A DNA stretch of 64,000 bases from Terriglobia bacterium (GTDB taxonomy: Bacteria; Acidobacteriota; Terriglobia; UBA7540), in contig JASHOS010000198.1 in assembly GCA_030040995.1 (NCBI GenBank), positions 838 through 64,837 of the forward strand. The letters are read 5' to 3'. A program made the translations under genes and the position numbers. The notes beneath the pieces were generated by a model. That model was not told where the DNA came from. It saw only the letters and a program-made list of their open reading frames with translations, and ran no database searches. This document shows positions 1 through 64,000 of this stretch, one piece after another; the stretch's first letter is position 1, and the number at the start of each line of letters is the position of its first letter.

Positions 1-1671
1 CGCCATCTGCTGAACGATCTTCGCCAGCCGGACGGTAAAGTGAAAGGCGCTGCCTGCGCCGGGAGCACTGTCGACGCCGATTTTGCCCTGCATCAGCTCA
101 ACCATTTGCCGACTGATGGTCAGACCCAGTCCTGTGCCACCGTATTTGCGCGTGGCAGAACCATCGGCCTGGGCAAAGGCTTCAAAGATCACCCGCTGTT
201 TATCGGCCGGGATGCCCACCCCGGTATCCTTTACCTCAAAGCGGAGCATAGCCTCGCTCTGGGTCTGGAGCTCCGGGCAGACGGTGACCGAGACAGAGCC
301 CGTGTCGGTGAACTTGATCGCGTTGCCGATCAGGTTCGTGAGCACCTGCCGCAGGCGGCCGGAGTCACCCAGGAACAAACCGCCCGCCGCCGGCGCCACA
401 TCGAGCGTGAGCTGCAAGCGTTTTTGCCGGGCGCGGAAGGCAAAACTCTTCACGGTGCTTTCCACCAACTCCTTCAGGTTGAATGGCGCCAAGTCAAGCT
501 CGAGTTTTCCGGCCTCGACTTTGGAGAAATCCAGGACATCGTTAATGATGGCGAGCAAAGAGTGGGCAGACGTCTTGACGAGTTCGAGATACTCACGCTG
601 GTCTGCGTTTAAGGCAGTCTCAAGCGTCAGTTCGGTCATTCCCAGGATGCTGTTCATGGGGGTGCGAATCTCGTGGCTCATATTGGCCAAGAACTCGCTC
701 TTTGCCCGGGACGCAGCTTCCGCTGCTTGACGCGCCCGATGCGCTTCCTCTTCCGACTTCTTCCGCTCGGTAATCTCGAACGCGACGCCGATGAGACCTG
801 CGGGGCGGCCGCCAGGGCCCTCCACCGGTACGAGCCGGCTTTCGTACACCATTCCCCCAGCCTCTTGGATCATCGTAACCACTTCTCCGGACGCCGCGCC
901 CGCGTGTGCCGCGGAAAGAACAGGCAGAATGCTCTCCAGCTCGCGGACGCTGCGCCCGGTCAACGTAGCGGGATCCAGGCCCCATCCGGCAAGCCCTTTG
1001 CCCTCACAAAAAGTGAGGACGCCGGCAGCGTCGAACGCGAAGAGAATCAAGGGAGCGTTCGAGACCACGGTTCGCAGCCGGAGCTCGCTGTTTCTCAAAG
1101 CCTCTTCCGTGCGCCGGCGCGCCGTCACATCGCGCGCGAAGCCCAGCACGCCAATCTGGTTTCCTTCCTGGGTGATGGGCCGGGTACTCACGTCGAGCGT
1201 CACCTGTGACCCGTCCTTGGCAAGCACAACAAACTCGAATGTGGCCGCGCCGCAGCCCTCGGACATTTGCCGCAACAGTTCACGGAATTCCGGGCGCCGG
1301 TCCGGTGGAGCAAGATCGGCAATGTTCGTCTGAAAAAGCTCGCGCTGTGTATAACCTGTAATCAGCTCCCCCGCCTTGCTCCAGGTGATGAGCTTGCCGT
1401 CGAGGCTGTGAGTATAGACAATATCGCTCGAATGATCCAGCAACTCGCGATACCGTCTTTCGTGCGTCTGCTCCCGGCGCGCATAACGCCGCACGAGCTC
1501 TTCGTATTCACTGGTGCGCGACTTCATGGCCCGGATCTTATACAACAGCAGCAGGATCACGGCCGTCATCAGTCCGAGCCACCACACCGGCGAAACGATC
1601 ACAGTCCAGGGCGCACGAAACCCCTCGTGGACACCGGAAGCGAGCGTAATTTCAAGGCTAATGAGTGACAT
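1..1671 (-). CDS. PAS-domain sensor histidine kinase; C-terminal end runs off the left window edge
   Basis: Absent from the ORF track because it has no stop in the window. Reverse translation from ATG at 1671 is open to position 1 (MSLISLEITL...). It shows one TM helix, PAS-like blocks, H-box SHEIRTPMNSILGMTEL, N-box NLIGNAIKFT and G-box GTGLGLTIS. Plus-strand ORFs 40..1668 are antisense shadows. Confidence 0.85.
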   Translation of the reverse strand, partial: MSLISLEITLASGVHEGFRAPWTVIVSPVWWLGLMTAVILLLLYKIRAMKSRTSEYEELVRRYARREQTHERRYRELLDHSSDIVYTHSLDGKLITWSKAGELITGYTQRELFQTNIADLAPPDRRPEFRELLRQMSEGCGAATFEFVVLAKDGSQVTLDVSTRPITQEGNQIGVLGFARDVTARRRTEEALRNSELRLRTVVSNAPLILFAFDAAGVLTFCEGKGLAGWGLDPATLTGRSVRELESILPVLSAAHAGAASGEVVTMIQEAGGMVYESRLVPVEGPGGRPAGLIGVAFEITERKKSEEEAHRARQAAEAASRAKSEFLANMSHEIRTPMNSILGMTELTLETALNADQREYLELVKTSAHSLLAIINDVLDFSKVEAGKLELDLAPFNLKELVESTVKSFAFRARQKRLQLTLDVAPAAGGLFLGDSGRLRQVLTNLIGNAIKFTDTGSVSVTVCPELQTQSEAMLRFEVKDTGVGIPADKQRVIFEAFAQADGSATRKYGGTGLGLTISRQMVELMQGKIGVDSAPGAGSAFHFTVRLAKIVQQMA

Positions 1672-1680
1672 GACTTAATC

Positions 1681-1765
1681 CGGACTTCTCACAGGTGCGG
1701 GCGGAAGAGCGGAGCTTCAATCCCGCCCTTCCAGCGCGGGCAGCAATCCTGGTGAGAAGGTCCGC
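1681..1765. repeat. About 85-nt imperfect-palindrome element (family G, copy 1) abutting the stop codon of the response regulator gene
   Basis: Outer arms cggacttctcacagg / cctggtgagaaggtccg pair with two bulges. The core aatcccgcccttccagcgcgggcagcaatcctggtgagaaggtc recurs at 34829..34915. Confidence 0.5.
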
Positions 1766-2377
1766 CTACACCACCGGCAGCCGGCCGATCTCCGGCTTCA
1801 CAATCGCTTCATAACACTGCGGGCAAACGCCGTGCGTGAATTCGGCTTCGGAGTGCTCGGCAATGTAGCTCTCCACTCGCTGCCAGTAATTCCGGTCGTT
1901 GCGAATGCGCTTGCAGTAAGAACAGATGGGGAGAAGACCCTGAAGCTTGTTCACACAGTTCAGGGCATTCTCCAGTTCAGCAATCCTTTCTGCCAGCGCC
2001 TGCTGAAGCTCGATCACCCGAACCCCCACTTGAATCCGGGCGCGGAGTTCCTGGTGATCGAAGGGCTTGGTCACGTAATCGTCTGCTTGCGCAAGAAGGC
2101 CGCGCACGACGTCCTCGCGGCTGGCGCGCGCGGTTAGGAAAATAATGTAAACGGGCTTTGCCGGCTGCCGCGCCCGAGCACGCCGGACGAGCTCCAGGCC
2201 ATCCATTCCCGGCATCATCCAGTCCAGGAGAACGATCGACGGCCCACTTTGTTGTTGAAGTGACGTCCATGCCGCCGCGCCGTCACCTACGGCCACCGGA
2301 TCGAATCCCCACGAACGGCACGTCACCTCGAGCATGCGGCGCGAGACCGCATCATCCTCTGCGATGAGAATCCTCAT
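1766..2377 (-). CDS. Response regulator: REC domain, coiled coil, and a C-terminal Cys/His-rich domain
   Basis: MRILIAEDD...LLDWMMPGMDG...KPF receiver motifs. C-terminal PICSYCKRIRNDRNYWQRVESYIAEHSEAEFTHGVCPQCYE. Sits directly upstream of the kinase on the same strand. Confidence 0.9.
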   Translation of the reverse strand: MRILIAEDDAVSRRMLEVTCRSWGFDPVAVGDGAAAWTSLQQQSGPSIVLLDWMMPGMDGLELVRRARARQPAKPVYIIFLTARASREDVVRGLLAQADDYVTKPFDHQELRARIQVGVRVIELQQALAERIAELENALNCVNKLQGLLPICSYCKRIRNDRNYWQRVESYIAEHSEAEFTHGVCPQCYEAIVKPEIGRLPVV

Positions 2378-2492
2378 GAACCTCCGCCGAGCCTTGCGCG
2401 TGCGAACGCTTCCCGCAGCGCCTTATCTTTCTCTCTCCGGCGCTTACGGTTACACGCGCACCTGCCGGTGCGATCCGGCCTCATTAAATTTA

Positions 2493-2590
2493 TCGGCAGG
2501 GTTGAGCGGTAACTGTAGCGCCGACCTTTAGGTCGGCAGTTGGTTGAGCGGTAACTGTAGCGCCGACCTTTAGGCCGGTGCCTGCCGGTC
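2493..2590. repeat. Tandem duplication (about 42-nt period) of a family A REP unit
   Basis: tcggcag(g)gttgagcggtaactGTAGCGCCGACCtttaGGTCGGC occurs twice head to tail. GTAG head followed by the hairpin GCCGACC/GGTCGGC. Confidence 0.75.
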
Positions 2591-2688
2591 TAAATCCAGG
2601 CGCTACTTCGTGGGTATCGCGGGAGCAACATGGGATGCGAGGTTACAGGCGGACTACGCGTAAAGGCCCCGAAAGGGGCGGTGGGCGG

Positions 2689-5490
2689 TCATCCAATCGG
2701 CGTAATTTGCGGAGTTACGTTGTATCCTTCAAGTCTGAGATAAGGCCTTTGGCCTCCGAGGTCATCCGTTCTGAACCTTGCCCAGAGAGTCTGTGATTCA
2801 CCCGGAAACAGTGTGACGTAATTATCCTCGTAGGTAATGGGCAAGACCTCATCTCCATCCGGTCCCTTAGTCACCTCAGCTCGCATGAAAAAAGCGATAT
2901 GGCGGGAGGGGTTGGCGAGGGTTAGGGTTGCCAGCGATTCAACCCGCTTCCGGGTGAGGGTGGAGGAAATGCTGGGCTTCGCCCTCGGCATCGTGTTGAG
3001 GGAGGTAAAATCGGCCCAACGGAGCTCATTCAGAACGAACGCCGAGTCGTTTTCCGGCCCGCCAAGATTGTCGTCAGTCGTGGACTGCCAGTAAACATTA
3101 TCGATGATCGGAGCGCCCGCCGGGCTGCTGAGCTGGCACCGAACAAAGTAAGCCGGACTCACGCCGTCGATCCGGGGAATGTCCAGAACATGCTCTCGCG
3201 CAAGAGGTCCCACGTTCACTCCGGCGAGTGCCTTCGAGAACTTTATACTGCCGTCAAGATTGTAAAACCGCACCGTTGCTTTAAGACCCTGACGATGTTC
3301 CAGCGTCTGGTTAACCACGTAAATATGGGCGGCGCGGCGGTCGCCGGTTGCGTAGTAATCAAACACGATATTGACCGGCCGGAGTCCCTTTTTTGCGCCG
3401 AAGTAAGCTCCTCCGGGTTTCAGATAGCCATCGATCAAATGCCCGAAAAAGGATGGCCACTGGCTATTGAGCATCCAGTAGAGCGTCATCTTGTGAGAGG
3501 CCCAGCCGTTGGCAACGAAATCTTCAAACTGCGCGCGCGTGCTCTCATAGTGGGCTAACTGGGCTTTCCTGCAAAAATCTTCTGCTCCTGAAGGCGGCCC
3601 GTAACGTTTCTCGACAACTTTCTGGATGGTTTCGAGCGTGCTATTGCCCCGATTGGCGCCGGAGTGGTAGTACCAATATTCGTTGATGGGCCACAATTTG
3701 TCTGGTGGGATGAACTTCTTGAGGCTTTCAAACGGCGGAATGCTTTCATTATCGCCCTGTTCGGCGCACGCCCCTTGCGCCGCCGGAAATGTTTTACTGA
3801 ACCAATAGCACGGAGGCCGCCACGAATAAGGGCCAAGCATGTGGACGCCATTCCACAGGGTGTGGCCTTCGGCATCCTTGTGGTAATTCGATACCGTATC
3901 GACGACAGCGTTTTGCCAATGGAGCTCTTGAAGAATCTGATGGTACTCACTCCGTATGGGTTCGGGAGCTCGTCCGTCGCTTCCGTTGGCCCAGATGAAT
4001 GCGGCGGCATGGCCTCTGAGGTTGCGGATGCGCGCCCGAAGGCTGGCAAGCGCCACCCAATGGTCTTCGGCGTCCCATTGTTTCCATTTCTCCCATTGCA
4101 TGCAGCACATCCAGCCCTGCATCACCGGAATGCCTTCGCGGTCTGCGAGCTCCAGCATGCTGTCATCGGCGATTTTCAGTTCCCAGCGAAGCATGTTGAG
4201 GCCCATGTCTTTCGAGTATTGCGCGATGGCGCGATCCCGGTTCGGGTCGTTCTTGAAGAGCAGATCGGGGGTGTAACAGCCGCCGCGCATCAGAAAATTC
4301 TTTCCATTCACTTGCAAGTAGAAATTGCCCCCGGTTCCGACCTTGGGAAAATCGTTATCGGAATCGCGATGCTGGGTAACCTTGCGGATGCCAAAGTTCG
4401 TGGTTGAAGAATCCGAGACCCGGCCATCGATGCTGAACTCAAGCTTCAGTTGGTAAAGCGCTGGATCGCCCCATAAGTATGGCCACCAGAGGTCCGGGTT
4501 GTGGACGGAAAGCTGGGGATAAGCGCCGGGCGTGAAAGCGGCTTCCTTCGTCTCGTTCCCCGCCAGAGATACCTTCTGCCAAAAGGTGATGGTGGGTTTG
4601 CCTGGACGCGAAATCTCACCACGAAGGGTCCCGGAAACTGGGGTAGAAGCGGCGTTTCTCAGATCGCAATAAACAGTGAGAGATGCGGGGCTGGTCTGAG
4701 GCAGTGGCAGATCAGTGACGACGTAAGGGTTCCGGATCAGAACCTTGCCTGTCGCGCTTAGAAATACCCGCTTCCATACACCGGCGTTCCGGTCCGGCAC
4801 AAAGGAGATGTCGATGTGGCGCTGGGGATCGTCGTAGCCAATATATTTCCAGTTGATCCAATCAAGCCAACTGTCCGCCAGCTCCACGCCGTTAATATCC
4901 GGCAGCTTTTGCTCGGGAGTCACTTTTATGGCCAAAACGTTTTTCTTACCGGGATCAACATCTTTGGTCACCATAAATTCAAAGCTGTTGTACATTCCCA
5001 CCACGTGGCGCTTGTCTGCCACGAGATGGCCGTTCAGCCACACGTCGGCGCGATAGTTGATCCCATTAAGAATCAGAGAGTAGACTTCGGCATGCGGAGC
5101 GTCAAAGGTGGTCCGGTACCACCAGTCCTGTTTCCAGAGATCGGGCGGCACGTTTTGGGTGAGGTTCATTCCAAAATACAGATTCTTGTAGACTCCCGCA
5201 TCTTCCAGGGCTTGCAGCACGGTGGCAGGCATCCGGCGAACGGTATGCCAATGCGAGGCATCATAAGACAGTTTGGAAACCTCCTCGTCGCGGACGGAGA
5301 CGTTCGGGGCAGCGATGAGCCGCCAACTGGTCTCGAGTTCGCGCTGATGGTCCGAAGGCGGAGGCGACGAGGCATGCGGGGCAAGCATGACAAAAGCTGA
5401 ACCCAGAGCCGACCTCTTCAGAAACTCGCGCCGGCTTTCACCTCTTTCACGCGGAACTTCCCTCTCGTCTTCGAATGTCATATTTGTCAT
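2689..5490 (-). CDS. Glycoside hydrolase family 2, CsxA-like exo-beta-D-glucosaminidase / beta-mannosidase type, TAT-exported
   Basis: 933-aa ORF. Twin-arginine signal SRREFLKRSALGSAF. GH2 N-terminal sugar-binding pattern (NGINYRADVWLNGHLV) and TIM-barrel region. Confidence 0.8.
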   Translation of the reverse strand: MTNMTFEDEREVPRERGESRREFLKRSALGSAFVMLAPHASSPPPSDHQRELETSWRLIAAPNVSVRDEEVSKLSYDASHWHTVRRMPATVLQALEDAGVYKNLYFGMNLTQNVPPDLWKQDWWYRTTFDAPHAEVYSLILNGINYRADVWLNGHLVADKRHVVGMYNSFEFMVTKDVDPGKKNVLAIKVTPEQKLPDINGVELADSWLDWINWKYIGYDDPQRHIDISFVPDRNAGVWKRVFLSATGKVLIRNPYVVTDLPLPQTSPASLTVYCDLRNAASTPVSGTLRGEISRPGKPTITFWQKVSLAGNETKEAAFTPGAYPQLSVHNPDLWWPYLWGDPALYQLKLEFSIDGRVSDSSTTNFGIRKVTQHRDSDNDFPKVGTGGNFYLQVNGKNFLMRGGCYTPDLLFKNDPNRDRAIAQYSKDMGLNMLRWELKIADDSMLELADREGIPVMQGWMCCMQWEKWKQWDAEDHWVALASLRARIRNLRGHAAAFIWANGSDGRAPEPIRSEYHQILQELHWQNAVVDTVSNYHKDAEGHTLWNGVHMLGPYSWRPPCYWFSKTFPAAQGACAEQGDNESIPPFESLKKFIPPDKLWPINEYWYYHSGANRGNSTLETIQKVVEKRYGPPSGAEDFCRKAQLAHYESTRAQFEDFVANGWASHKMTLYWMLNSQWPSFFGHLIDGYLKPGGAYFGAKKGLRPVNIVFDYYATGDRRAAHIYVVNQTLEHRQGLKATVRFYNLDGSIKFSKALAGVNVGPLAREHVLDIPRIDGVSPAYFVRCQLSSPAGAPIIDNVYWQSTTDDNLGGPENDSAFVLNELRWADFTSLNTMPRAKPSISSTLTRKRVESLATLTLANPSRHIAFFMRAEVTKGPDGDEVLPITYEDNYVTLFPGESQTLWARFRTDDLGGQRPYLRLEGYNVTPQITPIG

Positions 5491-5905
5491 CCCCTTGGTC
5501 GATATCTCCTCGAAATTTCTGTCGCGTTTGTCTGAGCCGTCGCCACCGTCTCATTTTGCTTTGCTACGCTAAAGGTCTCGGCGGTGAACGATGTTTCGAG
5601 TACTCGCGCTTCTGACCTTTAATCTCGGTCTTTTGAATCTCGCATTTGGGTTCGCTTCTGCCGAGGCTCGCAAGTGGAATTTACAAGCTCAATGGCAGCA
5701 ATGAGATACGAGAAGACAGGAGAAGAGGAAGGGTGGCCTCTATCGGATTCCTCATTGCAAGTAGTTGATTTCATTAGTAAATTAGAGGAACGAAGCGAGA
5801 CGAACCCAAATTTTGAAGCTGCGGAACTCGATCAATCCATTGAAACTAAAAAGGTTATCTCTGAATAAAGGCGAAGTCGAAGTAACCCCATTTTTGCACA
5901 GCAAG

Positions 5906-6670
5906 TTACAATGACTTGTTGGCTTCGATTTGGCCTCGGTTTGCTTCCAGGCAGAGATTTTCGAACCAGCGCTGCGCCTCGTGGTCGCCGGTAAGCAGGT
6001 GGGGACCCACAGGCGAGCCGAGGTAGACGAGCATGCCGGCTCCCAAGCGGCGTTTGAGACCCACGACTCTCGTTCCCTGAGTGGCGATAGGCTGCGCCGC
6101 CACTCCGCTGAGAGGCACGACACGGCTGAAATCCCGGATGGTGGCCGCCGCCGGCCAAGTGAAGTCAACGTAGGGAATGTTGCTCAAACGGCCGGCGTTC
6201 TCCCACAGCCTGACTGGCGCAAGCGCTGAGACTCCCAATCGCGAACTCACCAGGGAGTTTTGAAGGCGGAACTCTGATGCAGAGAGAAATGCGCCGGCGG
6301 ATTCCACCAGAGCCGTCGCGCCCGCCGCGATGCGATTCCTCAGCCAGCCTGCGTGGCAAAGCTCCGTCAGCGCGGCGGCGGGAACCACGATGAAGGAAGC
6401 GGCTTCCGAGCTCTCGCGGCGCGTTATCTCAAAGGGCAGTCCGGCCGCCTGCAGGCTGGTGCGATAGCCCTCGAAGGATTCGTCGAGGACGCAGGAAAAA
6501 TTCAGAAGCAGGCAGCGTTGGGCTGAAGCAACACCGGCTCGATAGTGCCCGGCGTGTAAGAAGCCGCCTGCCTCGGAAAATCTCGGCACGGCGCCGGAAG
6601 ACGCTGCGATTGCGAAGGCGGCTGGGAGGCGAGTCGCATAATCGAGAAAGCTGCGGCGCGAGATACCCAC
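5906..6670 (-). CDS. Hypothetical TAT-signal protein
   Basis: 254-aa ORF starting MGISRRSFLDYATRLPAAFAIAASS. Abuts the upstream epimerase gene (stop at 6672, start at 6670). No family recognised. Confidence 0.6.
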   Translation of the reverse strand: MGISRRSFLDYATRLPAAFAIAASSGAVPRFSEAGGFLHAGHYRAGVASAQRCLLLNFSCVLDESFEGYRTSLQAAGLPFEITRRESSEAASFIVVPAAALTELCHAGWLRNRIAAGATALVESAGAFLSASEFRLQNSLVSSRLGVSALAPVRLWENAGRLSNIPYVDFTWPAAATIRDFSRVVPLSGVAAQPIATQGTRVVGLKRRLGAGMLVYLGSPVGPHLLTGDHEAQRWFENLCLEANRGQIEANKSL

Positions 6671-6671
6671 C

Positions 6672-7523
6672 TCAGAGTCTCCCTGTGATCACCCGGTCCA
6701 TGGCTGCTGAGGTATCGTAAAACTGCTGGTCCGGAGCAAAGCGGTACCGCCTCTCCATCTCGGCGACCAGCCAGCCGTCGTAACCCACCTTGACTAATGC
6801 GGCACGAATCGCCGCCCAGTTGTTGTCGCCCAGAAAAATATTTGTGTAAACAGGGTCGCAGCAGTGGCCGCGCTTTTTCATTGCGTCTTTCAGATGAATA
6901 CGCGTGATGCGAGGGCCAAGGATTTCCACCCATTGCTCGGCAAAACCCGTATCGTGAATGTTCCCCACATCCAGGTGAAGGCCGACGGCGGGCTCGTTCA
7001 CGTCTTTTAGGAACTGGAGGAATTCTCCGGGACTCAGCAGAAACTTTTGCTCGGAACAGCAGTTCTCGCATCCAATCTTTACGCCCGCGCGCGCCGCTTT
7101 GGGGCCAAGCTCCTGCATGGCTTCAACGGTGCGCCGGTAAACCTCCTGGTAAGGGACTTCCTCCGTCACCAATCCAGCAACCACGAGGATGGCGTCCGCG
7201 CCGAGAAGCTTGGCGGTCTCGACCTGGCGCTCGACGATACGAATGCCCTGCCGCCGCACTTCCGGCTCGCGCGCGGAAAGGGGATATTTCCAATGAAGGC
7301 CCGTCGAAACGTTCGAAACCACCAGCCCGGCATTGATCACCTTCTGCCGTAACGCCAATACTTCCGCGTCCGTGGTGCTCATCTGAAACCAGGGGACGTC
7401 TCCAAGCCACAATTCGACGCCATCGAAGCGCGCTTGCTTGATCAGTTCGAGGCCACGCTCGAAGCTCCAGCCGTGCGGAATTTCATTATCGCCAATTGAT
7501 TTTTTCATACCGGAGACAGGCAA
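6672..7523 (-). CDS. Sugar phosphate isomerase/epimerase (xylose isomerase-like TIM barrel)
   Basis: 283-aa ORF with typical AP_endonuc_2 pattern (GFDGVELW..., HLDVGN, HLKD). Paralog of 25403..26305 (shared HWKYPLS motif). Confidence 0.85.
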   Translation of the reverse strand: MPVSGMKKSIGDNEIPHGWSFERGLELIKQARFDGVELWLGDVPWFQMSTTDAEVLALRQKVINAGLVVSNVSTGLHWKYPLSAREPEVRRQGIRIVERQVETAKLLGADAILVVAGLVTEEVPYQEVYRRTVEAMQELGPKAARAGVKIGCENCCSEQKFLLSPGEFLQFLKDVNEPAVGLHLDVGNIHDTGFAEQWVEILGPRITRIHLKDAMKKRGHCCDPVYTNIFLGDNNWAAIRAALVKVGYDGWLVAEMERRYRFAPDQQFYDTSAAMDRVITGRL

Positions 7524-7545
7524 TCGTAATTTAGAACCGGAGTCG

Positions 7546-10500
7546 CTACCAGTAGAATTTCAGAGCAAACTGAATTTCGCGTTGATCGTTCTGGAGATCA
7601 CGGGTGGAACTGATCACTCCAAATGTTGACGGCGAAGTGTAGTCTAGCGATCCGGGAGCTGCGGTCACGCCGTTACCGGAGAAGCCCGGCGCCGCGAAAT
7701 TCGGCGTGTTCGTCAAATTGAAAAACTCGGCTCGAAACTCCAGACGGGTTCGCTCGCTCGTCTTGAACTCTTTGAACAAGGAAAAATCAAGACGATGAAA
7801 TCCGGGGCCGACAAGCTGGGAAGGCGCGCCGCCCAAGGGAGCATAGTTGGTCTGGCCCACCGCGGTGACCACCGGCGGGGTCGTAAAGGCTGCCGGATTC
7901 ATCCATTGATTGACGTCATGCGGGCCTGCATAGAGGTTTTGGCCGGAGACCATCAGAGCATCGCATCCAAAGCCAGCGGCGGTGGTGATGATGCAGGGCA
8001 CGGTGAAAGGCATGCCGTCCTGGAGAGTCAGGATCCAATTGGTTTCCCAGCCGCCGAACAATCCGTCCACCAAACCGTGGGTGTTGCGAAGGAAGTATCT
8101 GCCGTTGCCGACAGGCAAATCGTAACCTCCACTAAAGTGCGCCACCTTCGCGATATTGAAATCGCAAAGTCCGTAGTCACCCTGAACTCCAAAGCCAGGC
8201 AGCAACGCAGCGCGATAACCGGTGAGAGACGTGGCATTCAGCACATCCACGGCGTCCGTGCGGCACTTGGACCACGTGAAGTCCGCCAGCGCATTCAAAC
8301 CGTGGCTGAACCGGCGCTCGTAAGTGGCCTGCAGCGAGTTGTAGTAGCTGTCGGTGGCGAAAGTCGAATAGGTGTCGGAGGGAGAGAAGTCGGAATAAGG
8401 CGAGTAGCTGAGGGAGTTGTAAGAAGGCGGCAGCAGTTCGTCGGGAGAATTGGGGTTAATGTAAGAACCCAAATGCCGCACCGAATTTCCGACGTAACCG
8501 AGTTGGAGAGTTTGGTTCGGCGTGAGCTGGTCCTGCAAGGTAAAGTTATAGTCTTCCGTATAGGGTGTTTTCATGTGGTAATCTTCGCCAGTAAACGACA
8601 CTCCTGCCGGCTCGGCGTCTGCTGAAGTCAGCGGAATGAGCGGCGAAAGACCGGTTCCAAGCGTTCCCAGCGCGCCGTTGGCATAGGTAATCGGCTGGGC
8701 CGCGGTAAGCGCCGTGTAAGTGAGCGTGTATTGGAACGGAAAATCCACGTAAGTCTCAATGGTGGAATTCTCGAAGCCTCCGTAGAACATTCCATAGCCC
8801 CCACGAGCCACCAGTTTGGGAGTCAACTGATAGGCGAAGCCGACGCGGGGAGCAAAGTTGGTGAGCTGGGAATTGCCCAAACCGGGGACGCTCGAACAGG
8901 AGATATTAATATTATCGGCTTTGGCGGCAGTAACGAAATCCGGAGACAAAGGCGTGTTGCAGCGCTGCTGCGTCAGCAGAAACTGGGCAGGGCCACCCGG
9001 ACCCGCCGGCAGAAAATTCGACTGTGCGCCAAACTGTTCCACGATCTGGCCAAAGTACTCCCATCGCACTCCCAGATTTAAAGTCAGCTTGGAAGTGGCT
9101 TTCCAATTGTCTTGAAAGTATGCGGCGTAATAATCGCGAGCCATATCCGTGTTGGAGAAGTTCGAGACATTGATCGAATCGGCGCCACCGACGTCATTGA
9201 ATCCCCCGGGAACTGTGGCTGGAATTGGTGTCAACAACATCTGCGCGAGCCCGGTGTTTCCGCCGCTTTCATCGGGCACTTCGGTGAAAACGCCGTCGAA
9301 ACTCCACGTTCCCCGGCCCGCCGGCGGCTGCAGGATGGCGAAGTCAAGACGCTGGAACTCGAAACCTGTTTTGAAGGTCTGGTTTCCCTGGATCTTGGTG
9401 GCGTCATCGGTGGCTTGCCATGTGGTGCTGTACTCGACCGAGGGCAAATATTCGTTGCTTCCTAGTGTACTGAGGCCTTCGAAGAAGATGGAACCCAGGC
9501 CGCCGTTGTCCGGCGCTTGGGGAATGCCCGAGATACCGTAATCGCCGGGAATATTATTGGTTTGAGTGGCAAAGGGCTGCAGCCGGGACGCGCCAATCCG
9601 CGTAAAGCCGAGTCGCGCCTCATTGATTGTGGTGGGTGAGAAGGAGTGAGTTTCGCCTAGCACGGAGTTGATGGAAAGGGCGGTCTGGTAGCCATCCTGA
9701 AACGCTCCTCCGTCCGCGTATCCCGTAAATGGTCCGGGCAGATATTGGGGCTCGTTGGAATAACTGAACCGGCCAAACATCTGGTCATGGTCGCTGAAAT
9801 TGTTATCCACTCGCACGTCAAACTGATCAACATTGTTGCGGGAAATGGGGTCGCTGGAGTAATTGTCGAAAAGCCCGGATGAGGTTGGCGCGGGAAACAG
9901 ATTAAGTAATTTGATGCCGTCTTGGTCCAGTCGCGACGCCGGAAGAATATTGCCGGCGAAGGGCTCGCGAACATACCCGGCCAGGCTTCCCCCCGTAGTG
10001 CCGGACGGGCAAGCCGAAGAACTGGGCATGAGGCTCGTGACCGGATCTGCAACTCCGCAATAAACCGCGCGGGTGGTGGATGGATCGAAAACCGAACCCA
10101 GGGGAAAGCTTCGGCCCAGCACGTCCGTCTGCGTGCCACCCTGGGTAAGCAGTTGGGAAAGGTCGGTGTACCCGCTCGACCGCTCCAGGTCCGTCGGGAC
10201 GGTGGAAACCCAAGGTATCGCCTGGCGGATGCGAGTTCCCTCATAGTCCATAAAGAAAAACGTTTTGTTCTTCCGAATAGGCCCTCCCAGTGTGGCGCCG
10301 AACTGGTTCTGGCGATATTCGCCTTTCTGCTCGTTACCGGAATTCTCAAAGAAGTTGGCCGCATCAAAGGCGTCGTTGCGCAGAAATTCCCAGGTGTCGC
10401 CGTGCAATTGATTGGTGCCGGATTTAACAGTTGCGTTCAGGACCGCCCCCGCAGAGCGCCCCATCTCCGCGCTGTAATCGCTGGTCTGCACTTTGAATTC

Positions 10501-11241
10501 GGCGATCGCATCAACAGGAGGCCGGACAACATAAGCCGTCCCGTTCAGAAAATCTACGAGGTTGGCGTTGTCATCAATCCCATCGAGCAGATAATTGTTT
10601 TGAGCGGGCCTTGAGCCGTTCGCCGAAAAGCTTCCGCTTGCGCCCAAGCCCCGCGTATCCTCTTGACCCTGGGTCACGCCGGCGGAAAGCTGAGCGAGAA
10701 AAGTGTAGTTGCGCCCGTTGAGGGGAAGATTGTTGATCTGCTGGCTTCCAATGACCTGCCCTACGGAAGCGTTCTCCGTCTGAAGTTGAGGCGCCGTCCC
10801 GGTCACCTGAACCGTTTGAGTCACCTGGCCAGCGGGCAGCATGAAGTTGACCAGGACCTGTTGCTGGACGTTCACCGCCACGTGCGAGCGGATAACTTTC
10901 TCGAAGCCTTGAAAGCGCGCTTCGACCGCGTAGGTCCCAATCTTCACCGGGCTAAACGTAAAGTTCCCGCTTGCATCGGTCTTCGTCGTCAGCAGAAGAC
11001 CGGTCTGCTCATCTCTTAACGTGACGGTAGCTCGCGGAATCACCGCGCCAGATTGGTCCCTTACCGTCCCGACGATTGCACCCATGTCCGCCTGAGCGTA
11101 GAGCGGCGGGACCATGGAATTAACAATGAAGATGAGGCATGCAGCGATTACGGCAATGGATGATCGTCTGATCCCCTGGGTCGCTTCGGAGGCATCCATA
11201 CACAACACCTCGAAATAAATCAAATTGATGCGAAAGATCAT
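7546..11241 (-). CDS. TonB-dependent receptor with N-terminal CarboxypepD_reg domain
   Basis: 1231-aa ORF. GTVRDQSGAVIPRATVTL..., plug region, and C-terminal beta-barrel ending QFALKFYW. The true start may be M15 (11199). Confidence 0.9.
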   Translation of the reverse strand: MIFRINLIYFEVLCMDASEATQGIRRSSIAVIAACLIFIVNSMVPPLYAQADMGAIVGTVRDQSGAVIPRATVTLRDEQTGLLLTTKTDASGNFTFSPVKIGTYAVEARFQGFEKVIRSHVAVNVQQQVLVNFMLPAGQVTQTVQVTGTAPQLQTENASVGQVIGSQQINNLPLNGRNYTFLAQLSAGVTQGQEDTRGLGASGSFSANGSRPAQNNYLLDGIDDNANLVDFLNGTAYVVRPPVDAIAEFKVQTSDYSAEMGRSAGAVLNATVKSGTNQLHGDTWEFLRNDAFDAANFFENSGNEQKGEYRQNQFGATLGGPIRKNKTFFFMDYEGTRIRQAIPWVSTVPTDLERSSGYTDLSQLLTQGGTQTDVLGRSFPLGSVFDPSTTRAVYCGVADPVTSLMPSSSACPSGTTGGSLAGYVREPFAGNILPASRLDQDGIKLLNLFPAPTSSGLFDNYSSDPISRNNVDQFDVRVDNNFSDHDQMFGRFSYSNEPQYLPGPFTGYADGGAFQDGYQTALSINSVLGETHSFSPTTINEARLGFTRIGASRLQPFATQTNNIPGDYGISGIPQAPDNGGLGSIFFEGLSTLGSNEYLPSVEYSTTWQATDDATKIQGNQTFKTGFEFQRLDFAILQPPAGRGTWSFDGVFTEVPDESGGNTGLAQMLLTPIPATVPGGFNDVGGADSINVSNFSNTDMARDYYAAYFQDNWKATSKLTLNLGVRWEYFGQIVEQFGAQSNFLPAGPGGPAQFLLTQQRCNTPLSPDFVTAAKADNINISCSSVPGLGNSQLTNFAPRVGFAYQLTPKLVARGGYGMFYGGFENSTIETYVDFPFQYTLTYTALTAAQPITYANGALGTLGTGLSPLIPLTSADAEPAGVSFTGEDYHMKTPYTEDYNFTLQDQLTPNQTLQLGYVGNSVRHLGSYINPNSPDELLPPSYNSLSYSPYSDFSPSDTYSTFATDSYYNSLQATYERRFSHGLNALADFTWSKCRTDAVDVLNATSLTGYRAALLPGFGVQGDYGLCDFNIAKVAHFSGGYDLPVGNGRYFLRNTHGLVDGLFGGWETNWILTLQDGMPFTVPCIITTAAGFGCDALMVSGQNLYAGPHDVNQWMNPAAFTTPPVVTAVGQTNYAPLGGAPSQLVGPGFHRLDFSLFKEFKTSERTRLEFRAEFFNLTNTPNFAAPGFSGNGVTAAPGSLDYTSPSTFGVISSTRDLQNDQREIQFALKFYW

Positions 11242-11272
11242 AACGTAAGAATTTCACCGCGTCAACCAAAGG

Positions 11273-11316
11273 TGGTCAGCTTACGGCCATCAGCGGTCAG
11301 CAGTCGGCAGTTCAGC
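11273..11316. repeat. Degenerate heptanucleotide array (nnTCAGC period 7)
   Basis: ggtcagc ttacggc catcagc ggtcagc agtcggc agttcagc, just upstream of the TonB receptor start. Confidence 0.4.
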
Positions 11317-11360
11317 ATTTCCGCGCACTGCTTGGCCGCTTAATCACAGCGGCGACCGGT

Positions 11361-11418
11361 GTAGCGCCGACCTTCAGGTCGGCATCTGGCGAGCTGCCGG
11401 GCTGAAGCCCAGCGCTAC
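11361..11418. repeat. REPIN-like doublet, family A
   Basis: GTAGCGCCGACCttcaGGTCGGC ... GCCGGGCtgaaGCCCAGCGCTAC: two inverted GTAG-headed hairpins. Confidence 0.75.
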
Positions 11419-11608
11419 GAGATCGAAACTGACGTATTACGGTATATGCCGATAATGTTCTTGCACGTCTTCTTGCGGCTATGCGAAACTGGGTGATTCC
11501 AGCGTCGAAACTAAAAGAAAGATTATGAAAGAGACCTGGAGTGCCCGGCTGTAAACAAGGGGAACGCCAGAGGCTGGCCGGTGTGCTTACCGCGGCCAAA
11601 GCCCGAAA

Positions 11609-12403
11609 ATGGAGAATGCAGACCAAGGTAGCCGGGCGCAGATCCTGAACGAGGAGCGGCGCCGCGCCATCGTTGACTTGGTCAACCGTGACGGCCGGGC
11701 GCTCGTTCGGAACCTGGCAAAAGCATTCGCCATCTCTCAGGTAACCATCCGGCAAGACCTTGAAGTTCTAAACCACCGGGGCCTTTTGCACCGGACCCAC
11801 GGAGGCGCTCTTCCCGTTCGGTCCGCCGCAATTCTTGATCCAAGCCTTCACGAAAAGGAAAAGCTTAACCGGAAAGAGAAACTGCGGATTTCAGCCGCCG
11901 CGGCTCGTCTCGTGAAAGAAAAGCAATGCGTCGTCCTGGATTCGGGAAGCACCACGACGGCAACGGCGCGCGCTTTGCGGCAACTGCGCCAACTAACTAT
12001 TATTACCAATGCCGTGAATATTGCCGCAGAGCTTGCCGGCAGCGCGGTTGAAGTGATCCTGACGGGCGGCAACCTCCGCGAAAATTCTTTCTCGCTGGTT
12101 GGTCCTCTCGCCGAGGATACTCTGCGGCGCCTGAGCGCGGACGTCCTGTTCTTGGGGGTCGACGGCTTTGACATCCATTTTGGCCTTACCACTCCCAATC
12201 TTCTGGAGGCGAAAGTCAATCAGGTTATGATGAGCATCGCCAGGCGGACGGTAGTGGTGTGCGACTCGAGTAAGTTCGGCTCGCGAAGCCTTTCCTTAAT
12301 CGCTCCACCTTCAGCCATTCACGAAGTGATTACGGACCGGGGAATTTCCAAACAGGATTTAAAGGAGCTGCAGGAAGCCGGCATCCAGGTGATGCTCGTC
12401 TGA
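11609..12403 (+). CDS. DeoR/GlpR family transcriptional regulator
   Basis: 264 aa. N-terminal wHTH (RRRAIVDLVNRDGRALVRNLAKAFAISQVTIRQDLEVL) plus a DeoR C-terminal sugar-phosphate sensor domain. Confidence 0.9.
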   Translation: MENADQGSRAQILNEERRRAIVDLVNRDGRALVRNLAKAFAISQVTIRQDLEVLNHRGLLHRTHGGALPVRSAAILDPSLHEKEKLNRKEKLRISAAAARLVKEKQCVVLDSGSTTTATARALRQLRQLTIITNAVNIAAELAGSAVEVILTGGNLRENSFSLVGPLAEDTLRRLSADVLFLGVDGFDIHFGLTTPNLLEAKVNQVMMSIARRTVVVCDSSKFGSRSLSLIAPPSAIHEVITDRGISKQDLKELQEAGIQVMLV

Positions 12404-12425
12404 GTAATGCCTCAGTTTCGGGAGC

Positions 12426-12478
12426 GTAGAGGCGGCTTTAGGCCGCTATTCTGTTTGACGGGGTGAATCCGCCGCTAC
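12426..12478. repeat. REPIN-like doublet, family B
   Basis: GTAGAGGCGGCtttagGCCGCt...GGGGtgaatCCGCCGCTAC. Confidence 0.75.
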
Positions 12479-12517
12479 AATTGCGCCCGAAACTGAGGCG
12501 CTACGTCTGAGGTTCTT

Positions 12518-13597
12518 ATGCCTGATGAGTCCAAAGCGCCCGGAGCGTATACGGAAGCGGAGATCCTGTCCGCGCCCCGTTCCTGGAGGGAAAGCCTGGA
12601 GGCGCTCGAAAGTGACGGAGAGGTGCAACGGATACTCCGCACGTTTTCGTCGCAGCGAAAATGGCTGTTCGTAGGTTGCGGTTCCAGCTACTATCTCGCC
12701 TTGGCCGCCGCGGCAAGCTGGACAGCTTTGACGGGCTTCACGGCGCGCGCCGTACCGGCCTCGGAGCTTCTTTTGTTCCCAGCGCTTATTCTGAAGGGAG
12801 GCTCTGCCTGGCAACCCGTGCTCATCTCACGTTCGGGCCGCACCTCTGAAGTCTTGCAGGCGGCCGGGCGTCTTAAGTCAGACGGAGCGTCCGCCATTGC
12901 TTTTACCTGCTCTCAAGGCCAGCCGCTGGAAGCGCTGTGCGCGGCGACTGTCTGCTTGCCGGCGGCAGACGAGCAGAGCACCGTCATGACGCGCTCTTTC
13001 ACTTCCATGCTCCTTGGCTTGCAATTCCTGGGAGCCAAACTGGCGGGCAACACCAATTTTCTTGATTCGCTGGCCAAGCTTCCCGCCGCGGTTCAGGCGC
13101 CGTTGAATACGGTTGCGTCGCGCGTTCAGGCGTTTTCCCGGTCGCGCGACTTTGCGGATTACGCCTGCCTGGGACAGGGCCCCTACTACGGTTTGGCCTG
13201 CGAGGCTGCGCTTAAAGTGCAGGAAATGTCGTGCTCTTATGCCCAGGCATTCCATACTCTGGAGTTCCGCCACGGCCCCAAAGCTGTAACCAGCCCCGAA
13301 ACGCTGATCGTCTTTCTGATGTCCCAATCCGGGTTTGAGGCCGAGCGGGAGTTGCTGGAGGAAGTCAAGAGTCTGGGAGGAAGCACGCTGGCTATTGCCA
13401 ACGAAGCGGATGAACGAACGCGGCGCGCCTCGGATCTACTGATTCAGCTCAGCCTGGATGGCGATGAATATTCCCGCCTGGCGGCTTCGATTGTACCGGG
13501 CCAACTGCTGGGCCTTTATACGGGCCTGAAAAAGGGGCTTGACCCTGACCGCCCGCGCCATCTTAGCCGCGCCGTCATTCTGGCGCAGGGGAGTTAA
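12518..13597 (+). CDS. SIS-domain sugar-phosphate isomerase/deaminase (GlmS isomerase-domain-like; NagB-II / AgaS / FrlB class)
   Basis: 359 aa with two SIS repeats (FVGCGSSYYLA..., LGQGPYYGLACEAALKVQEMS). Confidence 0.85.
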   Translation: MPDESKAPGAYTEAEILSAPRSWRESLEALESDGEVQRILRTFSSQRKWLFVGCGSSYYLALAAAASWTALTGFTARAVPASELLLFPALILKGGSAWQPVLISRSGRTSEVLQAAGRLKSDGASAIAFTCSQGQPLEALCAATVCLPAADEQSTVMTRSFTSMLLGLQFLGAKLAGNTNFLDSLAKLPAAVQAPLNTVASRVQAFSRSRDFADYACLGQGPYYGLACEAALKVQEMSCSYAQAFHTLEFRHGPKAVTSPETLIVFLMSQSGFEAERELLEEVKSLGGSTLAIANEADERTRRASDLLIQLSLDGDEYSRLAASIVPGQLLGLYTGLKKGLDPDRPRHLSRAVILAQGS

Positions 13598-13603
13598 GCG
13601 GCC

Positions 13604-14572
13604 TTGTCGGCACTTCCGCGCTTCGATGTTACCGTAGTTGGCGAACTCAACCTCGATCTCATTCTCTATGGGCTTCCCCGCGACCTGCCTCCGGAACGTG
13701 AGATCCTCGCGAACCAGCTCAAGCTCACGCTCGGTAGCTCCTCAGCGATTTTTGCTCATAACTTAGCGGCGCTCGGCGCTCGCGTGGGATTCATTTCGCG
13801 TATCGCCGATGACTCGCTGGGCGGGATCAGCATCGAGCGCCTTCGGGCGAGCGGCGCCGATGTTTCAAAAGTTAAGAAGGTGAGCGGACCAACAGCGACA
13901 GGGCTGACGGTGATCCTTCAGCATCCGGATGGCCGCAACATATTGACCTATCCGGGCGCCATGTTTGAGATGTGTTTCGAGGACCTGGACCTGGATTACC
14001 TCGTCTCGTCCCGCCATTTCCACCTCTCTTCATTCTTTCTGCATCGCGCCCTTCTGCCCCATATCCCCGCGCTCTTCGCTAAGATGAAAGACGCGGGACT
14101 GACCACTTCGCTAGATATCAATGACGATCCGGATGACCGCTGGGATTCAGGAGTTTGGGAGGCGCTGCGCTTTGTGGATATTTTCTTCCTGAACGAGCGG
14201 GAGCTGAAAAAGCTTACCGGGTCGGCGGACCTTGATTCGGGCGTTGAACGCGTGGCGCGGCAGGTCCCGTTGCTGGTTGTAAAGCTTGGCGCGGGAGGTG
14301 CCCTGCTGCGGCATCGAGGAAAACAATTGCGCAACCCTGCCGTCAAAGTTCCGGTGATGGATTTAGTCGGAGCAGGTGACAGCTTCGACGCCGGCTTTAT
14401 TTACCAGTTTCTCCACGGATCGGACCTCCCGGCCTGCCTTGAATACGCGAACATCACAGGAGCGCTTTGCGCGACGCAGCCTGGAGGAACCGAAGCTTTC
14501 CGCGAGCCTGAATATCTGTCAGGCTTTCTTGCCCGGCATTGGCGCCTGAACGCTGGTATAGAGCTTCGTTGA
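13604..14572 (+). CDS. PfkB-family carbohydrate kinase
   Basis: 322 aa, TTG start. Ribokinase-like motifs, including the C-terminal DLVGAGDSFDAGFI anion-hole/ATP motif. Confidence 0.85.
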   Translation: MSALPRFDVTVVGELNLDLILYGLPRDLPPEREILANQLKLTLGSSSAIFAHNLAALGARVGFISRIADDSLGGISIERLRASGADVSKVKKVSGPTATGLTVILQHPDGRNILTYPGAMFEMCFEDLDLDYLVSSRHFHLSSFFLHRALLPHIPALFAKMKDAGLTTSLDINDDPDDRWDSGVWEALRFVDIFFLNERELKKLTGSADLDSGVERVARQVPLLVVKLGAGGALLRHRGKQLRNPAVKVPVMDLVGAGDSFDAGFIYQFLHGSDLPACLEYANITGALCATQPGGTEAFREPEYLSGFLARHWRLNAGIELR

Positions 14573-14580
14573 ATGACACC

Positions 14581-15429
14581 ATGATTGATTTTCATACTCA
14601 CCCCGTACTCATCCGCGAGTTCGTCGAGAAGTACCCTAACTACCGGCGAATGGCCCGCGAGGTGTTTCAGATTGGTAACAACTTTCAGCCGCTCGAGACG
14701 TTCCTTTTGCAGATGGACGTGGCGGGAATCAACCGGGCCGTGCTCTTGCCAATAGATTGCGCGCGCGCGCGGGGGGACGCGGTAAGCTCGAACGAGCAGG
14801 TGGCCGAACTGTGCTCTCAAAGCGCGCGCTTCATCGGCTTTTCGAGCGTCGATCCGCTCAAGGAGGGCGCCGCGCGAGAGCTGGAGCAGAGCGTTCGGCA
14901 CATGGGACTCAAAGGACTCAAACTTGATCCTGCACTTCAGGATTTCCAGCCCGGCGATACCCGGGCGTTTTCCCTCTACGAGGCGGCTGCGGCGCTCCGA
15001 ATTCCGGTGCTCATCCATACGGGTATGAGCTGGGCTCCGGGAACGGCGCTGGAGCTGGGGCAGCCCTTGCTGCTCGAGCCCGCCATCCGGCGTTTTCCCG
15101 GGCTTAACTTCATCCTCGCCCACTTCGCCTGGCCCTGGGTGTGGGAAGCCACCGCGCTGGCCCTCAAGTATCCCAATGTTTACCTGGACACCTCCTGTCT
15201 CTATTACGACAGCCCGAAAGAGTTTTTCCAATTTGTATTTTCAAAGCAGATTCCCACCACCGTGATCGAGCGGAGCTTGCGCAATAAGATCGTTTTTGGG
15301 TCGAATTATCCGCGGGTGGAAATCAAAAACATGGTCCACGCGTTAAACACGCTGGGCTTAACAGAAGGGTTTTTGAACAAGGTGTTTAGAGAAAACCCCG
15401 AAAGGCTTTTGGCGGCAGCAACGGCTTGA
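14581..15429 (+). CDS. Amidohydrolase-2 type metal-dependent TIM-barrel hydrolase
   Basis: MIDFHTHP... start at ATG 14581, inside track ORF 14539..15429. Also VLIHTG and ILAHFAWPW motifs. Confidence 0.8.
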   Translation: MIDFHTHPVLIREFVEKYPNYRRMAREVFQIGNNFQPLETFLLQMDVAGINRAVLLPIDCARARGDAVSSNEQVAELCSQSARFIGFSSVDPLKEGAARELEQSVRHMGLKGLKLDPALQDFQPGDTRAFSLYEAAAALRIPVLIHTGMSWAPGTALELGQPLLLEPAIRRFPGLNFILAHFAWPWVWEATALALKYPNVYLDTSCLYYDSPKEFFQFVFSKQIPTTVIERSLRNKIVFGSNYPRVEIKNMVHALNTLGLTEGFLNKVFRENPERLLAAATA

Positions 15430-15473
15430 GATCCAGTCCACAGATTACGCAGATTGCGCTGATTGGCGCAATT

Positions 15474-15526
15474 GTAGCGGCGGGTTTACCCCGCCACGCA
15501 AGATGGCGGCACAAAGCCGCCTCTAC
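15474..15526. repeat. REPIN-like doublet, family B (inverted relative to 12426)
   Basis: GTAGCGGCGGGtttacCCCGCC...GGCGGCacaaaGCCGCCTCTAC. Confidence 0.75.
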
Positions 15527-15597
15527 GCACCCGAAAACTGAGGGATTACGCGGAATCTGCGGATCTTATGGAAGGATAGGAAGGTGCGGGCAGGGCG

Positions 15598-16032
15598 ATG
15601 ATCATCAAACTGGTTCGCCTCAAAATCCAGAGTCGTAAGTCCGAAGACGCAATTAACATCACGGCGCAGGTTGAGGAAGCCGTAAAAAATAGCGGCGTCA
15701 GGAACGGCCTCGTGAACATCCTCACTGCGCACACCTCATCCGGTCTTCTTGTCACCGAAGGCATTCCTTGCCTTGAAGAGGACATTCTTACCCACCTTGC
15801 GCGCCTCGTCCCGGAGGACGAAAGCTACCATCACCGGCGCTACCTTGACTACGACGGCCGCCTCGGATTCAACGCCGACGCGCACCTCAAGAGTATCCTG
15901 GGCGGAATTCATTGCATGTTCCCCATCGAAAACGGCGAGTTGGTAAGAGGCTCGCGCCAGACGGTCTACTTCATGGAGTACGACGGTCCCCTAGAGAGAA
16001 CCTGCATGGTGCAAGTGATGGGGGAGGCGTAA
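15598..16032 (+). CDS. YjbQ/UPF0047 family protein (secondary thiamine-phosphate synthase-like)
   Basis: 144 aa. Pattern INITAQVEEAV...GLVNILTAHTSSGL...HLKSILGG typical of the family. Confidence 0.8.
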   Translation: MIIKLVRLKIQSRKSEDAINITAQVEEAVKNSGVRNGLVNILTAHTSSGLLVTEGIPCLEEDILTHLARLVPEDESYHHRRYLDYDGRLGFNADAHLKSILGGIHCMFPIENGELVRGSRQTVYFMEYDGPLERTCMVQVMGEA

Positions 16033-16118
16033 GTTCATTGTCGTGCTGTGTCTGCAAATCAAGCAACCGCAGACATGTAAGCACGTCTGCCACCCATCCA
16101 CGTCCGTTGACAGGTTCC

Positions 16119-16412
16119 CTAACGCGACAGCCACCGCTTCGGGCTGCGCTTGCCGTGGAAACAGGCAATCACCAGAATCCTGTGTTCCTGAACTTCGAAG
16201 AATATCCCGTAAGGGAACCGCCGCACTCCGGCCCGACGCCGATTCCGGTACACTGCCGCGAACTGTAGCGGATTTTGGCGAATCGCCTCAACCGTGGCTT
16301 CGACCGCCAAGGCGAACCGCTCCCCAAGTTCCGCGCGTATGTCGTCGTGCCAGTCCCGCGCTTCTTTCAAGTCCGCGGCCGCCTCCGGCATCCAGACCAC
16401 CGGCAGCGTCAC
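16119..16412 (-). CDS. RelE/ParE-family type II toxin
   Basis: 97 aa. Has ...FPYGIFFEVQEHRILVIACFHGKRSP. Overlaps the upstream antitoxin ORF by 4 nt. Confidence 0.85.
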   Translation of the reverse strand: MTLPVVWMPEAAADLKEARDWHDDIRAELGERFALAVEATVEAIRQNPLQFAAVYRNRRRAGVRRFPYGIFFEVQEHRILVIACFHGKRSPKRWLSR

Positions 16413-16615
16413 GGCTTCTTAAACAGGCCCGCCCTGACTTGCTCCCACGGGATCACATCGGAAGGATTTTGCTCATGCCGGGCCATGCGGTAATCAAGCT
16501 CCCGGCGCTGCGCTTCCGTCAACGGTTCGGCTTCCAGGCTTTGCCACACTGCGTCTAGCAGGTCCGCCTTCTCCGCGGCCGAAAGACCTTCTATCTGACT
16601 TTTCAAATCGCTCAT
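16409..16615 (-). CDS. Addiction-module antitoxin (putative addiction module component family)
   Basis: 68 aa. LSAAEKADLLDAVWQSLE...PLTEAQRRELDYRMARHEQNP. Confidence 0.8.
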   Translation of the reverse strand: MSDLKSQIEGLSAAEKADLLDAVWQSLEAEPLTEAQRRELDYRMARHEQNPSDVIPWEQVRAGLFKKP

Positions 16616-16835
16616 CTGCCTACAACCTTAGCGCCGGCTCTCCGTATTGGCAAGGCCAACCTGCCGCTGTCATACCGCCGCCCTCGGCCCGGTTGGCGGG
16701 AAGCCCTTCGCCGGCTGCCCCTACCCGCGAAATGCACCCGCGGCCGCAGACTCATGGCGGGCCCACCTCCGCCTAAGAGCCGGACTTTCAGCGAGGGCGC
16801 CACGATCATTAGTTCCTGGCGAGCGCAATTTTAGT

Positions 16836-18260
16836 TCAACGCGGGAGTCCGGCGGGTGGAGGCGACGGAGCTTGCGTCTTGAGTTGGAAAACAGGGTGTT
16901 GCAAGGTGCCGGTGACGACAAACGGAACGTCGATTTTATGGCCGTGAAAAGTGCCGCCCGAAAGGCGCGCCAGAAGGCTCGAAAGCGGATTCGGGCGCGC
17001 CGCAATCCCCGCCAACCCGTCCAACTGGAGCTGGTCCTGCGAGGCAAGGTTCACGCTGGCAGAACCATCCAGCGTGATGCCGCGGCCGATGGCGCGGAAA
17101 CGTGATATTTCGAGGAGGCCGTCGCGGAGCTGCCAGACCGCGGAAACGGACGAAAAAGCAGAAAGATCACCTGAAACCGGTCCGAGTTGGGCGAGATGCG
17201 CGAGAGCAAGAACCGTCTGATCGAGCCGAAGCTTGGGCCATCTTCCCTTCCGGACAATAAGCTCGCCTTCGCCCTGCTCGTCGGCCCACCGGTCTGCAGA
17301 AGCAGCCGTGCCCCCGGAAAACGTGATCCGGCCATCCATCGTGCCCGTCATCTGCCCGCGCAGCGCGGGGACTTCTGCCAAGAATTTTTCAACGTTAACG
17401 CCGCTCAAGTGGGCCTGAGCTTGATAGCTAGCGCCTGGAAGATTCATGCTGCCAGTTCCGGTTGCACGCCCACCATAGAAATCAAACTGCACGCCGTTGA
17501 AGCTGAGACGCGCAGGCGTTGCGTGGACGCCGGCCTCTACGTGAGTTGCCAGGAAATTCCCAAACCAAATGGCCGCCGCCCTCAATTTTCCGGATGAGCT
17601 GCTGGCACGGACCCTCACAACTGACTTGCCCGGCGCGGCTCGCGCGGACGGGGCTACAGGCAAAGCCGTCCATTCAGGTATATCGATTTGATCGAGATTC
17701 GCAGTGAGCCCGTCGCACCGGAAAATAGGACGCCCGCTCGCGCCGTCCGGCAGCAACCTTTCAATCTCGATTTGCCCTCCGATCAACATCAGGTTTGAAA
17801 CTTTGCGGAATACGAAAGGCGGGGGATCGTTGGACGGAACGGGCACTCGAACAGCCGGAGGGACAGCTTGAAAATTCCAGCTTCCCTGCGGGCCGAAATA
17901 GAGGTTCAGGACCGCGCCTTTCAATTCGAGAGCTCGAATAACTACTTGCCGCCTGAACAATGCACCCGCGTCCAGCCGCGCGTCAATACTCTTGACGGTA
18001 ACCCAATTCCCATTCGGAAACCCGGGCGGATTGACGAGCGCGAATTGATCCACTTCAATCCTGAAGACCGGAAGGAGACTCAGTTGGAGACGGCCAATTG
18101 CCACGCGCCGGCCAGTTTGCTGCTCGATATACGAGATAATCTCCGGGCGATAGCGATCGATCTGAACAACGCGCGGCGCGATGAATACCACCGCAACCAG
18201 AAATCCGGCGACGACCGCGAGAAGGGCGAGGCTGAGTTTCCTCTTAGTACCGAACATCAA
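16836..18260 (-). CDS. AsmA-family outer-membrane biogenesis protein
   Basis: 474 aa. N-terminal TM anchor, then an AsmA-like repeat architecture (IDRYRPEIISYIEQQTGRRVAIGRLQLSL...). Confidence 0.7.
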   Translation of the reverse strand: MMFGTKRKLSLALLAVVAGFLVAVVFIAPRVVQIDRYRPEIISYIEQQTGRRVAIGRLQLSLLPVFRIEVDQFALVNPPGFPNGNWVTVKSIDARLDAGALFRRQVVIRALELKGAVLNLYFGPQGSWNFQAVPPAVRVPVPSNDPPPFVFRKVSNLMLIGGQIEIERLLPDGASGRPIFRCDGLTANLDQIDIPEWTALPVAPSARAAPGKSVVRVRASSSSGKLRAAAIWFGNFLATHVEAGVHATPARLSFNGVQFDFYGGRATGTGSMNLPGASYQAQAHLSGVNVEKFLAEVPALRGQMTGTMDGRITFSGGTAASADRWADEQGEGELIVRKGRWPKLRLDQTVLALAHLAQLGPVSGDLSAFSSVSAVWQLRDGLLEISRFRAIGRGITLDGSASVNLASQDQLQLDGLAGIAARPNPLSSLLARLSGGTFHGHKIDVPFVVTGTLQHPVFQLKTQAPSPPPAGLPR

Positions 18261-18395
18261 ATTTCCGAATGCGTCGTATCAGGGCGCGATCCTGCCCTGT
18301 GGGTTCGTGCCGCTGGAGTTTCTACATTTCGGAAGCGGCGGAACGCGCGTTTTATGGGGTGGCGACTTGGGTTGTGCCTCAGAGCTCGCAAACCT

Positions 18396-18650
18396 GGAGG
18401 CCCGAAGGGCCGCTCTATCACAGCCCTGGGCAGCGCCCAAGGAATCGGGTCTACGTTGCGAAAACGAGCCCTGAAAGGGCGACCCCAAGCGCCCTCAATT
18501 CCACGCGCACCGTTCGTACCTGACCTCGTAACTGCGAGCATCTGCGATGGTACGTCCTTTCAGGGCTTCAGCTATACAGACCATCATGCCCTTGACCCAG
18601 GCCGACTGGTCCCGCAGGGCGGGACTGCGATAGAGCGCCGCTTCGCGGCT
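18396..18650. mobile_element. MITE-like element of about 255 bp, family E copy 1
   Basis: Imperfect terminal inverted repeats of about 33 bp (ggaggcccgaagggccgctctatcacagccctgg / cgcagggcgggactgcgatagagcgccgcttcgcggct). No ORF. An inverted second copy lies at 51162..51426. Confidence 0.7.
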
Positions 18651-18848
18651 AAGAATGTAGAGGTAAGCGTCTTGCCACTTTGTTCCAAACGTTTTCGCCT
18701 TTTTCGTCGTTCGGGGCGTCTGGGAGAACCTTTACCCGGTTGTTCCACCAAGGGTAAGCGGCCGGCGCCAAGTGGCCCCCATCTTGCAACTTCTCAAAAC
18801 CTTTGCGGCTAGCGGTTAATTCCGCCGGGCCGAAAAGGGGACAATAGT

Positions 18849-19070
18849 ATGAAGAATATTGAAGACGTCGAATTTGACAACGACTTTATAGCCCTGGTGC
18901 CGCTCGCCCAGGCGGTGCTGTGCGTAGACTGCGAGCGCATCTCGCAGCAGAGCGGCGGGCATTGCTGCGCGGGATGTGGAAGCACACACATGATTAACCT
19001 GGCCGCTGTATTGAACCCTGTTGACCGGCAGCGTAAACGAGCCGAAGTGACGCTATTGAGCTGCGCATAA
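18849..19070 (+). CDS. Small Cys-rich (CxxC...CxxC zinc-ribbon-like) hypothetical protein
   Basis: 73 aa. CVDCERI...CCAGCGSTH. A purine-rich aaaagggga lies upstream of the ATG. Confidence 0.45.
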   Translation: MKNIEDVEFDNDFIALVPLAQAVLCVDCERISQQSGGHCCAGCGSTHMINLAAVLNPVDRQRKRAEVTLLSCA

Positions 19071-19073
19071 AGC

Positions 19074-19126
19074 GTAGAGGCGGCTTTATGCCGCCACTCT
19101 GCATGGTGGGATAAACCCACCGCTAC
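19074..19126. repeat. REPIN-like doublet, family B
   Basis: GTAGAGGCGGCtttatGCCGCC...GGTGGGataaaCCCACCGCTAC. Confidence 0.75.
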
Positions 19127-19302
19127 AATTCCGTCCACAACTGCGGCATTGCCGGTCAATTCGCTTTCGAATTGACCGTGGGCTTGTATTTCGCAAAACA
19201 GCCACGGTCAACCGAACGCACTGGCCATATCTACCAGTCTACCCCGATCCCACATTCACCAATAATCCGCGCTAAGATGTAATCTCCTCATAAGCGCGGC
19301 TC

Positions 19303-20475
19303 ATGGATATCGACGCAATTCAGGGGAATCTCCGGCAGGCGGGCCTCGATGGATGGCTTTTTTACGACCACCACCACCGCGACCCGATCGCCTATCGTAT
19401 TCTGCAGATCGCACCGGCGCTGTGTTCGCGGCGTTGGTACTACCTCGTCCCCGCTTCGGGCGAACCGGAGAAGTTGGTGCATCGGATCGAGCGCGGGAGT
19501 CTTTCCCGATTGCCGGGCCGCGAGCGCGTTTATGCATCATGGCGCGAGCAGCGCGAAGGGTTGCGGGCGGTCCTCGCCGGCAAAACAAAGGTAGCGATGC
19601 AATACTCGCCTTTGAACGAAATCCCCTATATCGGCTTGGTGGATGCGGGCACGGTCGAGTTAGTGCGCGCCTTTGGCGTGGAAGTGGTTTCGTCCGCTGA
19701 TCTTGTCCAGGTGTTCGAAGCGCGGTGGCCGCCCCGGGCGCTGGACTTGCACCTGGAGGCAGGCAGAGCTGTTCATCGGATCGTTCGCCAGGCGTTTGGC
19801 ATGATTCGCGATGCCGTGCTCGACGGCAAGACGCTAAGCGAATACGACCTTCAGCAGGAGATCCTTCAGCTTTATGGCGAGTACGGACTCGAAGCCACAG
19901 AACCGCCCATCGTGGCGGTAAACACCCATAGCGGCGACCCGCACTACGTTCCGGAACCACAGGGCTCGTCCTCCATACGCTCGGGCGATCTCGTCCTGCT
20001 GGATATCTGGGCCAAGCGGCGCGCTCCGGGCGCCGTCTATTTCGACATCACGTGGACGGGATTTGTGGGAAAGGAAATTCCGGACGCTTATGCCAAGCTT
20101 TTCGACGTGGTACGAGAGGCGCGTGATACGGGAGTGGATCGAGTGCAAGCCGCGAAGCGGTCCGGCAGCCCCATCCACGGTTACGAAGTCGATGATGCGG
20201 TGCGCGCCGTTGTTGCGCGCCACGGCTACGCTGACCTTTTCGTTCACCGGACAGGCCATTCGATTGGCCAAGAAGTGCACGGCAACGGCGCGAACATGGA
20301 TAATTTCGAGACACACGACGCGCGCGCCCTGATCGCGGGCACGTGTTTTTCGATCGAGCCGGGCATTTACCGCAATGACTTCGGCGTCCGAAGCGAGGTG
20401 GATGTTTACGTTGAGGAGCGGGACGCGCGGGTAACAGGGGAAATCCAGCAAGCCATTGTTCCCATCCTTGTCTGA
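19303..20475 (+). CDS. M24-family metallopeptidase (Xaa-Pro aminopeptidase-like)
   Basis: 390 aa. Creatinase-like N-domain plus pita-bread fold metal ligands (DIW..., HRTGHSIG, FSIEPG). Confidence 0.85.
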   Translation: MDIDAIQGNLRQAGLDGWLFYDHHHRDPIAYRILQIAPALCSRRWYYLVPASGEPEKLVHRIERGSLSRLPGRERVYASWREQREGLRAVLAGKTKVAMQYSPLNEIPYIGLVDAGTVELVRAFGVEVVSSADLVQVFEARWPPRALDLHLEAGRAVHRIVRQAFGMIRDAVLDGKTLSEYDLQQEILQLYGEYGLEATEPPIVAVNTHSGDPHYVPEPQGSSSIRSGDLVLLDIWAKRRAPGAVYFDITWTGFVGKEIPDAYAKLFDVVREARDTGVDRVQAAKRSGSPIHGYEVDDAVRAVVARHGYADLFVHRTGHSIGQEVHGNGANMDNFETHDARALIAGTCFSIEPGIYRNDFGVRSEVDVYVEERDARVTGEIQQAIVPILV

Positions 20476-20486
20476 CTCGAAAAGAA

Positions 20487-20603
20487 CCCCTGCCCTCGCC
20501 CCCTTGGGGGAGAGGGCGGCGCGCAGCGCCGGGTGAGGGAGTCCCGGCCGAGATCTTCGGAGCACGGCACGACTTCAGTCGTGCCGGAAAGGCCCTCACC
20601 CAT
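20487..20603. repeat. Composite GC-hairpin repeat, family C
   Basis: CCCTCGCCCCCTTGGGGGAGAGGG hairpin, then gggtgaggg and the GGCACGACttcaGTCGTGCC hairpin. Confidence 0.7.
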
Positions 20604-20636
20604 CGCTTCACGGTCTCCTCTCTCCCGCGCCTGGAC

Positions 20637-21719
20637 CTACAGAATCAACATGCAATCGCCATAGCTATAAAACCGGTAATGCTTCTCGATTGCGTGCCGG
20701 TAAGCCCGAAAGAGAAATTCAAGGCCGGCGAAAGCGGCGGCCAGCATCAGCGGCGTAGAGCGCGGGAGATGAAAATTCGTGAGCAAGCCGTTAATCACCC
20801 GGAATGGAAATCCGGGCGTGATAAACAAGCCGGTTTCCCCGGCCTCGGAAACGATGGTTTGGTTCACGCGCGCCACATGCTCTAACGTCCGGGTACACGT
20901 TGTACCTGTTGCGATCACCCGGCGGTCTTGGCGCAGAGCCTGGCGGATGGTCGCAGCGGCGGAAGGAGAAACCTCGTACCTTTCGGCATCCATTTTGTGG
21001 TCCTCAACGCAGGAGCTCTTGACCGGCCGGAAAGTTCCGGGACCCACGTGTAGCGTGATTTCGCAGACTTCAATTCCGCGGACGCGAAGCTCGTCAAGGA
21101 GCCTGGGAGTGAAGTGGAGGCCGGCGGTTGGTGCCGCTATAGCGCCGGTGGCCTTGGCATATACGGTCTGGTAACTCTCGCGGTCGGAGGCGTCGTCAGG
21201 GCGGCTCAGATAAGGCGGTAAGGGGATATGGCCCAATTCGTTCAGCTTTTCTTCCACGCTTGCTTCGCGGGCCCGGAGGCGTACGCGGCGCATGCCTTGC
21301 GACGTCCGGCCTAGAACTTCCGCTTCAAGCTCGTCGTTGCCGAACGTCAGCACTTCTCCCGTCCGGACCTTCCGCCCGGGGCGGACCATAGCGTTCCAGA
21401 CACCGCCGCCCTCTTCCTGTGAAAGCAACATCTCGATTTCCGATTTTAGAAATTGGCCGATCCGTGGATTATTTTTCCCAAGCCTTTGCGACCGAATCCC
21501 CCGCCGCCGTCCGAGCAAGCGGGCGGGAAACACCTTGGTATTATTGAGCACCAGGAGATCACCCGCATCAAGGATTTGAGGCAGATCGCGGAAAGTGCGA
21601 TCCTGGAGGGTCTGTGCTTTTCGGTCGAGCACCAACATCCTTGATGCATCGCGTTCGCCGAGCGGCCTCTGCGCGATCAATTCCGCGGGTAATGGGTAAT
21701 CAAAGTCGGACAAAAGCAT
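20637..21719 (-). CDS. queA: S-adenosylmethionine:tRNA ribosyltransferase-isomerase
   Basis: 360 aa. MLLSDFDYPLPAELIAQRPL...ASRMLVLDR and further QueA-typical blocks. Confidence 0.95.
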   Translation of the reverse strand: MLLSDFDYPLPAELIAQRPLGERDASRMLVLDRKAQTLQDRTFRDLPQILDAGDLLVLNNTKVFPARLLGRRRGIRSQRLGKNNPRIGQFLKSEIEMLLSQEEGGGVWNAMVRPGRKVRTGEVLTFGNDELEAEVLGRTSQGMRRVRLRAREASVEEKLNELGHIPLPPYLSRPDDASDRESYQTVYAKATGAIAAPTAGLHFTPRLLDELRVRGIEVCEITLHVGPGTFRPVKSSCVEDHKMDAERYEVSPSAAATIRQALRQDRRVIATGTTCTRTLEHVARVNQTIVSEAGETGLFITPGFPFRVINGLLTNFHLPRSTPLMLAAAFAGLEFLFRAYRHAIEKHYRFYSYGDCMLIL

Positions 21720-21765
21720 CGTTCAAGATTCTACCAACGTTGAAGGCTCGGGACCCGGGAATCGA

Positions 21766-21896
21766 ATTTGTAGCGCAGCGCGGCCTTGCGGCTGCAACCA
21801 AACCGAATGAAAATCCTGCCCTCACCCCCCTTGGGGGAGAGGGTGGCTCGCGACCGGCGTTTTCTCCAGCCGGCGCGAGTCGGGTGAGGGGGTACC
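21766..21896. repeat. Composite GC-hairpin repeat, family C, with tGTAGCGCAG head
   Basis: ttGTAGCGCAGcgcggccttgcggctgcaa...CCCTCACCCCCCTTGGGGGAGAGGG...cgggtgaggggg. Confidence 0.7.
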
Positions 21897-22053
21897 CGAA
21901 AACCTCGTCAAAAAACATGGTTTTACGGTATTGCAGCGCAGCGTTCGCTGTATAACGCTGCGGCTTTTCCCTGGTTACCGGCCCAAAACCGCAGGGTCAA
22001 AGTACGGACTCTGCGCTTCAAACCCGGCGAGTTTCTGCAGAGCGCAACGAAGC

Positions 22054-23217
22054 ATGTCTTCTGATATCACGATTTCGCATCGCGCGGTCGCGCGGGTTCT
22101 TTCCGGCCATCCCTGGATTTACCGCAGCGACATCGAGCCGCCTGAAAACCTGGACGGGGGAGCAGTGGTGCGCGTGGTGGACCGGAAGAAGCGGTTCTTG
22201 GGTCAAGCGCTTTACAGCAGCAGTTCTCAGATTGCATTGCGGTTGCTCACCAGGGAAGAGCGTCCATTCGACCGGTTGTTTCTGGCGCAACGAATCTCGC
22301 AAGCCGCCGATTATAGGGCGCAGGTGGCCGGCGGGGCGCAGGCATACCGCCTGGTTTCGGCTGAAGGCGATGGGTTGCCCTCCCTCATCATTGACCGCTA
22401 CGGCGAATATTTCGTCATCCAGACGCTGAGCCAGGGAATGGAGCGCCTGGCGCCGGACGTAGTCGATATCTTAAAAGAAAATTTCGCTCCCCGCGCCATT
22501 GTGGAGCGTAACGACGTAGCCGTTCGTGCCCTGGAAGGATTGCCGGAAAGGAAAGGCGTGCTGGCCGGACAGGACGTCGCGGAAGTCCTGATTGAGGAGA
22601 ACGGAGTCCAGTTCGCCTTCGATCTCCTTCAGGGACAGAAGACGGGCGGATTTCTCGATCAGCGTGAGAACCGGGCTGCAGCCTGCCAATACGCCCGAGG
22701 CTATGCTCTCGATTGCTTCTGCTATACGGGAGGGTTCGCCTTAACTCTTGCCAGCCGTTGTGATGCCGTCGTCGGCGTAGACAGCTCGGCGGAGGCGCTC
22801 GCCCGGGCCCAGCACAATCAGCGTCTGAACGGCTTGGCTAATGTGGAGTGGCGGGAAGCCAACTGCTTTGATTTTTTGAAGGCCGCAGACCACGATGGAC
22901 GCCGGTTTGACACCGTGATCCTGGACCCTCCGGCGTTCGCCCACCATAAATCAAGCCGGGAATCCGCCTTGCGAGCCTATAAGGAGTTGAACCTGCGCGC
23001 GCTGAAAATGCTCGCGCGCGGCGGGTTTCTCATCACCTGTTCGTGCTCGTTTCACGTGAGCGAGGCCGATTTCCTTCAAGTGATTGCCGAAGCCTCGATC
23101 GATGCGCACCGCACCGTTTCCGTGATCGAGCGCCGCGCGCAATCACGCGATCACCCCATTCTGCTCACCGTCCCCGAGACCCACTACTTAAAATGCCTGA
23201 TTCTTCGGGTTATGTGA
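22054..23217 (+). CDS. Class I SAM-dependent rRNA (cytosine-C5) methyltransferase, RlmI-like (PUA plus MTase)
   Basis: ATG at 22054 inside track ORF 21931..23217. GHPWIYRSDI N-terminus and VILDPPAF SAM-MTase motif. Confidence 0.85.
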   Translation: MSSDITISHRAVARVLSGHPWIYRSDIEPPENLDGGAVVRVVDRKKRFLGQALYSSSSQIALRLLTREERPFDRLFLAQRISQAADYRAQVAGGAQAYRLVSAEGDGLPSLIIDRYGEYFVIQTLSQGMERLAPDVVDILKENFAPRAIVERNDVAVRALEGLPERKGVLAGQDVAEVLIEENGVQFAFDLLQGQKTGGFLDQRENRAAACQYARGYALDCFCYTGGFALTLASRCDAVVGVDSSAEALARAQHNQRLNGLANVEWREANCFDFLKAADHDGRRFDTVILDPPAFAHHKSSRESALRAYKELNLRALKMLARGGFLITCSCSFHVSEADFLQVIAEASIDAHRTVSVIERRAQSRDHPILLTVPETHYLKCLILRVM

Positions 23218-23305
23218 CCGGACTTCGCACGCGATCAAGAGAATTTCGCACGATGATGTCGTGGCTGGGTATTATTCTGCAGACTTCCTGATGTCCATGG
23301 GCAGC

Positions 23306-23677
23306 TTAGCTGAGACGAATTCGAAAACAGCGAACGCCGAGGAACGAGCTCCTTCTGCCGCAGACTTGCTCGGCCAAAAAAGTCTCATCGTAACGAAGCT
23401 CAACTGCGTAAGGCGTTAATGCCGCAACGACTGGCAGGAGTGAGCGAAACGCCGGGTCAACGCCGGCGCAAAGCTCAACGAGCTTCGTCAGGTTGTGAGT
23501 GTGAGGAAACTCAACGCGGCTGAGCGCCAAGTATGCTTTCAAGCACTTCTCAGCGGCCTGCTGGGTATGAAAGCAGGCTGCGTCCAAGGCGCCGGCCGCC
23601 AGAACCGCTTCCATCGCGACGCGATTCTGGTTCGCTTTGCGCAGGAGGCCACGGCTAAGCTCCGCGGGGTCTTTCAT
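23306..23677 (-). CDS. HEPN-domain toxin of a HEPN/MNT pair; the C-terminal tail appears frameshifted
   Basis: Starts MKDPAELSRGLL.... QQAAEKCLKAYL and the R-x4-H motif (RVEFPH) are present. After a T6 run (plus-strand A6 at 23376..23381) the tail reads FLAEQVCGRRSSF.... The adjacent frame reads the family-like FWPSKSAAEGARSSAFAVFEFV. Confidence 0.8.
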   Translation of the reverse strand: MKDPAELSRGLLRKANQNRVAMEAVLAAGALDAACFHTQQAAEKCLKAYLALSRVEFPHTHNLTKLVELCAGVDPAFRSLLPVVAALTPYAVELRYDETFLAEQVCGRRSSFLGVRCFRIRLS

Positions 23678-23978
23678 AGATCGTTCTTCCCTCGCGCACG
23701 GCGGTGGTAACGAACGCCTGAGGAACTTGGCTCCACTCTTCGATTTCCTCGGGCGTATAAACCATGATCTCCACTTCGGCGGGCAGGTCAGCCAGGGCAA
23801 CGTAGAGGGGAACAGAGCGGCGATAACGCGGCTCGCTGGATTCTTTGATCACGAGTACGTCGAAATCGCTGTTCGGGCGGGCATCGCCGCGCGCGCGGCT
23901 CCCGAATAGGATAATTTTCTCCGGGTGAGCGGTTTCAACGATGCGAACAATAATATCTTCAATCAAGTCGCGTTTCAT
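23655..23978 (-). CDS. Minimal nucleotidyltransferase (MNT) antitoxin
   Basis: MKRDLIEDIIVRIVETAHPEKIILFGSRARGDARPNSDFDVLV. GS-x10-DxD motif. Overlaps the HEPN start by 23 nt. Confidence 0.85.
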   Translation of the reverse strand: MKRDLIEDIIVRIVETAHPEKIILFGSRARGDARPNSDFDVLVIKESSEPRYRRSVPLYVALADLPAEVEIMVYTPEEIEEWSQVPQAFVTTAVREGRTIYERPRGA

Positions 23979-24105
23979 GAGGATAGCAGGTCTTCCGACT
24001 CGAGATGGCTCCTGAATGGCACAGTATACAGCGCAATCTGTCGGCTCGATGGGCACGTTTGACACCAACACAGACAAGGCCGTATCTTAAACCTTCGTGA
24101 AAACC

Positions 24106-24327
24106 ATGATTTCCTCCAAGGGTCAGATTGTCTTGCCAGCAGAATTCCGGCAAGTGGACCAAATCGAACCCGGACAGGAGTTTGACGTCGAGCGTCTTGA
24201 TCGTGGAGACTATCGCCTCGTTCGGCGCACCGCTCCGCGGAACGAGGGCGCTATAGAATGGCTGCTCGCTTGTCCGCACAAGGATTTTGTTCTTCATGTC
24301 GAATCTGAATCAACCGACACGCTGTGA
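24106..24327 (+). CDS. AbrB/SpoVT-type (VapB-like) antitoxin
   Basis: MISSKGQIVLPAEFRQ...; its stop overlaps the GTG of the vapC remnant. Confidence 0.8.
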   Translation: MISSKGQIVLPAEFRQVDQIEPGQEFDVERLDRGDYRLVRRTAPRNEGAIEWLLACPHKDFVLHVESESTDTL

Positions 24328-24462
24328 AGTATCTGGTTAACGCTAACGTAGCGAACCGGCGAAGACGTCGCCGCAATTGTCCACGGCCTGACGGTCGCTA
24401 CGCGAAACTACGTCGATTTCACAAAGGCCGGTGTGCACGCTGTCGATCCCTTCATCACTTGA
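24324..24462 (+). pseudogene. vapC (PIN-domain toxin) remnant with a large internal deletion and frame change
   Basis: Frame 1 gives the N-terminus VKYLVNANV. From about 24361 another frame gives the PIN C-terminus DVAAIVHGLTVATRNYVDFTKAGVHAVDPFIT*. About 85 central codons are missing. Confidence 0.65.
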
Positions 24463-24542
24463 AGCCTCTCGGGCATTTTCTGCAAATGCAAATTCTACCC
24501 GGACGAGGTATCCTAATCTCGAAAATACCGGACGGAGGCAAC

Positions 24543-25157
24543 ATGGAGCTTACTATTCCCATTCCGGAGGGCCAGGAAACGGTTCGCTTTCCGGCGGGCG
24601 CATTGGACTGGAGCGAGGAGGAATTCTTTCAGTTCTGCCAAGCCAACCGGGGGCTTCGCATCGAGCGTTCGGCGAAGGGAGAGATCATCGTGATGTCGCC
24701 CGCAGGAGGGTACTCGAGTTTTGAGAGCGGAGAAGTCTTCGGGCAGCTACGGACCTGGGCAATCAAGGACGGAAGCGGCGTGGCGTTCGACTCGAGCGCA
24801 GGGTTTCGCCTTCCCACTGGCGCCATGCGCTCACCGGACGCGGCGTGGGTGCGGCTTTCGCGGCTCCAAAAATTGAGCCGTCGGGAAAAGGAGCAGTTTA
24901 TCCCTTTATGCCCTGATTTCGTGATTGAGGTCGCGTCGCCGAGCGATGAACTGCCGGAGCTGCGGGCGAAGCTGCGGGAGTACTTAAGGTCCGGCTTGCT
25001 TCTGGGATGGCTCATTCTGCCTGCGTCAAGGCAAGTCGAAATTTACAGCCCGGTGACGGAGGTGCAGGTTCTCGCCTCGCCGGAGGCGGTGGCAGGCGAG
25101 TCGGTTCTTCCCGGATTTCGACTCGATCTTGCCCTCATTTGGAATCCGCCGTTTTGA
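24543..25157 (+). CDS. Uma2-family (DUF820) putative endonuclease
   Basis: ATG at 24543 inside track ORF 24324..25157. EEFFQFCQAN..RIERSAKGEIIVMSP...SPDAAWV...PDFVIEVASPSD...WLI. Confidence 0.85.
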   Translation: MELTIPIPEGQETVRFPAGALDWSEEEFFQFCQANRGLRIERSAKGEIIVMSPAGGYSSFESGEVFGQLRTWAIKDGSGVAFDSSAGFRLPTGAMRSPDAAWVRLSRLQKLSRREKEQFIPLCPDFVIEVASPSDELPELRAKLREYLRSGLLLGWLILPASRQVEIYSPVTEVQVLASPEAVAGESVLPGFRLDLALIWNPPF

Positions 25158-25184
25158 GCAAGGAATCACGGTTTGGAGTAACCG

Positions 25185-25406
25185 GTGGGAGAAATCACCC
25201 AGGATCTTCGCAGCGGAGTGCGAATGCTGGCGCGGCACCCGAGCTCTACCGCCCTGATCACAGGACTCCTTGCCCTCGGCATTGGCGCCTGTACCGTCGT
25301 TTTCATCCTCTTTGACGCAGTGTTCCTGCGCTCGCTGCCGGTGCGCCAGCCTCGATCGGGAGGAAAACTGACACTCACCGAGCTGCTGTGTGAGGAACGA
25401 AAATGA
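25185..25406 (+). pseudogene. 5-prime fragment of an ADOP-type (MacB_PCD/FtsX) ABC permease gene
   Basis: EITQDLRSGVRMLARHPSSTALITGLLALGIGACTVVFILFDAVFLRSLPVRQP aligns by eye with residues about 83-140 of the intact paralog 55151..57850. An in-frame stop lies just upstream and the rest of the gene is absent. Confidence 0.65.
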
Positions 25407-26305
25407 GGAACCATCCGTCTCGCCGTGAATTTCTGAAAACGTCTATGGGCGCGGCCAGCCTTGCCGGCACGAGCCGGGTTGCTGATGCCGCTCTCCGCGG
25501 CGGGGCCGGCGCTCCTCTAGCGATCCGCAAAGGCGTGCTGGTCAGCATGCTTCCTCCGCGCCTCAGTTATCTCGACCGGTTCAAGATCGCGCGCGAGGCG
25601 GGCTTCGAAGCGCTCCAGGTAGATACCACTCCCGACCTGCACGAAGCGGAAGCAATTAGAGAAGCTGCTGAAAAGACGGGCCTGCGCATTGATTCCGTGA
25701 TGAACATGGCGCATTGGAAATATCCGCTTTCTTCGAGTGATCCCGCCGTGGTGGAGAAGAGCCTTGCGGGAATGCGAACTTCCCTCCACAACGCCAAACT
25801 CTGGGGAGCGCTCTCGGTTCTCCTAGTGCCAGCCGTGGTGAACGAGCAGACCAGCTACCGCCAAGCCTGGTTGCGCTCCCAGCGGCAGATTCGGAAGCTG
25901 ATCCCGCTCGCTGAGGAACTGAGAGTGACCATCGCTCTCGAAGAGGTGTGGAACAAATTCCTGTTGAGTCCTCTGGAATTCGCCACCTATGTCGATCAGT
26001 TCAAAAGTCCCTGGGTAAAGGTGTGGTTTGACGTCGGTAATGTGGTCCTCTACGGCTATCCACAAGATTGGATTCGCACCCTTGGACCGCGCGTCGCAGA
26101 TGTACACTTGAAAGACTTTAAGCAAACAGGCAACTGCTACGAATGGGTGAATATTGGCGAGGGGGACGTGGACTGGCCGGCCGTTCGCGCGGCGTTTGCC
26201 GAAATTGGCTACCATGGAACGGCCATTACCGAGCTCAAGGGCGGCGACGCGGCATATCTGAAGGATGTTGCTAATCGGGTGGATAGGTACGCGCTCGGCG
26301 CCTGA
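25403..26305 (+). CDS. TAT-exported sugar phosphate isomerase/epimerase (xylose isomerase-like TIM barrel)
   Basis: 300 aa. MRNHPSRREFLKTSMGAASLAG twin-arginine signal. HWKYPLS and HLKDF motifs. Confidence 0.85.
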   Translation: MRNHPSRREFLKTSMGAASLAGTSRVADAALRGGAGAPLAIRKGVLVSMLPPRLSYLDRFKIAREAGFEALQVDTTPDLHEAEAIREAAEKTGLRIDSVMNMAHWKYPLSSSDPAVVEKSLAGMRTSLHNAKLWGALSVLLVPAVVNEQTSYRQAWLRSQRQIRKLIPLAEELRVTIALEEVWNKFLLSPLEFATYVDQFKSPWVKVWFDVGNVVLYGYPQDWIRTLGPRVADVHLKDFKQTGNCYEWVNIGEGDVDWPAVRAAFAEIGYHGTAITELKGGDAAYLKDVANRVDRYALGA

Positions 26306-26336
26306 CCCGCCCCGATCAATTACTCTCTTCCAAACG

Positions 26337-26415
26337 CAGTAGGGGTAGGGCTTGCCCTACCCTCGTTGGTTCCCGGTGCGGTGAGGGGTGGTAAGCCATC
26401 CCCCTCCATCGATTT
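26337..26415. repeat. REP-like element, family D
   Basis: GTAGGGGTAGGGCttGCCCTACCC hairpin with GTAG head, then a second G/C hairpin. Second copy at 58518..58600. Confidence 0.6.
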
Positions 26416-26439
26416 GCAGTCAACCGGCGCGCCGCGGCG

Positions 26440-27744
26440 TCATGACCTCTTGAGGCTAGCGATTTCCGGGCGCTTCCCGCCTGTCCGCACCGTCATTCCG
26501 TCGGAGGGAACTGCGTCGATCATGAAGCGCGGTGGTTTGAGCAGCGGAATTTCGAATTGCTTTTGTAAAATGATCGATCCCACTCCCAAAGCCACCGCTT
26601 CGCTGCCCAGCCTGCCGAAGCGGATCTTTAAGTCTTCCGTGGCGTGCCGCAGCGCCTGCCGGCTGACAACGCGCCGGATTTGTTCCAGGGTGCCGCTCCC
26701 GGCCAGTTCTAGCCTCTGATCGAGGACGAGCACCGACGGATTGAACAGATTCACCAGGTTGGCTAGTCCAAGCCCAAGAAACATCTCAACATGTTCTAGA
26801 AGCAGCGCGCTGGTTTTGTCACCGTCCCTGGCAGCTTCAAGGATCATCCATCCGGTGATCTTTTCCGGGTCGCCGCCGGCGCGCGCCACCACTTCCGAGC
26901 CGCTCCCTTCCGCGACCGCCTTCCGCATGCGCGCCGCGAGTGCCCCCGCTCCCGCCAACGCTTCGAGGCACCCAAAACTTCCGCATCGGCAAGCCGGGCC
27001 GCCTTCCGTCATGTGGGTGTGTCCAAATTCGCCAGCGGCAAAGCCTGATCCATGCAAAAGCTTTCCTCCAATAATCACTCCTGCCCCGATGCCCGTTCGC
27101 CCGTATTCCACAAAGATCATGTCCTCGGCCATCTCCCCCGCGCCAAGAAGTCTTTCTCCCACCGTTTTGGCGCGAGTCAAATTCTCAAGCACGACCGGGA
27201 CGCCGAATTCCTCCTCGAAGAGGTGTTGAAGAGGCACATCTTTAAGAAAGTCCACTGTGGACGACATGAGAAACATGCCGCGACGGCTATCGATGAGACC
27301 TGAACCCGCCAGTCCGATTCCGGCCAGGCGGCCCGGTGGCACTCCCGCCTGCTCGACCGCCTTTCGCGTACAGGCCATGAGCTGGCTCACTAATCCCTCG
27401 GTCCCTTCGTTAAGTTTTGTGCGCTCTTGTAACTCCGACTTGATCGTGGGACGGAGATTCATGGTTGAGGCGAGCACGTTTTCATCGTCAAATCCCACAC
27501 CAATAACAAAACGCTGATCTTCATTAAGGGCCAGCAGAATCTGTTTGCGGCCCATGGGGTTCCGCGCTCGCCCCGCTTCCACAAGCCTGCCTTCTTCCAG
27601 AAGCTCCCGCGTGAGCCGCGAGATTTCACTTTGTTGTAAATTTGTGAACTCATGAATCTCTGAACGCGAAACAGAGCCAAACTGGCGCACAACAGCTTCT
27701 ACCACCAACTTGTCGTGCTGGCTCTTGCTTGTTACGTGCTTCAT
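26440..27744 (-). CDS. ROK-family transcriptional regulator (NagC/XylR-like)
   Basis: 434 aa. N-terminal wHTH plus ROK sugar-kinase-like domain with the Zn motif CRCGSFGCLE. Confidence 0.9.
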   Translation of the reverse strand: MKHVTSKSQHDKLVVEAVVRQFGSVSRSEIHEFTNLQQSEISRLTRELLEEGRLVEAGRARNPMGRKQILLALNEDQRFVIGVGFDDENVLASTMNLRPTIKSELQERTKLNEGTEGLVSQLMACTRKAVEQAGVPPGRLAGIGLAGSGLIDSRRGMFLMSSTVDFLKDVPLQHLFEEEFGVPVVLENLTRAKTVGERLLGAGEMAEDMIFVEYGRTGIGAGVIIGGKLLHGSGFAAGEFGHTHMTEGGPACRCGSFGCLEALAGAGALAARMRKAVAEGSGSEVVARAGGDPEKITGWMILEAARDGDKTSALLLEHVEMFLGLGLANLVNLFNPSVLVLDQRLELAGSGTLEQIRRVVSRQALRHATEDLKIRFGRLGSEAVALGVGSIILQKQFEIPLLKPPRFMIDAVPSDGMTVRTGGKRPEIASLKRS

Positions 27745-27780
27745 CTAGAGGTGCCATCGCCCTCGGCGTGAGCTTTCAGA

Positions 27781-27965
27781 CGTCATGTCGCTTCGCGACA
27801 CCCGCGAAGCATGAAAGGAGCCCCTGCCCTCACCCCCTTGGGGGAGAGGGCGGTCCCGCCCAGCGGGACCGGGCCTGCGCCCACCGAAGGTCGCTTACGC
27901 TCCAGAGCTTCCGCGACGGAGCGGCTCCTGCCCGCAGGCGGGTGAGGGGATCCGGGCCGAAATTT
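27781..27965. repeat. Composite GC-hairpin repeat, family C (long subfamily)
   Basis: catgtcgcttcgcgacacccgcgaagcatg palindrome, CCCTCACCCCCTTGGGGGAGAGGG, and ...gcgggtgagggga. Inverted counterpart at 52745..52945. Confidence 0.7.
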
Positions 27966-28163
27966 TCGAAACAGAGCAAACAGACCGAGGGCCGCTCGGG
28001 CACACCGGACGAAAGTACGCGCGCTCAAGGCATGCCCGCCCTGGTAGGCCTTACTTTAATGCAGTTTATAATAAAATTCAACCTTTGATATAAAAGGCTC
28101 GAAGCTTGAAAACAAAACTCATTTCTCCCTCTCTTGGTGTCTCTGTAGTGAGATGTGCAATTT

Positions 28164-28189
28164 ATTCACACGTTCTCAGAATTGTGAAT
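28164..28189. promoter_or_regulatory. Operator-like palindrome ATTCACA-N12-TGTGAAT in the ROK/TonB-receptor divergent intergenic region
   Basis: Perfect 7-bp inverted arms seen directly. The binding protein is unknown. Confidence 0.3.
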
Positions 28190-28202
28190 TTGCTGCGCCG
28201 AG

Positions 28203-28341
28203 CTGTCATGCAGAGCCCTTCGCTCGTCATTCTGAGCGAAGCAAGAATCCCCGTATTTCGCTCAGGGTAATTTCCGCTAAAGATCACAGGATCGTGTTTT
28301 CAAGCAAATACGAGGATGCTTCGCTCCACTCTGCATGACAG
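28203..28341. mobile_element. Small palindromic MITE-like element (CTGTCATGCAGAG termini; SERSEES-type core)
   Basis: ctgtcatgcagag...cattctgagcgaagcaagaatc...ctctgcatgacag. 13-bp perfect terminal inverted repeats. Confidence 0.55.
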
Positions 28342-28419
28342 ATCCGAATGATTAGCACCTTCTGGTGCCTTTCAATAGACGCCAATATTTATACTAGTTG
28401 TAAAATCATAAAAAAGTTC

Positions 28420-28449
28420 TTGACACGTCGTACAAAATGCTGATATTAA
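28420..28449 (+). promoter_or_regulatory. Candidate sigma-70 promoter for the TonB receptor gene
   Basis: TTGACA (28420..28425), 18 nt spacer, TATTAA (28444..28449), in an AT-rich tract about 165 nt upstream of ATG 28613. Confidence 0.3.
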
Positions 28450-28612
28450 TCTCGAATCATCTGCTATGGGAGTCAAATGGTAGCGCCGGGACCTTTTCCT
28501 CGCAGGTAATTTGAGGAGCTGCTCATCTCGCCCGCAAAACCGGGAACAGCATCCTGCCTTTGACCCATTTGCTGCGGCAGGGAAATGGAAGAGCGGAGGC
28601 CAATTAAATAAG

Positions 28613-31600
28613 ATGAGACACAAGGAATCTGAAGCATGTAAGGCTTTAACCCTCTTGGGTTTAGCTATTTTGATCATCGCCGCCTTGGGGATAGTGCCTC
28701 AGCGGGGTTGGGCGCAAGAGATAACCGGAGGCATTACGGGCACGGTCACCGACCCGTCAGGGGCTGCGGTGCCGAACGCGAGAGTGACCGCAACGGACGT
28801 GCAGCGAGGCACAATCTGGCCCACACAAACCAATTCAGCCGGCGTTTACAATTTTCCCCGGCTGCCGGCGGGCCAGTACAGAATCAAAGTGGTAGCAAAA
28901 GGCTTTGCTTCCAGCGTGCGTCCGGCGTTCACATTGCAAATGAACCAGATTGCTCGAGTTGATCTGCAGTTGACCGTGGGCGCCATGACGCAGACAGTCA
29001 CGGTGAATGCGGCGCCGCCGCTGCTCCAAACGGATACGATGCAAGTTGGACTGGTGACGAGTGCGAACTTCAACGTTAACCTGCCGCTGGCGACGCGGAA
29101 CTTTATTCAGCTCACTTTGCTCACGCCTGGCGTCACCACGGTCGATCCTAGCTCCTTCACCAACGGCCAGCGCACCGGCGGCGGCGGCCGCCCCTACGTC
29201 AATGGCAACCGGGAGGAAGGCAATGACTTCCTGCTGGATGGAATTGATAACAACCAGATTTCGGACAACCTGACTTCTTATCAGCCGAGCGTCGACGCCA
29301 TTCAGGAATTCGACATGATCACCAACAATGCGCCCGCTCAGTATGGCCAGTTTCAGGGCGGCGTGATCAGCGTCACGCTCAAGTCCGGAACAGACCAGTA
29401 TCACGGTGACGCTTTCGAGTTCCTCCGCAACAGCGGCCTCGATGCCAACACATGGTCGAACGATTGGCAAGGCCTACCCACGGCCGGCTTGCGCTGGAAT
29501 ACTTTCGGCGGCACCGTTGGCGGGCCGATCAAGAAAGGGAAGCTGTTCTTCTTCGCCGACTACGACGGCGAGCGGCTTGATAGCCCGGCTGCAATTCAAT
29601 ACTTCACCGTGATGACTCCCGCGGAGCGCAGCGGCGACTTCTCTCAACTGCTGACGGTTTCAGCCGATAACCCTACACCGCGGCAGCTTTATAATCCCTG
29701 CGCATCGTTTTCCGGCCCATGCACAGCACCCGCCAATCCGCTGGCTGTTCGCCAGCCGTTCCCGGGCAACGTCATACCGGCCAGCATGATCGATCCGGTA
29801 GCGCAAAAGCTCTTCTCGTCTGGGGATTATCCTAGCCCTGTGAATTCGAATCTTCTGGATAACGCATTCAACACCACGCGTACTTACACCGATAACAATC
29901 AGGGCGACATCAAAATGGATTACGTGGTGAATGACAACAACCACCTCTGGGGCAGTTACTCTCAGGGCTTCCAAGAGATTCCTACCACGAACTCGGTGCT
30001 GGTCTTGGGGCAGAGCTTCAACAATTCGCCTTTTCATGGCGCCGTGATCGACTGGACCCATACCTTTAGCCCCAGCTTGGTCATGGACGCCAAAATGGGA
30101 GTGAATCGCATCTATCTTGACGATGGAGGTGACGTCACCGGCCTCGGCAACTTCGCCGATACCCTCGGCATTGCCGACGGCAACGTTCACGGAGCTGGAC
30201 TGCCGGGGATCAATTTTACCAACGGATTCGCCTCGGATATCGGCTCTTCGGATTCTGAGGAGCTGTTCGCTGACACCACAGTCGAACCGACGTTAGACTT
30301 AATTCTCACTCACAACCGCCACGTGATTCACATGGGCTTTGAGGCCATGCGGCACGACATCAACACCTATTACGCCGGGAACAATGGCAAGTACGGTTTC
30401 CTCGACTACAGCGGGCAATATACGAGCGGTCCGAATCCTGCCAGCGTGGTCTCACCCGGTTTGTCGGAGGGCGATTTTGTTCTGGGCCTACTCGACAGTA
30501 TTGGATTAGGAATCAGTGGGGGGACATGGGGTCAGAGAAGTTGAGTCTACGCGCCGTACGTCCAGGACGATTGGCGCGCTACCGACCGCTTGACCATAAA
30601 CGTGGGTCTCCGCTGGGAATATAATCAGCCCTGGTATGAAACCGACAACCGCCAGGCAAACTTTGGCCTTTTCAGCGGCACGGAATACATTGCCGGCCAG
30701 GGTAGTTACCCTTACAGTGACTGCAGTGCCCTTTACAATTCAGACTACCGCGATTGGGAGCCGCGATTCGGATTTGCCTACACTCCAAGCTTCCTCGGCA
30801 AGACGACGGTGCTGCGCGGGGCCTATACTGTTTCCTCCTTCCTGGAAGGTACGGGCACCAATCTCCGTCTGCCGCTGAATCCGCCATTCCAGACGGAAGT
30901 TGGGGATGTCTACAACTCTACCGCAGCTCCCTACACCCAGTACTTCCCGGGGTCAACTTCGGACCAGGGCTTTGGAGTTCTGACCTCTCCTGCGAATCCA
31001 CTTGCGGGGGCGCTGATCCGCCTCTGGGATCCCAATGTTGAGCCGAACACCGTGCAGCAGTGGAACCTCAGCGTTGAGCATCAATTTCCCGGCGAGATGC
31101 TGTTTTCAATCGGCTACGTCGGGCAGCACGGTACCAACCTGATGACTCCGATGCCTTATCTTCAAAAGCGGCTACCCGGAATAGCAGGATGCCCTTCAAC
31201 CGCAACGGCGCCTTGTGGCAGCCCGTACATGGCTGGTAATCCAGCAGTCTACGATGTGATTTCGCAAATCTCCGGCACGGCGTCCAACAGCGACCAAGCC
31301 TACGATGCCTTGCAGGCGAGTTTGACGAAACACTTGACGCAGGGTCTCGAATTTCAACTCTCCTATACGTATTCAAAGGCGATGACCAACGACACGGGCT
31401 ATTATGGCGAAGGCGGGCAGGCGAGCACCCAAGACTATTACTGGCAGAACCTCTATGACATGGTTGCCGAATGGGGTCCGGCCTACTTCAGCGCTACCCA
31501 CAATTTCATTGCCTCGTATGTCTATCAATTACCTTTGGGGAACGGCAAGCGGTTTGGCGGCGGATGGAATCGGGCCGCAAGCGATGTTCTCGGCAACTGG

Positions 31601-32032
31601 CAACTCAGCGGGATTTTTACATATCATACGGGCTTCCCCATGACCGTCGGCGCTAACGACGCATCCGGTACCAACAGCCGTGGCTACAGGGCAAACCAGA
31701 TCGGCGCCAATTCTTATCCTAACGATGTAGGTCCAGGGACAACCTGGTTCGGAACATCGGCCTACTCGCAGCCTGTTGCAGGCACCTTCGGAACCGCCGC
31801 TAATGGCACGGTAATTGGTCCCGGATTGACCGACTGGGACTTTGGACTCGAGAAAGAATTTCCCATCACCGAATCCAAGCGCCTTGAGTTCAGAAGCGAG
31901 TTCATCAACTTCACCAACACGCCCGTCTTTCAGGTTCCTGCAAGCATGAGCGTGGACAGTACGGAGTTTGGTGACATTCTAAGCTCGCAGTACTCCCGCA
32001 CCATCCAATTTGCCCTGAAGTTCTACTTCTAG
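28613..32032 (+). pseudogene. TonB-dependent receptor (CarboxypepD_reg type) interrupted by one in-frame TGA at 30542..30544
   Basis: Track ORFs 28511..30544 and 30590..32032 are in the same frame. ...[33 protein letters not shown] aligns with ...[26 protein letters not shown] of the paralog at 7546..11241. Ends QFALKFYF. A sequencing error cannot be excluded. Confidence 0.75.
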
Positions 32033-32264
32033 CCTGTGCAGGGGCGCGCCGCCACCGTGCGCCCCTACGCATCCCCCCGTTCTGAAAAACTGCCTCTTCT
32101 TGCCGGGAAATGGCAATTTAGCCTCGCGAGTTCAGAGAGATCGTGGCAAGAATTCACGACCTTGGAATCCAGACACCCGCCTTGGATTTGCCGTCCTAAG
32201 AAACGCAGATCCGAGTGCGGGTCTGCGCTTCTCCGGGACTCTAGAAAGTGGCAATATAGGTTTT

Positions 32265-33122
32265 ATGAATCCAGAGAGCCCGCGCGTTGGCTTCGAAGGC
32301 CTTAGCGTGGCCGCCTTCGAGAGCCGCCATGCGGCCGAAATGGCCACGCTGATCGAGCGATATGGCGGCGCGCCTCGCGTGACCCCTTCAATGCAGGAAG
32401 TTCCGCTGGAGGAAAATGCCGCTGCTTTTGAATTTGGCGACAAGCTGATTGCCGGCAAATTCCATGCGGTCATCTTCATGACCGGTGTGGGCACAGAGAT
32501 GCTCATTCACGTGCTGGAAAGCCGGCAGGCGCGTGAAGAGATTGTGCGGGCGCTTTCCGCAACTCTAATCGTGGCCCGCGGTCCCAAATCCGTCCGCGTT
32601 CTCAAGAACCTGCAGGTTCCCATCGCCATCACTCTTCCGGATCCGCACACCTCGCAATTGCTGCTGCGCGCGTTGGACGAATATCCGGGGGGCTTCGCCT
32701 GGGAGGGCAGCCGTATTGCGGTCCAGGAGTACGGGGTGCCTAATCGGGAACTCCTGGGCGAGCTTGAAAAGCGCGGTGCCCACGTTTTTCGCGTTCCCGT
32801 ATACCGCTGGGCGCTTCCGGAAAACACCGAACCCTTGCGCGAAGCAGTGCAGGCCATCATCGACGGGCAAGCGCGAGTGGTCTTATTTACAAATGCGGTG
32901 CAAGTAAACCATTTGATGCAGGTGGCGGGCGAGAAGCGGGAGAGTCTCCGGAATGCGCTGCGCCGGTCTGTGGTTTGCTCTGTGGGGCCAACCTGCAGCG
33001 AGACGTTGAGGAACCACGGGATTGGAGTGGATCTCGAGCCGGAGCAACATAAGATGGGGTCGCTGGTTTATGAAGCCGCTGGGCGCGCGCCGACCCTGTT
33101 GAACCAGAAGAGCATGGAATAG
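32265..33122 (+). CDS. hemD: Uroporphyrinogen-III synthase
   Basis: ATG at 32265 inside track ORF 32100..33122. HemD-like two-lobe pattern (VAAFESRHAAEMATLIERYGG..., VLFTNAVQV). Adjacent to hemE. Confidence 0.75.
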   Translation: MNPESPRVGFEGLSVAAFESRHAAEMATLIERYGGAPRVTPSMQEVPLEENAAAFEFGDKLIAGKFHAVIFMTGVGTEMLIHVLESRQAREEIVRALSATLIVARGPKSVRVLKNLQVPIAITLPDPHTSQLLLRALDEYPGGFAWEGSRIAVQEYGVPNRELLGELEKRGAHVFRVPVYRWALPENTEPLREAVQAIIDGQARVVLFTNAVQVNHLMQVAGEKRESLRNALRRSVVCSVGPTCSETLRNHGIGVDLEPEQHKMGSLVYEAAGRAPTLLNQKSME

Positions 33123-33304
33123 CGCTCGGAGTTAGGGTTCGGGAGTGCTCCTCTCAGTCTGCCAAATCGCTTTCCGGCACTCCGAAGAATCCAAAGAACC
33201 CCCTTACTCGCCTCACTGGTCGGGACCCTCTCCCCCGCGGCCACGGCGTAGGGTCTGAAGAGGGCCTGCCAGCCGAGCTCTTCAGGTCGGGATGATCTCA
33301 TTCA

Positions 33305-34420
33305 ATGACCTCTTACAAACAACCGGATACGATGCCCGAACTCCGAACCACGAACCCCGAGCCCCGAGCCCCAAGCCTACCGCCATGGCATGACTCCCGT
33401 TTTATGAGGGCTTGCCGGCGCCAGCCAGTGGACGCCACTCCGGTATGGCTGATGCGCCAGGCGGGCCGCTATCTCAAGGAATACCGCGCGCTACGCGCAT
33501 CGACTCCCTTCCTTGAGCTGTGCAAGAACCCGGAGCTGGCTGCGGAACTGACGGTGATGGCAGCCAAGCGCATTGGCGCCGATGCGGCAATCCTCTTCGC
33601 CGACCTTCTGCTCATCGCGGAGCCCATGGGCTTCCGCATCGAGTACGATAAAGGTCCTGGCCCGCTCGTTCGGCCGGCACTGCGCAGCGGGACGAGCCTT
33701 ACCCACCTTCCGGAAGTAGAATCGCAGGATTCACTCGCCTACGTTTTCGAAGCCGTCCGGCGCGCCCGGGCGGCGCTCGACGCTTCCTTACCCTTGATCG
33801 GCTTTGCCGGAGCTCCTTTTACGCTAGCCTCTTACTTGATTGAAGGCGGACCGTCAAAGACTTTCCGGCATACGAAGACGCTGATGTTCAGCGACGCCGG
33901 CGAATGGCACGCGCTGATGGATTATCTCGTAAGAAACTTGGTAAAATACACCCGCGGCCAAATCGAAGCCGGTGTTCAGGCAGTACAGATATTCGATTCG
34001 TGGGCCGGATGCCTCGCGCCGGCGCACTATCGCGAGTTCGTGCTTCCCCACATGCGGCAGTTTTTTGCCGGTCTCCCGCAAGGTGTTCCAACCATCCATT
34101 TCGCCACCGGCGCTGGGGCGTTGCTCAAAGACATGCAAGACGCCGGCGGAGATGTGATAGGTCTCGATTTTCGGGTCTCCCTGGGCGAAGCTTGGAACCG
34201 GCTCGGGCCGCAAGCAGCCGTGCAGGGCAACCTCGACCCCACCGTGCTTTTCGCCGGCTCCCCCTATATCCGGAAGCAAGTTCGGAGTATCCTGAGCGAG
34301 GCCGCCGGCCGGAGGGGACACATTTTCAATCTTGGCCACGGCGTTCTGCCCGAAACCCCCGTTGAGCACGTTACCGCGCTAATAGAAATGGTCCACGAGG
34401 AAAGTCAGGTGCTTCGCTAG
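33305..34420 (+). CDS. hemE: Uroporphyrinogen decarboxylase
   Basis: 371 aa. PVWLMRQAGRYLKEYR signature and further URO-D blocks. Confidence 0.95.
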   Translation: MTSYKQPDTMPELRTTNPEPRAPSLPPWHDSRFMRACRRQPVDATPVWLMRQAGRYLKEYRALRASTPFLELCKNPELAAELTVMAAKRIGADAAILFADLLLIAEPMGFRIEYDKGPGPLVRPALRSGTSLTHLPEVESQDSLAYVFEAVRRARAALDASLPLIGFAGAPFTLASYLIEGGPSKTFRHTKTLMFSDAGEWHALMDYLVRNLVKYTRGQIEAGVQAVQIFDSWAGCLAPAHYREFVLPHMRQFFAGLPQGVPTIHFATGAGALLKDMQDAGGDVIGLDFRVSLGEAWNRLGPQAAVQGNLDPTVLFAGSPYIRKQVRSILSEAAGRRGHIFNLGHGVLPETPVEHVTALIEMVHEESQVLR

Positions 34421-34629
34421 AAACAGTGACGAAGCACCGGAGTCCGCACTGCATTTCACAAATTCTGTTTACTGTATTGTAAATACCCAACCATACATGT
34501 TATGAACTACTGTGAGATTTTGCATGCGGAGACCGGGACTGACCAGAAGCCTGGCGATGTGACCGGTTTGGAGTGGCTGGGGGTGAAAGCAGAATCTCTT
34601 TGCTTTCTGGGAAAGGAAGGAGAGAATAC

Positions 34630-34827
34630 TTGAATCAAACACATAAATCAGTTGACAATTCAGTGCGCAAAGCCTTCGAGCTTCTGATCCAGCTTCGGGG
34701 CCATCGCCACGCGGGACGGCTGCTCGAGCTGGCAAACAGCTATCTTCAGTTACTCACTCATGCCGACACAGCAGATTGCATTCCCGTTGTGGTAACCGTT
34801 CGGACGATGAAAATCCGGGAGCCCTAG
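34630..34827 (+). CDS. Small hypothetical protein (65 aa) with a strong Shine-Dalgarno
   Basis: AAGGAG at 34617..34622, 7-nt spacer, TTG at 34630. LNQTHKSVDNSVRKAFELLIQLRGHRHAGRLLELANSYLQ.... No family recognised. Confidence 0.35.
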   Translation: MNQTHKSVDNSVRKAFELLIQLRGHRHAGRLLELANSYLQLLTHADTADCIPVVVTVRTMKIREP

Positions 34828-34828
34828 T

Positions 34829-34915
34829 CCGGATCTCTCACGGATGCGAGGCAAGGCCGGGGTTGAAATCCGCCCTTCCACCGCGAGCAGCACTCCTGGC
34901 GAGAAGGTCGGGCTA
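34829..34915. repeat. Family G element, copy 2, ending 2 nt before the XRE gene stop codon
   Basis: gaaatccgcccttccaccgcgagcagcactcctggcgagaaggtc matches 1716..1762 with a few substitutions. Confidence 0.5.
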
Positions 34916-34916
34916 G

Positions 34917-35405
34917 CTAATTGGCATCTCCTGAAGAACCGGGGACGCCGGCCGCCACTGCAGGCATTCGCGCGGCTTGCAGCTCAGAAACACGGCGTTG
35001 AAGCTCTGCAGCAAGGTCCTCCAGGATGCGCAATTGCTCGGAGCGACGCTGCACGGTGCTCTCAAGCTTGGCTATTTGGCGCCGCAGTTTTGCGTTCTCG
35101 CGCGCCAGCGCGCCCGAATCGGATTCGGGAGATCCTCGTGTTGAAGCTTGGCTGGGGATGACGGGCGGGCTGGCAACGCGCCCCTGCGCTTGGCGGATAA
35201 GGACTTCCACGTCTTTCCGCTCGATACCGGGAGGACAGAGGCTGCGCAAGGCAAATAAACGGGCCAAATCGGGCTGGTTGCGTCCCCGCTCCCAATGCTG
35301 GATCGCAGCTTTCGTGGCATTCAAGCGGCGCGCTAGAGCCTCCTGGCTCAAGCCTATCCTCTGTCGCGCTCTCCGGATAACCTGGGGTACATCAAGCGTT
35401 GCCAT
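34917..35405 (-). CDS. XRE-family HTH regulator with a C-terminal coiled coil
   Basis: 162 aa. IRRARQRIGLSQEALARRLNATKAAIQHWERGRNQP, then NAKLRRQIAKLESTVQRRSEQLRILEDLAAELQRRVSELQ. Confidence 0.8.
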   Translation of the reverse strand: MATLDVPQVIRRARQRIGLSQEALARRLNATKAAIQHWERGRNQPDLARLFALRSLCPPGIERKDVEVLIRQAQGRVASPPVIPSQASTRGSPESDSGALARENAKLRRQIAKLESTVQRRSEQLRILEDLAAELQRRVSELQAARMPAVAAGVPGSSGDAN

Positions 35406-35613
35406 TTCTGGTCCTCCTGACGTTGACGCCGGGAATCTGGATTAGGAACTTGGATTTCGGGAAGTACACCAAACCTGACCTCAAGTTGCAAATCCCAGCG
35501 CCTGCTTCTAAGCCTGAAAGGGGAGTCTGTGTTTCGGCCCTCGGCTACGACTGAGCGCCGTCCTCTTGCCAGGCATGTGCCGCTGGGACAGCGGCCGCTA
35601 CCAACCCATTCTG

Positions 35614-35671
35614 TAGCGCCGACCTTCAGGTTGGCATTTGGCCCGATGCCGGGCTCCAGCCCGGCGCTACG
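35614..35671. repeat. REPIN-like doublet, family A
   Basis: GTAGCGCCGACCttcaGGTTGGC...GCCGGGCtccaGCCCGGCGCTAC. Confidence 0.75.
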
Positions 35672-35712
35672 AGCCCAAGACGGGGGTACCATCCCTGAAG
35701 GTCAAATATCCC

Positions 35713-35741
35713 TTGACAAAGCTACCTGGCTAGGCTAGAAT
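35713..35741 (+). promoter_or_regulatory. Near-consensus sigma-70-type promoter, divergent from the XRE gene
   Basis: TTGACA (35713..35718), exactly 17 nt, TAGAAT (35736..35741). Confidence 0.5.
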
Positions 35742-35867
35742 CCAATTGTTCTCCTTTGCTGGCGCGCACGAAGGTGACTTGGCTCGAGCGCTCGCCAGAT
35801 CAGATTTCCGGCAGCTCTACGCTTTACAAAAGCTGCCAAGCTGCTGAAGCCTTATCAAGTTACTCCG

Positions 35868-35900
35868 CCATGCGATCCTTTCAAAGCGCATGGTTTTTTT
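35868..35900 (+). terminator. Rho-independent terminator-like hairpin about 150 nt downstream of the 35713 promoter
   Basis: CCATGCG (35868..35874), 12-nt loop, CGCATGG (35887..35893), followed by T7 (35894..35900). Confidence 0.55.
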
Positions 35901-35925
35901 CGCATTGCTGTATTTACTATTTAGT

Positions 35926-35942
35926 GAATATCTTAATGATAT
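35926..35942. promoter_or_regulatory. Operator-like site 1: ATATC-N5-GATAT inside GAATATCTTAATGATAT
   Basis: Perfect 5-bp inverted arms. A 16-nt near-repeat lies 88 nt downstream. Confidence 0.3.
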
Positions 35943-36013
35943 CGAGTTGGGCCGCTCGACAATCCGCGTCCTCAACGCCGCCGCAGATTCTGCTGTCCAC
36001 TCTCATCCCTATT

Positions 36014-36030
36014 GAATATCTATATGATAA
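36014..36030. promoter_or_regulatory. Operator-like site 2: ATATC-N5-GATAa inside GAATATCTATATGATAA
   Basis: 14 of 16 nt identical to site 1. Confidence 0.3.
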
Positions 36031-36591
36031 AACGACGCTTACTGTTCCGTCCCGGCGATTCGTTCATCGGCGACGCTCGGGGCCATACCTCGCCGGATGG
36101 TTATCGCTCGAACGGAACCCCAGGTGTCCATCTTCTCTTAAAGCCGCATCTTTGCACTCGCGCCGCCGATCCGTAAAGTCCTGGCTGACAAGGACATACG
36201 AAACTCACCTTTGTCCTTGCGGCCCCGAGACCGCCCCTTGTCACCCGAAAGCCAGCCTAGAGCCGTACAACTTAGCGCCCGAGGAGCTTACGGCTAGCCT
36301 ACAGCATTCCGGCTCTGACGTCAAGTATGGCTCGAAAGCTAGCCTATCGGAAGCCTTGGATGCGGCGTCTCCGGTCCGTATGTGGCCGCGATTCCCGGAA
36401 AGTCCAGCCCCACCGGAAATCTGGCCAATGAGCACGTCACAATTGCCACGTCCGGGAAGGGCCAGCACAACCAGATTTGAACTTCTTAGACGTGCAAGAC
36501 ATCCCCTCGCGCAGACCAGTATTCTTTCACTCCCTCGCACTTACCCAGCGGAGCCTGTTAATAAACTAGCTCTGCCCAGAGAGGAGCTTTC

Positions 36592-36972
36592 ATGGAATTC
36601 TGTCAGAACGTATCCAAGCCATTCAACCTGCGCGGGTTGCCTAAGACCATTGCCAACCCGGCTCCCGAAACGATGCTCTTACCCAACTTGGACCCCCGGC
36701 CGTGGCAGGATCCTCTGCCCAATCGGCCGGCCACTGCCAGCGGGCGATGCTCAGAGAGAGGCTGTGTATTTCCGGCCGCTGGGACCGCCACTGGACGATG
36801 CCGCCAGCACGAACGGCAAGCGCGTGAACCCATTCTCTTCTCTTCGCACCAACCTACGCGGGTTGTACTGGAAAGCGGAAGGTTCGATGTACCGGAAGCC
36901 GACGGGGAAAGCCTCAGAAGCAGAGACCGCCGCCGTATGGCCGCGCTCCGGGAAGCTTTTCTAGAAGGCTGA
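36592..36972 (+). CDS. Hypothetical 126-aa protein with a CX4C...CX2H motif
   Basis: GAGGAG 5 nt upstream of ATG 36592, and a stop 36 nt upstream in frame. CSERGCVFPAAGTATGRCRQHE. More balanced composition than the overlapping 402-aa frame. Confidence 0.5.
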   Translation: MEFCQNVSKPFNLRGLPKTIANPAPETMLLPNLDPRPWQDPLPNRPATASGRCSERGCVFPAAGTATGRCRQHERQAREPILFSSHQPTRVVLESGRFDVPEADGESLRSRDRRRMAALREAFLEG

Positions 36973-37004
36973 AGCAACCCTGTTCGGAGGTGAGTGAGGT
37001 AGCG

Positions 37005-37280
37005 ATGCCTATGACAACGCAACAAAACGGAAGCAATTCGGTTTCGGGAAAGTTGCCGCCAAGGTTGCCCGACGACGGCTCTCAACTTCCTCTTGTCACC
37101 CCTTCCAGCGCCTGGCGCATTCTGTGTCACCGGACGGGCGTCCCGGTCTCTCGCGCGACGTTCTACCGGTGGCTCGGAAATGGGAGGGTGTTCTCTTATC
37201 GTATGGGGCAGAAAATCTACGTTCCTGTTCCCATCCTTGAGCAGATCATCGAGCACTGCCGCGCCGGCGAACGGTTTTAG
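37005..37280 (+). CDS. Excisionase/MerR-like HTH_17 DNA-binding protein
   Basis: ...TPSSAWRILCHRTGVPVSRATFYRWLGNGRVFSYRMGQKIYVPVPILEQIIE. GAGG lies 5 nt upstream of ATG 37005. Confidence 0.7.
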   Translation: MPMTTQQNGSNSVSGKLPPRLPDDGSQLPLVTPSSAWRILCHRTGVPVSRATFYRWLGNGRVFSYRMGQKIYVPVPILEQIIEHCRAGERF

Positions 37281-37659
37281 CCCCAATACATCTGCACGCT
37301 GCGCTCGCTGGCGTTGCGGGTGGGGGCACCTCCGGTTGCGGGCCGTTGTTAGTGTCGATGATCAGCTTTCAGCGAAGATCTCTAGCGCGTTTTCGGCTGA
37401 TCGGCCGGGACGCGTGAGAAAAAGCCAACCTACGGTAAAGGGCGCGGCGGAGCGTCTGCAAAGGAAAGACGAGCGACGAGGACCACTGCCGCTTTTTGTC
37501 GCTTGCTTCCGCTAACGTCCTTAGCAACGATCTGGGCCTGCTCCCGGGCACTTAATGGAGGCGGCTCCTGGTAGTCTTCCCCCGCTCGACCGCCGGCTCC
37601 TTAGGCAATCAATGCGCGGTCTTAGTAGTCTGCTAATTTGGATTATTGCGGCGCCGCCG

Positions 37660-38514
37660 CTAGTTGGCGTAGTCGTCGGCTTCAACTCTAACCAACCGCA
37701 AGTTCTGAGCCGAAACACCCTCTCCTGGCACAAAGAACAGGGTTCCGTGGGCGTGGAACAGTTCGTATACGAATCTAGTTTGATAGTGCCTCGGCCGCGC
37801 TTGAAATTGATAGTCGACGCATCCAATCAGCACAGGGACGATAAACCCGGTGCCAGGGTGATCGGGAGGGTAGGTCATACTCTCTGGATAAATGGGTTTC
37901 CCCACACCTTCGTAAATGGTGCCCGGCTCCTGAGGCAGGACGATCGTTCCACCGCTTTGGCGTTCCGTCACAGAATCGCAATACCTCTTCTCCTCCGCGG
38001 CCAGACTCTCGGAAGACCCATCGTGTGTATAGGGTGCTATGTACAGTTCAGGGAAAACCTGGACGTTCAGTGCCGGGGAGTGCCCAACATTGTGAATATG
38101 CACTTCGTAGTTAAAAAAGGCTTGGTATTTAGCACGATTGTGAAAGACGCGACTGACATCCTGAAAACTGAGAGCCATAATGCCGATCTTCCCACGGGGC
38201 CTAACATCTGTGACCTCGATCCAAGGCCTCGCGGTGAGTTCCAGTTGGCGCTCCGCGAGCTCGGTAGTTCGGTGCGCCTCTTTCAATTGCCCCTGAAAGA
38301 TCCATGCCGACCACAACGCCGCGCCGGCTATCACCAAGGTCAGAATAACGGTGGCTATTTCAGTCCATTTAGACTTATCTCGTGGAGTTTCCCGGTAGCG
38401 GCGCAACCAATCGCGGATAGTAGCCAGAATCTTGGATGGCGCTGGTACGCTATCTTTTGCGTCGGAGCTATTCTTTGGGTCGCTGGGGGCGTTATCGTGT
38501 GGCGCGGAGTTCAT
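37660..38514 (-). CDS. Hypothetical single-pass membrane protein
   Basis: 284 aa. N-terminal polar region, TM helix WTEIATVILTLVIAGAALWSAWIF, then a domain of about 210 aa. Protein-like composition, unlike the overlapping + strand ORF 37555..38910. No SD seen. Confidence 0.55.
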   Translation of the reverse strand: MNSAPHDNAPSDPKNSSDAKDSVPAPSKILATIRDWLRRYRETPRDKSKWTEIATVILTLVIAGAALWSAWIFQGQLKEAHRTTELAERQLELTARPWIEVTDVRPRGKIGIMALSFQDVSRVFHNRAKYQAFFNYEVHIHNVGHSPALNVQVFPELYIAPYTHDGSSESLAAEEKRYCDSVTERQSGGTIVLPQEPGTIYEGVGKPIYPESMTYPPDHPGTGFIVPVLIGCVDYQFQARPRHYQTRFVYELFHAHGTLFFVPGEGVSAQNLRLVRVEADDYAN

Positions 38515-38955
38515 ATCATGGACGAAATCTTAGGTGTTGGCGTACCCTGCGTAATCTTCGGCCTGGTCGTCATGACCGTCGGATTATGGATGCTTCATTG
38601 GACGTTTTTGAAGGCCAACCCCTTTCTCAACGCAGGAGATAGCGTAACACGCAGCAGATGTTTGGTAAGCTCCGCCCATTCTAACACACGTATCCACGCG
38701 AGGAAGCTGGGTCTTGCGGCAGGGGCTGCGGATCGAAGTGGGGGAGCTACATCATTTAGGGCTATGACAGAAGGGATCAAGCAAGGGTACGATAACGGTC
38801 GTTCGCTTCATGTTAGAGAAGCTGCGTGGTCTGGCGAACTGGCTACAGCCAACGGGCAAGACTTCTCAGAATGCATGCACGGTAATTCGAACTCCACAGG
38901 CTCGGGCTGAAAACTGAAATTTAGGAGTCTACGGCGATTTCCGGCGCGGGTAGGC

Positions 38956-40461
38956 TCAACCTGTCCACCGGATCTTCACCCGGTACATCAGAACCGTGCT
39001 GCCATTCGTGGGGACGGGGACGTGAAACCGCGCCGACGTGGAGCTTGTCTTCTTGTAGGGCAGGCTCGAGCTCAGGATTTGCCAGTCGCCATGAAAAGGC
39101 TCGTTCACGATCACCGCAATCGACTGGGATTGATGGTTCCGAATTGTGATTTCGTAGGCTGCTTCGGCCGTGTTCGGACCGGTTCGTCTGTAGTCGGTCT
39201 CCTTTCCCTTCTCGACCACGTCGAAGGCGTTTCCGAGGTCTAACCTCACGGTTTCACCCGGCGCGGTGTCGCCGAGCCTGTCCTCTCCGATAAGTTGAGC
39301 GTGGCCGGCCTGGTCGGGCTTATAAACTCGCACCACTCCCTCGGGCAGAGGCTCGCCGAGCAAGTTAGCCTTGGTATTATCGAATGTCAAGTAAAGCTCG
39401 ACAGGAGTATTCAGCAGCTCGCTCGGTTCAACACCTTGGCTGTAATACGCCTGGCCGGTCACAACGTAGCTTCTGCTGATCCGCACCCCGGATGATGCAA
39501 AAAGATTCACCTGGTTTGTCGAGTCATTCTGTAGGTCTATAGGGTGCGGGAAAGTATAAAGGTGATATCCGTAAAACGGGACCTGCTGCGGCGGCGATGG
39601 GGCGCTGATAAGCGGTTGCTTGGTGAGACTTCCCAGGCTCCCGCCGATCACACCACCTCCAAACCCCGCTCCGTAACCCATGCCTTCGCTGACCCGTCGG
39701 ACTTCGCCGGCCACAAGCTGAAGCTCGGCTCGATCGTAATCTGCGCCCGTCTGGTTGTCGATTGTGGCGCGGGCGGAGAGATCGGCCGTTTTCCAATCGG
39801 ACATTACTTGGATCACATAGTTTGCGTCCCAGGAGAGATTATTAGCCAGGTAAGAGACCCGAATGCTCTGCCGGCCCGCGTGGTGGTTTCCGAGAGACAG
39901 AACGAGCGACGGGCTTGCGGTGAGGCCGGGCGGGATCGAGGGAAAGATGTAGTGGTCCACCCTCAGTCCCGTCTCGATTTTTCCGCCGATCCGCCAGACG
40001 GGTTGGGGATTGGCGGCGAGCAACGTGGCTTCAACGTGCTGTTCGACGTCCGAACCTTCCTTTTGGCACCTCAGAACTAGGGTGACCGGCTGTCCGACGT
40101 AGGCCTGAAGCAGGCGCTCGGGATTCAACAGGTCATAAGCGTAGGTTTGCGCAAGAACGGCCAGACCGTCCGGCGCCGTTATCGGCTCCACCTGCACCGA
40201 GTCCGGCAGCAATTGGCGCGCGACGCCGGAAAATTGCAAATCCACCGGGCCTTCCGGCAACTCCACGTCGCGCGTATCGCGCACTACAGCGGCGCCCTCC
40301 CGGTAAACAGTAATCGAAAGTTCTTTCCGGTCCTTTGGGGTTGTAATTTCAGGAGGCGGCGTAGCCTGCATCGCCGGGGCGAAGCACTCTGCAGCCAGAA
40401 TTAGACCTACGAGAACGATGAGGCTCTCGCGGCGCCCCCGCAAAGCACTCGCGATTTGCAT
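38956..40461 (-). CDS. DUF4139-family secreted protein
   Basis: 501 aa. Signal peptide, then an architecture resembling DUF4140/DUF4139 proteins (SITVYREGAAVVRDTRDVELPEGPVDLQFSGV...). Confidence 0.65.
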   Translation of the reverse strand: MQIASALRGRRESLIVLVGLILAAECFAPAMQATPPPEITTPKDRKELSITVYREGAAVVRDTRDVELPEGPVDLQFSGVARQLLPDSVQVEPITAPDGLAVLAQTYAYDLLNPERLLQAYVGQPVTLVLRCQKEGSDVEQHVEATLLAANPQPVWRIGGKIETGLRVDHYIFPSIPPGLTASPSLVLSLGNHHAGRQSIRVSYLANNLSWDANYVIQVMSDWKTADLSARATIDNQTGADYDRAELQLVAGEVRRVSEGMGYGAGFGGGVIGGSLGSLTKQPLISAPSPPQQVPFYGYHLYTFPHPIDLQNDSTNQVNLFASSGVRISRSYVVTGQAYYSQGVEPSELLNTPVELYLTFDNTKANLLGEPLPEGVVRVYKPDQAGHAQLIGEDRLGDTAPGETVRLDLGNAFDVVEKGKETDYRRTGPNTAEAAYEITIRNHQSQSIAVIVNEPFHGDWQILSSSLPYKKTSSTSARFHVPVPTNGSTVLMYRVKIRWTG

Positions 40462-40471
40462 CGTTCCCTCC

Positions 40472-41680
40472 CTACAGCGCCTTGAATTGTTTGCTCAGGG
40501 CCAGTCCTTGTTGTTGATAGGACGATCCGATGGAGGGGCCGTAGATCTTGCTAGGCGCGGCCATAAGCTCACTATAGACGAGGCGTCCTACCTTTTGACC
40601 GTCTTCCATAAAGATGGGCGCCTCATGAGCTCTCACCTCAAGCACGGCCTTAGTGCCCCGAATGTCGCTGCTTCCATAACCAAACCCGGGGTCAAAGAAG
40701 CCCGCGTAGTGAATGCGGAACTCACCCACTGCGGGGTCAAATGGCACCATCTCGGCCGCGACGGAAGGTGGCACCCGTATTTTCTCCTTGGACGTAAGAA
40801 GGTAGAAATCGCCCGGGTCGAGAACCATTCCCCGATCCGGCCTGCTGCGAATGGGCTCCCAGAATTCGTCCGGCTCATAGAACCCGACTTTGCCCAAATG
40901 AATGACAGGAGCATTTTTCCTTGCCTTTAGAGCGACAACCTCATTTTCGCGCTCGCCGCGCAAGTCCAACGTGATCCAGAGGCCTTGCTGGATGTTCGCG
41001 CGGGCGGCTGTATCTTCGTCCTTGTAAACCAAACCTTCCTGGCGGTTCAAGCTGGTTAGCATCTTGTCGCTCATGCGCTCTCGTTTGCGAATGAACCGAA
41101 GCTGGTTCAGTCTCATTCCCTCTTTGACGGCCACCGGAAAAGTTCGAGAGACGATCTCGGCATACAGCCTGCCTTTATAACCACGCGGCACGCGCTCGAA
41201 TTCTTCCCCCCCATCGGTAAGCAGACGGGTAAAGATATCCAACCGGCCGGTGGTGCTCTTGGGATTTGCCTTCGCGGCTACGCCGCTCGGGAGTGCGAGC
41301 TCTTCCATAAGCGGTACGACGTAGACGCATCCGGTCTCAAAAACGGTTTCACGCATCAAGCTGGCTTCGGTGAGCGCAAGGCTTCGAATTTTGGCTTCAA
41401 CCGTAGAGTTCTTGCCAGGAAGGAAGCTCGCGCGAACCCGATACGCAACGGGCCCCAGGCGAAGGTCGATGCTCGCAGGCTGGATCTGGGCGTCCTCCAC
41501 AGGCTGGATCGCGATGATCTGGCCGGCGTCAATCAATTCACGGATGGATTGGGACGGCAAGATACCCGTCCGCCTTCCGGGATCTTGAGATCCTGCGGTA
41601 GCACCCATTTCGCCTGAAGTTGATGGTATGCTCTCTGTGTTCATCTGTAAGCTTTCGTCCGGCTCGTCCCTAAGAGCCAT
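40472..41680 (-). CDS. 2-prime-deoxycytidine 5-prime-triphosphate deaminase (long DCD family)
   Basis: 402 aa. GILPSQSIRELIDAGQI... and duplicated dUTPase-like fold blocks. The true start may be an internal Met (M13 or M25). Confidence 0.8.
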   Translation of the reverse strand: MALRDEPDESLQMNTESIPSTSGEMGATAGSQDPGRRTGILPSQSIRELIDAGQIIAIQPVEDAQIQPASIDLRLGPVAYRVRASFLPGKNSTVEAKIRSLALTEASLMRETVFETGCVYVVPLMEELALPSGVAAKANPKSTTGRLDIFTRLLTDGGEEFERVPRGYKGRLYAEIVSRTFPVAVKEGMRLNQLRFIRKRERMSDKMLTSLNRQEGLVYKDEDTAARANIQQGLWITLDLRGERENEVVALKARKNAPVIHLGKVGFYEPDEFWEPIRSRPDRGMVLDPGDFYLLTSKEKIRVPPSVAAEMVPFDPAVGEFRIHYAGFFDPGFGYGSSDIRGTKAVLEVRAHEAPIFMEDGQKVGRLVYSELMAAPSKIYGPSIGSSYQQQGLALSKQFKAL

Positions 41681-41688
41681 CAGTTATT

Positions 41689-41723
41689 AGCTGTCAGCTG
41701 TCAGCTGTCAGCATTCAGCTTTC
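41689..41723. repeat. Tandem heptanucleotide array (AGCTGTC)x3 plus two degenerate units
   Basis: agctgtc agctgtc agctgtc agcattc agctttc, 8 nt upstream of the annotated dCTP deaminase ATG. Confidence 0.7.
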
Positions 41724-41908
41724 ATCGATCTGTTAATCCGTCTTTCACCCGGTCGCGTCGCGCAAGCCAAAATGTAACCCGTGGAGGTATCTTCGCGCAA
41801 TCCTGGACTGTAAGCGGGAGAGGGAGGAAGATTTTCCGTTATCGACGGATTGGAGTTCGTCAGGTCCCGTTGTGCCACTTAGGTACCGCAGTGTACCATG
41901 ATTCGAGT

Positions 41909-43651
41909 ATGACTCCCGCTTCCTCCGAGGCAGCTCCCCAAACGACACCGCTCTTTCTGGATTACATTCACCATTTTGATCGCGTGCGGAGATTCTACGG
42001 GAACTCGCCGTTCGAATTTGAGAGCTATCGGGACGTGGCTCACCGTATCGAGGACCATTGGAGAGATCGGGACGCGCTGGTAGAAATCTTAACGCAGCAG
42101 AATCAATCGCTAGGATGCGGTGACGAAACGTTTGCAGGCATCCGGCGCCTCGCCGGTCCCTCGAGCTTTGCCGTCGTGACCGGCCAGCAAGTAGGACTGT
42201 TTTCCGGGCCTGCCTTCACGCTCTATAAGGCTCTAACGGCGGTGCGCCTTGCGCGATCGTTAACCGAACAGGGCCTTCAATGTGTACCGGTATTTTGGCT
42301 GGCGACAGAAGATCACGATCTGGATGAAGTCTCGAAGACAGCGGTGTGGGACGAAGCTGGCAACATCGTGGCCCTTTCTGATTCCGGAGTACGCGATGCG
42401 CCGCAATCCTCCGTCGGCAACGTCAGACTATCACCCGAAGTGAGCCGAACGGTCGATCGTCTCGAAGAAATTCTTCCTGCTGGCGAGCCGTGCGCTGCTC
42501 TGATTCACGACCTGCGGCAATGTTATGCGCCCGGCATCACTTGGGGAACAGCGTTCGGCCGCCTCATGGCGAAGCTGTTCACCCGCCTGGGGGTGGTTCT
42601 GATCGACCCGATGGACGAGCGCCTGCATCATCTGGCGCGACCCGCCTTCGAGCACGCTCTTCGGGCCAGCGGAAGTTTACGGGAGCTGCTTCAGAAGCGA
42701 TCGCAACAGCTCATCAACTCCGGCTATCATGCCCAGGTCCATATCGGTGATGACTCCTCGCTTCTTTTTGCGGCCCCGGATGGCAACCGGATGGCCGTGC
42801 ACCAACGCAATGGGCGATTTTATCTCGGCCGCTCTCGCGCCGAGCCTGCGGACGCAATGGAGAATTGGATTGCTGCCCGCCCCCAGGACTTCTCACCCAG
42901 CGCCCTGCTCCGTCCCGTCATTCAGGACACCTTGCTGCCCACCGTAGCCTACGTGGCGGGCGCAGCGGAAGTCGCCTACTTCGGCCAAGCCCACGTTCTC
43001 TATCCCGAGTTTGGGCGCCCGATGCCTGTTTTATTTCCCCGCGCTGGGTTCACGCTGGCAGACCACCGGCTTGCCCGCCTTTTGGAGAAGTACCACTTAA
43101 GGCTCGAGGACGTTTGGAAGGGAGCAGAACATTTGCGCAGGCGAATCGCTGCTGCCGGCGTATCGGGTGGCGCCGAATTGGACCATGCAAAGCCCGAGCA
43201 GGAAGCAATGGAACAGCACTCAGCGCCTGAAAATCCGGACCGGCCCGAATCAACCGGAGCCGGCGAGAAAAATCATCCCCGCGGCGGCATGAATTGGGCG
43301 GGGCGGCTTGCCGCTGCTGAAGAGGCAGTGCACAGCCTGCTCGCAGACCTGCGCCAGGACATCGCTCAAGTCGATCCGACGCTCATCGATGCCATCCGCA
43401 ACAGCGAGGAAAAAATGGTCTACCAGCTCGATCGGCTGAAGGGAAAGATCAGCCGCGCAGCAGTCCAGCACTCGGAGCTGCTCGCGCGCCACGAACAAGA
43501 CTTGCTCGGCTTTTTAACGCCCGCCGGGAACCTTCAGGAGCGGGAGATTAGTGGAATCTACTTTCTTGCCCAGGCGGGTTACGGCCTGCTCGATCGTCTG
43601 CTCAATGAGATCCCAGCGAATCCTGCCGGGCACCATTTCTTTGTGTACTGA
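41909..43651 (+). CDS. bshC: Bacillithiol biosynthesis cysteine-adding enzyme
   Basis: ATG at 41909 in track ORF 41870..43651. VVTGQQVGLFSGPAFTLYKALTAVRLA and PVFWLATEDHD motifs. Confidence 0.85.
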   Translation: MTPASSEAAPQTTPLFLDYIHHFDRVRRFYGNSPFEFESYRDVAHRIEDHWRDRDALVEILTQQNQSLGCGDETFAGIRRLAGPSSFAVVTGQQVGLFSGPAFTLYKALTAVRLARSLTEQGLQCVPVFWLATEDHDLDEVSKTAVWDEAGNIVALSDSGVRDAPQSSVGNVRLSPEVSRTVDRLEEILPAGEPCAALIHDLRQCYAPGITWGTAFGRLMAKLFTRLGVVLIDPMDERLHHLARPAFEHALRASGSLRELLQKRSQQLINSGYHAQVHIGDDSSLLFAAPDGNRMAVHQRNGRFYLGRSRAEPADAMENWIAARPQDFSPSALLRPVIQDTLLPTVAYVAGAAEVAYFGQAHVLYPEFGRPMPVLFPRAGFTLADHRLARLLEKYHLRLEDVWKGAEHLRRRIAAAGVSGGAELDHAKPEQEAMEQHSAPENPDRPESTGAGEKNHPRGGMNWAGRLAAAEEAVHSLLADLRQDIAQVDPTLIDAIRNSEEKMVYQLDRLKGKISRAAVQHSELLARHEQDLLGFLTPAGNLQEREISGIYFLAQAGYGLLDRLLNEIPANPAGHHFFVY

Positions 43652-43682
43652 CTAACCCCAGGGGTCTGCCTTTGATGTCCCT

Positions 43683-43735
43683 GTAGAGGCGGCTTTATGC
43701 CGCCACTGCGCATGGCGGGATAAACCCGCCGCTAC
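43683..43735. repeat. REPIN-like doublet, family B
   Basis: GTAGAGGCGGCtttatGCCGCC...GGCGGGataaaCCCGCCGCTAC. Confidence 0.8.
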
Positions 43736-43789
43736 AGCGAGAACAAGATTCTCGTTTCTGCTCCGATCTGCTCCGATAATGGTTTAGCC

Positions 43790-44719
43790 TCAGTGGACGT
43801 GCGGAGAATTATCGAGCTGTTGAAGCATCGCCGTCACCACCCGGCCAACGATTTCGAGGCTTTGGGGGCTGCACTTGTCGATCATGTCCTGCGCGGTATG
43901 CCAGTAGGGTTCGTAATCAAGATCGATAATGTCTACGGCAGAAACGCCTGCTGCCACAAACGGGTTGTGGTCGTCTCCGATCGCGGTGGGCTGATTTTTC
44001 AAGAAGTAACGCGAATAGCCGAGACGGTTAGCTGTTTGGAAGAGCAGCTTGTTGAGCCATCCGGTGGAATTTTCATCGGGCCGGATCTCCAAATTCTTGT
44101 AGCCAATCATGTCCACCAGAATCATCGCCTGAACCCGGTCCAAGTCACCGTCGGCGGCGAGCTCGCTGGCCAGGTGCCTGCTGCCGTAAGTACCGTCCGT
44201 TGAAGTCATCTCGTTGGTCTGCCGGATCGCTTCTTCGCCGTCAAAAAAAACCAGCCAATAAGTGTACTTGTGCCGGTGGTGGCCAAGAACGCGCGCCATC
44301 TCTGTCAGGAAGGCTGTACTCGACCCGCCGTCGTTCGCACCCACAAACCGGAAATCGCTAAAGAGTTTGGTATCGTAATGGCCCGCGAGGAGGATGACGT
44401 CCGGGCTCGATCCCGGAATCTTGCCAATAATATTCGTCATCTTGATATTTCCGTCCGGGGTGTTCGCTACAAACGAGTCTCGCTCCACCTGGCAGCCGGC
44501 CTCCTCCAATTGCTGGATGATCCAGCGGCGGCAGGCTCGAAGCGCGGCAGAGCCCGGAGGACGGGGGCCGAAAGCCACAACGTGCCGGAGATCCGCAAAG
44601 GCCCGCACGCCACTAAATTCGGCCGCTGCCTGCGCTAACAGGCGCGATCCTGCCAGTGCCGCGAGCAACAGAGCCGCGGCGAGACCTAGAACGACCGCTT
44701 GTTTCCTTTCTGGGGTCAT
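43790..44719 (-). CDS. M28-family zinc peptidase
   Basis: Start at M26 (44719), 20 nt after the tatC stop. Signal peptide. HYDT..., NDGGSSTA, FFDGEE motifs. Confidence 0.85.
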   Translation of the reverse strand: MTPERKQAVVLGLAAALLLAALAGSRLLAQAAAEFSGVRAFADLRHVVAFGPRPPGSAALRACRRWIIQQLEEAGCQVERDSFVANTPDGNIKMTNIIGKIPGSSPDVILLAGHYDTKLFSDFRFVGANDGGSSTAFLTEMARVLGHHRHKYTYWLVFFDGEEAIRQTNEMTSTDGTYGSRHLASELAADGDLDRVQAMILVDMIGYKNLEIRPDENSTGWLNKLLFQTANRLGYSRYFLKNQPTAIGDDHNPFVAAGVSAVDIIDLDYEPYWHTAQDMIDKCSPQSLEIVGRVVTAMLQQLDNSPHVH

Positions 44720-44738
44720 CGGTCGAGTGGGCCGCGCG

Positions 44739-45548
44739 TCAGGCCTGCTGCGCTCTCCTTCTTCGCCTGATCGTGACAAGCCAGGAGAGACCAATACTCA
44801 ATATGTAAAGCCCCACGAGAGGTATCCACACGATGAAGATGGAAGCTAAATCGTTGGAAGGAAGAATCGCTGCGGCCAGAACGGCAGTAATCAGGATGGC
44901 ATAGCGGAGGTTCTTCCATAAGAATTTGGGCGTGATGATACCGAACAGGGACAGCAGCATGATCGCCACCGGGAGCTCGAAAACCAGCCCGACGGCAACA
45001 ATTACTTTGAGCGCGAGACCGCAATACTCATCGATAGTCACCGCGGGCTGAAATTGGTGAGCGAAGTTGAGCAGGAACGCCAGCGCAGCAGGAAAGGCGA
45101 AGCGGTAAGCAAAGGCACCTCCTGCGACGAAGAGGCTACTCGTGAGCAGAACGAAGGGCCACACGTAACGCTTTTCGTGCTTATAGAGGCCAGGGGAAAT
45201 GAACAGCCAGATTTGCCAGAGAACATAAGGACAGGCCAGGAACAATCCGCACACAATGGACATTTTGATGAACAGGTTGAAAGGATCAACCGGATTCAAA
45301 AAAATCAGTTTAGGCGGATAGTGAAGAGCACGCAGTTCATTGGTCAGCGGACGAGCGAGAAACCCATATATTTGATTTCTGAAGTAGAATGAAGCCCCGC
45401 CGGCGATGCACACGGAAAGCACGCACCGGATGAGGCGCTGGCGAAGTTCCTCGAGGTGCTCGAGGAACGACATCTGCTTGCCGCCGAGTTCTTCCTCAGG
45501 GTCCCGTCTAGGATTGGTCGTGGGCGGGTTCCGGACTATCGTGGCCAT
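44739..45548 (-). CDS. tatC: Twin-arginine translocase subunit TatC
   Basis: MSFLEHLEELRQRLIR... and six TM segments. The start is ambiguous (45548 or 45473). Confidence 0.9.
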   Translation of the reverse strand: MATIVRNPPTTNPRRDPEEELGGKQMSFLEHLEELRQRLIRCVLSVCIAGGASFYFRNQIYGFLARPLTNELRALHYPPKLIFLNPVDPFNLFIKMSIVCGLFLACPYVLWQIWLFISPGLYKHEKRYVWPFVLLTSSLFVAGGAFAYRFAFPAALAFLLNFAHQFQPAVTIDEYCGLALKVIVAVGLVFELPVAIMLLSLFGIITPKFLWKNLRYAILITAVLAAAILPSNDLASIFIVWIPLVGLYILSIGLSWLVTIRRRRRAQQA

Positions 45549-45828
45549 AAGCGGGGCTAGACTCAGCCTCAGCCTCAACGTCAATGGCGTCGTAGCGGCC
45601 AACATCGAGGGCGTTGGTAAAATCCTCGGTCAAATGACGCTGATCGAGTTCAAGGTTGCGGAGCTCCTCTTCCAAAGAGAACCGCATCTCATCCCGGGCG
45701 CGGCGCAATTCCGCCATTCCTTTGCCCAGGACTCGCGCGATCTCCGGGAGCTTCTGAGGCCCAAAGATGAGAAAGGCCAGAAACAGAATGAATCCGATAT
45801 CTTCGAATCCGCTGCCGAACACCCTCAC
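45508..45828 (-). CDS. tatA: Twin-arginine translocase TatA/B/E-family protein
   Basis: GFILFLAFLIFGPQKLPEIARVLGKGMAELRRA. Confidence 0.85.
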   Translation of the reverse strand: MRVFGSGFEDIGFILFLAFLIFGPQKLPEIARVLGKGMAELRRARDEMRFSLEEELRNLELDQRHLTEDFTNALDVGRYDAIDVEAEAESSPAYGHDSPEPAHDQS

Positions 45829-45879
45829 CTCGTCTTCTTTGAATCTTAGGCGGTCACCTAGGGCTTGTCAAGGAAAGGC

Positions 45880-46060
45880 TCCGCGGCCCCAGGGTTACGT
45901 CAAAGTTAAGCTTATTGCGGTTTGGGGCGCGTTTTTGTAGCGCAGGGCTGGCTTTTTAGCCCCGCGGCCTGTCATTTGTACGAAAAGGTGCAGCGTTACA
46001 AGACGAACGCTGCGCTATAACCACCCTTATCCGGACTTTGACGTGACCGTGTTCGCGGCC
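45880..46060. mobile_element. MITE-like element, family F copy 1
   Basis: Termini ggttACGTCAAAGTtaagc / ccggACTTTGACGTgacc (10-bp perfect inverted core). Internal ttGTAGCGCAG...CTGCGCTAtaa. Confidence 0.6.
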
Positions 46061-46106
46061 CGAATCCGGATTCGCCCACAAGGCCGGCAGCGTAGGAGTG
46101 TACTTG

Positions 46107-47471
46107 TTACAGCATGTAAGAGAGATTGGAGGCGTGCGTCGGATAGGCAAACAAGGTCTCCTTAAGGATCGTTGCAGGGATGCTGCCGTGGATGGCCAAG
46201 GCGAAGATGTTGATCAACTCGTCCGAGGCGGCGCCCAGCAAGTGCGCACCGAGAACGCGGTCACTCTTTTCTTCGATCAGTACCTTGTATGCGGAATATT
46301 TTTCGCCCACCCGGCGCGAGGAATACCAGTCCGAAGTCTTGGCATGGTTGACGCGAAACTTCAGACCCTGTTCCCAAGCCGCTCGCTCACCGAGGCCCAC
46401 GGCGGCCAGGGGCGGCGTGGTGAACGCCTCGGTAGGTACACCGGGATGATCAGCCTTGACGTGATTTCCCTTAAGGAGATTGGCGGCCACGGTGCGGCCT
46501 TCGTAACCCGCAACCGGGGTTAACGGCGGTCCGCCGCTGGCAGCGGCGTCGCCCGCAGCATAGACGGCGGGATTGGAGACGCTCTGTAGATATTCATTCA
46601 CTTTCACTCCCTGGCGGCCGTCCCATTCGATACCCGCGGAATCAAGTCTAAGGTCTTCAATATCGGGCACGCGGCCTGCTCCATGAACTGCCATATCCAC
46701 CTCGACAGAATACTTTTTGCCCGCAGCGGCAGCGTGTACCGTCAATCCTTTTGAAGTTTTTTCGATGCTCTCGACAACCGTATCAAGCTGCACGTCAACT
46801 CCCAAGTCTCTCGTCTGTTGCACCAGAAGATCGACCAGGTCCGGATCGAAACCGGCCAGGGGGCGGGAGTCGCGGTGAAGAAGCGTCGTCTGAACTCCGG
46901 CGTGCGCCGCGATGTGAGCGAATTCGAAAGAGATGTACCCACCGCCGACGAACCCAATGCGGCGCGGCAGGAAATCGAGTTCCATGAACTGGTCGCTGGT
47001 GGTCAGAAGGTTTTCCCCAGGAATATTCAGGTTAGCCGGCTTCCGGCCTGCGGCGATCACAAAATACCGCGCCTCCAGCGCGCCGCCTCCCACCTCCAAA
47101 ACCGTGGGGCCGGTGAAGCGCGCACGGCCATGAAAGGCGGCAATCTGGGCCTCGGCAAAGCCCTTTTCCCGTTGTTCCGGAACCGGATCGGTAAAGGATC
47201 GCTTGAAGCGGATCAGCTCGGGCCACGCAACCCGCAAGGCGCTGCTTTCAACGCCCTTACCTTTCATTCGCGCGGCCCAGTCGATGACCTCGCTAGCGCC
47301 GACGAGCACTTTCTTGGGATCGCATCCGCGTAAGGCGCACGTGCCGCCAAATGGCCGCGAGTCCACCACCGCGACCTGCCAACCCGCCTGGCGGCAGGAT
47401 GAAGCGACCGTCGAGGCGGCAACCCCGGTCCCAACCACAACAACATCAAACTTAGTTCTCATCGCTTGCAC
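46107..47471 (-). CDS. Class I pyridine nucleotide-disulfide oxidoreductase (dihydrolipoyl dehydrogenase / glutathione reductase family)
   Basis: 454 aa. GTGVAAS FAD motif, redox-active GGTCALRGCDPKK, and a dimerisation domain. Confidence 0.9.
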   Translation of the reverse strand: MQAMRTKFDVVVVGTGVAASTVASSCRQAGWQVAVVDSRPFGGTCALRGCDPKKVLVGASEVIDWAARMKGKGVESSALRVAWPELIRFKRSFTDPVPEQREKGFAEAQIAAFHGRARFTGPTVLEVGGGALEARYFVIAAGRKPANLNIPGENLLTTSDQFMELDFLPRRIGFVGGGYISFEFAHIAAHAGVQTTLLHRDSRPLAGFDPDLVDLLVQQTRDLGVDVQLDTVVESIEKTSKGLTVHAAAAGKKYSVEVDMAVHGAGRVPDIEDLRLDSAGIEWDGRQGVKVNEYLQSVSNPAVYAAGDAAASGGPPLTPVAGYEGRTVAANLLKGNHVKADHPGVPTEAFTTPPLAAVGLGERAAWEQGLKFRVNHAKTSDWYSSRRVGEKYSAYKVLIEEKSDRVLGAHLLGAASDELINIFALAIHGSIPATILKETLFAYPTHASNLSYML

Positions 47472-47654
47472 TCCTCAACCTTTACGATGACGGCATCGCT
47501 GATTTCGAGGCAGAAGATTTCTTCCTCATCGCTCGAATGTAGGGATGGCCTGCCGCAATGTTGTCAAATTAACCGAATCGCGTTGGCCCTAAAGAGCGGC
47601 TTTGCCGCGCGTCACCTCGAAGGATCTGAAACCTAATTCGGACAAACCTCGGCG

Positions 47655-47900
47655 GGCCCTCAGGGTTCCGTCAAAGTTGCGGTTCGCATCCCACTCGCGG
47701 CTATCTATGCGATACGCGCGGAAAATCCCCTCACCCGGCCCGCGCCGGCTGGAGAAAGCGCCGGTCGCGAGCCACCCTCTCCCGAGGGAGAGGGCAAGGG
47801 CTTCGTGCTGGTTTGCTTGCGGACGCGAGGCCGCGCTGCGCTACAACAATGCGCCCCAAACCGCAATAAGCCCGACTTTGACATGATCCTGCCCTGGGCA
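47655..47900. mobile_element. MITE-like element, family F copy 2 (inverted relative to copy 1), with a nested family C unit at about 47722..47800
   Basis: cagggttccgtcaaagttgcgg...ctgcgctacaacaatgcgccccaaaccgcaataagcccgactttgacatgatcctgccctgg. The right end is the reverse complement of the 45890..45950 segment. Confidence 0.6.
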
Positions 47901-47992
47901 AGCCCTAGCCCTACGCTGAGTACAGGAAAGCTCCGCGGTATAATGGATGGTTTGCGCAAAGGCAGCGAAGCTTGCAGGGGGGAGTTTCGCTC

Positions 47993-50900
47993 ATGAAGGC
48001 CCCGCGCAACCCTCCACCTGTCATGGCTCAATCGTCTCAGGATAACTATCGGCCCCTGGAAGCCGCTGAAGCTCCGCTCGACCCGGACTGCTCTGGGGCG
48101 GGCCAGGCGTTCGTGCCGGTCGAGCCGAATGCTCCCGCCGGGTCTGCGGCAACTTGCGATGACGCGAATTCAATCATGGTGCGCGGGGCCAGAGTGCATA
48201 ACCTCAAAGGCATCGATTGCGAAATTCCGCTCAATTGTTTGACCGTGGTCACAGGAGTTTCCGGCTCCGGTAAATCGAGCCTGGCGTTCGATACTCTCTA
48301 CGCCGAAGGCCAGCGCCGTTATGTGGAGTCGCTTTCCGCCTATGCGCGGCAATTTCTCGAACGAATGGAAAAACCGGACGTGGACGAGATAAGCGGCATT
48401 GCGCCGGCGGTGGCGATCCGGCAGAAAAACGCGACGCGCAATCCCCGCTCCACCGTCGCGACCGCTACGGAAATCTACGACTATCTCCGGTTACTCTTCG
48501 CCCGCGCTGGAATCACGTATTGCCCACAGTGCGGCGATCCGGTAACCAAAGACCATGTAGACGCCATTGCGGACCGTGTGCTCAGCATGGCACCCGGCCT
48601 CCGGTTTCAGGTGATGTTCTCCCTGATCCACGCCGCGATCGAGAGCCGGGAAGAGCGAACAGGGAACATCGGGGCAGACGGCGAAGCTAATGCGGTGGAA
48701 GGCGATTCCCTTCTCTCGAGCCAGCCGGAATCGCGGAAAAAAAGAACTCGCACAGGGAAGGCGAAGAGGGGCGGTGCTCCACCGGCTGCCGGAGCTGCCA
48801 CCACGGGCCTTTCGCCGGGGGCCGAGCGCGCGCCTGGCGAATCGACCCGGCAGAAGCTCTTTTCGCTTCGCCAGCGGGGCTTTAGCCGTCTTTTCCAGGG
48901 CGGACGGACGTTCGAATTCTCAGCGCCCGAAAGCATTTTAGAAATCGACTTCGCGCAGCCGGTCTACGTGCTGGTGGACCGGCTGGCAGTGAGCGCGGAT
49001 ATCCGCCAGCGTCTGACCGACTCAGTGGAGCTCTGCTTTCGCGAGGCAGGAGAAGCGGTCCTCGAATTCGCGCCGGAAGCGGGCCGGGCCGTTCCCGGCG
49101 CGCTCGTCTTCAACGAGCGGTTTGAGTGCAAGCGCTGCGGTGTGGTTTTTCAGGAACCGGAGCCGCGTCTGTTTTCATTTAACAACCCTTTCGGGGCGTG
49201 CCCTCGTTGCCAGGGCTTCGGCAACACTATCGACCTCGATCCGGACCTGATTATTCCCGATAAGAATAAGACCCTGGCGGAGGGCGCCATTGATCCTTGG
49301 ACCAAGCCTCGTTACCGCGAGCACTTCAGCACAATGAAGCGCGCGGCCCGTCTGCGCGGTGTCCCTCTGGATGTGCCTTATTTCAAGCTCAGTGAAGCTC
49401 AGCGGCAATGGCTCATGGAAGGCGACGACGACTTCGCTGGCATCCGCAAGTTTTTCGACGGTCTGGAACGCAAGAAATACAAACTTCACGTCCGTGTGTT
49501 TCTTAGCCGCTACCGTGGCTATTCCTTATGTCCGGAGTGCAGCGGGGGAAGGTTGCGGCGGGAGGCGCTGTACGTGCGAATCGGAGGGAAAAACATCACC
49601 GAGGTCTGCCGCATGTCGATCCGGGAGGCGCAGGAATTCTTTGCCGGGCTCCAGTTTTCGCCGTCACAGGCGGTCGTAGCAGAGAGGGTGCTTGAGGAAG
49701 TTCACTCCCGGCTCAGATTTCTTGAGGAGGCTGGGCTCGAATACCTCACGCTGGACCGGCTGGCCTCTACGCTTTCGGGAGGCGAGTCGCAACGGATTCA
49801 GCTTGCCACATCCCTGGGGTCGAACCTGGTGGGCACGCTTTACGTGCTCGATGAGCCGTCGATCGGGTTGCACGCGCGCGACACGGGGAGGCTGATCATG
49901 ATTCTGAAGCGCCTCCGCGACCTGGGCAACACCATTCTGGTGGTGGAGCACGATCCAGCCATGATGCGCCACGCCGACCAGATCCTCGACCTCGGCCCCG
50001 GAGCGGGCGAGCATGGAGGGCAGGTGGTCTACCAAGGCGATTGGGCGGGCCTGCTGGCAGACCCGCGTTCCATGACAGGCCGGTATCTTTCCGGCGAACT
50101 CGAGATCCCTCTCCCTTACGCGCGCCGCAAGCCCAATCAAGGCTGGCTGAAAGTGCGAGGCGCCCGGCAACACAATTTGAAGTCGATCGACGTCGACATT
50201 CCGCTGGGGACGATGACCTGCATCAGCGGCGTCTCAGGCTCTGGCAAGTCGACGCTGGTGCACGAGGTGCTCTATAACGCGCTGCTCTCGCGCTTGAGAA
50301 TGCCCGCGCACCATGCCGAGTACGAGGGCCTGGAAGGCGGTAACACCCTGGCGGGTGTGATCCTGGTGGATCAGTCGCCCTTGGGCCGGACTCCGCGTTC
50401 AAACCCCGTCACCTACATTAAGGCATTCGACGAAGTCAGGGCGTTGTTTGCGTCAACTCCCGAAGCCAGGAAGCGCGGCTTCTTGCCGGGCTATTTTTCC
50501 TTCAACGTGCCCGGAGGCCGCTGTGAAGTCTGCCAGGGGGACGGCACCGTCAAGGTGGAGATGCAGTTTCTCGCCGACGTGGAGCTTGTTTGTGAACACT
50601 GCCGTGGGCAGCGATTCAAGCCCAGCGTCCTTGACGTCCGGTACAAAGGAAAGAACGTCGCGGAAGTTCTGCAACTAACCATCAGGGAAGCGCTGGCCTT
50701 CTTTTCCAACAGCCCGAGAATTACCAAGAAGCTTCGCATTCTGGAGGAAGTGGGTCTGGGCTACTTGCGGCTCGGCCAATCCGCCACCACCCTTTCGGGC
50801 GGGGAAGCGCAGCGAGTGCGCCTGGCCGCCTACCTTGCGGAGCAAACCGGGTCAAACACGCTTTTCATCTTCGACGAGCCGACCACCGGCTTGCATTTTG

Positions 50901-51211
50901 ACGATATCCTCAAGCTGCTCTCCGCCTTCCGCAAGCTCATCGACGCGGGCGCGACGGTGGTGATTATCGAGCACAACCTGGATGTCCTCAAGTCAGCGGA
51001 CTGGATTATTGATCTTGGTCCGGAAGGCGGCGCCGCTGGCGGCTACGTTGTGGCGGCCGGCCCGCCTGAGGCCGTCGCGCAACATGCGGAGTCCCACACG
51101 GGACGGTTCCTGGCCCCACTGCTTGCGAACCACCGCCTGAATCTCTCCTCCCCGCATTCTGAGCCGCGAAGCGGCGCCCTATCACAGCCCAGGCCAGCCG
51201 GCGTGGGTTAA
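47993..51211 (+). CDS. uvrA: Excinuclease ABC subunit A
   Basis: ATG at 47993 (GGGGGAG 8 nt upstream) in track ORF 47972..51211. Two ABC ATPase modules (GVSGSGKSSL twice, LSGGE twice) and zinc modules (CPQCG, CKRCG..CPRCQG, CEVCQGDG..CEHCRG). Confidence 0.95.
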   Translation: MKAPRNPPPVMAQSSQDNYRPLEAAEAPLDPDCSGAGQAFVPVEPNAPAGSAATCDDANSIMVRGARVHNLKGIDCEIPLNCLTVVTGVSGSGKSSLAFDTLYAEGQRRYVESLSAYARQFLERMEKPDVDEISGIAPAVAIRQKNATRNPRSTVATATEIYDYLRLLFARAGITYCPQCGDPVTKDHVDAIADRVLSMAPGLRFQVMFSLIHAAIESREERTGNIGADGEANAVEGDSLLSSQPESRKKRTRTGKAKRGGAPPAAGAATTGLSPGAERAPGESTRQKLFSLRQRGFSRLFQGGRTFEFSAPESILEIDFAQPVYVLVDRLAVSADIRQRLTDSVELCFREAGEAVLEFAPEAGRAVPGALVFNERFECKRCGVVFQEPEPRLFSFNNPFGACPRCQGFGNTIDLDPDLIIPDKNKTLAEGAIDPWTKPRYREHFSTMKRAARLRGVPLDVPYFKLSEAQRQWLMEGDDDFAGIRKFFDGLERKKYKLHVRVFLSRYRGYSLCPECSGGRLRREALYVRIGGKNITEVCRMSIREAQEFFAGLQFSPSQAVVAERVLEEVHSRLRFLEEAGLEYLTLDRLASTLSGGESQRIQLATSLGSNLVGTLYVLDEPSIGLHARDTGRLIMILKRLRDLGNTILVVEHDPAMMRHADQILDLGPGAGEHGGQVVYQGDWAGLLADPRSMTGRYLSGELEIPLPYARRKPNQGWLKVRGARQHNLKSIDVDIPLGTMTCISGVSGSGKSTLVHEVLYNALLSRLRMPAHHAEYEGLEGGNTLAGVILVDQSPLGRTPRSNPVTYIKAFDEVRALFASTPEARKRGFLPGYFSFNVPGGRCEVCQGDGTVKVEMQFLADVELVCEHCRGQRFKPSVLDVRYKGKNVAEVLQLTIREALAFFSNSPRITKKLRILEEVGLGYLRLGQSATTLSGGEAQRVRLAAYLAEQTGSNTLFIFDEPTTGLHFDDILKLLSAFRKLIDAGATVVIIEHNLDVLKSADWIIDLGPEGGAAGGYVVAAGPPEAVAQHAESHTGRFLAPLLANHRLNLSSPHSEPRSGALSQPRPAGVG

Positions 51212-51426
51212 AGGCATACTACTCTTCGTACAACTGAAGCCCTGACGGGGCATACCTCGCAGATGCTCCTACGGCCAAGCGCTCTTGGACATCTCGAGTA
51301 CGGCGAGCGGTACGTGGGGGGATTTCAGGGTACCTCAGGTCGCCCTTTCAGGGCTCGTTTTCGCAAGGCAGACTCGATTCCCTGGGCGTTGCCCAGGGCT
51401 ATGATAGAGCGGCCCTTCGGGCCTCC
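51162..51426. mobile_element. MITE-like element, family E copy 2, overlapping the last 50 nt of uvrA
   Basis: gagccgcgaagcggcgccctatcacagcccagg ... cccagggctatgatagagcggcccttcgggcctcc. Aligns along its length with the reverse complement of 18396..18650. Confidence 0.7.
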
Positions 51427-51439
51427 AAATCTGCCAGTC

Positions 51440-51620
51440 CCGCGCGCGGGAGCGGGGCCGGGGGTGAGGGGGCGTCATTGCGGCACGACAAAAGTCGTGC
51501 CCTGTCTTGAAAATCTCGGCAGAACCCCCTCACCCGGCACTGCGCGCCACCCTCTCCCCCAAGGGGGCGAGGGCAGAGGCGATTTTCATAGCTTCGCGAG
51601 TGTCGCAAAGCAACATGGCC
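51440..51620. repeat. Composite GC-hairpin repeat, family C
   Basis: gggtgaggggg, GGCACGACaaaaGTCGTGCC, CCCTCTCCCCCAAGGGGGCGAGGG, ttcatagcttcgcgagtgtcgc. Confidence 0.7.
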
Positions 51621-51673
51621 ATCTGATACCACGCGTTGTAACGCCAATTTACGCAACCAAGCATTAGACGGGT

Positions 51674-52822
51674 TTACGCGGAATCCTTCACACCGCCCGC
51701 GGCCGTGGCGTCAAGCTCCGCCATAAGCGTCTTCTTCTCATTCTCATTCATAAACGACGCGCAGACGGCATTCCTGCATAAACCTGTGATTTCCGCCTCT
51801 GAAAGGCTAAACTCAGCAGCGCAAAGCATGAGCTCCTGCTCCAGAGTGCAGCCGAACATGGCCGGATCGTCGGAATTGATCGTTACCAGGAGATCCGCCT
51901 CCAGAAATTTGCGGAGCGGATGATCGTGCACCGACGCTAACAGGCCCGTAGCGACATTGCTCGTGGGGCACACCTCCAGGGGAATACCGCGCTCGCGGAG
52001 CAATGCCATCACGTCCTCATCCTCGGCGGCCCGCAGACCGTGGCCAATCCGCTCGGCGCCGAGCAGCTCGATTGCCTGGCGCACACTCTCCGCGCCTGCC
52101 GTCTCTCCGGCGTGAGCGGTCCGGTGCAGGCCAAGGTCCTTCGCCTCCGCGTAAACGTCGCAGAATAGCCCTGCTGGCCCTTTGACTTCGTCTCCGCCAA
52201 TCCCGAACGCCACAACCCCGTCGCCACGAAAAACGCTTGCCCAGCGCAGGACCTCGCGAGCGTGATCTGCCCCGAAGTGCCGGATTGCATCGAAGATCCA
52301 GCGCACCGTTATCCCGCTCGCCGTCTGCGCCTCCCGCGCGGCCGCGAGAATGGCCTCGAAAATCCTGCTTACGGATTGCTTCTTCCAAAGAATCACGCCG
52401 GCGGAAAGCGTGATCTCGGCGTAGCGGATTTGCTGCACGGCAAGCTCCCCGATCAAATCGCGCGTGGCCAAAGCGTAAGCTTCCGGGGTTTCTAGCAGCA
52501 TTGCCACCAGCTTGAACGCCTGAAGGAAATCTGCAAAGGACTCATAACGGAATTTTCGCTCTGCCTGGCGGAGAATCCAGTCTTCCGTTTGCTCTTGAAG
52601 CCGGTCTTGGGAACGGGCCAATTGGCGTAAAGTTTCCGGCCGGATACTGCCCTCAAGGTGGAGGTGCAGCTCCACTTTCGGCAGCCGCCGTATGTGTGAT
52701 TCGAGCGCGGGAGAGAGTTCGGAAAGCAAGGGCGACGAAGGAGTCCGGGTGAGGGCCCCACGGAAAAATCCCCTCACCCGCCTGCGGGCAGAAGCCGCTC
52801 CGTCGCTGAAGCTCTGGAGCAT
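51674..52822 (-). CDS. add: Adenosine deaminase
   Basis: LPKVELHLHLEGSI..., HAGE, SINSDDPA motifs. The first 25-30 codons of the track ORF lie in a family C repeat, so the true start may be TTG at 52729. Confidence 0.85.
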   Translation of the reverse strand: MLQSFSDGAASARRRVRGFFRGALTRTPSSPLLSELSPALESHIRRLPKVELHLHLEGSIRPETLRQLARSQDRLQEQTEDWILRQAERKFRYESFADFLQAFKLVAMLLETPEAYALATRDLIGELAVQQIRYAEITLSAGVILWKKQSVSRIFEAILAAAREAQTASGITVRWIFDAIRHFGADHAREVLRWASVFRGDGVVAFGIGGDEVKGPAGLFCDVYAEAKDLGLHRTAHAGETAGAESVRQAIELLGAERIGHGLRAAEDEDVMALLRERGIPLEVCPTSNVATGLLASVHDHPLRKFLEADLLVTINSDDPAMFGCTLEQELMLCAAEFSLSEAEITGLCRNAVCASFMNENEKKTLMAELDATAAGGVKDSA

Positions 52823-52945
52823 AAGCGACCTTCGGTGGGTGCAGGCCCGGCCCGCGCCGGCTGGAGAAAGCGCCGGCCGCGGTCCACCCTCTCCCTAGGG
52901 AGAGGGTTGTTCAATTCCGGCCCTCTTCAGGGAGAGAGGGCGTCT
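52745..52945. repeat. Composite GC-hairpin repeat, family C (long subfamily, inverted relative to 27781..27965)
   Basis: tcccctcacccgcctgcgggcag...ataagcgaccttcggtgggtgcaggcc...CCCTCTCCCTAGGGAGAGGG. Confidence 0.7.
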
Positions 52946-52979
52946 TCACGAGGGGTTTTTGAATATCGCACGCCCGGAA

Positions 52980-53888
52980 TCACTGGCCGGGCAACGGCGG
53001 CTCGCCTGCGTTAACCCACGCCGTATACCAGTAGGAGCCGATATCGTTCGCGGCGCCGCTCAATTCCTCGCGCACCATAAAGTTCAAAGCCGTGAAAAAA
53101 CGGTCAAAGTAATCCTGATTGTACGCGGGGAGGTCGCCAAGCGCCCTGCGATCCGCCAGAAGAACGCGATCCACCCAACTGTTCGCCTCCAGGGCGATCC
53201 GGAACGCGTAGTCCGTGGGATCATCAATCTTGGCTGCGGGCGCAGACCGGAACAAAATGAAGTTTTTGTAACGGCTGACGAGATCGTCGCTGAATCGCCG
53301 CTCGAGGCCAGGCTGGCCCGTGAGCTGCCCGTCGTAATTATCGGACGTGTTCAGAGGGTCGTGCGCATCGGCAACGTAGTATCCAAGAGCCGCAGCGTCG
53401 GCAAGGGCCTTATCCCAGTTCTGCGCGCGCATGTCGTTCGTCAGACGCAGACTGAACTCGCCAATCTGCCAGGGCAGTGTGCCATCATGAGCGATATGGC
53501 GCGACCCATAGTCATGGATCGCCTCCCTGTAGCCGTGCGGCAACTTAAGATATGGGAAACGGCCATAATCGTCCAGGTAAATGTACTGACGATCCCGCTC
53601 GTAACGGTCCTTTTTCATCCATTGAGCCGGGTCGTTATCGTGGCTCATAATGAACGCGCGGCGAGATTCAAAGAAGGATTTGAGGGGCTCCGGCAGGGTC
53701 TGAAAAGCCCAGCGGGTCACCAGATCGTGCCCCTGCGGTCCCCATGCCACGGCTGAAGGGCACGATGCCGCAATAGCGATCAAAAACGCGGCTGCTCCCG
53801 TGAAGCACCCTGCCGGCAGCAAGCACCGGCGATGGGCCTTGGCTCGGAGGCCGGGAGCAAACGCTTCGGCAGGTACGAGAGGGCTCAT
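52980..53888 (-). CDS. Secreted zinc-dependent phospholipase C / S1-P1 nuclease superfamily protein
   Basis: Signal peptide ending ...AVA|WGPQGH (the family-typical mature N-terminus) and YYVADAHDPLN metal-site-like motif. Confidence 0.6.
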   Translation of the reverse strand: MSPLVPAEAFAPGLRAKAHRRCLLPAGCFTGAAAFLIAIAASCPSAVAWGPQGHDLVTRWAFQTLPEPLKSFFESRRAFIMSHDNDPAQWMKKDRYERDRQYIYLDDYGRFPYLKLPHGYREAIHDYGSRHIAHDGTLPWQIGEFSLRLTNDMRAQNWDKALADAAALGYYVADAHDPLNTSDNYDGQLTGQPGLERRFSDDLVSRYKNFILFRSAPAAKIDDPTDYAFRIALEANSWVDRVLLADRRALGDLPAYNQDYFDRFFTALNFMVREELSGAANDIGSYWYTAWVNAGEPPLPGQ

Positions 53889-54009
53889 AGCGCGCCACAG
53901 AAAATGAATCTACCCAAATTCTATCCTAACCTTCGATAATTGTGGCCTTGCGGTCTCGGTCTGGCAAGAGGCCCTTGCCTCGTACTATCCTTGACAAGCG
54001 CGAGGATGA

Positions 54010-54220
54010 CTTTGTCAGAGTGGATCGTCTCCCACTACCGTTGACTACGTTGATGAGCGCAAGGGCGTGCGCAATGTATGGGCGCAGCCTCTCGCCGGGG
54101 GCCCGCCGAAGCAGATCACTCACTTCAATTCCGGCCTGATTTTCAAATTTGCATGGTTGAAGAATGGCGACCTCGCGCGGCAGCCCGATGAGCGATGCGG
54201 TGATGATCAAGAATTTCTAG
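54010..54220 (+). pseudogene. 3-prime fragment of a PD40/TolB-like beta-propeller gene, with a frameshift
   Basis: ...VDYVDERKGVRNVWAQPLAGGPPKQITHFNSGLIFKFAWLKNGDLA, then a +1 frame gives SRGSPMSDAVMIKNF*. No upstream body of the gene. Confidence 0.5.
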
Positions 54221-54244
54221 AAACAGTGACGAGTGATGAGCATT

Positions 54245-54345
54245 GTAGCGCAGTGTGGCCTTGCGGCCGCAATCGGGGGAAACCCTGCCCTCGCCCCCCT
54301 TGGGGGAGAGGGTGGTCCCGCCGCGCGGGACCGGGTGAGGGGGTC
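54245..54345. repeat. Composite GC-hairpin repeat, family C, with tGTAGCGCAG head
   Basis: ttGTAGCGCAGtgtggccttgcggccgcaa...CCCTCGCCCCCCTTGGGGGAGAGGG...gggtgaggggg. Confidence 0.7.
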
Positions 54346-54388
54346 AATCACCGGCTGTAGAGTCGCGGTAAAATAAACGGGTTGGACC

Positions 54389-54943
54389 ATGGCGACCAAA
54401 ACCTTACTCAGCATCGAAGAATACGACGCTCTCCCCGAAAAGGAAGGTGTGAAATACGAGCTCAACGAAGGAGAACTGATCACTGTGGCTGCGTCTCCAC
54501 GGCTGGTCCACAATCGCGTCCGGGACGAGGTCGCATTTTCAATGCGCGAGTTTGTCCGCAGTCACCGGCTTGGCGAGATAACCATTGAGACCGACTTCAG
54601 ATTATCCGAGGGCGTTGTCCGCATTCCGGATATAGCCTTCATCCGGGCGGAGCGGATTCCAGCAATTGATCCCAGACGGAGAATCGAAGGCACCCCGGAC
54701 TTGGCGGTGGAAGTGGTTTCGCCTACCGACGATCCTAACGACCTCGTGGTCAAAATTCAGCAATACCTCCGTTCGGGTGCACGTGCTGTGTGGGTGCTTT
54801 ACTCCGAAGCCCGGCTGGCTTACTTCTATAGAACCGGGGAGCGCCCGGAAGTGCGAGAAGCCCACCAAAGCTTGGACGACCCTGAACTCCTCCCCGGCTT
54901 CTCGCTGCCTCTTTCCCGCGTCTTTGCACGCGAGCCATTCTGA
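54389..54943 (+). CDS. Uma2-family (DUF820) putative endonuclease
   Basis: 184 aa. SIEEYDALPEKEGVKYELNEGELI...IPDIAFI...PDLAVEVVSPTD...VWVL. Confidence 0.85.
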   Translation: MATKTLLSIEEYDALPEKEGVKYELNEGELITVAASPRLVHNRVRDEVAFSMREFVRSHRLGEITIETDFRLSEGVVRIPDIAFIRAERIPAIDPRRRIEGTPDLAVEVVSPTDDPNDLVVKIQQYLRSGARAVWVLYSEARLAYFYRTGERPEVREAHQSLDDPELLPGFSLPLSRVFAREPF

Positions 54944-54955
54944 GCGGGGTAGCGA

Positions 54956-54987
54956 AGACTTCGTGCCTTTCGAAGTCTGCGGTTTTT
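54956..54987 (+). terminator. Weak terminator-like hairpin after the Uma2 gene
   Basis: AGACTTCG, 7-nt loop, CGAAGTCT, then gcggTTTTT. Confidence 0.35.
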
Positions 54988-55064
54988 GTCCCCGGAACTC
55001 GATAAAAGCCGCAGACTCTCTGAACAGCGAGAGTCTGCGCTACCTTGCTCCGCCGCCGCTACTC

Positions 55065-55113
55065 CAAAAAAAGAAAGGCCCACGACGAAGTCAAAAAGCG
55101 AATTCGTCGTGGC
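55065..55113 (-). terminator. Rho-independent terminator for the ADOP permease gene
   Basis: On the minus strand: GCCACGACGAA, loop, TTCGTCGTGGGCC, followed by TTTCTTTTTTT. About 38 nt after the stop at 55151. Confidence 0.6.
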
Positions 55114-55120
55114 TACCCCG

Positions 55121-55156
55121 CTTGCTCGTCACTCTTCACTCATCACTGGTTCACTC
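55121..55156. repeat. Heptanucleotide array (nnTCACT period 7) abutting the permease stop codon
   Basis: ttgctcg tcactct tcactca tcactgg ttcactc. The last unit contains the TGA stop (complement). Confidence 0.5.
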
Positions 55157-57850
55157 GTATCTCAGTACCACCATCGGGTCGACCTTCGTCGCGCGGCGCG
55201 CCGGAATATAGCAGGCCGCCAGCGCCACCACCGTCAGTAGAATTGCGACGCTAGCGAACGTCAGCGGGTCGGTTGCGCTAACGCCGAACAGCAGAGAATA
55301 CTTCGCCATTAAGCGGGTAAGCCCAAAGGCGGCAACCAAACCAATCACGACTCCCACGAATGCCATTTGCGCTCCCTGCCCGATTACCAGCAGCAAGATA
55401 TCGGCACGCTGTGCCCCAAGCGCGACGCGGACACCAATCTCGTGCGTGCGTTGGCCTGCCAAATATGAGATCACGCCGTAGATGCCGAGGCTCGCGAGCA
55501 CGAGCGCGAGCGCGGCAAACGCTCCCAGCAACATCATGGAGAACCGCCGCACGGCGAGTAAAGCTTCCATGATCTGATCCATGGTCCTAAAACCGTAGAC
55601 CACTTCTTCGGCGTTCATCTTGTGGATAACGCGACGAATCGAATTGGCAATAGTGAGATCCGCTCCCGTGAAACGCACGACGGCATCTGCGCCTGACGGC
55701 CCGCTAAATTGGCTGTCGGGCATCTGCCGGAAAGAGAGATACATCTCAGCCCGGAGCGGGTTCGTGCTATCTGAATCCAGTCCCCACTGGTTCGCGTGCC
55801 TGACGATGCCGACAATCTCCGCCTTGCCTGCCAATGGATTGCCCTCCAGATTGACACGCTTCCCGATAGGGTTCTGGTTGGGGAAGAACTTACGCGCAAA
55901 TTCATCGTCTACAACGATGACCGGCGGAGAGTGGTCACGATCTTGAGACGTGAAAAAGCGGCCGCGTTCAAGCGGGATGCCCATTGCTTTCAGGTAATGG
56001 GGTTCCACGATATAGCGCAGCGCCCAGTTCATATCGTTCTCGCTCGACGGCTTGGGTTGGCCTTCGAGCCAGAACAACTGCTCGTCATCGCTGTACATCG
56101 GGATCGCACCCCACGAGAGTGAGGCTGCCCGAACTCCTGGAGTCGATTCGAGCGTATCATCGAGAGCGCGAAAAGCAGCCCGGACTGCCGCCGGGCTCGC
56201 CGTATTCATCGAGGGCGGAAGCGAGACGTCGAACGTTAAAACGCTGTGTGGATCAAAGCCCGGGTTGACGCTCCAGAGCCGCGCCAGGCTCCGGACCATG
56301 AGTCCCGCGCCGATCAGCAGTACCACCGCCATCGCCATTTCGACCGCCACAAACACTCCATGCACCCGGTGCCGCGCTGCGCTGGTGCCGCGGCCGCCCT
56401 CCTTGAGCGTTTCGTGTAAATCGGGCTTCGAACTCTTCAAGGCCGGCGCGAGGCCGAAGAAAATCCCGGCGAACAGCGAAACCAGCGCGGTGAAGGTGAG
56501 GACTCGTGAATCGAGGCCGATCTCCTGGGCGCGTGGCAGGGCGGTGGGCAGCACTCCGAGTGCTGCGCGTGTACCCCATGACGCCGACAACAATCCCGAC
56601 CCGCCGCCAGCTATGGCGAGCAGCACGCTCTCCGTGAGAACCTGGCGAATCACCCGTGCCTGGCCTGCTCCCAGGGCCGCGCGAATGGCAAATTCTTGCG
56701 TCCGGCCCGTTGACCGCGCCAGCAACAGATTGGCGACGTTCACGCACGCAATCAGAAGGACAAAACCGACAGCGGCGAGAAGGACGAGTAGGTACGGCCG
56801 GATGTCACCCACCATCTCCTGCTTCAGCGGGACGATGGTGGCGCTGACTCCTTTGTTCGCATCCGGATAAGCTGCGGCGAGGTTCCGCGTGATCATGGCC
56901 ATATCAGCGCGAGCCTGCTCGACGGTGATCCCGGGCTTGAGCCGGCCAATTCCGTGAATCGCCAGGCCGGCACTCCGATCGGTCAGCAAGGAAGTGTCCC
57001 ATTGCATGATGGGCACATACACGTCCTTGACGATGAAGGCCTGAAGAAGCAGATCGAAGCTCGCGGGAATCACTCCCACAACGGTATAGCCCTTGCCGTC
57101 CAGCGCGATGCTCTTCCCCAGGACGTTCCGCGCAGAACCGAACTTGCGCTTCCAGAGGCGCTCGCTGATGAGCGCCACCGCCCCGGCGCCCTTCTGGTTT
57201 TCGTCTGGCGTAAATGTGCGTCCGATAACAGGCTTCACGCCGAGCAACGAAAAAAAGGTTGAAGAGATAAACTCGGCGCTCACCTGCTCGGCGTCGCCAA
57301 CGCCGGTGAGAGTGAAGGAGTCATGCCGAGCGACGGCCATGGAGGAAAAGGTGTGGTTTTCCTTTTGCCAATCAAGGAAATTCGGATACGAAATCGATCC
57401 CGTTTCAAAATTCGGCTTACTCTCGTGGAGCGTGACGAGCTGGTCAGGCTGCGGATAGGGTAGCGGATTAAGAAGCACACCATTCACCACGCTGAAAATG
57501 GCAGTGTTTGCGCCGATGCCGAGGGCGAGCGTGATGACAGCAACCGCCGTGAACCCGGGATTCCGGCGCAACTGGCGCAGGCCGTAGCGCAAGTCTTGGA
57601 TCGCGGTCTCGATGAATGACACGCCCCAGGCCTCCCGGCATTCTTCCTTAGCTTCCTCCTCGCTGCCGAATGCGAGGCGAGCTCGCCGCTGGGCTTCTTC
57701 ACGCGTCAGTCCCGATTCCACGTACTTCTCCACTTCCTGCTCGAAGTGAAACCGTAATTCATCATTCATCTCCGTTTCAACGGCGCCGCGCCGAAACAAG
57801 ACGCGAAGCCGGTAAATGAGATCGCTTAGCATGACAGATTGTCCTCGCAA
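55151..57850 (-). CDS. ADOP-family duplicated ABC transporter permease (MacB_PCD plus FtsX, twice)
   Basis: 899 aa. N-terminal conserved leader LSDLIYRLRVLFRR..., QDLRYGLRQLRRNPGFT, and two 4-TM FtsX modules. Confidence 0.9.
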   Translation of the reverse strand: MRGQSVMLSDLIYRLRVLFRRGAVETEMNDELRFHFEQEVEKYVESGLTREEAQRRARLAFGSEEEAKEECREAWGVSFIETAIQDLRYGLRQLRRNPGFTAVAVITLALGIGANTAIFSVVNGVLLNPLPYPQPDQLVTLHESKPNFETGSISYPNFLDWQKENHTFSSMAVARHDSFTLTGVGDAEQVSAEFISSTFFSLLGVKPVIGRTFTPDENQKGAGAVALISERLWKRKFGSARNVLGKSIALDGKGYTVVGVIPASFDLLLQAFIVKDVYVPIMQWDTSLLTDRSAGLAIHGIGRLKPGITVEQARADMAMITRNLAAAYPDANKGVSATIVPLKQEMVGDIRPYLLVLLAAVGFVLLIACVNVANLLLARSTGRTQEFAIRAALGAGQARVIRQVLTESVLLAIAGGGSGLLSASWGTRAALGVLPTALPRAQEIGLDSRVLTFTALVSLFAGIFFGLAPALKSSKPDLHETLKEGGRGTSAARHRVHGVFVAVEMAMAVVLLIGAGLMVRSLARLWSVNPGFDPHSVLTFDVSLPPSMNTASPAAVRAAFRALDDTLESTPGVRAASLSWGAIPMYSDDEQLFWLEGQPKPSSENDMNWALRYIVEPHYLKAMGIPLERGRFFTSQDRDHSPPVIVVDDEFARKFFPNQNPIGKRVNLEGNPLAGKAEIVGIVRHANQWGLDSDSTNPLRAEMYLSFRQMPDSQFSGPSGADAVVRFTGADLTIANSIRRVIHKMNAEEVVYGFRTMDQIMEALLAVRRFSMMLLGAFAALALVLASLGIYGVISYLAGQRTHEIGVRVALGAQRADILLLVIGQGAQMAFVGVVIGLVAAFGLTRLMAKYSLLFGVSATDPLTFASVAILLTVVALAACYIPARRATKVDPMVVLRYE

Positions 57851-57864
57851 AAAGTGGGTGGAGA

Positions 57865-57995
57865 TCGCGGCGCTCCCTCACCCACCGCGACGGGAAGCAC
57901 TGCTTCCCCGCGGTCCCTCCTCTCCCTCAAGCGGGAGAGGGCTGTTTCCCTTTTGAGTATCGTCCCTCGTCCCCCAAGGGGGCGAGGGACGATAC
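57865..57995. repeat. Composite GC-hairpin repeat, family C, filling the padR-permease intergenic space
   Basis: ccctcacccaccgcgacggg..., CCCTCTCCCTCAAGCGGGAGAGGG, CCCTCGTCCCCCAAGGGGGCGAGGG. Confidence 0.7.
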
Positions 57996-57998
57996 TCC

Positions 57999-58331
57999 TT
58001 ACGCCATATCCAACACCTGGCCCACGGCGACGGTCAGTTTTTCCCAACTACCGGTCTCCGCCTTCAGTTGTCTTTGCCCTGCCCGCGTCAACTCGTAATA
58101 TTTGGCGCGGCGATTATTCTCTGATGCTCCCCACCAGGCCTTAATCCAGCCGCGCCGCTCCAGACGATGGAGCGCCGGATAGAGCGAGCCCTGGCGCACC
58201 TGGAGGACACCGCTTGAGACTTGCTGGATGCGCTCCGAGATGGCCCAGCCGTGCTGCGGACCCAACGCGATCGTCTTGAGAATCAGCAAGTCAAGAGTGC
58301 CTTGCGGAAGATCAATACCGTTTGCCGCCAT
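57999..58331 (-). CDS. PadR-family transcriptional regulator
   Basis: Start at M49 of track ORF (58331). [29 protein letters not shown]...[16 protein letters not shown]. Confidence 0.9.
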
Positions 58332-58441
58332 ACTTCCCTTTCCTTTCCACTTCGACAAAGAGTATATGCCTTTCTCTGTCGAAGTGCAAAGCGAAGCCGC
58401 GACAGGCGAAGCTGCGATCGGTAGCGGCGCAGTGTGGGCTT

Positions 58442-58489
58442 GTAGCGGCGAGTTTACCTCGTCAGATGGCGGCATAAAGCCGCCTCTAC
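58442..58489. repeat. REPIN-like doublet, family B
   Basis: GTAGCGGCGAGtttacCTCGTC...GGCGGCataaaGCCGCCTCTAC. Confidence 0.75.
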
Positions 58490-58517
58490 ATCAGACTGAC
58501 CCACTACGCTGCGATTC

Positions 58518-58600
58518 CCGTAGGGGTAGGGCTCGCCCTGCCTTCGTTGATTTTTGGGGCGGTAATCAAGGGGACGGCAAGCCGTTCCCCTTACATCATG
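58518..58600. repeat. REP-like element, family D copy 2
   Basis: GTAGGGGTAGGGCtcGCCCTGCC..., then AAGGGGACGGCaaGCCGTTCCCCTT. Confidence 0.6.
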
Positions 58601-58769
58601 TTCGGTTATCGAGGGATGCGATCAACTCCGCCTGCGGTCAACGCCTGCCGACGCCTTGTAAAAGGGTGGGAGATAGGTGTAGTATTTTCGAGGCACGGCG
58701 GGCGCAGGTTTGCGCCAATTTCCCAGGAAGGCGGGCAGGGGGCGTGCTTTCACTCTGCCGTGTTCCTTC

Positions 58770-58895
58770 CTATCTTGAAAATGCCGGCCGGGACCCCTCA
58801 CCCGGTCCCGCTTGGAGGGACCGCCCTCTCCCCCAAGGGGGCGAGGGCCGAGGTTCTTTTCATGCTTCGCGGGTGTTGCGACTCCGGGCGGTGCC
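58770..58895. repeat. Composite GC-hairpin repeat, family C
   Basis: cccctcacccggtcccg..., CCCTCTCCCCCAAGGGGGCGAGGG, ttcatgcttcgcgggtgttgcg. Confidence 0.7.
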
Positions 58896-58915
58896 CGCTC
58901 ATTTAAGGAGGGAAC

Positions 58916-59503
58916 ATGAGGAAGAAAATGCGCATCCACAACGCGAGAATTGCGCTTGGGGCGGCGCTAGGCGCGCTGCTCCTGCTGGGATTCGGAGCGC
59001 CCGCGCTTCGGGCTGTTCCGCCAAGAAAGAAGAAGGCGAAGAACGGCGCCGTCTCTCCGAACGATCCGACTGCCCGCCTCTTCGACCTCCTCAATAACTC
59101 CTTGGGAGGGAAGCTGAGCGCCTTGTACATTCTCGCTGACGTTTATACCGATCCCACCAATCCCGCGCAACAGTTTCAGCGCGTCCTGCGCGTCACCTAC
59201 GACAAGGACCTCTACTTCGGAAGGTTTTCTATTCACGCGCGCAGCGTCGCGAAGATGACCGCTCAACAGCTTGCCATCTATACTCCCGAACAAATTTTCA
59301 CTTTCGGCGGCCAGGATGGCGAGGTATTTGAGAGAACCAATCCGGGACCCTTCGGGTCTGAAACCGGAGACCTTTTCCTGAGATCTGCCGTGGGCCCGCT
59401 GAAGACCACTGACATTACCGACCAGATTACTCAGGAATACAACACGCTTCTTACCCAATACATTCTGCCAGCCGTCCAAAAGCAGACCGCGCAGAAGCAG
59501 TAG
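58916..59503 (+). CDS. Hypothetical secreted protein
   Basis: 195 aa. AAGGAGG 5 nt upstream of the ATG. Signal peptide ...LLLLGFGAPALRA. No family recognised. Confidence 0.65.
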   Translation: MRKKMRIHNARIALGAALGALLLLGFGAPALRAVPPRKKKAKNGAVSPNDPTARLFDLLNNSLGGKLSALYILADVYTDPTNPAQQFQRVLRVTYDKDLYFGRFSIHARSVAKMTAQQLAIYTPEQIFTFGGQDGEVFERTNPGPFGSETGDLFLRSAVGPLKTTDITDQITQEYNTLLTQYILPAVQKQTAQKQ

Positions 59504-59521
59504 TCGCCCACGACGCCGTGG

Positions 59522-60910
59522 TTAGTGTCTTCTGACGGCCAGCATTTTCCAGGCGGCGTAAAGAGGGATGCCGGCACCAATCAGCGCCAGGCACCACAAG
59601 ACGTCGGGCCGGCTGGAGAAATAGGCGCTGACAAGCAAACCCACCGCCAGCGCGATAAAAATTGCGGGAACGGCAGGATAACCCCAAGTCCGGTAGGGCC
59701 GCTCGAGACCCGGCTCGCGGCGGCGGAGGACAAAAATAGCCGCGGTTGTGAGCGCATAGAATATCCATTCCGAGTAGATTGCTTTGGTGTAAAGGGTCTC
59801 ATAGCGCCCGCTCAGGGCGAAAACGCCCGCGATGACAGCCTGGGCTGCAATCGCCACTGCGGGCGTATGGAAGCGCGAATTGACCTTCGCCAAACTCGCG
59901 GGAAAAAGCCCGTCCTTAGCACAGGCGTAAGGAATGCGCGAGCCGGAAAGAATGGACCCATTGAGGGTTGCAAAAGCCGACGCCAGCACGCCTACCGCTA
60001 CGAAGCTCCCTCCGATGCTTCCCATAAAATGCTTCGCGGCCAGCGCGGCGACCGTCCTCGTGGAAAGAATATCCGCTGGTTTCAACACGTAGAAGTAGGC
60101 GACATTGACGAGAAGGTAGACGGTCAACACCAGAAGCGAGCCCCCAATCAGGGCGGCGGGGACGTTCCGCCGCGGCCTTTCTACTTCGCCTGCAACCATA
60201 CTCAGATTATTCCAGCCGTCGTAAGCCCAAAGCCCTGCGATGGTTGCCAATCCGAATCCTGCGAAAGCAGAATGCCCGGCGGCTAGCGGAGTGAGCGACG
60301 CCCGGAAGTGCGTGAAAGAGCCGTGGCCGAGCGCCAGTCCCAGCACGATGAGGGCGCCCAGAACGGCGATCTTGGCGGCAGTAAAAACGGTCTGGATTGC
60401 GCCGCTGCGGCGTACCCCAAGCACGTTCAATGCGGAGAGAAAAACGATCATCAGGGCCGACCCAACCTGGATGCCCGTAACAGCAAGCGTCCAGTGGTGG
60501 CTGCCGAGCGTTAGCGACCACCGCCAGAAAGGAGCTGAGAGTTGCGGAAAGAAGAATGTGAGGTAGAGGAGGAACGCGGTGGCGATGGCGGCGATAGAAG
60601 TAGTTTTGGCAACAATAAATTGCGTCCAGGCGTAAAGAAAGCCTAAAGCGGGTCCGTAGGCGCGGTGCAGATAGACGTATTCGCCTCCGGCTTCTGGCAG
60701 CGCCGCCCCCAGCTCCGCATAGCCGAGCGCCCCGAACAGGCTGAGTACCCCTGCCACCGCCCATAACGCCAAAACCTTCTCTGGCGTTCCCACGTCCGCC
60801 AGCATCAGGCTGGGAACAACAAATATGGCGGTGCCAATCATGGTACCTGCCACCACTGAGATTGCTCCGTAAAGACCCAGGCTCCGGACTAGGTCAGTGC
60901 GCTCTGCCAT
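59522..60910 (-). CDS. APC-superfamily amino acid permease
   Basis: 462 aa with about 12 TM segments. N-terminal LGLYGAISVVAGTMIGTAIF pattern. Confidence 0.9.
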   Translation of the reverse strand: MAERTDLVRSLGLYGAISVVAGTMIGTAIFVVPSLMLADVGTPEKVLALWAVAGVLSLFGALGYAELGAALPEAGGEYVYLHRAYGPALGFLYAWTQFIVAKTTSIAAIATAFLLYLTFFFPQLSAPFWRWSLTLGSHHWTLAVTGIQVGSALMIVFLSALNVLGVRRSGAIQTVFTAAKIAVLGALIVLGLALGHGSFTHFRASLTPLAAGHSAFAGFGLATIAGLWAYDGWNNLSMVAGEVERPRRNVPAALIGGSLLVLTVYLLVNVAYFYVLKPADILSTRTVAALAAKHFMGSIGGSFVAVGVLASAFATLNGSILSGSRIPYACAKDGLFPASLAKVNSRFHTPAVAIAAQAVIAGVFALSGRYETLYTKAIYSEWIFYALTTAAIFVLRRREPGLERPYRTWGYPAVPAIFIALAVGLLVSAYFSSRPDVLWCLALIGAGIPLYAAWKMLAVRRH

Positions 60911-61114
60911 GGTCCCCTAAAGTTCGTTCAACTGTTGACTACAATTTCAGTAACATACAACTTAATTGAGCCAAATCAAAGTGGAAACAGCTTTCCACTT
61001 GCTCCGGGGAATTGCCACTTTCAAAGCTTTGAGCTCCGCCGAAGGGACTAGTTATAAAACAGTAACTTATTGAGTTTCATTGGGATGTGGCAGCTTCAAA
61101 GACCCGCCCGCTTT

Positions 61115-61129
61115 TGGAACATCGATTGC
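61115..61129 (+). promoter_or_regulatory. Candidate sigma-54 (-24/-12) promoter upstream of the PEP-CTERM gene
   Basis: TGGAACatcgaTTGC. GG-to-GC spacing is identical to the TGGCACG-N4-TTGC consensus. About 220 nt upstream of ATG 61352. Confidence 0.4.
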
Positions 61130-61351
61130 TCCATCAGATGGCGTCTTATCCTTAGGCGCACGATGCGGGAAGGGGGAAAATTCTCGCCTCGTTTGTTGGT
61201 TCCAAAAGGGGCCCTGCTGCGAAGTAAATGCCGAACCTGAGTTATTGATCGAAGGGGAAGCCAAGGGCCGTTTATTCCAAAAACCTTCGGCGTGTCGCGG
61301 GCGGCCGAGGGTCTTACCGCGCTAAATAAAAACTGGAGGAGGATTTAGCTC

Positions 61352-61984
61352 ATGACGAAAACTTTGAAGGCTTTGGCGCTCGTGGCTGCCTTGGCCTTTT
61401 TCACAAGCATCGGCACGAGTTTGGCAAAGGCCGATCAAATCACACTTGGAAACAGCAACCAATCCGCTACCATCACCTCGACGGGACATGGTTCCAACAG
61501 CACTGACGCAGTCAACCTCAACCTGGGGACGCTGAGCGGAATCGCTTATGACGGGACGACGGTCGGCACGTTTACCCTGGTGACGAACAGTGCGATGACC
61601 GCCGGCCCCGACAATCAGAATATCTACGACATCAGTGGGGGCACAGGCACGTTTACCTTCGTCAGCGGATCGACGGATATTTCGGGCGCGGTGACCTTTA
61701 CGAATCTTGTCGATGGTGTGCCGGACCCGGAATTCAACGGGACGTGGGATGTCGACGGTTCGGTTCAGAACTTTGACTTCACCTTGGCGGACCTTGTAAA
61801 TCAATACGGCGATAGTTGCACCGTCACGAGCATTGCGAACTCGGCCGCGGGCACTTCGTGCTCGAGTGTCATTTCATCGGGTGAGTTCGTGACTCCAGAG
61901 CCAGCTTCGCTGACCCTGTTTGGTTTGGGTCTGATCGGAATTGCTTTGATGTTCCGGCGCCGTCTCGTGGGCTCGGTTTCCTAA
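61352..61984 (+). CDS. PEP-CTERM sorting-domain secreted protein
   Basis: 210 aa. GGAGGAGG upstream, signal peptide, and C-terminal VTPEPASLTLFGLGLIGIALMFRRR. Confidence 0.85.
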   Translation: MTKTLKALALVAALAFFTSIGTSLAKADQITLGNSNQSATITSTGHGSNSTDAVNLNLGTLSGIAYDGTTVGTFTLVTNSAMTAGPDNQNIYDISGGTGTFTFVSGSTDISGAVTFTNLVDGVPDPEFNGTWDVDGSVQNFDFTLADLVNQYGDSCTVTSIANSAAGTSCSSVISSGEFVTPEPASLTLFGLGLIGIALMFRRRLVGSVS

Positions 61985-62023
61985 ATCGTCTCTGCGGCTG
62001 TGCATAGGATTCCGTTCGACTTT

Positions 62024-62097
62024 TAGGCTGCAGCGTTCTGTTGGGCAATTCAAAGAGGGGGGTTGCCCAATGCGAACCTGCAGCCTTTTTTCTTTTT
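62024..62097 (+). terminator. Rho-independent terminator of the PEP-CTERM gene
   Basis: AGGCTGCAG...TTGGGCAA...TTGCCCAA...CTGCAGCCT nested stem, followed by TTTTTTCTTTTTT. Confidence 0.7.
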
Positions 62098-62215
62098 TGG
62101 CTATTGGAATTTCAAGCGGTTTATTGCTAATATAATTCGGCTGGGCACGATGTGGTCTCTCACGTGCCTAATTAGACCATGGGGATTTTTAATTCAACGG
62201 AGGTTGCGACCAATT

Positions 62216-62407
62216 ATGAAGAAATTGCTTACTCTGCTTTTGACTCTGGGGCTGGCATTTACGCTAAGTGCTCCGGTGTTCGCGGCGGCAACTACGTCCA
62301 CCGCGCAAAATAGTAGCACCACGACGAGCAAGAAGAAAAAGAAGAAGAAGGCTAAGAAGGCCAAGAAGAGCAAGAAGAGCAACAGTAGCAGCGGCAGCGG
62401 AATGTAA
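62216..62407 (+). CDS. Small secreted Ser/Thr-rich, poly-lysine peptide (63-aa precursor)
   Basis: GGAGG 12 nt upstream of ATG 62216. MKKLLTLLLTLGLAFTLSAPVFA|AATTSTAQNSSTTTSKKKKKKKAKKAKKSKKSNSSSGSGM. TATAAT at 62131..62136. Its own terminator lies at 62452..62486. Confidence 0.6.
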   Translation: MKKLLTLLLTLGLAFTLSAPVFAAATTSTAQNSSTTTSKKKKKKKAKKAKKSKKSNSSSGSGM

Positions 62408-62451
62408 ATTCATTTCGCTGCTTACCCGCGCTGCATTTGAATTTGGGAGAC

Positions 62452-62486
62452 ACGGGAGCACTGTTGTGGTGCTCCCGTTTTTGTTT
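62452..62486 (+). terminator. Rho-independent terminator of the poly-lysine peptide gene
   Basis: ACGGGAGCAC, 7-nt loop, GTGCTCCCGT, then TTTTTGTTT. Confidence 0.7.
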
Positions 62487-62571
62487 GCGGATCGGAAATT
62501 GAGTCTTACATTCCCAAGGCGAGCTGGGGCGCGTGCTTGCGGCTCGACCACGCCGCACTATCTCCCATTTC

Positions 62572-64000
62572 TTATTGCAGGCGGCGCACGGCAAAATTAT
62601 CGAACTCCGCCTTGTTCCAGCCCGAGCCAATTCCCACCATGCCGTGCGTGTGGCTTTCATCCGTCAGGTTGGCAACCCGAGCGCCATCAATCATCGCCTG
62701 GATCTCCGGTCCGGCAAATCTAAGCTTGAGACGATGCCAGGCCCCTCGTTGAAGGCGCACCTTGCCAGAGGCGAGGGTCGTCACCGGGTGCCGATAACCG
62801 GCGCTCAAGAGCTGCCATGCGCCCGTCGAGTGGACAAGGAGAATATATCCCGAGGGCCAGCGTGCGTGGTGGGCTGCAAAGACGTTGGCGGAGTCAATCC
62901 GGCCGAGAAGAGTCCCATGCCCTGGCCTGGTCAGCATCACATCGGAGCTCACCTCATAGTCAGTCCATTGGGCGTTGCCGAGCATCGTGAACGGGTCAGG
63001 CGTGATGCCCCACGGGATGGGCACGCGCGTGATCACTTGAAACAGGCAGCGCCCGCGCCTCCGCGTGCAAGGCCACACTTCGAAGGCGCCGTCCTGGTCG
63101 GCAAAGTATTTTGGAGAGCGCCCGGAAGAAATGCGCGCAAAGCTGGGCGCAAAAGGAAACGGGAAGGGTTTGGCCGGGGGAGAAGAAGCGGCGCCTCTCG
63201 CCTGGCCGGTGGTCGTTGTGAGTGAATAAAGCGAATCGGGGTCGAGCGTGACGCCGAAGGCGCCATTCTGTGGAGTGAGGTCTGCGACGTGTTCAAAAGT
63301 CTTTGTCGCATTCGTCTCCCAAACGTGGACCAGACCTTGGGAGAGCCCGCCGCTGACGCGGAAGGTGACGCGCTGCGGAGCGGGCGCGTTCACGGTTTCG
63401 ATGATGACACTATAATCGCCGCCGGAGGGCGACCTCAAAGTCACGTAAGTGCCGTTTCCGCGCAGAAAGCCGCAGGCGCTGTCAATGTAACGCCAGCCCG
63501 GCTGAGCGAATTGCGTGGTGTGCGCCGTCACCCATAAAGTCGGCGGCAACACGTAATGCCCGGACCATGGTGTGTTGGCTGTCATCAGGCCGGAGCGCGG
63601 CGCGGCCAGGATATCGTAATAGGAGGTTACAGGGCTCCAGATTTCCGTGGCCGTAATTCTGTCCTCAATGTAGTTGAGGTTGTAAATCATCGCCAGGGAC
63701 TCTGCAAAGGGGGACCACGTTCGGGAAAGGCCGCGCGTGTAATAAAAGAACTCGTCCTCGGAAGCCCACAAAGGCTTGCCACTTCCCCGAGCGCCGGTGG
63801 GAGCCGTCGGGCCTTGGATGACGTTCGGGCTGTGCACACCAATAACGTCCACCGCCTTCCGCAGCCCAGGATCACTCTTCATCTTGTCGATGATGCTCCA
63901 CGGATGTTCCTCCGTGTAGAGATCGCAACAGACGACTTGTGTTGTCAACTCGTGAGCGGCGAGAGTCTTCTTGAGCAGCTTAACGTACCCAGGCTGATAC
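62572..64000 (-). CDS. Glycoside hydrolase family 59 (galactosylceramidase-like) with a C-terminal lectin-like domain; N-terminus runs off the right window edge
   Basis: The frame stays open upstream of the track start (63948) to position 64000. WSGHYVLPPTLWVTAHTTQFAQPGWRYI closely matches the GALC [28 protein letters not shown] block. Confidence 0.8.
   Translation of the reverse strand, partial: YQPGYVKLLKKTLAAHELTTQVVCCDLYTEEHPWSIIDKMKSDPGLRKAVDVIGVHSPNVIQGPTAPTGARGSGKPLWASEDEFFYYTRGLSRTWSPFAESLAMIYNLNYIEDRITATEIWSPVTSYYDILAAPRSGLMTANTPWSGHYVLPPTLWVTAHTTQFAQPGWRYIDSACGFLRGNGTYVTLRSPSGGDYSVIIETVNAPAPQRVTFRVSGGLSQGLVHVWETNATKTFEHVADLTPQNGAFGVTLDPDSLYSLTTTTGQARGAASSPPAKPFPFPFAPSFARISSGRSPKYFADQDGAFEVWPCTRRRGRCLFQVITRVPIPWGITPDPFTMLGNAQWTDYEVSSDVMLTRPGHGTLLGRIDSANVFAAHHARWPSGYILLVHSTGAWQLLSAGYRHPVTTLASGKVRLQRGAWHRLKLRFAGPEIQAMIDGARVANLTDESHTHGMVGIGSGWNKAEFDNFAVRRLQ

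Follow-up and report, generated by a model that had tools for sequence, protein, structure and literature searches.

A vertically inherited regulatory cassette of soil Acidobacteria as a candidate two-state switch with convergent promoters

Gene content of the hemE-DUF4139 interval

The interval between hemE and a DUF4139/DUF4140 gene was analyzed within a window of 64,000 nucleotides of Terriglobia DNA. It had been described from its sequence as an orphan island of unrecognizable or regulatory items, and nearly all of the listed items are indeed present where the original prediction placed them. These include a 65-aa ORF, an XRE helix-turn-helix (HTH) gene with a coiled coil, a divergent promoter, a terminated transcript of about 150 nt, a CX4C..CX2H ORF, an HTH_17-like ORF and a membrane protein. 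The genes and open frames are as follows.

33305-34420, hemE, left border of the interval (URO-D, 421 bits)
34630-34827, plus strand, orf65, a small conserved helical protein of 65 aa
34917-35405, minus strand, XRE-family regulator (HTH_3, 42 bits; cut-off 23)
35936-36964, plus strand, gapORF, open frame from a conserved ATG (relevant part 35936-36591)
36592-36972, plus strand, orf126, a zinc-knuckle protein (CX4C-X11-CX2H)
37005-37280, plus strand, orf91, a predicted HTH_17 DNA-binding protein
37660-38514, minus strand, mem284, a single-pass membrane protein of 284 aa
38956-40461, DUF4139/DUF4140 gene, right border of the interval

The interval is a composite, made up of a conserved regulatory cassette core (34440-37280) and two later insertions. 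The core proteins are not unrecognizable: orf65, the XRE regulator, orf126 and orf91 each belong to a conserved family. The orf65 gene is convergent with the XRE gene and is found in 19 loci at 31-95% identity, with no match in Pfam, PHROG, PADLOC, NCBIfam or the PDB. The XRE regulator is built from an N-terminal HTH_3 domain similar to the HTH of P22 C2 (E 6e-4), a conserved CPPG-ERK helix, a variable linker and a C-terminal coiled coil with heptad-like repeats; mean column identity in its alignment (A6) is 60%. In orf126, a variable Pro-rich N-terminus precedes the zinc knuckle and a conserved C-terminal helix (..DRRxLAAxREAFLED), and C53, C58, C70 and H73 are invariant among 26 homologues. 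Its family comprises 203 clusters at 50% identity, and its top matches by both sequence and fold are A20-type zinc fingers, although these are not significant. HTH_17 is matched by 31 of the 34 members of the orf91 family (best E 7e-8). The AF2 model of orf91 (pLDDT 74) gives Pukovnik Xis and BldC as its best Foldseek matches, with probability 0.99 and TM 0.73-0.77, which suggests an excisionase/BldC-like winged helix.

Promoters, operators and the short RNA

The control elements below include promoters that are all predicted, as matches to consensus.

34469-34482, TTAC-N6-GTAA palindrome upstream of orf65
35713-35741, plus strand, promoter P1 (TTGACA-17-TAGAAT, 11 of 12 consensus positions)
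35731-35737, operator O1 (TAGGCTA), inside P1
35748-35900, plus strand, predicted P1 transcript of about 150 nt, its start inferred from the -10 element
35868-35874 and 35887-35893, plus strand, stem of intrinsic terminator T1, with T7 at 35894-35900
35916-35945, minus strand, PX, a leftward promoter-like site (TCGATA-18-AATAGT, 8 of 12, weak in this window)
36295-36301, operator O2 (TAGCCTA)
36340-36346, operator O3 (TAGCCTA), exactly 45 nt from O2
Between O2 and O3, minus strand, a leftward promoter-like site: TTGACG (reverse complement of 36319-36324), 17 nt, TAGGCT (reverse complement of 36296-36301)

The P1 arrangement recurs in nearly all of about 57 loci as TTGACA-N12-TAGGC-TAnnnT, located 21-41 nt from the XRE start codon. 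T1-type terminators lie close to P1 in 35 distinct relatives, with predicted RNAs of 45-190 nt. In this window, the T1 hairpin appears in the MFE and centroid structures alike, but the P1 RNA as a whole folds no more stably than shuffled sequence (z = -0.15), such that nothing other than the terminator suggests a structured RNA. The P1 RNA region is 96.6% identical to that of L009, a close relative, compared to 77-87% for the adjacent gap. Across loci the predicted RNAs are not conserved in sequence, as would be expected of a cis-antisense RNA; the T1 stem (CCATGCGG/CCGCATGG) is conserved and the remainder is not.

Two types of palindrome are conserved, TAGSCTA at 35731, 36295 and 36340, and TTAC-N6-GTAA at 34469. 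The gaps have one TAGSCTA per 357 nt, versus one per 24 kb outside, an enrichment of about 68-fold, and three of the four sites in the 64-kb window lie in this cassette. An O2/O3 pair spaced by 43-46 nt is found in 26 loci; the exact TAGSCTA pair is limited to these 26 of about 55 loci, and clade B has other conserved blocks. In most clade-A loci, GTCAAG follows O2 by 18 nt. Strict TTAC-N6-GTAA sites number 12 inside cassettes versus one in 557 kb outside. Many relatives have this operator type at their leftward promoter site too, and the TTTACT..TTGTCAATA block upstream of orf65 is conserved in clade A. The pair of operator-like palindromes originally predicted fared less well, as the sole matching 16-nt pair (36624 and 36850, within orf126) is kept only in the closest relative.

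The leftward promoter-like sites keep their positions across loci. PX overlaps a palindrome (TTTACT..AGTGAA), and the same position scores 9-10 of 12 in relatives, with TTGGCA-17-TATAGT in L023 and L027. About 20 loci of clade B have TTGACA-18-CAGAAT there, at a distance of 220-250 nt from the start codon of the XRE gene. In L029 and L030, TAGGCTA is replaced by TTAC-N6-GTAA at both P1 and PX, which looks like co-variation of the operators. A dedicated rightward promoter for gapORF, orf126 and orf91 was not identified.

An open frame in the gap

The region upstream of orf126 had been taken for 0.8 kb with no convincing gene. It contains two conserved operator boxes, a leftward promoter-like site and an ORF, from 35936, whose frame is conserved. 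In almost every locus, a single plus-strand frame is open across 80-100% of the gap. Compared with dinucleotide shuffles, the median P for this openness is 0.02, and 35 of 57 loci have P <= 0.05; the evidence is moderate for each locus (P > 0.05 in 22 of 57) and convincing only collectively. Relative to orf126 it may lie in any of the three frames, and it either overlaps the orf126 start or stops no more than about 50 nt from it; in this window it continues through orf126 out of frame. The plus strand of the gap is C-rich and G-poor, with GC skew to -0.17.

Might gapORF encode a real, fast-evolving protein, possibly disordered or diversifying, whose product matters, for example as an anti-repressor or specificity factor? 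The frame persists in almost every locus, 9 of the 11 indels that separate close pairs have lengths divisible by three, and the CAATG context of the start is conserved. Gene callers sometimes annotate the frame, with products of 215-234 aa in L010 and L012. However, substitutions fall evenly by codon phase in gapORF (32/31/28), versus 1/3/8 in orf126, the bias expected when purifying selection acts on a coding gene, and a third-position excess is absent in every pair compared. The amino-acid composition (S, L, R, P, A) is that expected from nucleotide composition and is random-like, no protein similarity is detectable between species even though the flanking proteins are 45-70% identical, and the frame can be as short as 59 or as long as 340 codons. 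The conserved CAATG also doubles as part of the -35 element of a leftward promoter-like site. A functional product is therefore judged unlikely, and the comparisons indicate a frame that appears to be kept open yet otherwise unconstrained.

Inheritance of the cassette

The core order of orf65, the XRE gene, P1 with its RNA of about 150 nt, a gap of 0.6-0.9 kb, orf126 and orf91 is kept in 59 Acidobacteriota species genomes, all of them MAGs. The XRE gene, gap, orf126 and orf91 are in constant order throughout these genomes, with orf65 in the closer ones. The XRE gene has the same position and orientation in 53 of the 59 loci, and orf91 lies directly 3' of orf126 in 57 of 59. The neighbors are ordinary chromosomal genes, frequently hemE, and in relatives include genes for an epimerase, an oxidoreductase, an acyl-CoA dehydrogenase, LeuC and hemD/E. 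Where hemE adjoins the cassette, the two diverge in step: identities to L009 are 95% for hemE and 96% for both XRE and orf126, and those to L012-L022 are 68-71%, 62-68% and 50-71%, respectively. The cassette is thus inherited vertically and chromosomally in at least 59 species of soil Acidobacteria, across the Terriglobia/Acidobacteriota lineage.

This inheritance bears on the proposal that the locus is an orphan island or decayed integrative element, namely the immunity-excision region of a prophage or ICE (CI-like XRE, Xis-like orf91) left after loss of the integrase and structural genes. The parts are of temperate-element types, since the XRE repressor lies by a divergent promoter and orf91 is an HTH_17 protein with the fold of an excisionase; the CSEKGCVFPA..C..H zinc knuckle is shared by a small protein encoded on one IMG/VR contig, L075; and the insertions with mem284 and with a repeat, described below, mark a site that tolerates insertions. 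Nevertheless, the gene set recurs in one order in the 59 genomes, with 40-70% protein identity, an outcome that the original prediction had named as refuting and that speaks strongly against an island; all four proteins are conserved, with purifying selection on orf126, the one tested for codon-phase bias. The interval was correctly predicted to lack a recombinase, tRNA and att repeat: no recombinase was found, tRNA and Rfam searches of the interval returned nothing, and its flanking direct repeats are no better than chance. Integrases are absent from the recurring neighbors in relatives, and the phage and plasmid collections yielded no match. Given the order fixed in 59 species, the stable neighbors and the divergence parallel to that of hemE, the reading as a recent remnant is largely refuted, and a remnant of any kind is quite improbable, with ancient domestication at most possible. 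The switch-like layout survives, comprising an XRE gene by a strong divergent promoter with operators, a short terminated RNA and an excisionase-fold protein.

P1 and T1 could alternatively form a leader under antitermination control, of the lambda PR'-tR'/Q type. By default P1 would then yield the short RNA; a protein of the cassette, for instance the zinc finger orf126 or else orf91, would load onto the TAGGC box in P1 to let RNA polymerase read through T1 into gapORF, orf126 and orf91. In most loci a strong terminator closely follows a strong promoter, the stem of T1 is the conserved part of the RNA, and an invariant box lies between the -35 and -10 of P1, which is where lambda Q binds. However, orf126 has no similarity to Q proteins, and it would be unusual for a Q-like gene to follow its own terminator. 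The box also recurs twice, 500-560 nt downstream, around the leftward promoter, which fits repressor looping better than a Q-type loader. Such control is very unlikely.

Strain-specific insertions

The interval is not a single unit. L009 (about 93% identical) has the complete cassette, and alignment to it reveals three indels, two of which are insertions specific to this strain.

35427-35695, insertion of 269 nt between the XRE start and P1, missing in L009
35610-35681, interspersed repeat of 72 nt inside the 269-nt insertion
36350-36406, indel of 57 nt relative to L009
37285-38964, insertion of 1.68 kb with mem284, replaced by 46 nt in L009

In this strain the 269-nt insertion lies between the XRE gene and the promoter region that belongs to it. 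Other copies of its repeat are found in the window at 11360-11421 and 2513-2543, and in L009 at 17937-18008.

Since L009 lacks the 1.68-kb insertion, mem284 is a strain-specific addition and no part of the cassette. The mem284 family is small (12 members), and the 11 homologues elsewhere are all in unrelated contexts, never alongside the XRE gene, orf126 or orf91. A compact regulator-plus-membrane-effector module, abortive-infection or toxin-like, with mem284 under control of XRE, orf126 and orf91, is extremely improbable: mem284 is the immediate neighbor of orf91 both here and on MAG contig L001, and some homologues lie in defense-like islands (AbiTii, NYN, an ImmA/IrrE-type HTH_3-Peptidase_M78 gene with DUF4411), but none of the 59 loci has a homologue and PADLOC has no match for mem284, orf126, orf91 or orf65. 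As a module for the whole cassette it is refuted by L009 and the co-occurrence data, and only a strain-specific co-option could survive.

A proposed convergent-promoter switch

The mechanism that can be inferred from the established composition of the cassette is a two-state transcriptional switch resting on convergent promoters, and it seems reasonably likely that this vertically inherited composite acts in such a way. Leftward transcription from PX, from the O2-O3 promoter or from both would cross the P1 region to give the XRE mRNA. P1 would fire rightward into the XRE leader; most of its transcripts would end at T1, and the short RNA would therefore be a perfectly complementary countertranscript of that leader. 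The XRE protein, multimeric via its coiled coil, may bind O1, which overlaps the -10 of P1, and O2/O3 at the leftward promoter, thereby setting the balance of rightward and leftward transcription. The arrangement would be analogous to prgX/prgQ of pCF10 and to phage 186.

To extend as far as orf126 and orf91, rightward transcripts that pass T1 would have to be translated along the C-rich gapORF, with the ribosomes either shielding the transcript from Rho-dependent polarity or coupling translation to the downstream genes. The output regulators of the switch would be orf126 and orf91.

A conserved cassette and two insertions between hemE and a DUF4139 gene

The items that the original prediction named in the interval between hemE and a DUF4139 gene are present in the sequence, and as an observation it was largely right. 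In short, the interval is a composite, in which an uncharacterised regulatory cassette with unusual features, both non-coding and quasi-coding, is joined by two strain-specific insertions. Its features, by window position, are the following.

33305-34420, hemE, the left boundary (URO-D, 421 bits)
34630-34827, orf65, a protein of 65 aa
34917-35405, minus strand, XRE regulator (HTH_3, 42 bits; heptad-rich C-terminus)
35713-35741, P1, a rightward promoter, TTGACA-17-TAGAAT (consensus match 11/12)
35868-35900, T1, a hairpin with T7 that would end a transcript of ~150 nt
36592-36972, orf126, a protein of 126 aa with a CX4C..CX2H motif
37005-37280, orf91, a protein of 91 aa with a weak HTH_17/excisionase match
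37660-38514, minus strand, mem284, a 284-aa membrane protein with one hydrophobic helix
38956-40461, minus strand, DUF4139/DUF4140 gene, the right boundary of the interval

A codon-usage model trained on the long genes of the window scores most of the interval poorly, and exact-sequence look-ups find its ORFs again on other contigs. One of these, L009, is an 83-kb metagenome contig with ~93% DNA identity and the order DCD-DUF4139-orf91-orf126-gap-XRE-orf65-hemE-hemD, where the gap is the stretch between the starts of the XRE gene and orf126; it has no membrane-protein gene. Alignment of the window with L009 gives three indels, at 35427-35695 (269 nt), 36350-36406 (57 nt) and 37285-38964 (1,680 nt). 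The longest carries mem284 and has a counterpart of 46 nt in L009. The 269-nt insertion splits the XRE gene from its promoter region and carries a 72-nt repeat (35610-35681), of which further copies are found in the window at 11360-11421 and 2513-2543 and in L009 at 17937-18008. A nearly identical MAG contig (L001; GCA_030046475.1, contig JASIDE010000199.1) ends inside the gap at window position ~36131, and there the gene caller annotated an out-of-frame partial ORF of 277 aa in place of orf126.

The core of the cassette is conserved across the lineage. Homologues of orf126 (26, of 124-141 aa) were found in Terriglobia MAGs, and an exhaustive profile search places the family at 203 clusters at 50% identity; in three homologue contexts the five-part order is retained and the neighbours differ. 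A one-genome-per-species scan with the orf126 alignment yielded 59 loci, all from Acidobacteriota, the relatives compared being MAGs. By tblastn, the XRE gene lies upstream on the minus strand in 53 of the 59 and orf91 directly 3' of orf126 in 57; orf65 was found in 19 loci, counted over all loci compared and not just the 59, and hemE adjoins the cassette in eight distinct loci. A genome-collection scan with hemE alone and a metagenome scan with orf91 alone returned no matches, exact-peptide seeding being limiting. The identities of hemE, XRE and orf126 are 95, 96 and 96% in L009 and ~70, 62-68 and 50-71% in L012-L022, dropping in step, the pattern that vertical descent would give. The genes that recur next to the cassette are ordinary ones: epimerase, pyridine-nucleotide oxidoreductase, acyl-CoA dehydrogenase, glycosyltransferase, LeuC and hemD/E. 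Judged by gene order and sequence identity, the cassette is a stable, vertically inherited chromosomal locus of Acidobacteriota, and the literature searched holds no description of it.

hemD and hemE, separate genes in the window, are fused in some relatives as one HEM4+URO-D ORF of 646-656 aa (L013 2195-4135; L016, 656 aa). One MAG holds the whole cassette twice (L047 and L073; CAVSWQ010000048.1 and CAVSWQ010000009.1), either as paralogues or through strain heterogeneity in the bin; the open frames in the two gaps differ by 15% with zero indels.

Mobile-element and membrane-effector readings

Abortive-infection-like or other pairing of the regulators with a membrane effector, which the original prediction had offered, is not supported. 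Neither L009 nor any of the 59 loci has the gene for mem284, its family comprises just 12 clusters with members in unrelated places, and no XRE gene, orf126 or orf91 is found near its homologues. Of the three ORFs at 36592, 37005 and 37660, only orf126 and orf91 occur together across the loci. Given its absence from L009 and the unrelated contexts of its homologues, mem284 is a separate strain-specific insertion and not the effector of a module. Pfam, PHROGs, PADLOC and NCBIfam were searched for a link of mem284 to known defence or phage proteins, and gave no match. Its homologues in L002-L005 (~6300-20900) lie in a defence-like island with AbiTii, NYN, HTH_3-Peptidase_M78 with DUF4411, and DUF4238; another lies among PIN/RHH, RtcB, SSB and many small ORFs (L006, ~5000-17400), and L008 has two paralogues in chromosomal tandem. 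An ORF of 451 aa runs antisense to mem284 (37555-38910, plus strand), with a codon score locally above that of the N-terminal region of mem284 around 38400-38550. Its "homologues" are antisense frames of mem284 homologues, so that the ORF is probably spurious.

The reading as an orphan island or decayed integrative element is likewise not supported, given that the same gene set is kept in the same order in 59 species among ordinary neighbours, with no integrase and with housekeeping-like conservation of the core. Presence is not patchy; just the mem284 and 269-nt segments vary. The reported absence of an integrase, a tRNA and an att repeat from the interval is confirmed: recombinase domains were found neither in any interval ORF nor among the recurring neighbours in 55 loci, the 64-kb window holds no tRNA, and the only flanking direct repeats (17-24 nt at 71-82% identity) are at chance level. 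A tblastn search with orf126 against 50,697 phage and 72,556 plasmid records gave no match, and one IMG/VR contig has the zinc knuckle alone in common with orf126. A partner integrase or att site by which orf91 could be a functional excisionase was seen neither in the window nor recurrently in relatives, though a partner may lie far off in the genome. A cruciform at 35613-35670 was rejected as a tRNA-like or att element, since ARAGORN finds no tRNA there and it is one copy of an interspersed repeat within a strain-specific insertion.

Proteins of the cassette

The XRE protein exceeds the Pfam cut-off for HTH_3 (42 bits vs 23) over residues 10-53, and its HTH profile matches the P22 C2 repressor. 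After this P22-C2-like HTH come a CPPG-ERK segment and a coiled coil, both conserved, and between them a linker that varies. No relatives of known structure were detected for orf65, and PHROGs, PADLOC and NCBIfam returned nothing over the interval ORFs beyond the generic HTH of the XRE protein.

Taken alone, the orf91 of the window scores below the HTH_17 cut-off (17.6 bits vs 27). Of 34 family members, however, 31 reach E <= 0.01 with the same profile (best 7.4e-8), and PF12728 is among the precomputed annotations of some relatives. The AF2 model has a pLDDT of 74 overall and 85-90 over residues 31-80, and its best Foldseek matches are Pukovnik Xis from a mycobacteriophage (4j2n) and BldC from Streptomyces (6ama/6amk), with probability 0.99, TM 0.73-0.77 and rmsd 1.5-1.9 A. 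On family profile and predicted fold, orf91 is placed in the HTH_17/excisionase-BldC-like winged-helix DNA-binding family. BldC sets a precedent for a small excisionase/MerR-like winged-helix protein whose role, with no recombinase involved, is that of a chromosomal transcription regulator. Sequence identity between the two is just ~21-24%, and orf91, unlike BldC, has a variable N-terminal tail of 30 residues and is always encoded right behind orf126 in a cassette.

In orf126, C53, C58, C70 and H73 are invariant in 26 sequences, as is the spacing CX4C-X11-CX2H, and conservation is high over the last 75 residues. The model is of low confidence outside the knuckle and the terminal helix (pLDDT 64). 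A20-type zinc fingers (zf-A20; PDB 2eqf, 2eqe, 3oj3) are the top match in both profile and fold searches, at levels that are not significant (profile E 0.8; fold E 2.1, TM 0.55). The ligand spacing (CX2-4C-X11-CX2C in A20 fingers) and the local sequence (C.k.GCvF....G.C) are similar, but the last ligand of orf126 is a His. Since A20 fingers are eukaryotic ubiquitin-binding modules, a functional inference for orf126 is unjustified. A predicted viral contig (L075 4477-4662; IMGVR_UViG_3300037049_000023) encodes a small protein starting MACSEKGCVFPAIRNGRCRRH, which has only the zinc knuckle in common with orf126 and lies amid small same-strand ORFs, with the other cassette genes absent.

Predicted promoters, terminator and operator-like boxes in the gap

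The gap, which had been described as holding no convincing gene, has a conserved anatomy of P1, T1, palindromic boxes and an open frame; in all loci it is ~370-900 nt long. In nearly every locus P1 has the form TTGACA-N12-TAGGC-TA(G/C)A(A/C)T and is separated from the XRE start codon by 21-41 nt; the 307 nt in the window are due to the insertion. An intrinsic terminator follows P1 in 35 distinct loci, and the predicted P1 RNA would be 85-190 nt long in the clade of the window and 45-50 nt in another. Across the clade of the window, the T1 stem CCATGCGG/CCGCATGG (35868-35893; same position in L012-L034) is conserved in sequence, unlike the remainder of the P1 RNA, and may be a protein site or play a double role in the P1 RNA and a complementary XRE leader.

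The P1 RNA of the window is 96.6% identical to that of L009, with 77-87% over the remaining gap. Neither its sequence nor its length is conserved between clades, its predicted folding equals that of shuffled sequence (z = -0.15), and the covariance models of Rfam 15, run on the interval, gave nothing even at E <= 10 save chance-level matches, with no match in the cassettes of eight relatives. The P1 RNA was therefore dismissed as a structured or known sRNA.

The boxes are copies of a 7-mer palindrome, TAG-S-CTA, with 114 sites across 40.7 kb of gap sequence and 24 across 579 kb elsewhere, or once per 357 nt vs once per 24 kb (68-fold enrichment). The window has copies at 35731, 36295 and 36340, three of the four sites in its 64 kb. 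One copy, O1, overlaps the -10 element of P1. In 26 loci two others, O2 and O3, are spaced by 43-46 nt, nearly always 45, at a distance of 100-340 nt upstream of orf126. Between them GTCAAG is conserved, which is the reverse complement of the -35 sequence TTGAC and lies 17 nt from O2, giving a leftward promoter-like site TTGACS-17-TAGSCT (8/12 in the window copy). A second such site, PX, is found just past T1, 220-250 nt from the XRE start codon. PX reads TTGGCA-17-TATAGT within a GTTAC-N6-GTAAC palindrome in some clade-A loci and TTGACA-18-CAGAAT in ~20 clade-B loci, and the window copy matches at just 8/12. Most loci have both the rightward P1 and, at conserved positions, leftward consensus matches, which may be face-to-face promoters.

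In two loci, L029 and L030, a TTAC-N6-GTAA palindrome (GTTAC-N6-GTAAT) takes the place of TAGGCTA at P1 and is found again at PX (positions ~27-60 and 219-240, counted from the XRE start), and a TAGSCTA box is absent. The XRE protein of L029 is just 27% identical to that of the window, and by sequence this looks like a swap of operator together with repressor specificity. A TTAC-N6-GTAA palindrome is also found upstream of orf65 in the window (34469-34482). CAACC-N6-GGTTG palindromes within orf126 were dropped as operator candidates, as they are not conserved.

An open frame without a conserved product

One plus-strand frame, here called gapORF (35936-36591 in the window), is free of stops over 80-100% of the gap in nearly every locus. 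Against dinucleotide-preserving shuffles the median P is 0.02, with P <= 0.05 in 35 of 57 loci where ~3 are expected. Of 11 internal indels in close pairs, nine have a length divisible by three (57 and 3; 6; 3, 6, 12 and 6; 6 and 1; 1 and 9). Substitutions are spread evenly over the codon positions of gapORF in three pairs (32/31/28, 16/21/17 and 41/31/41), where orf126 of the same pairs has 1/3/8, 5/4/16 and 6/5/22. The amino acids (S, L, R, P, A) are those expected from base composition, and the translations have no similarity between species. The plus strand of the gap is C-rich and G-poor. Length ranges from 59 to 340 codons. A candidate rightward promoter for gapORF, TTTACT-17-nAnATG, has a putative -10 element without the conserved final T.

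The frame usually runs into orf126 or stops no more than ~50 nt from its start, with no fixed phase between the two (11, 24 and 22 loci for the three possible phases). This proximity, in varying frames, explains why ~20% of the "orf126" entries in databases have lengths of 230-350 aa. An N-terminal extension of orf126 is rejected, given that the two are in frame in just 11 of 57 loci and that orf126 starts at a conserved position behind a conserved Shine-Dalgarno sequence of its own. A conventional gene is likewise rejected on a negative codon-usage score, the lack of codon-phase bias and the lack of homologues. The retained frame and the even substitutions suggest selection on being translated, not on the product; a fast-evolving disordered protein would be a possible alternative.

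A possible switch and its relation to known systems

The "switch-like" impression of the original prediction gains support, in that the conserved anatomy fits, as read from sequence patterns and the comparison of MAGs, a switch built on convergent promoters. The XRE mRNA would arise as leftward transcripts from PX, the O2-O3 promoter or both. P1 would fire against these transcripts and yield mostly a short RNA fully complementary to the XRE leader, with the balance set by a multimeric XRE protein at O1 and O2/O3. RNA polymerase would then reach orf126 and orf91, the presumed output regulators, by reading through T1 while the C-rich gapORF is translated. The full reading, which is tentative and in our judgement somewhat unlikely, is of an undescribed bistable switch, chromosomal and lineage-wide, in Acidobacteriota. 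In it, the short P1 RNA would be a countertranscript to the leader of the XRE mRNA, three TAG-S-CTA operators ~550 bp apart would be looped by a multimer of the coiled-coil XRE protein, and a frame of 60-340 codons, conserved only as open, would serve as a Rho-sensitive, C-rich, translation-gated spacer for the zinc-knuckle and BldC-like regulators. The involvement of Rho is suggested purely by composition. Lambda-Q-like antitermination at P1-T1 would be a weaker alternative account of the promoter and its terminator.

Among experimentally known systems, the logic of such a convergent-promoter switch appears closest to those of pCF10 prgX/prgQ and phage 186. In the conjugation switch of Enterococcus faecalis on pCF10, the gene for an XRE-type HTH repressor is opposed by a strong promoter, which by default gives a short terminated RNA; the transcripts overlap in complementary fashion, and the repressor uses more than one operator near the promoter with bistable logic (PMC5552905, PMC3181467). 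The cassette is predicted to share the opposed XRE gene, the short terminated RNA, the complementary transcripts, the several operators and the bistable logic. However, it is chromosomal and lineage-wide rather than plasmid-borne, its XRE protein has a coiled-coil tail and no peptide-binding (RRNPP) domain, and its operators are TAG-S-CTA palindromes ~550 bp apart. Downstream, two small regulators lie beyond a long unconstrained ORF, in contrast to the conjugation operon of pCF10.

The lysis-lysogeny switch of coliphage 186/P2 sets CI against Apl/Cox from the face-to-face promoters pR-pL (PMC7498355, PMC6593788). It resembles the cassette in its convergent promoters, predicted for the cassette, with an HTH repressor on one arm and on the other a small excisionase-fold protein that could double as a transcription factor. 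Unlike 186, the cassette has no integrase, att site or phage genes, the spacing of its predicted promoters is 150-550 bp as opposed to 62 bp, and it is kept as a chromosomal locus in 59 species. Nothing in 186 corresponds to its short terminated RNA, zinc-knuckle protein or open unconstrained ORF. With different proteins and no plasmid or phage context, peptide sensor or integrase, the cassette is a member of neither system.

For gapORF, the nearest likeness is to leader-ORF/Rho-dependent attenuators, such as tnaC-tnaA and the mgtA and corA leaders, in that translation of an upstream ORF over C-rich RNA would decide transcription of the downstream genes. Known leader ORFs run from a few to ~30 codons and their sequence is often important, whereas gapORF has 60-340 codons without sequence constraint.

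Repeats elsewhere in the window

The ~72-nt repeat is REP/MITE-like and can be folded into a cruciform or three-way junction. A second intergenic repeat family of 60-130 nt is found at 20479-20564, 27776-27873, 41702-41817, 51509-51627, 54286-54345 and 58777-58881, with all copies 75-91% identical to one region of L009 (~5569-5697) that lies 5' of a dCTP deaminase gene. The only Rfam match of the window, to the Acido-Lenti-1 RNA (RF01687; 51380-51424; 43.2 bits vs a gathering score of 37), lies ~85 nt from one copy of this second family.

Implications for Acidobacteriota

The locus serves as a cautionary example, in which a phage-like layout and a strain-specific insertion gave a stable chromosomal locus the look of a decayed mobile island. 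Acidobacteriota are among the most abundant soil bacteria, and to our knowledge almost nothing is known of their gene regulation. The comparison brings to light a compact module that current annotation renders as hypothetical proteins and an empty gap. With a defined predicted promoter, putative operators, a predicted terminator and four small proteins, the cassette is directly testable as a switch. If confirmed, gapORF would offer a clear example from nature of selection acting on translation itself, not on the product, and would bear on how gene finders and conservation-based methods handle such regions. A "translated spacer", if true, would be a class of regulatory element new to description.
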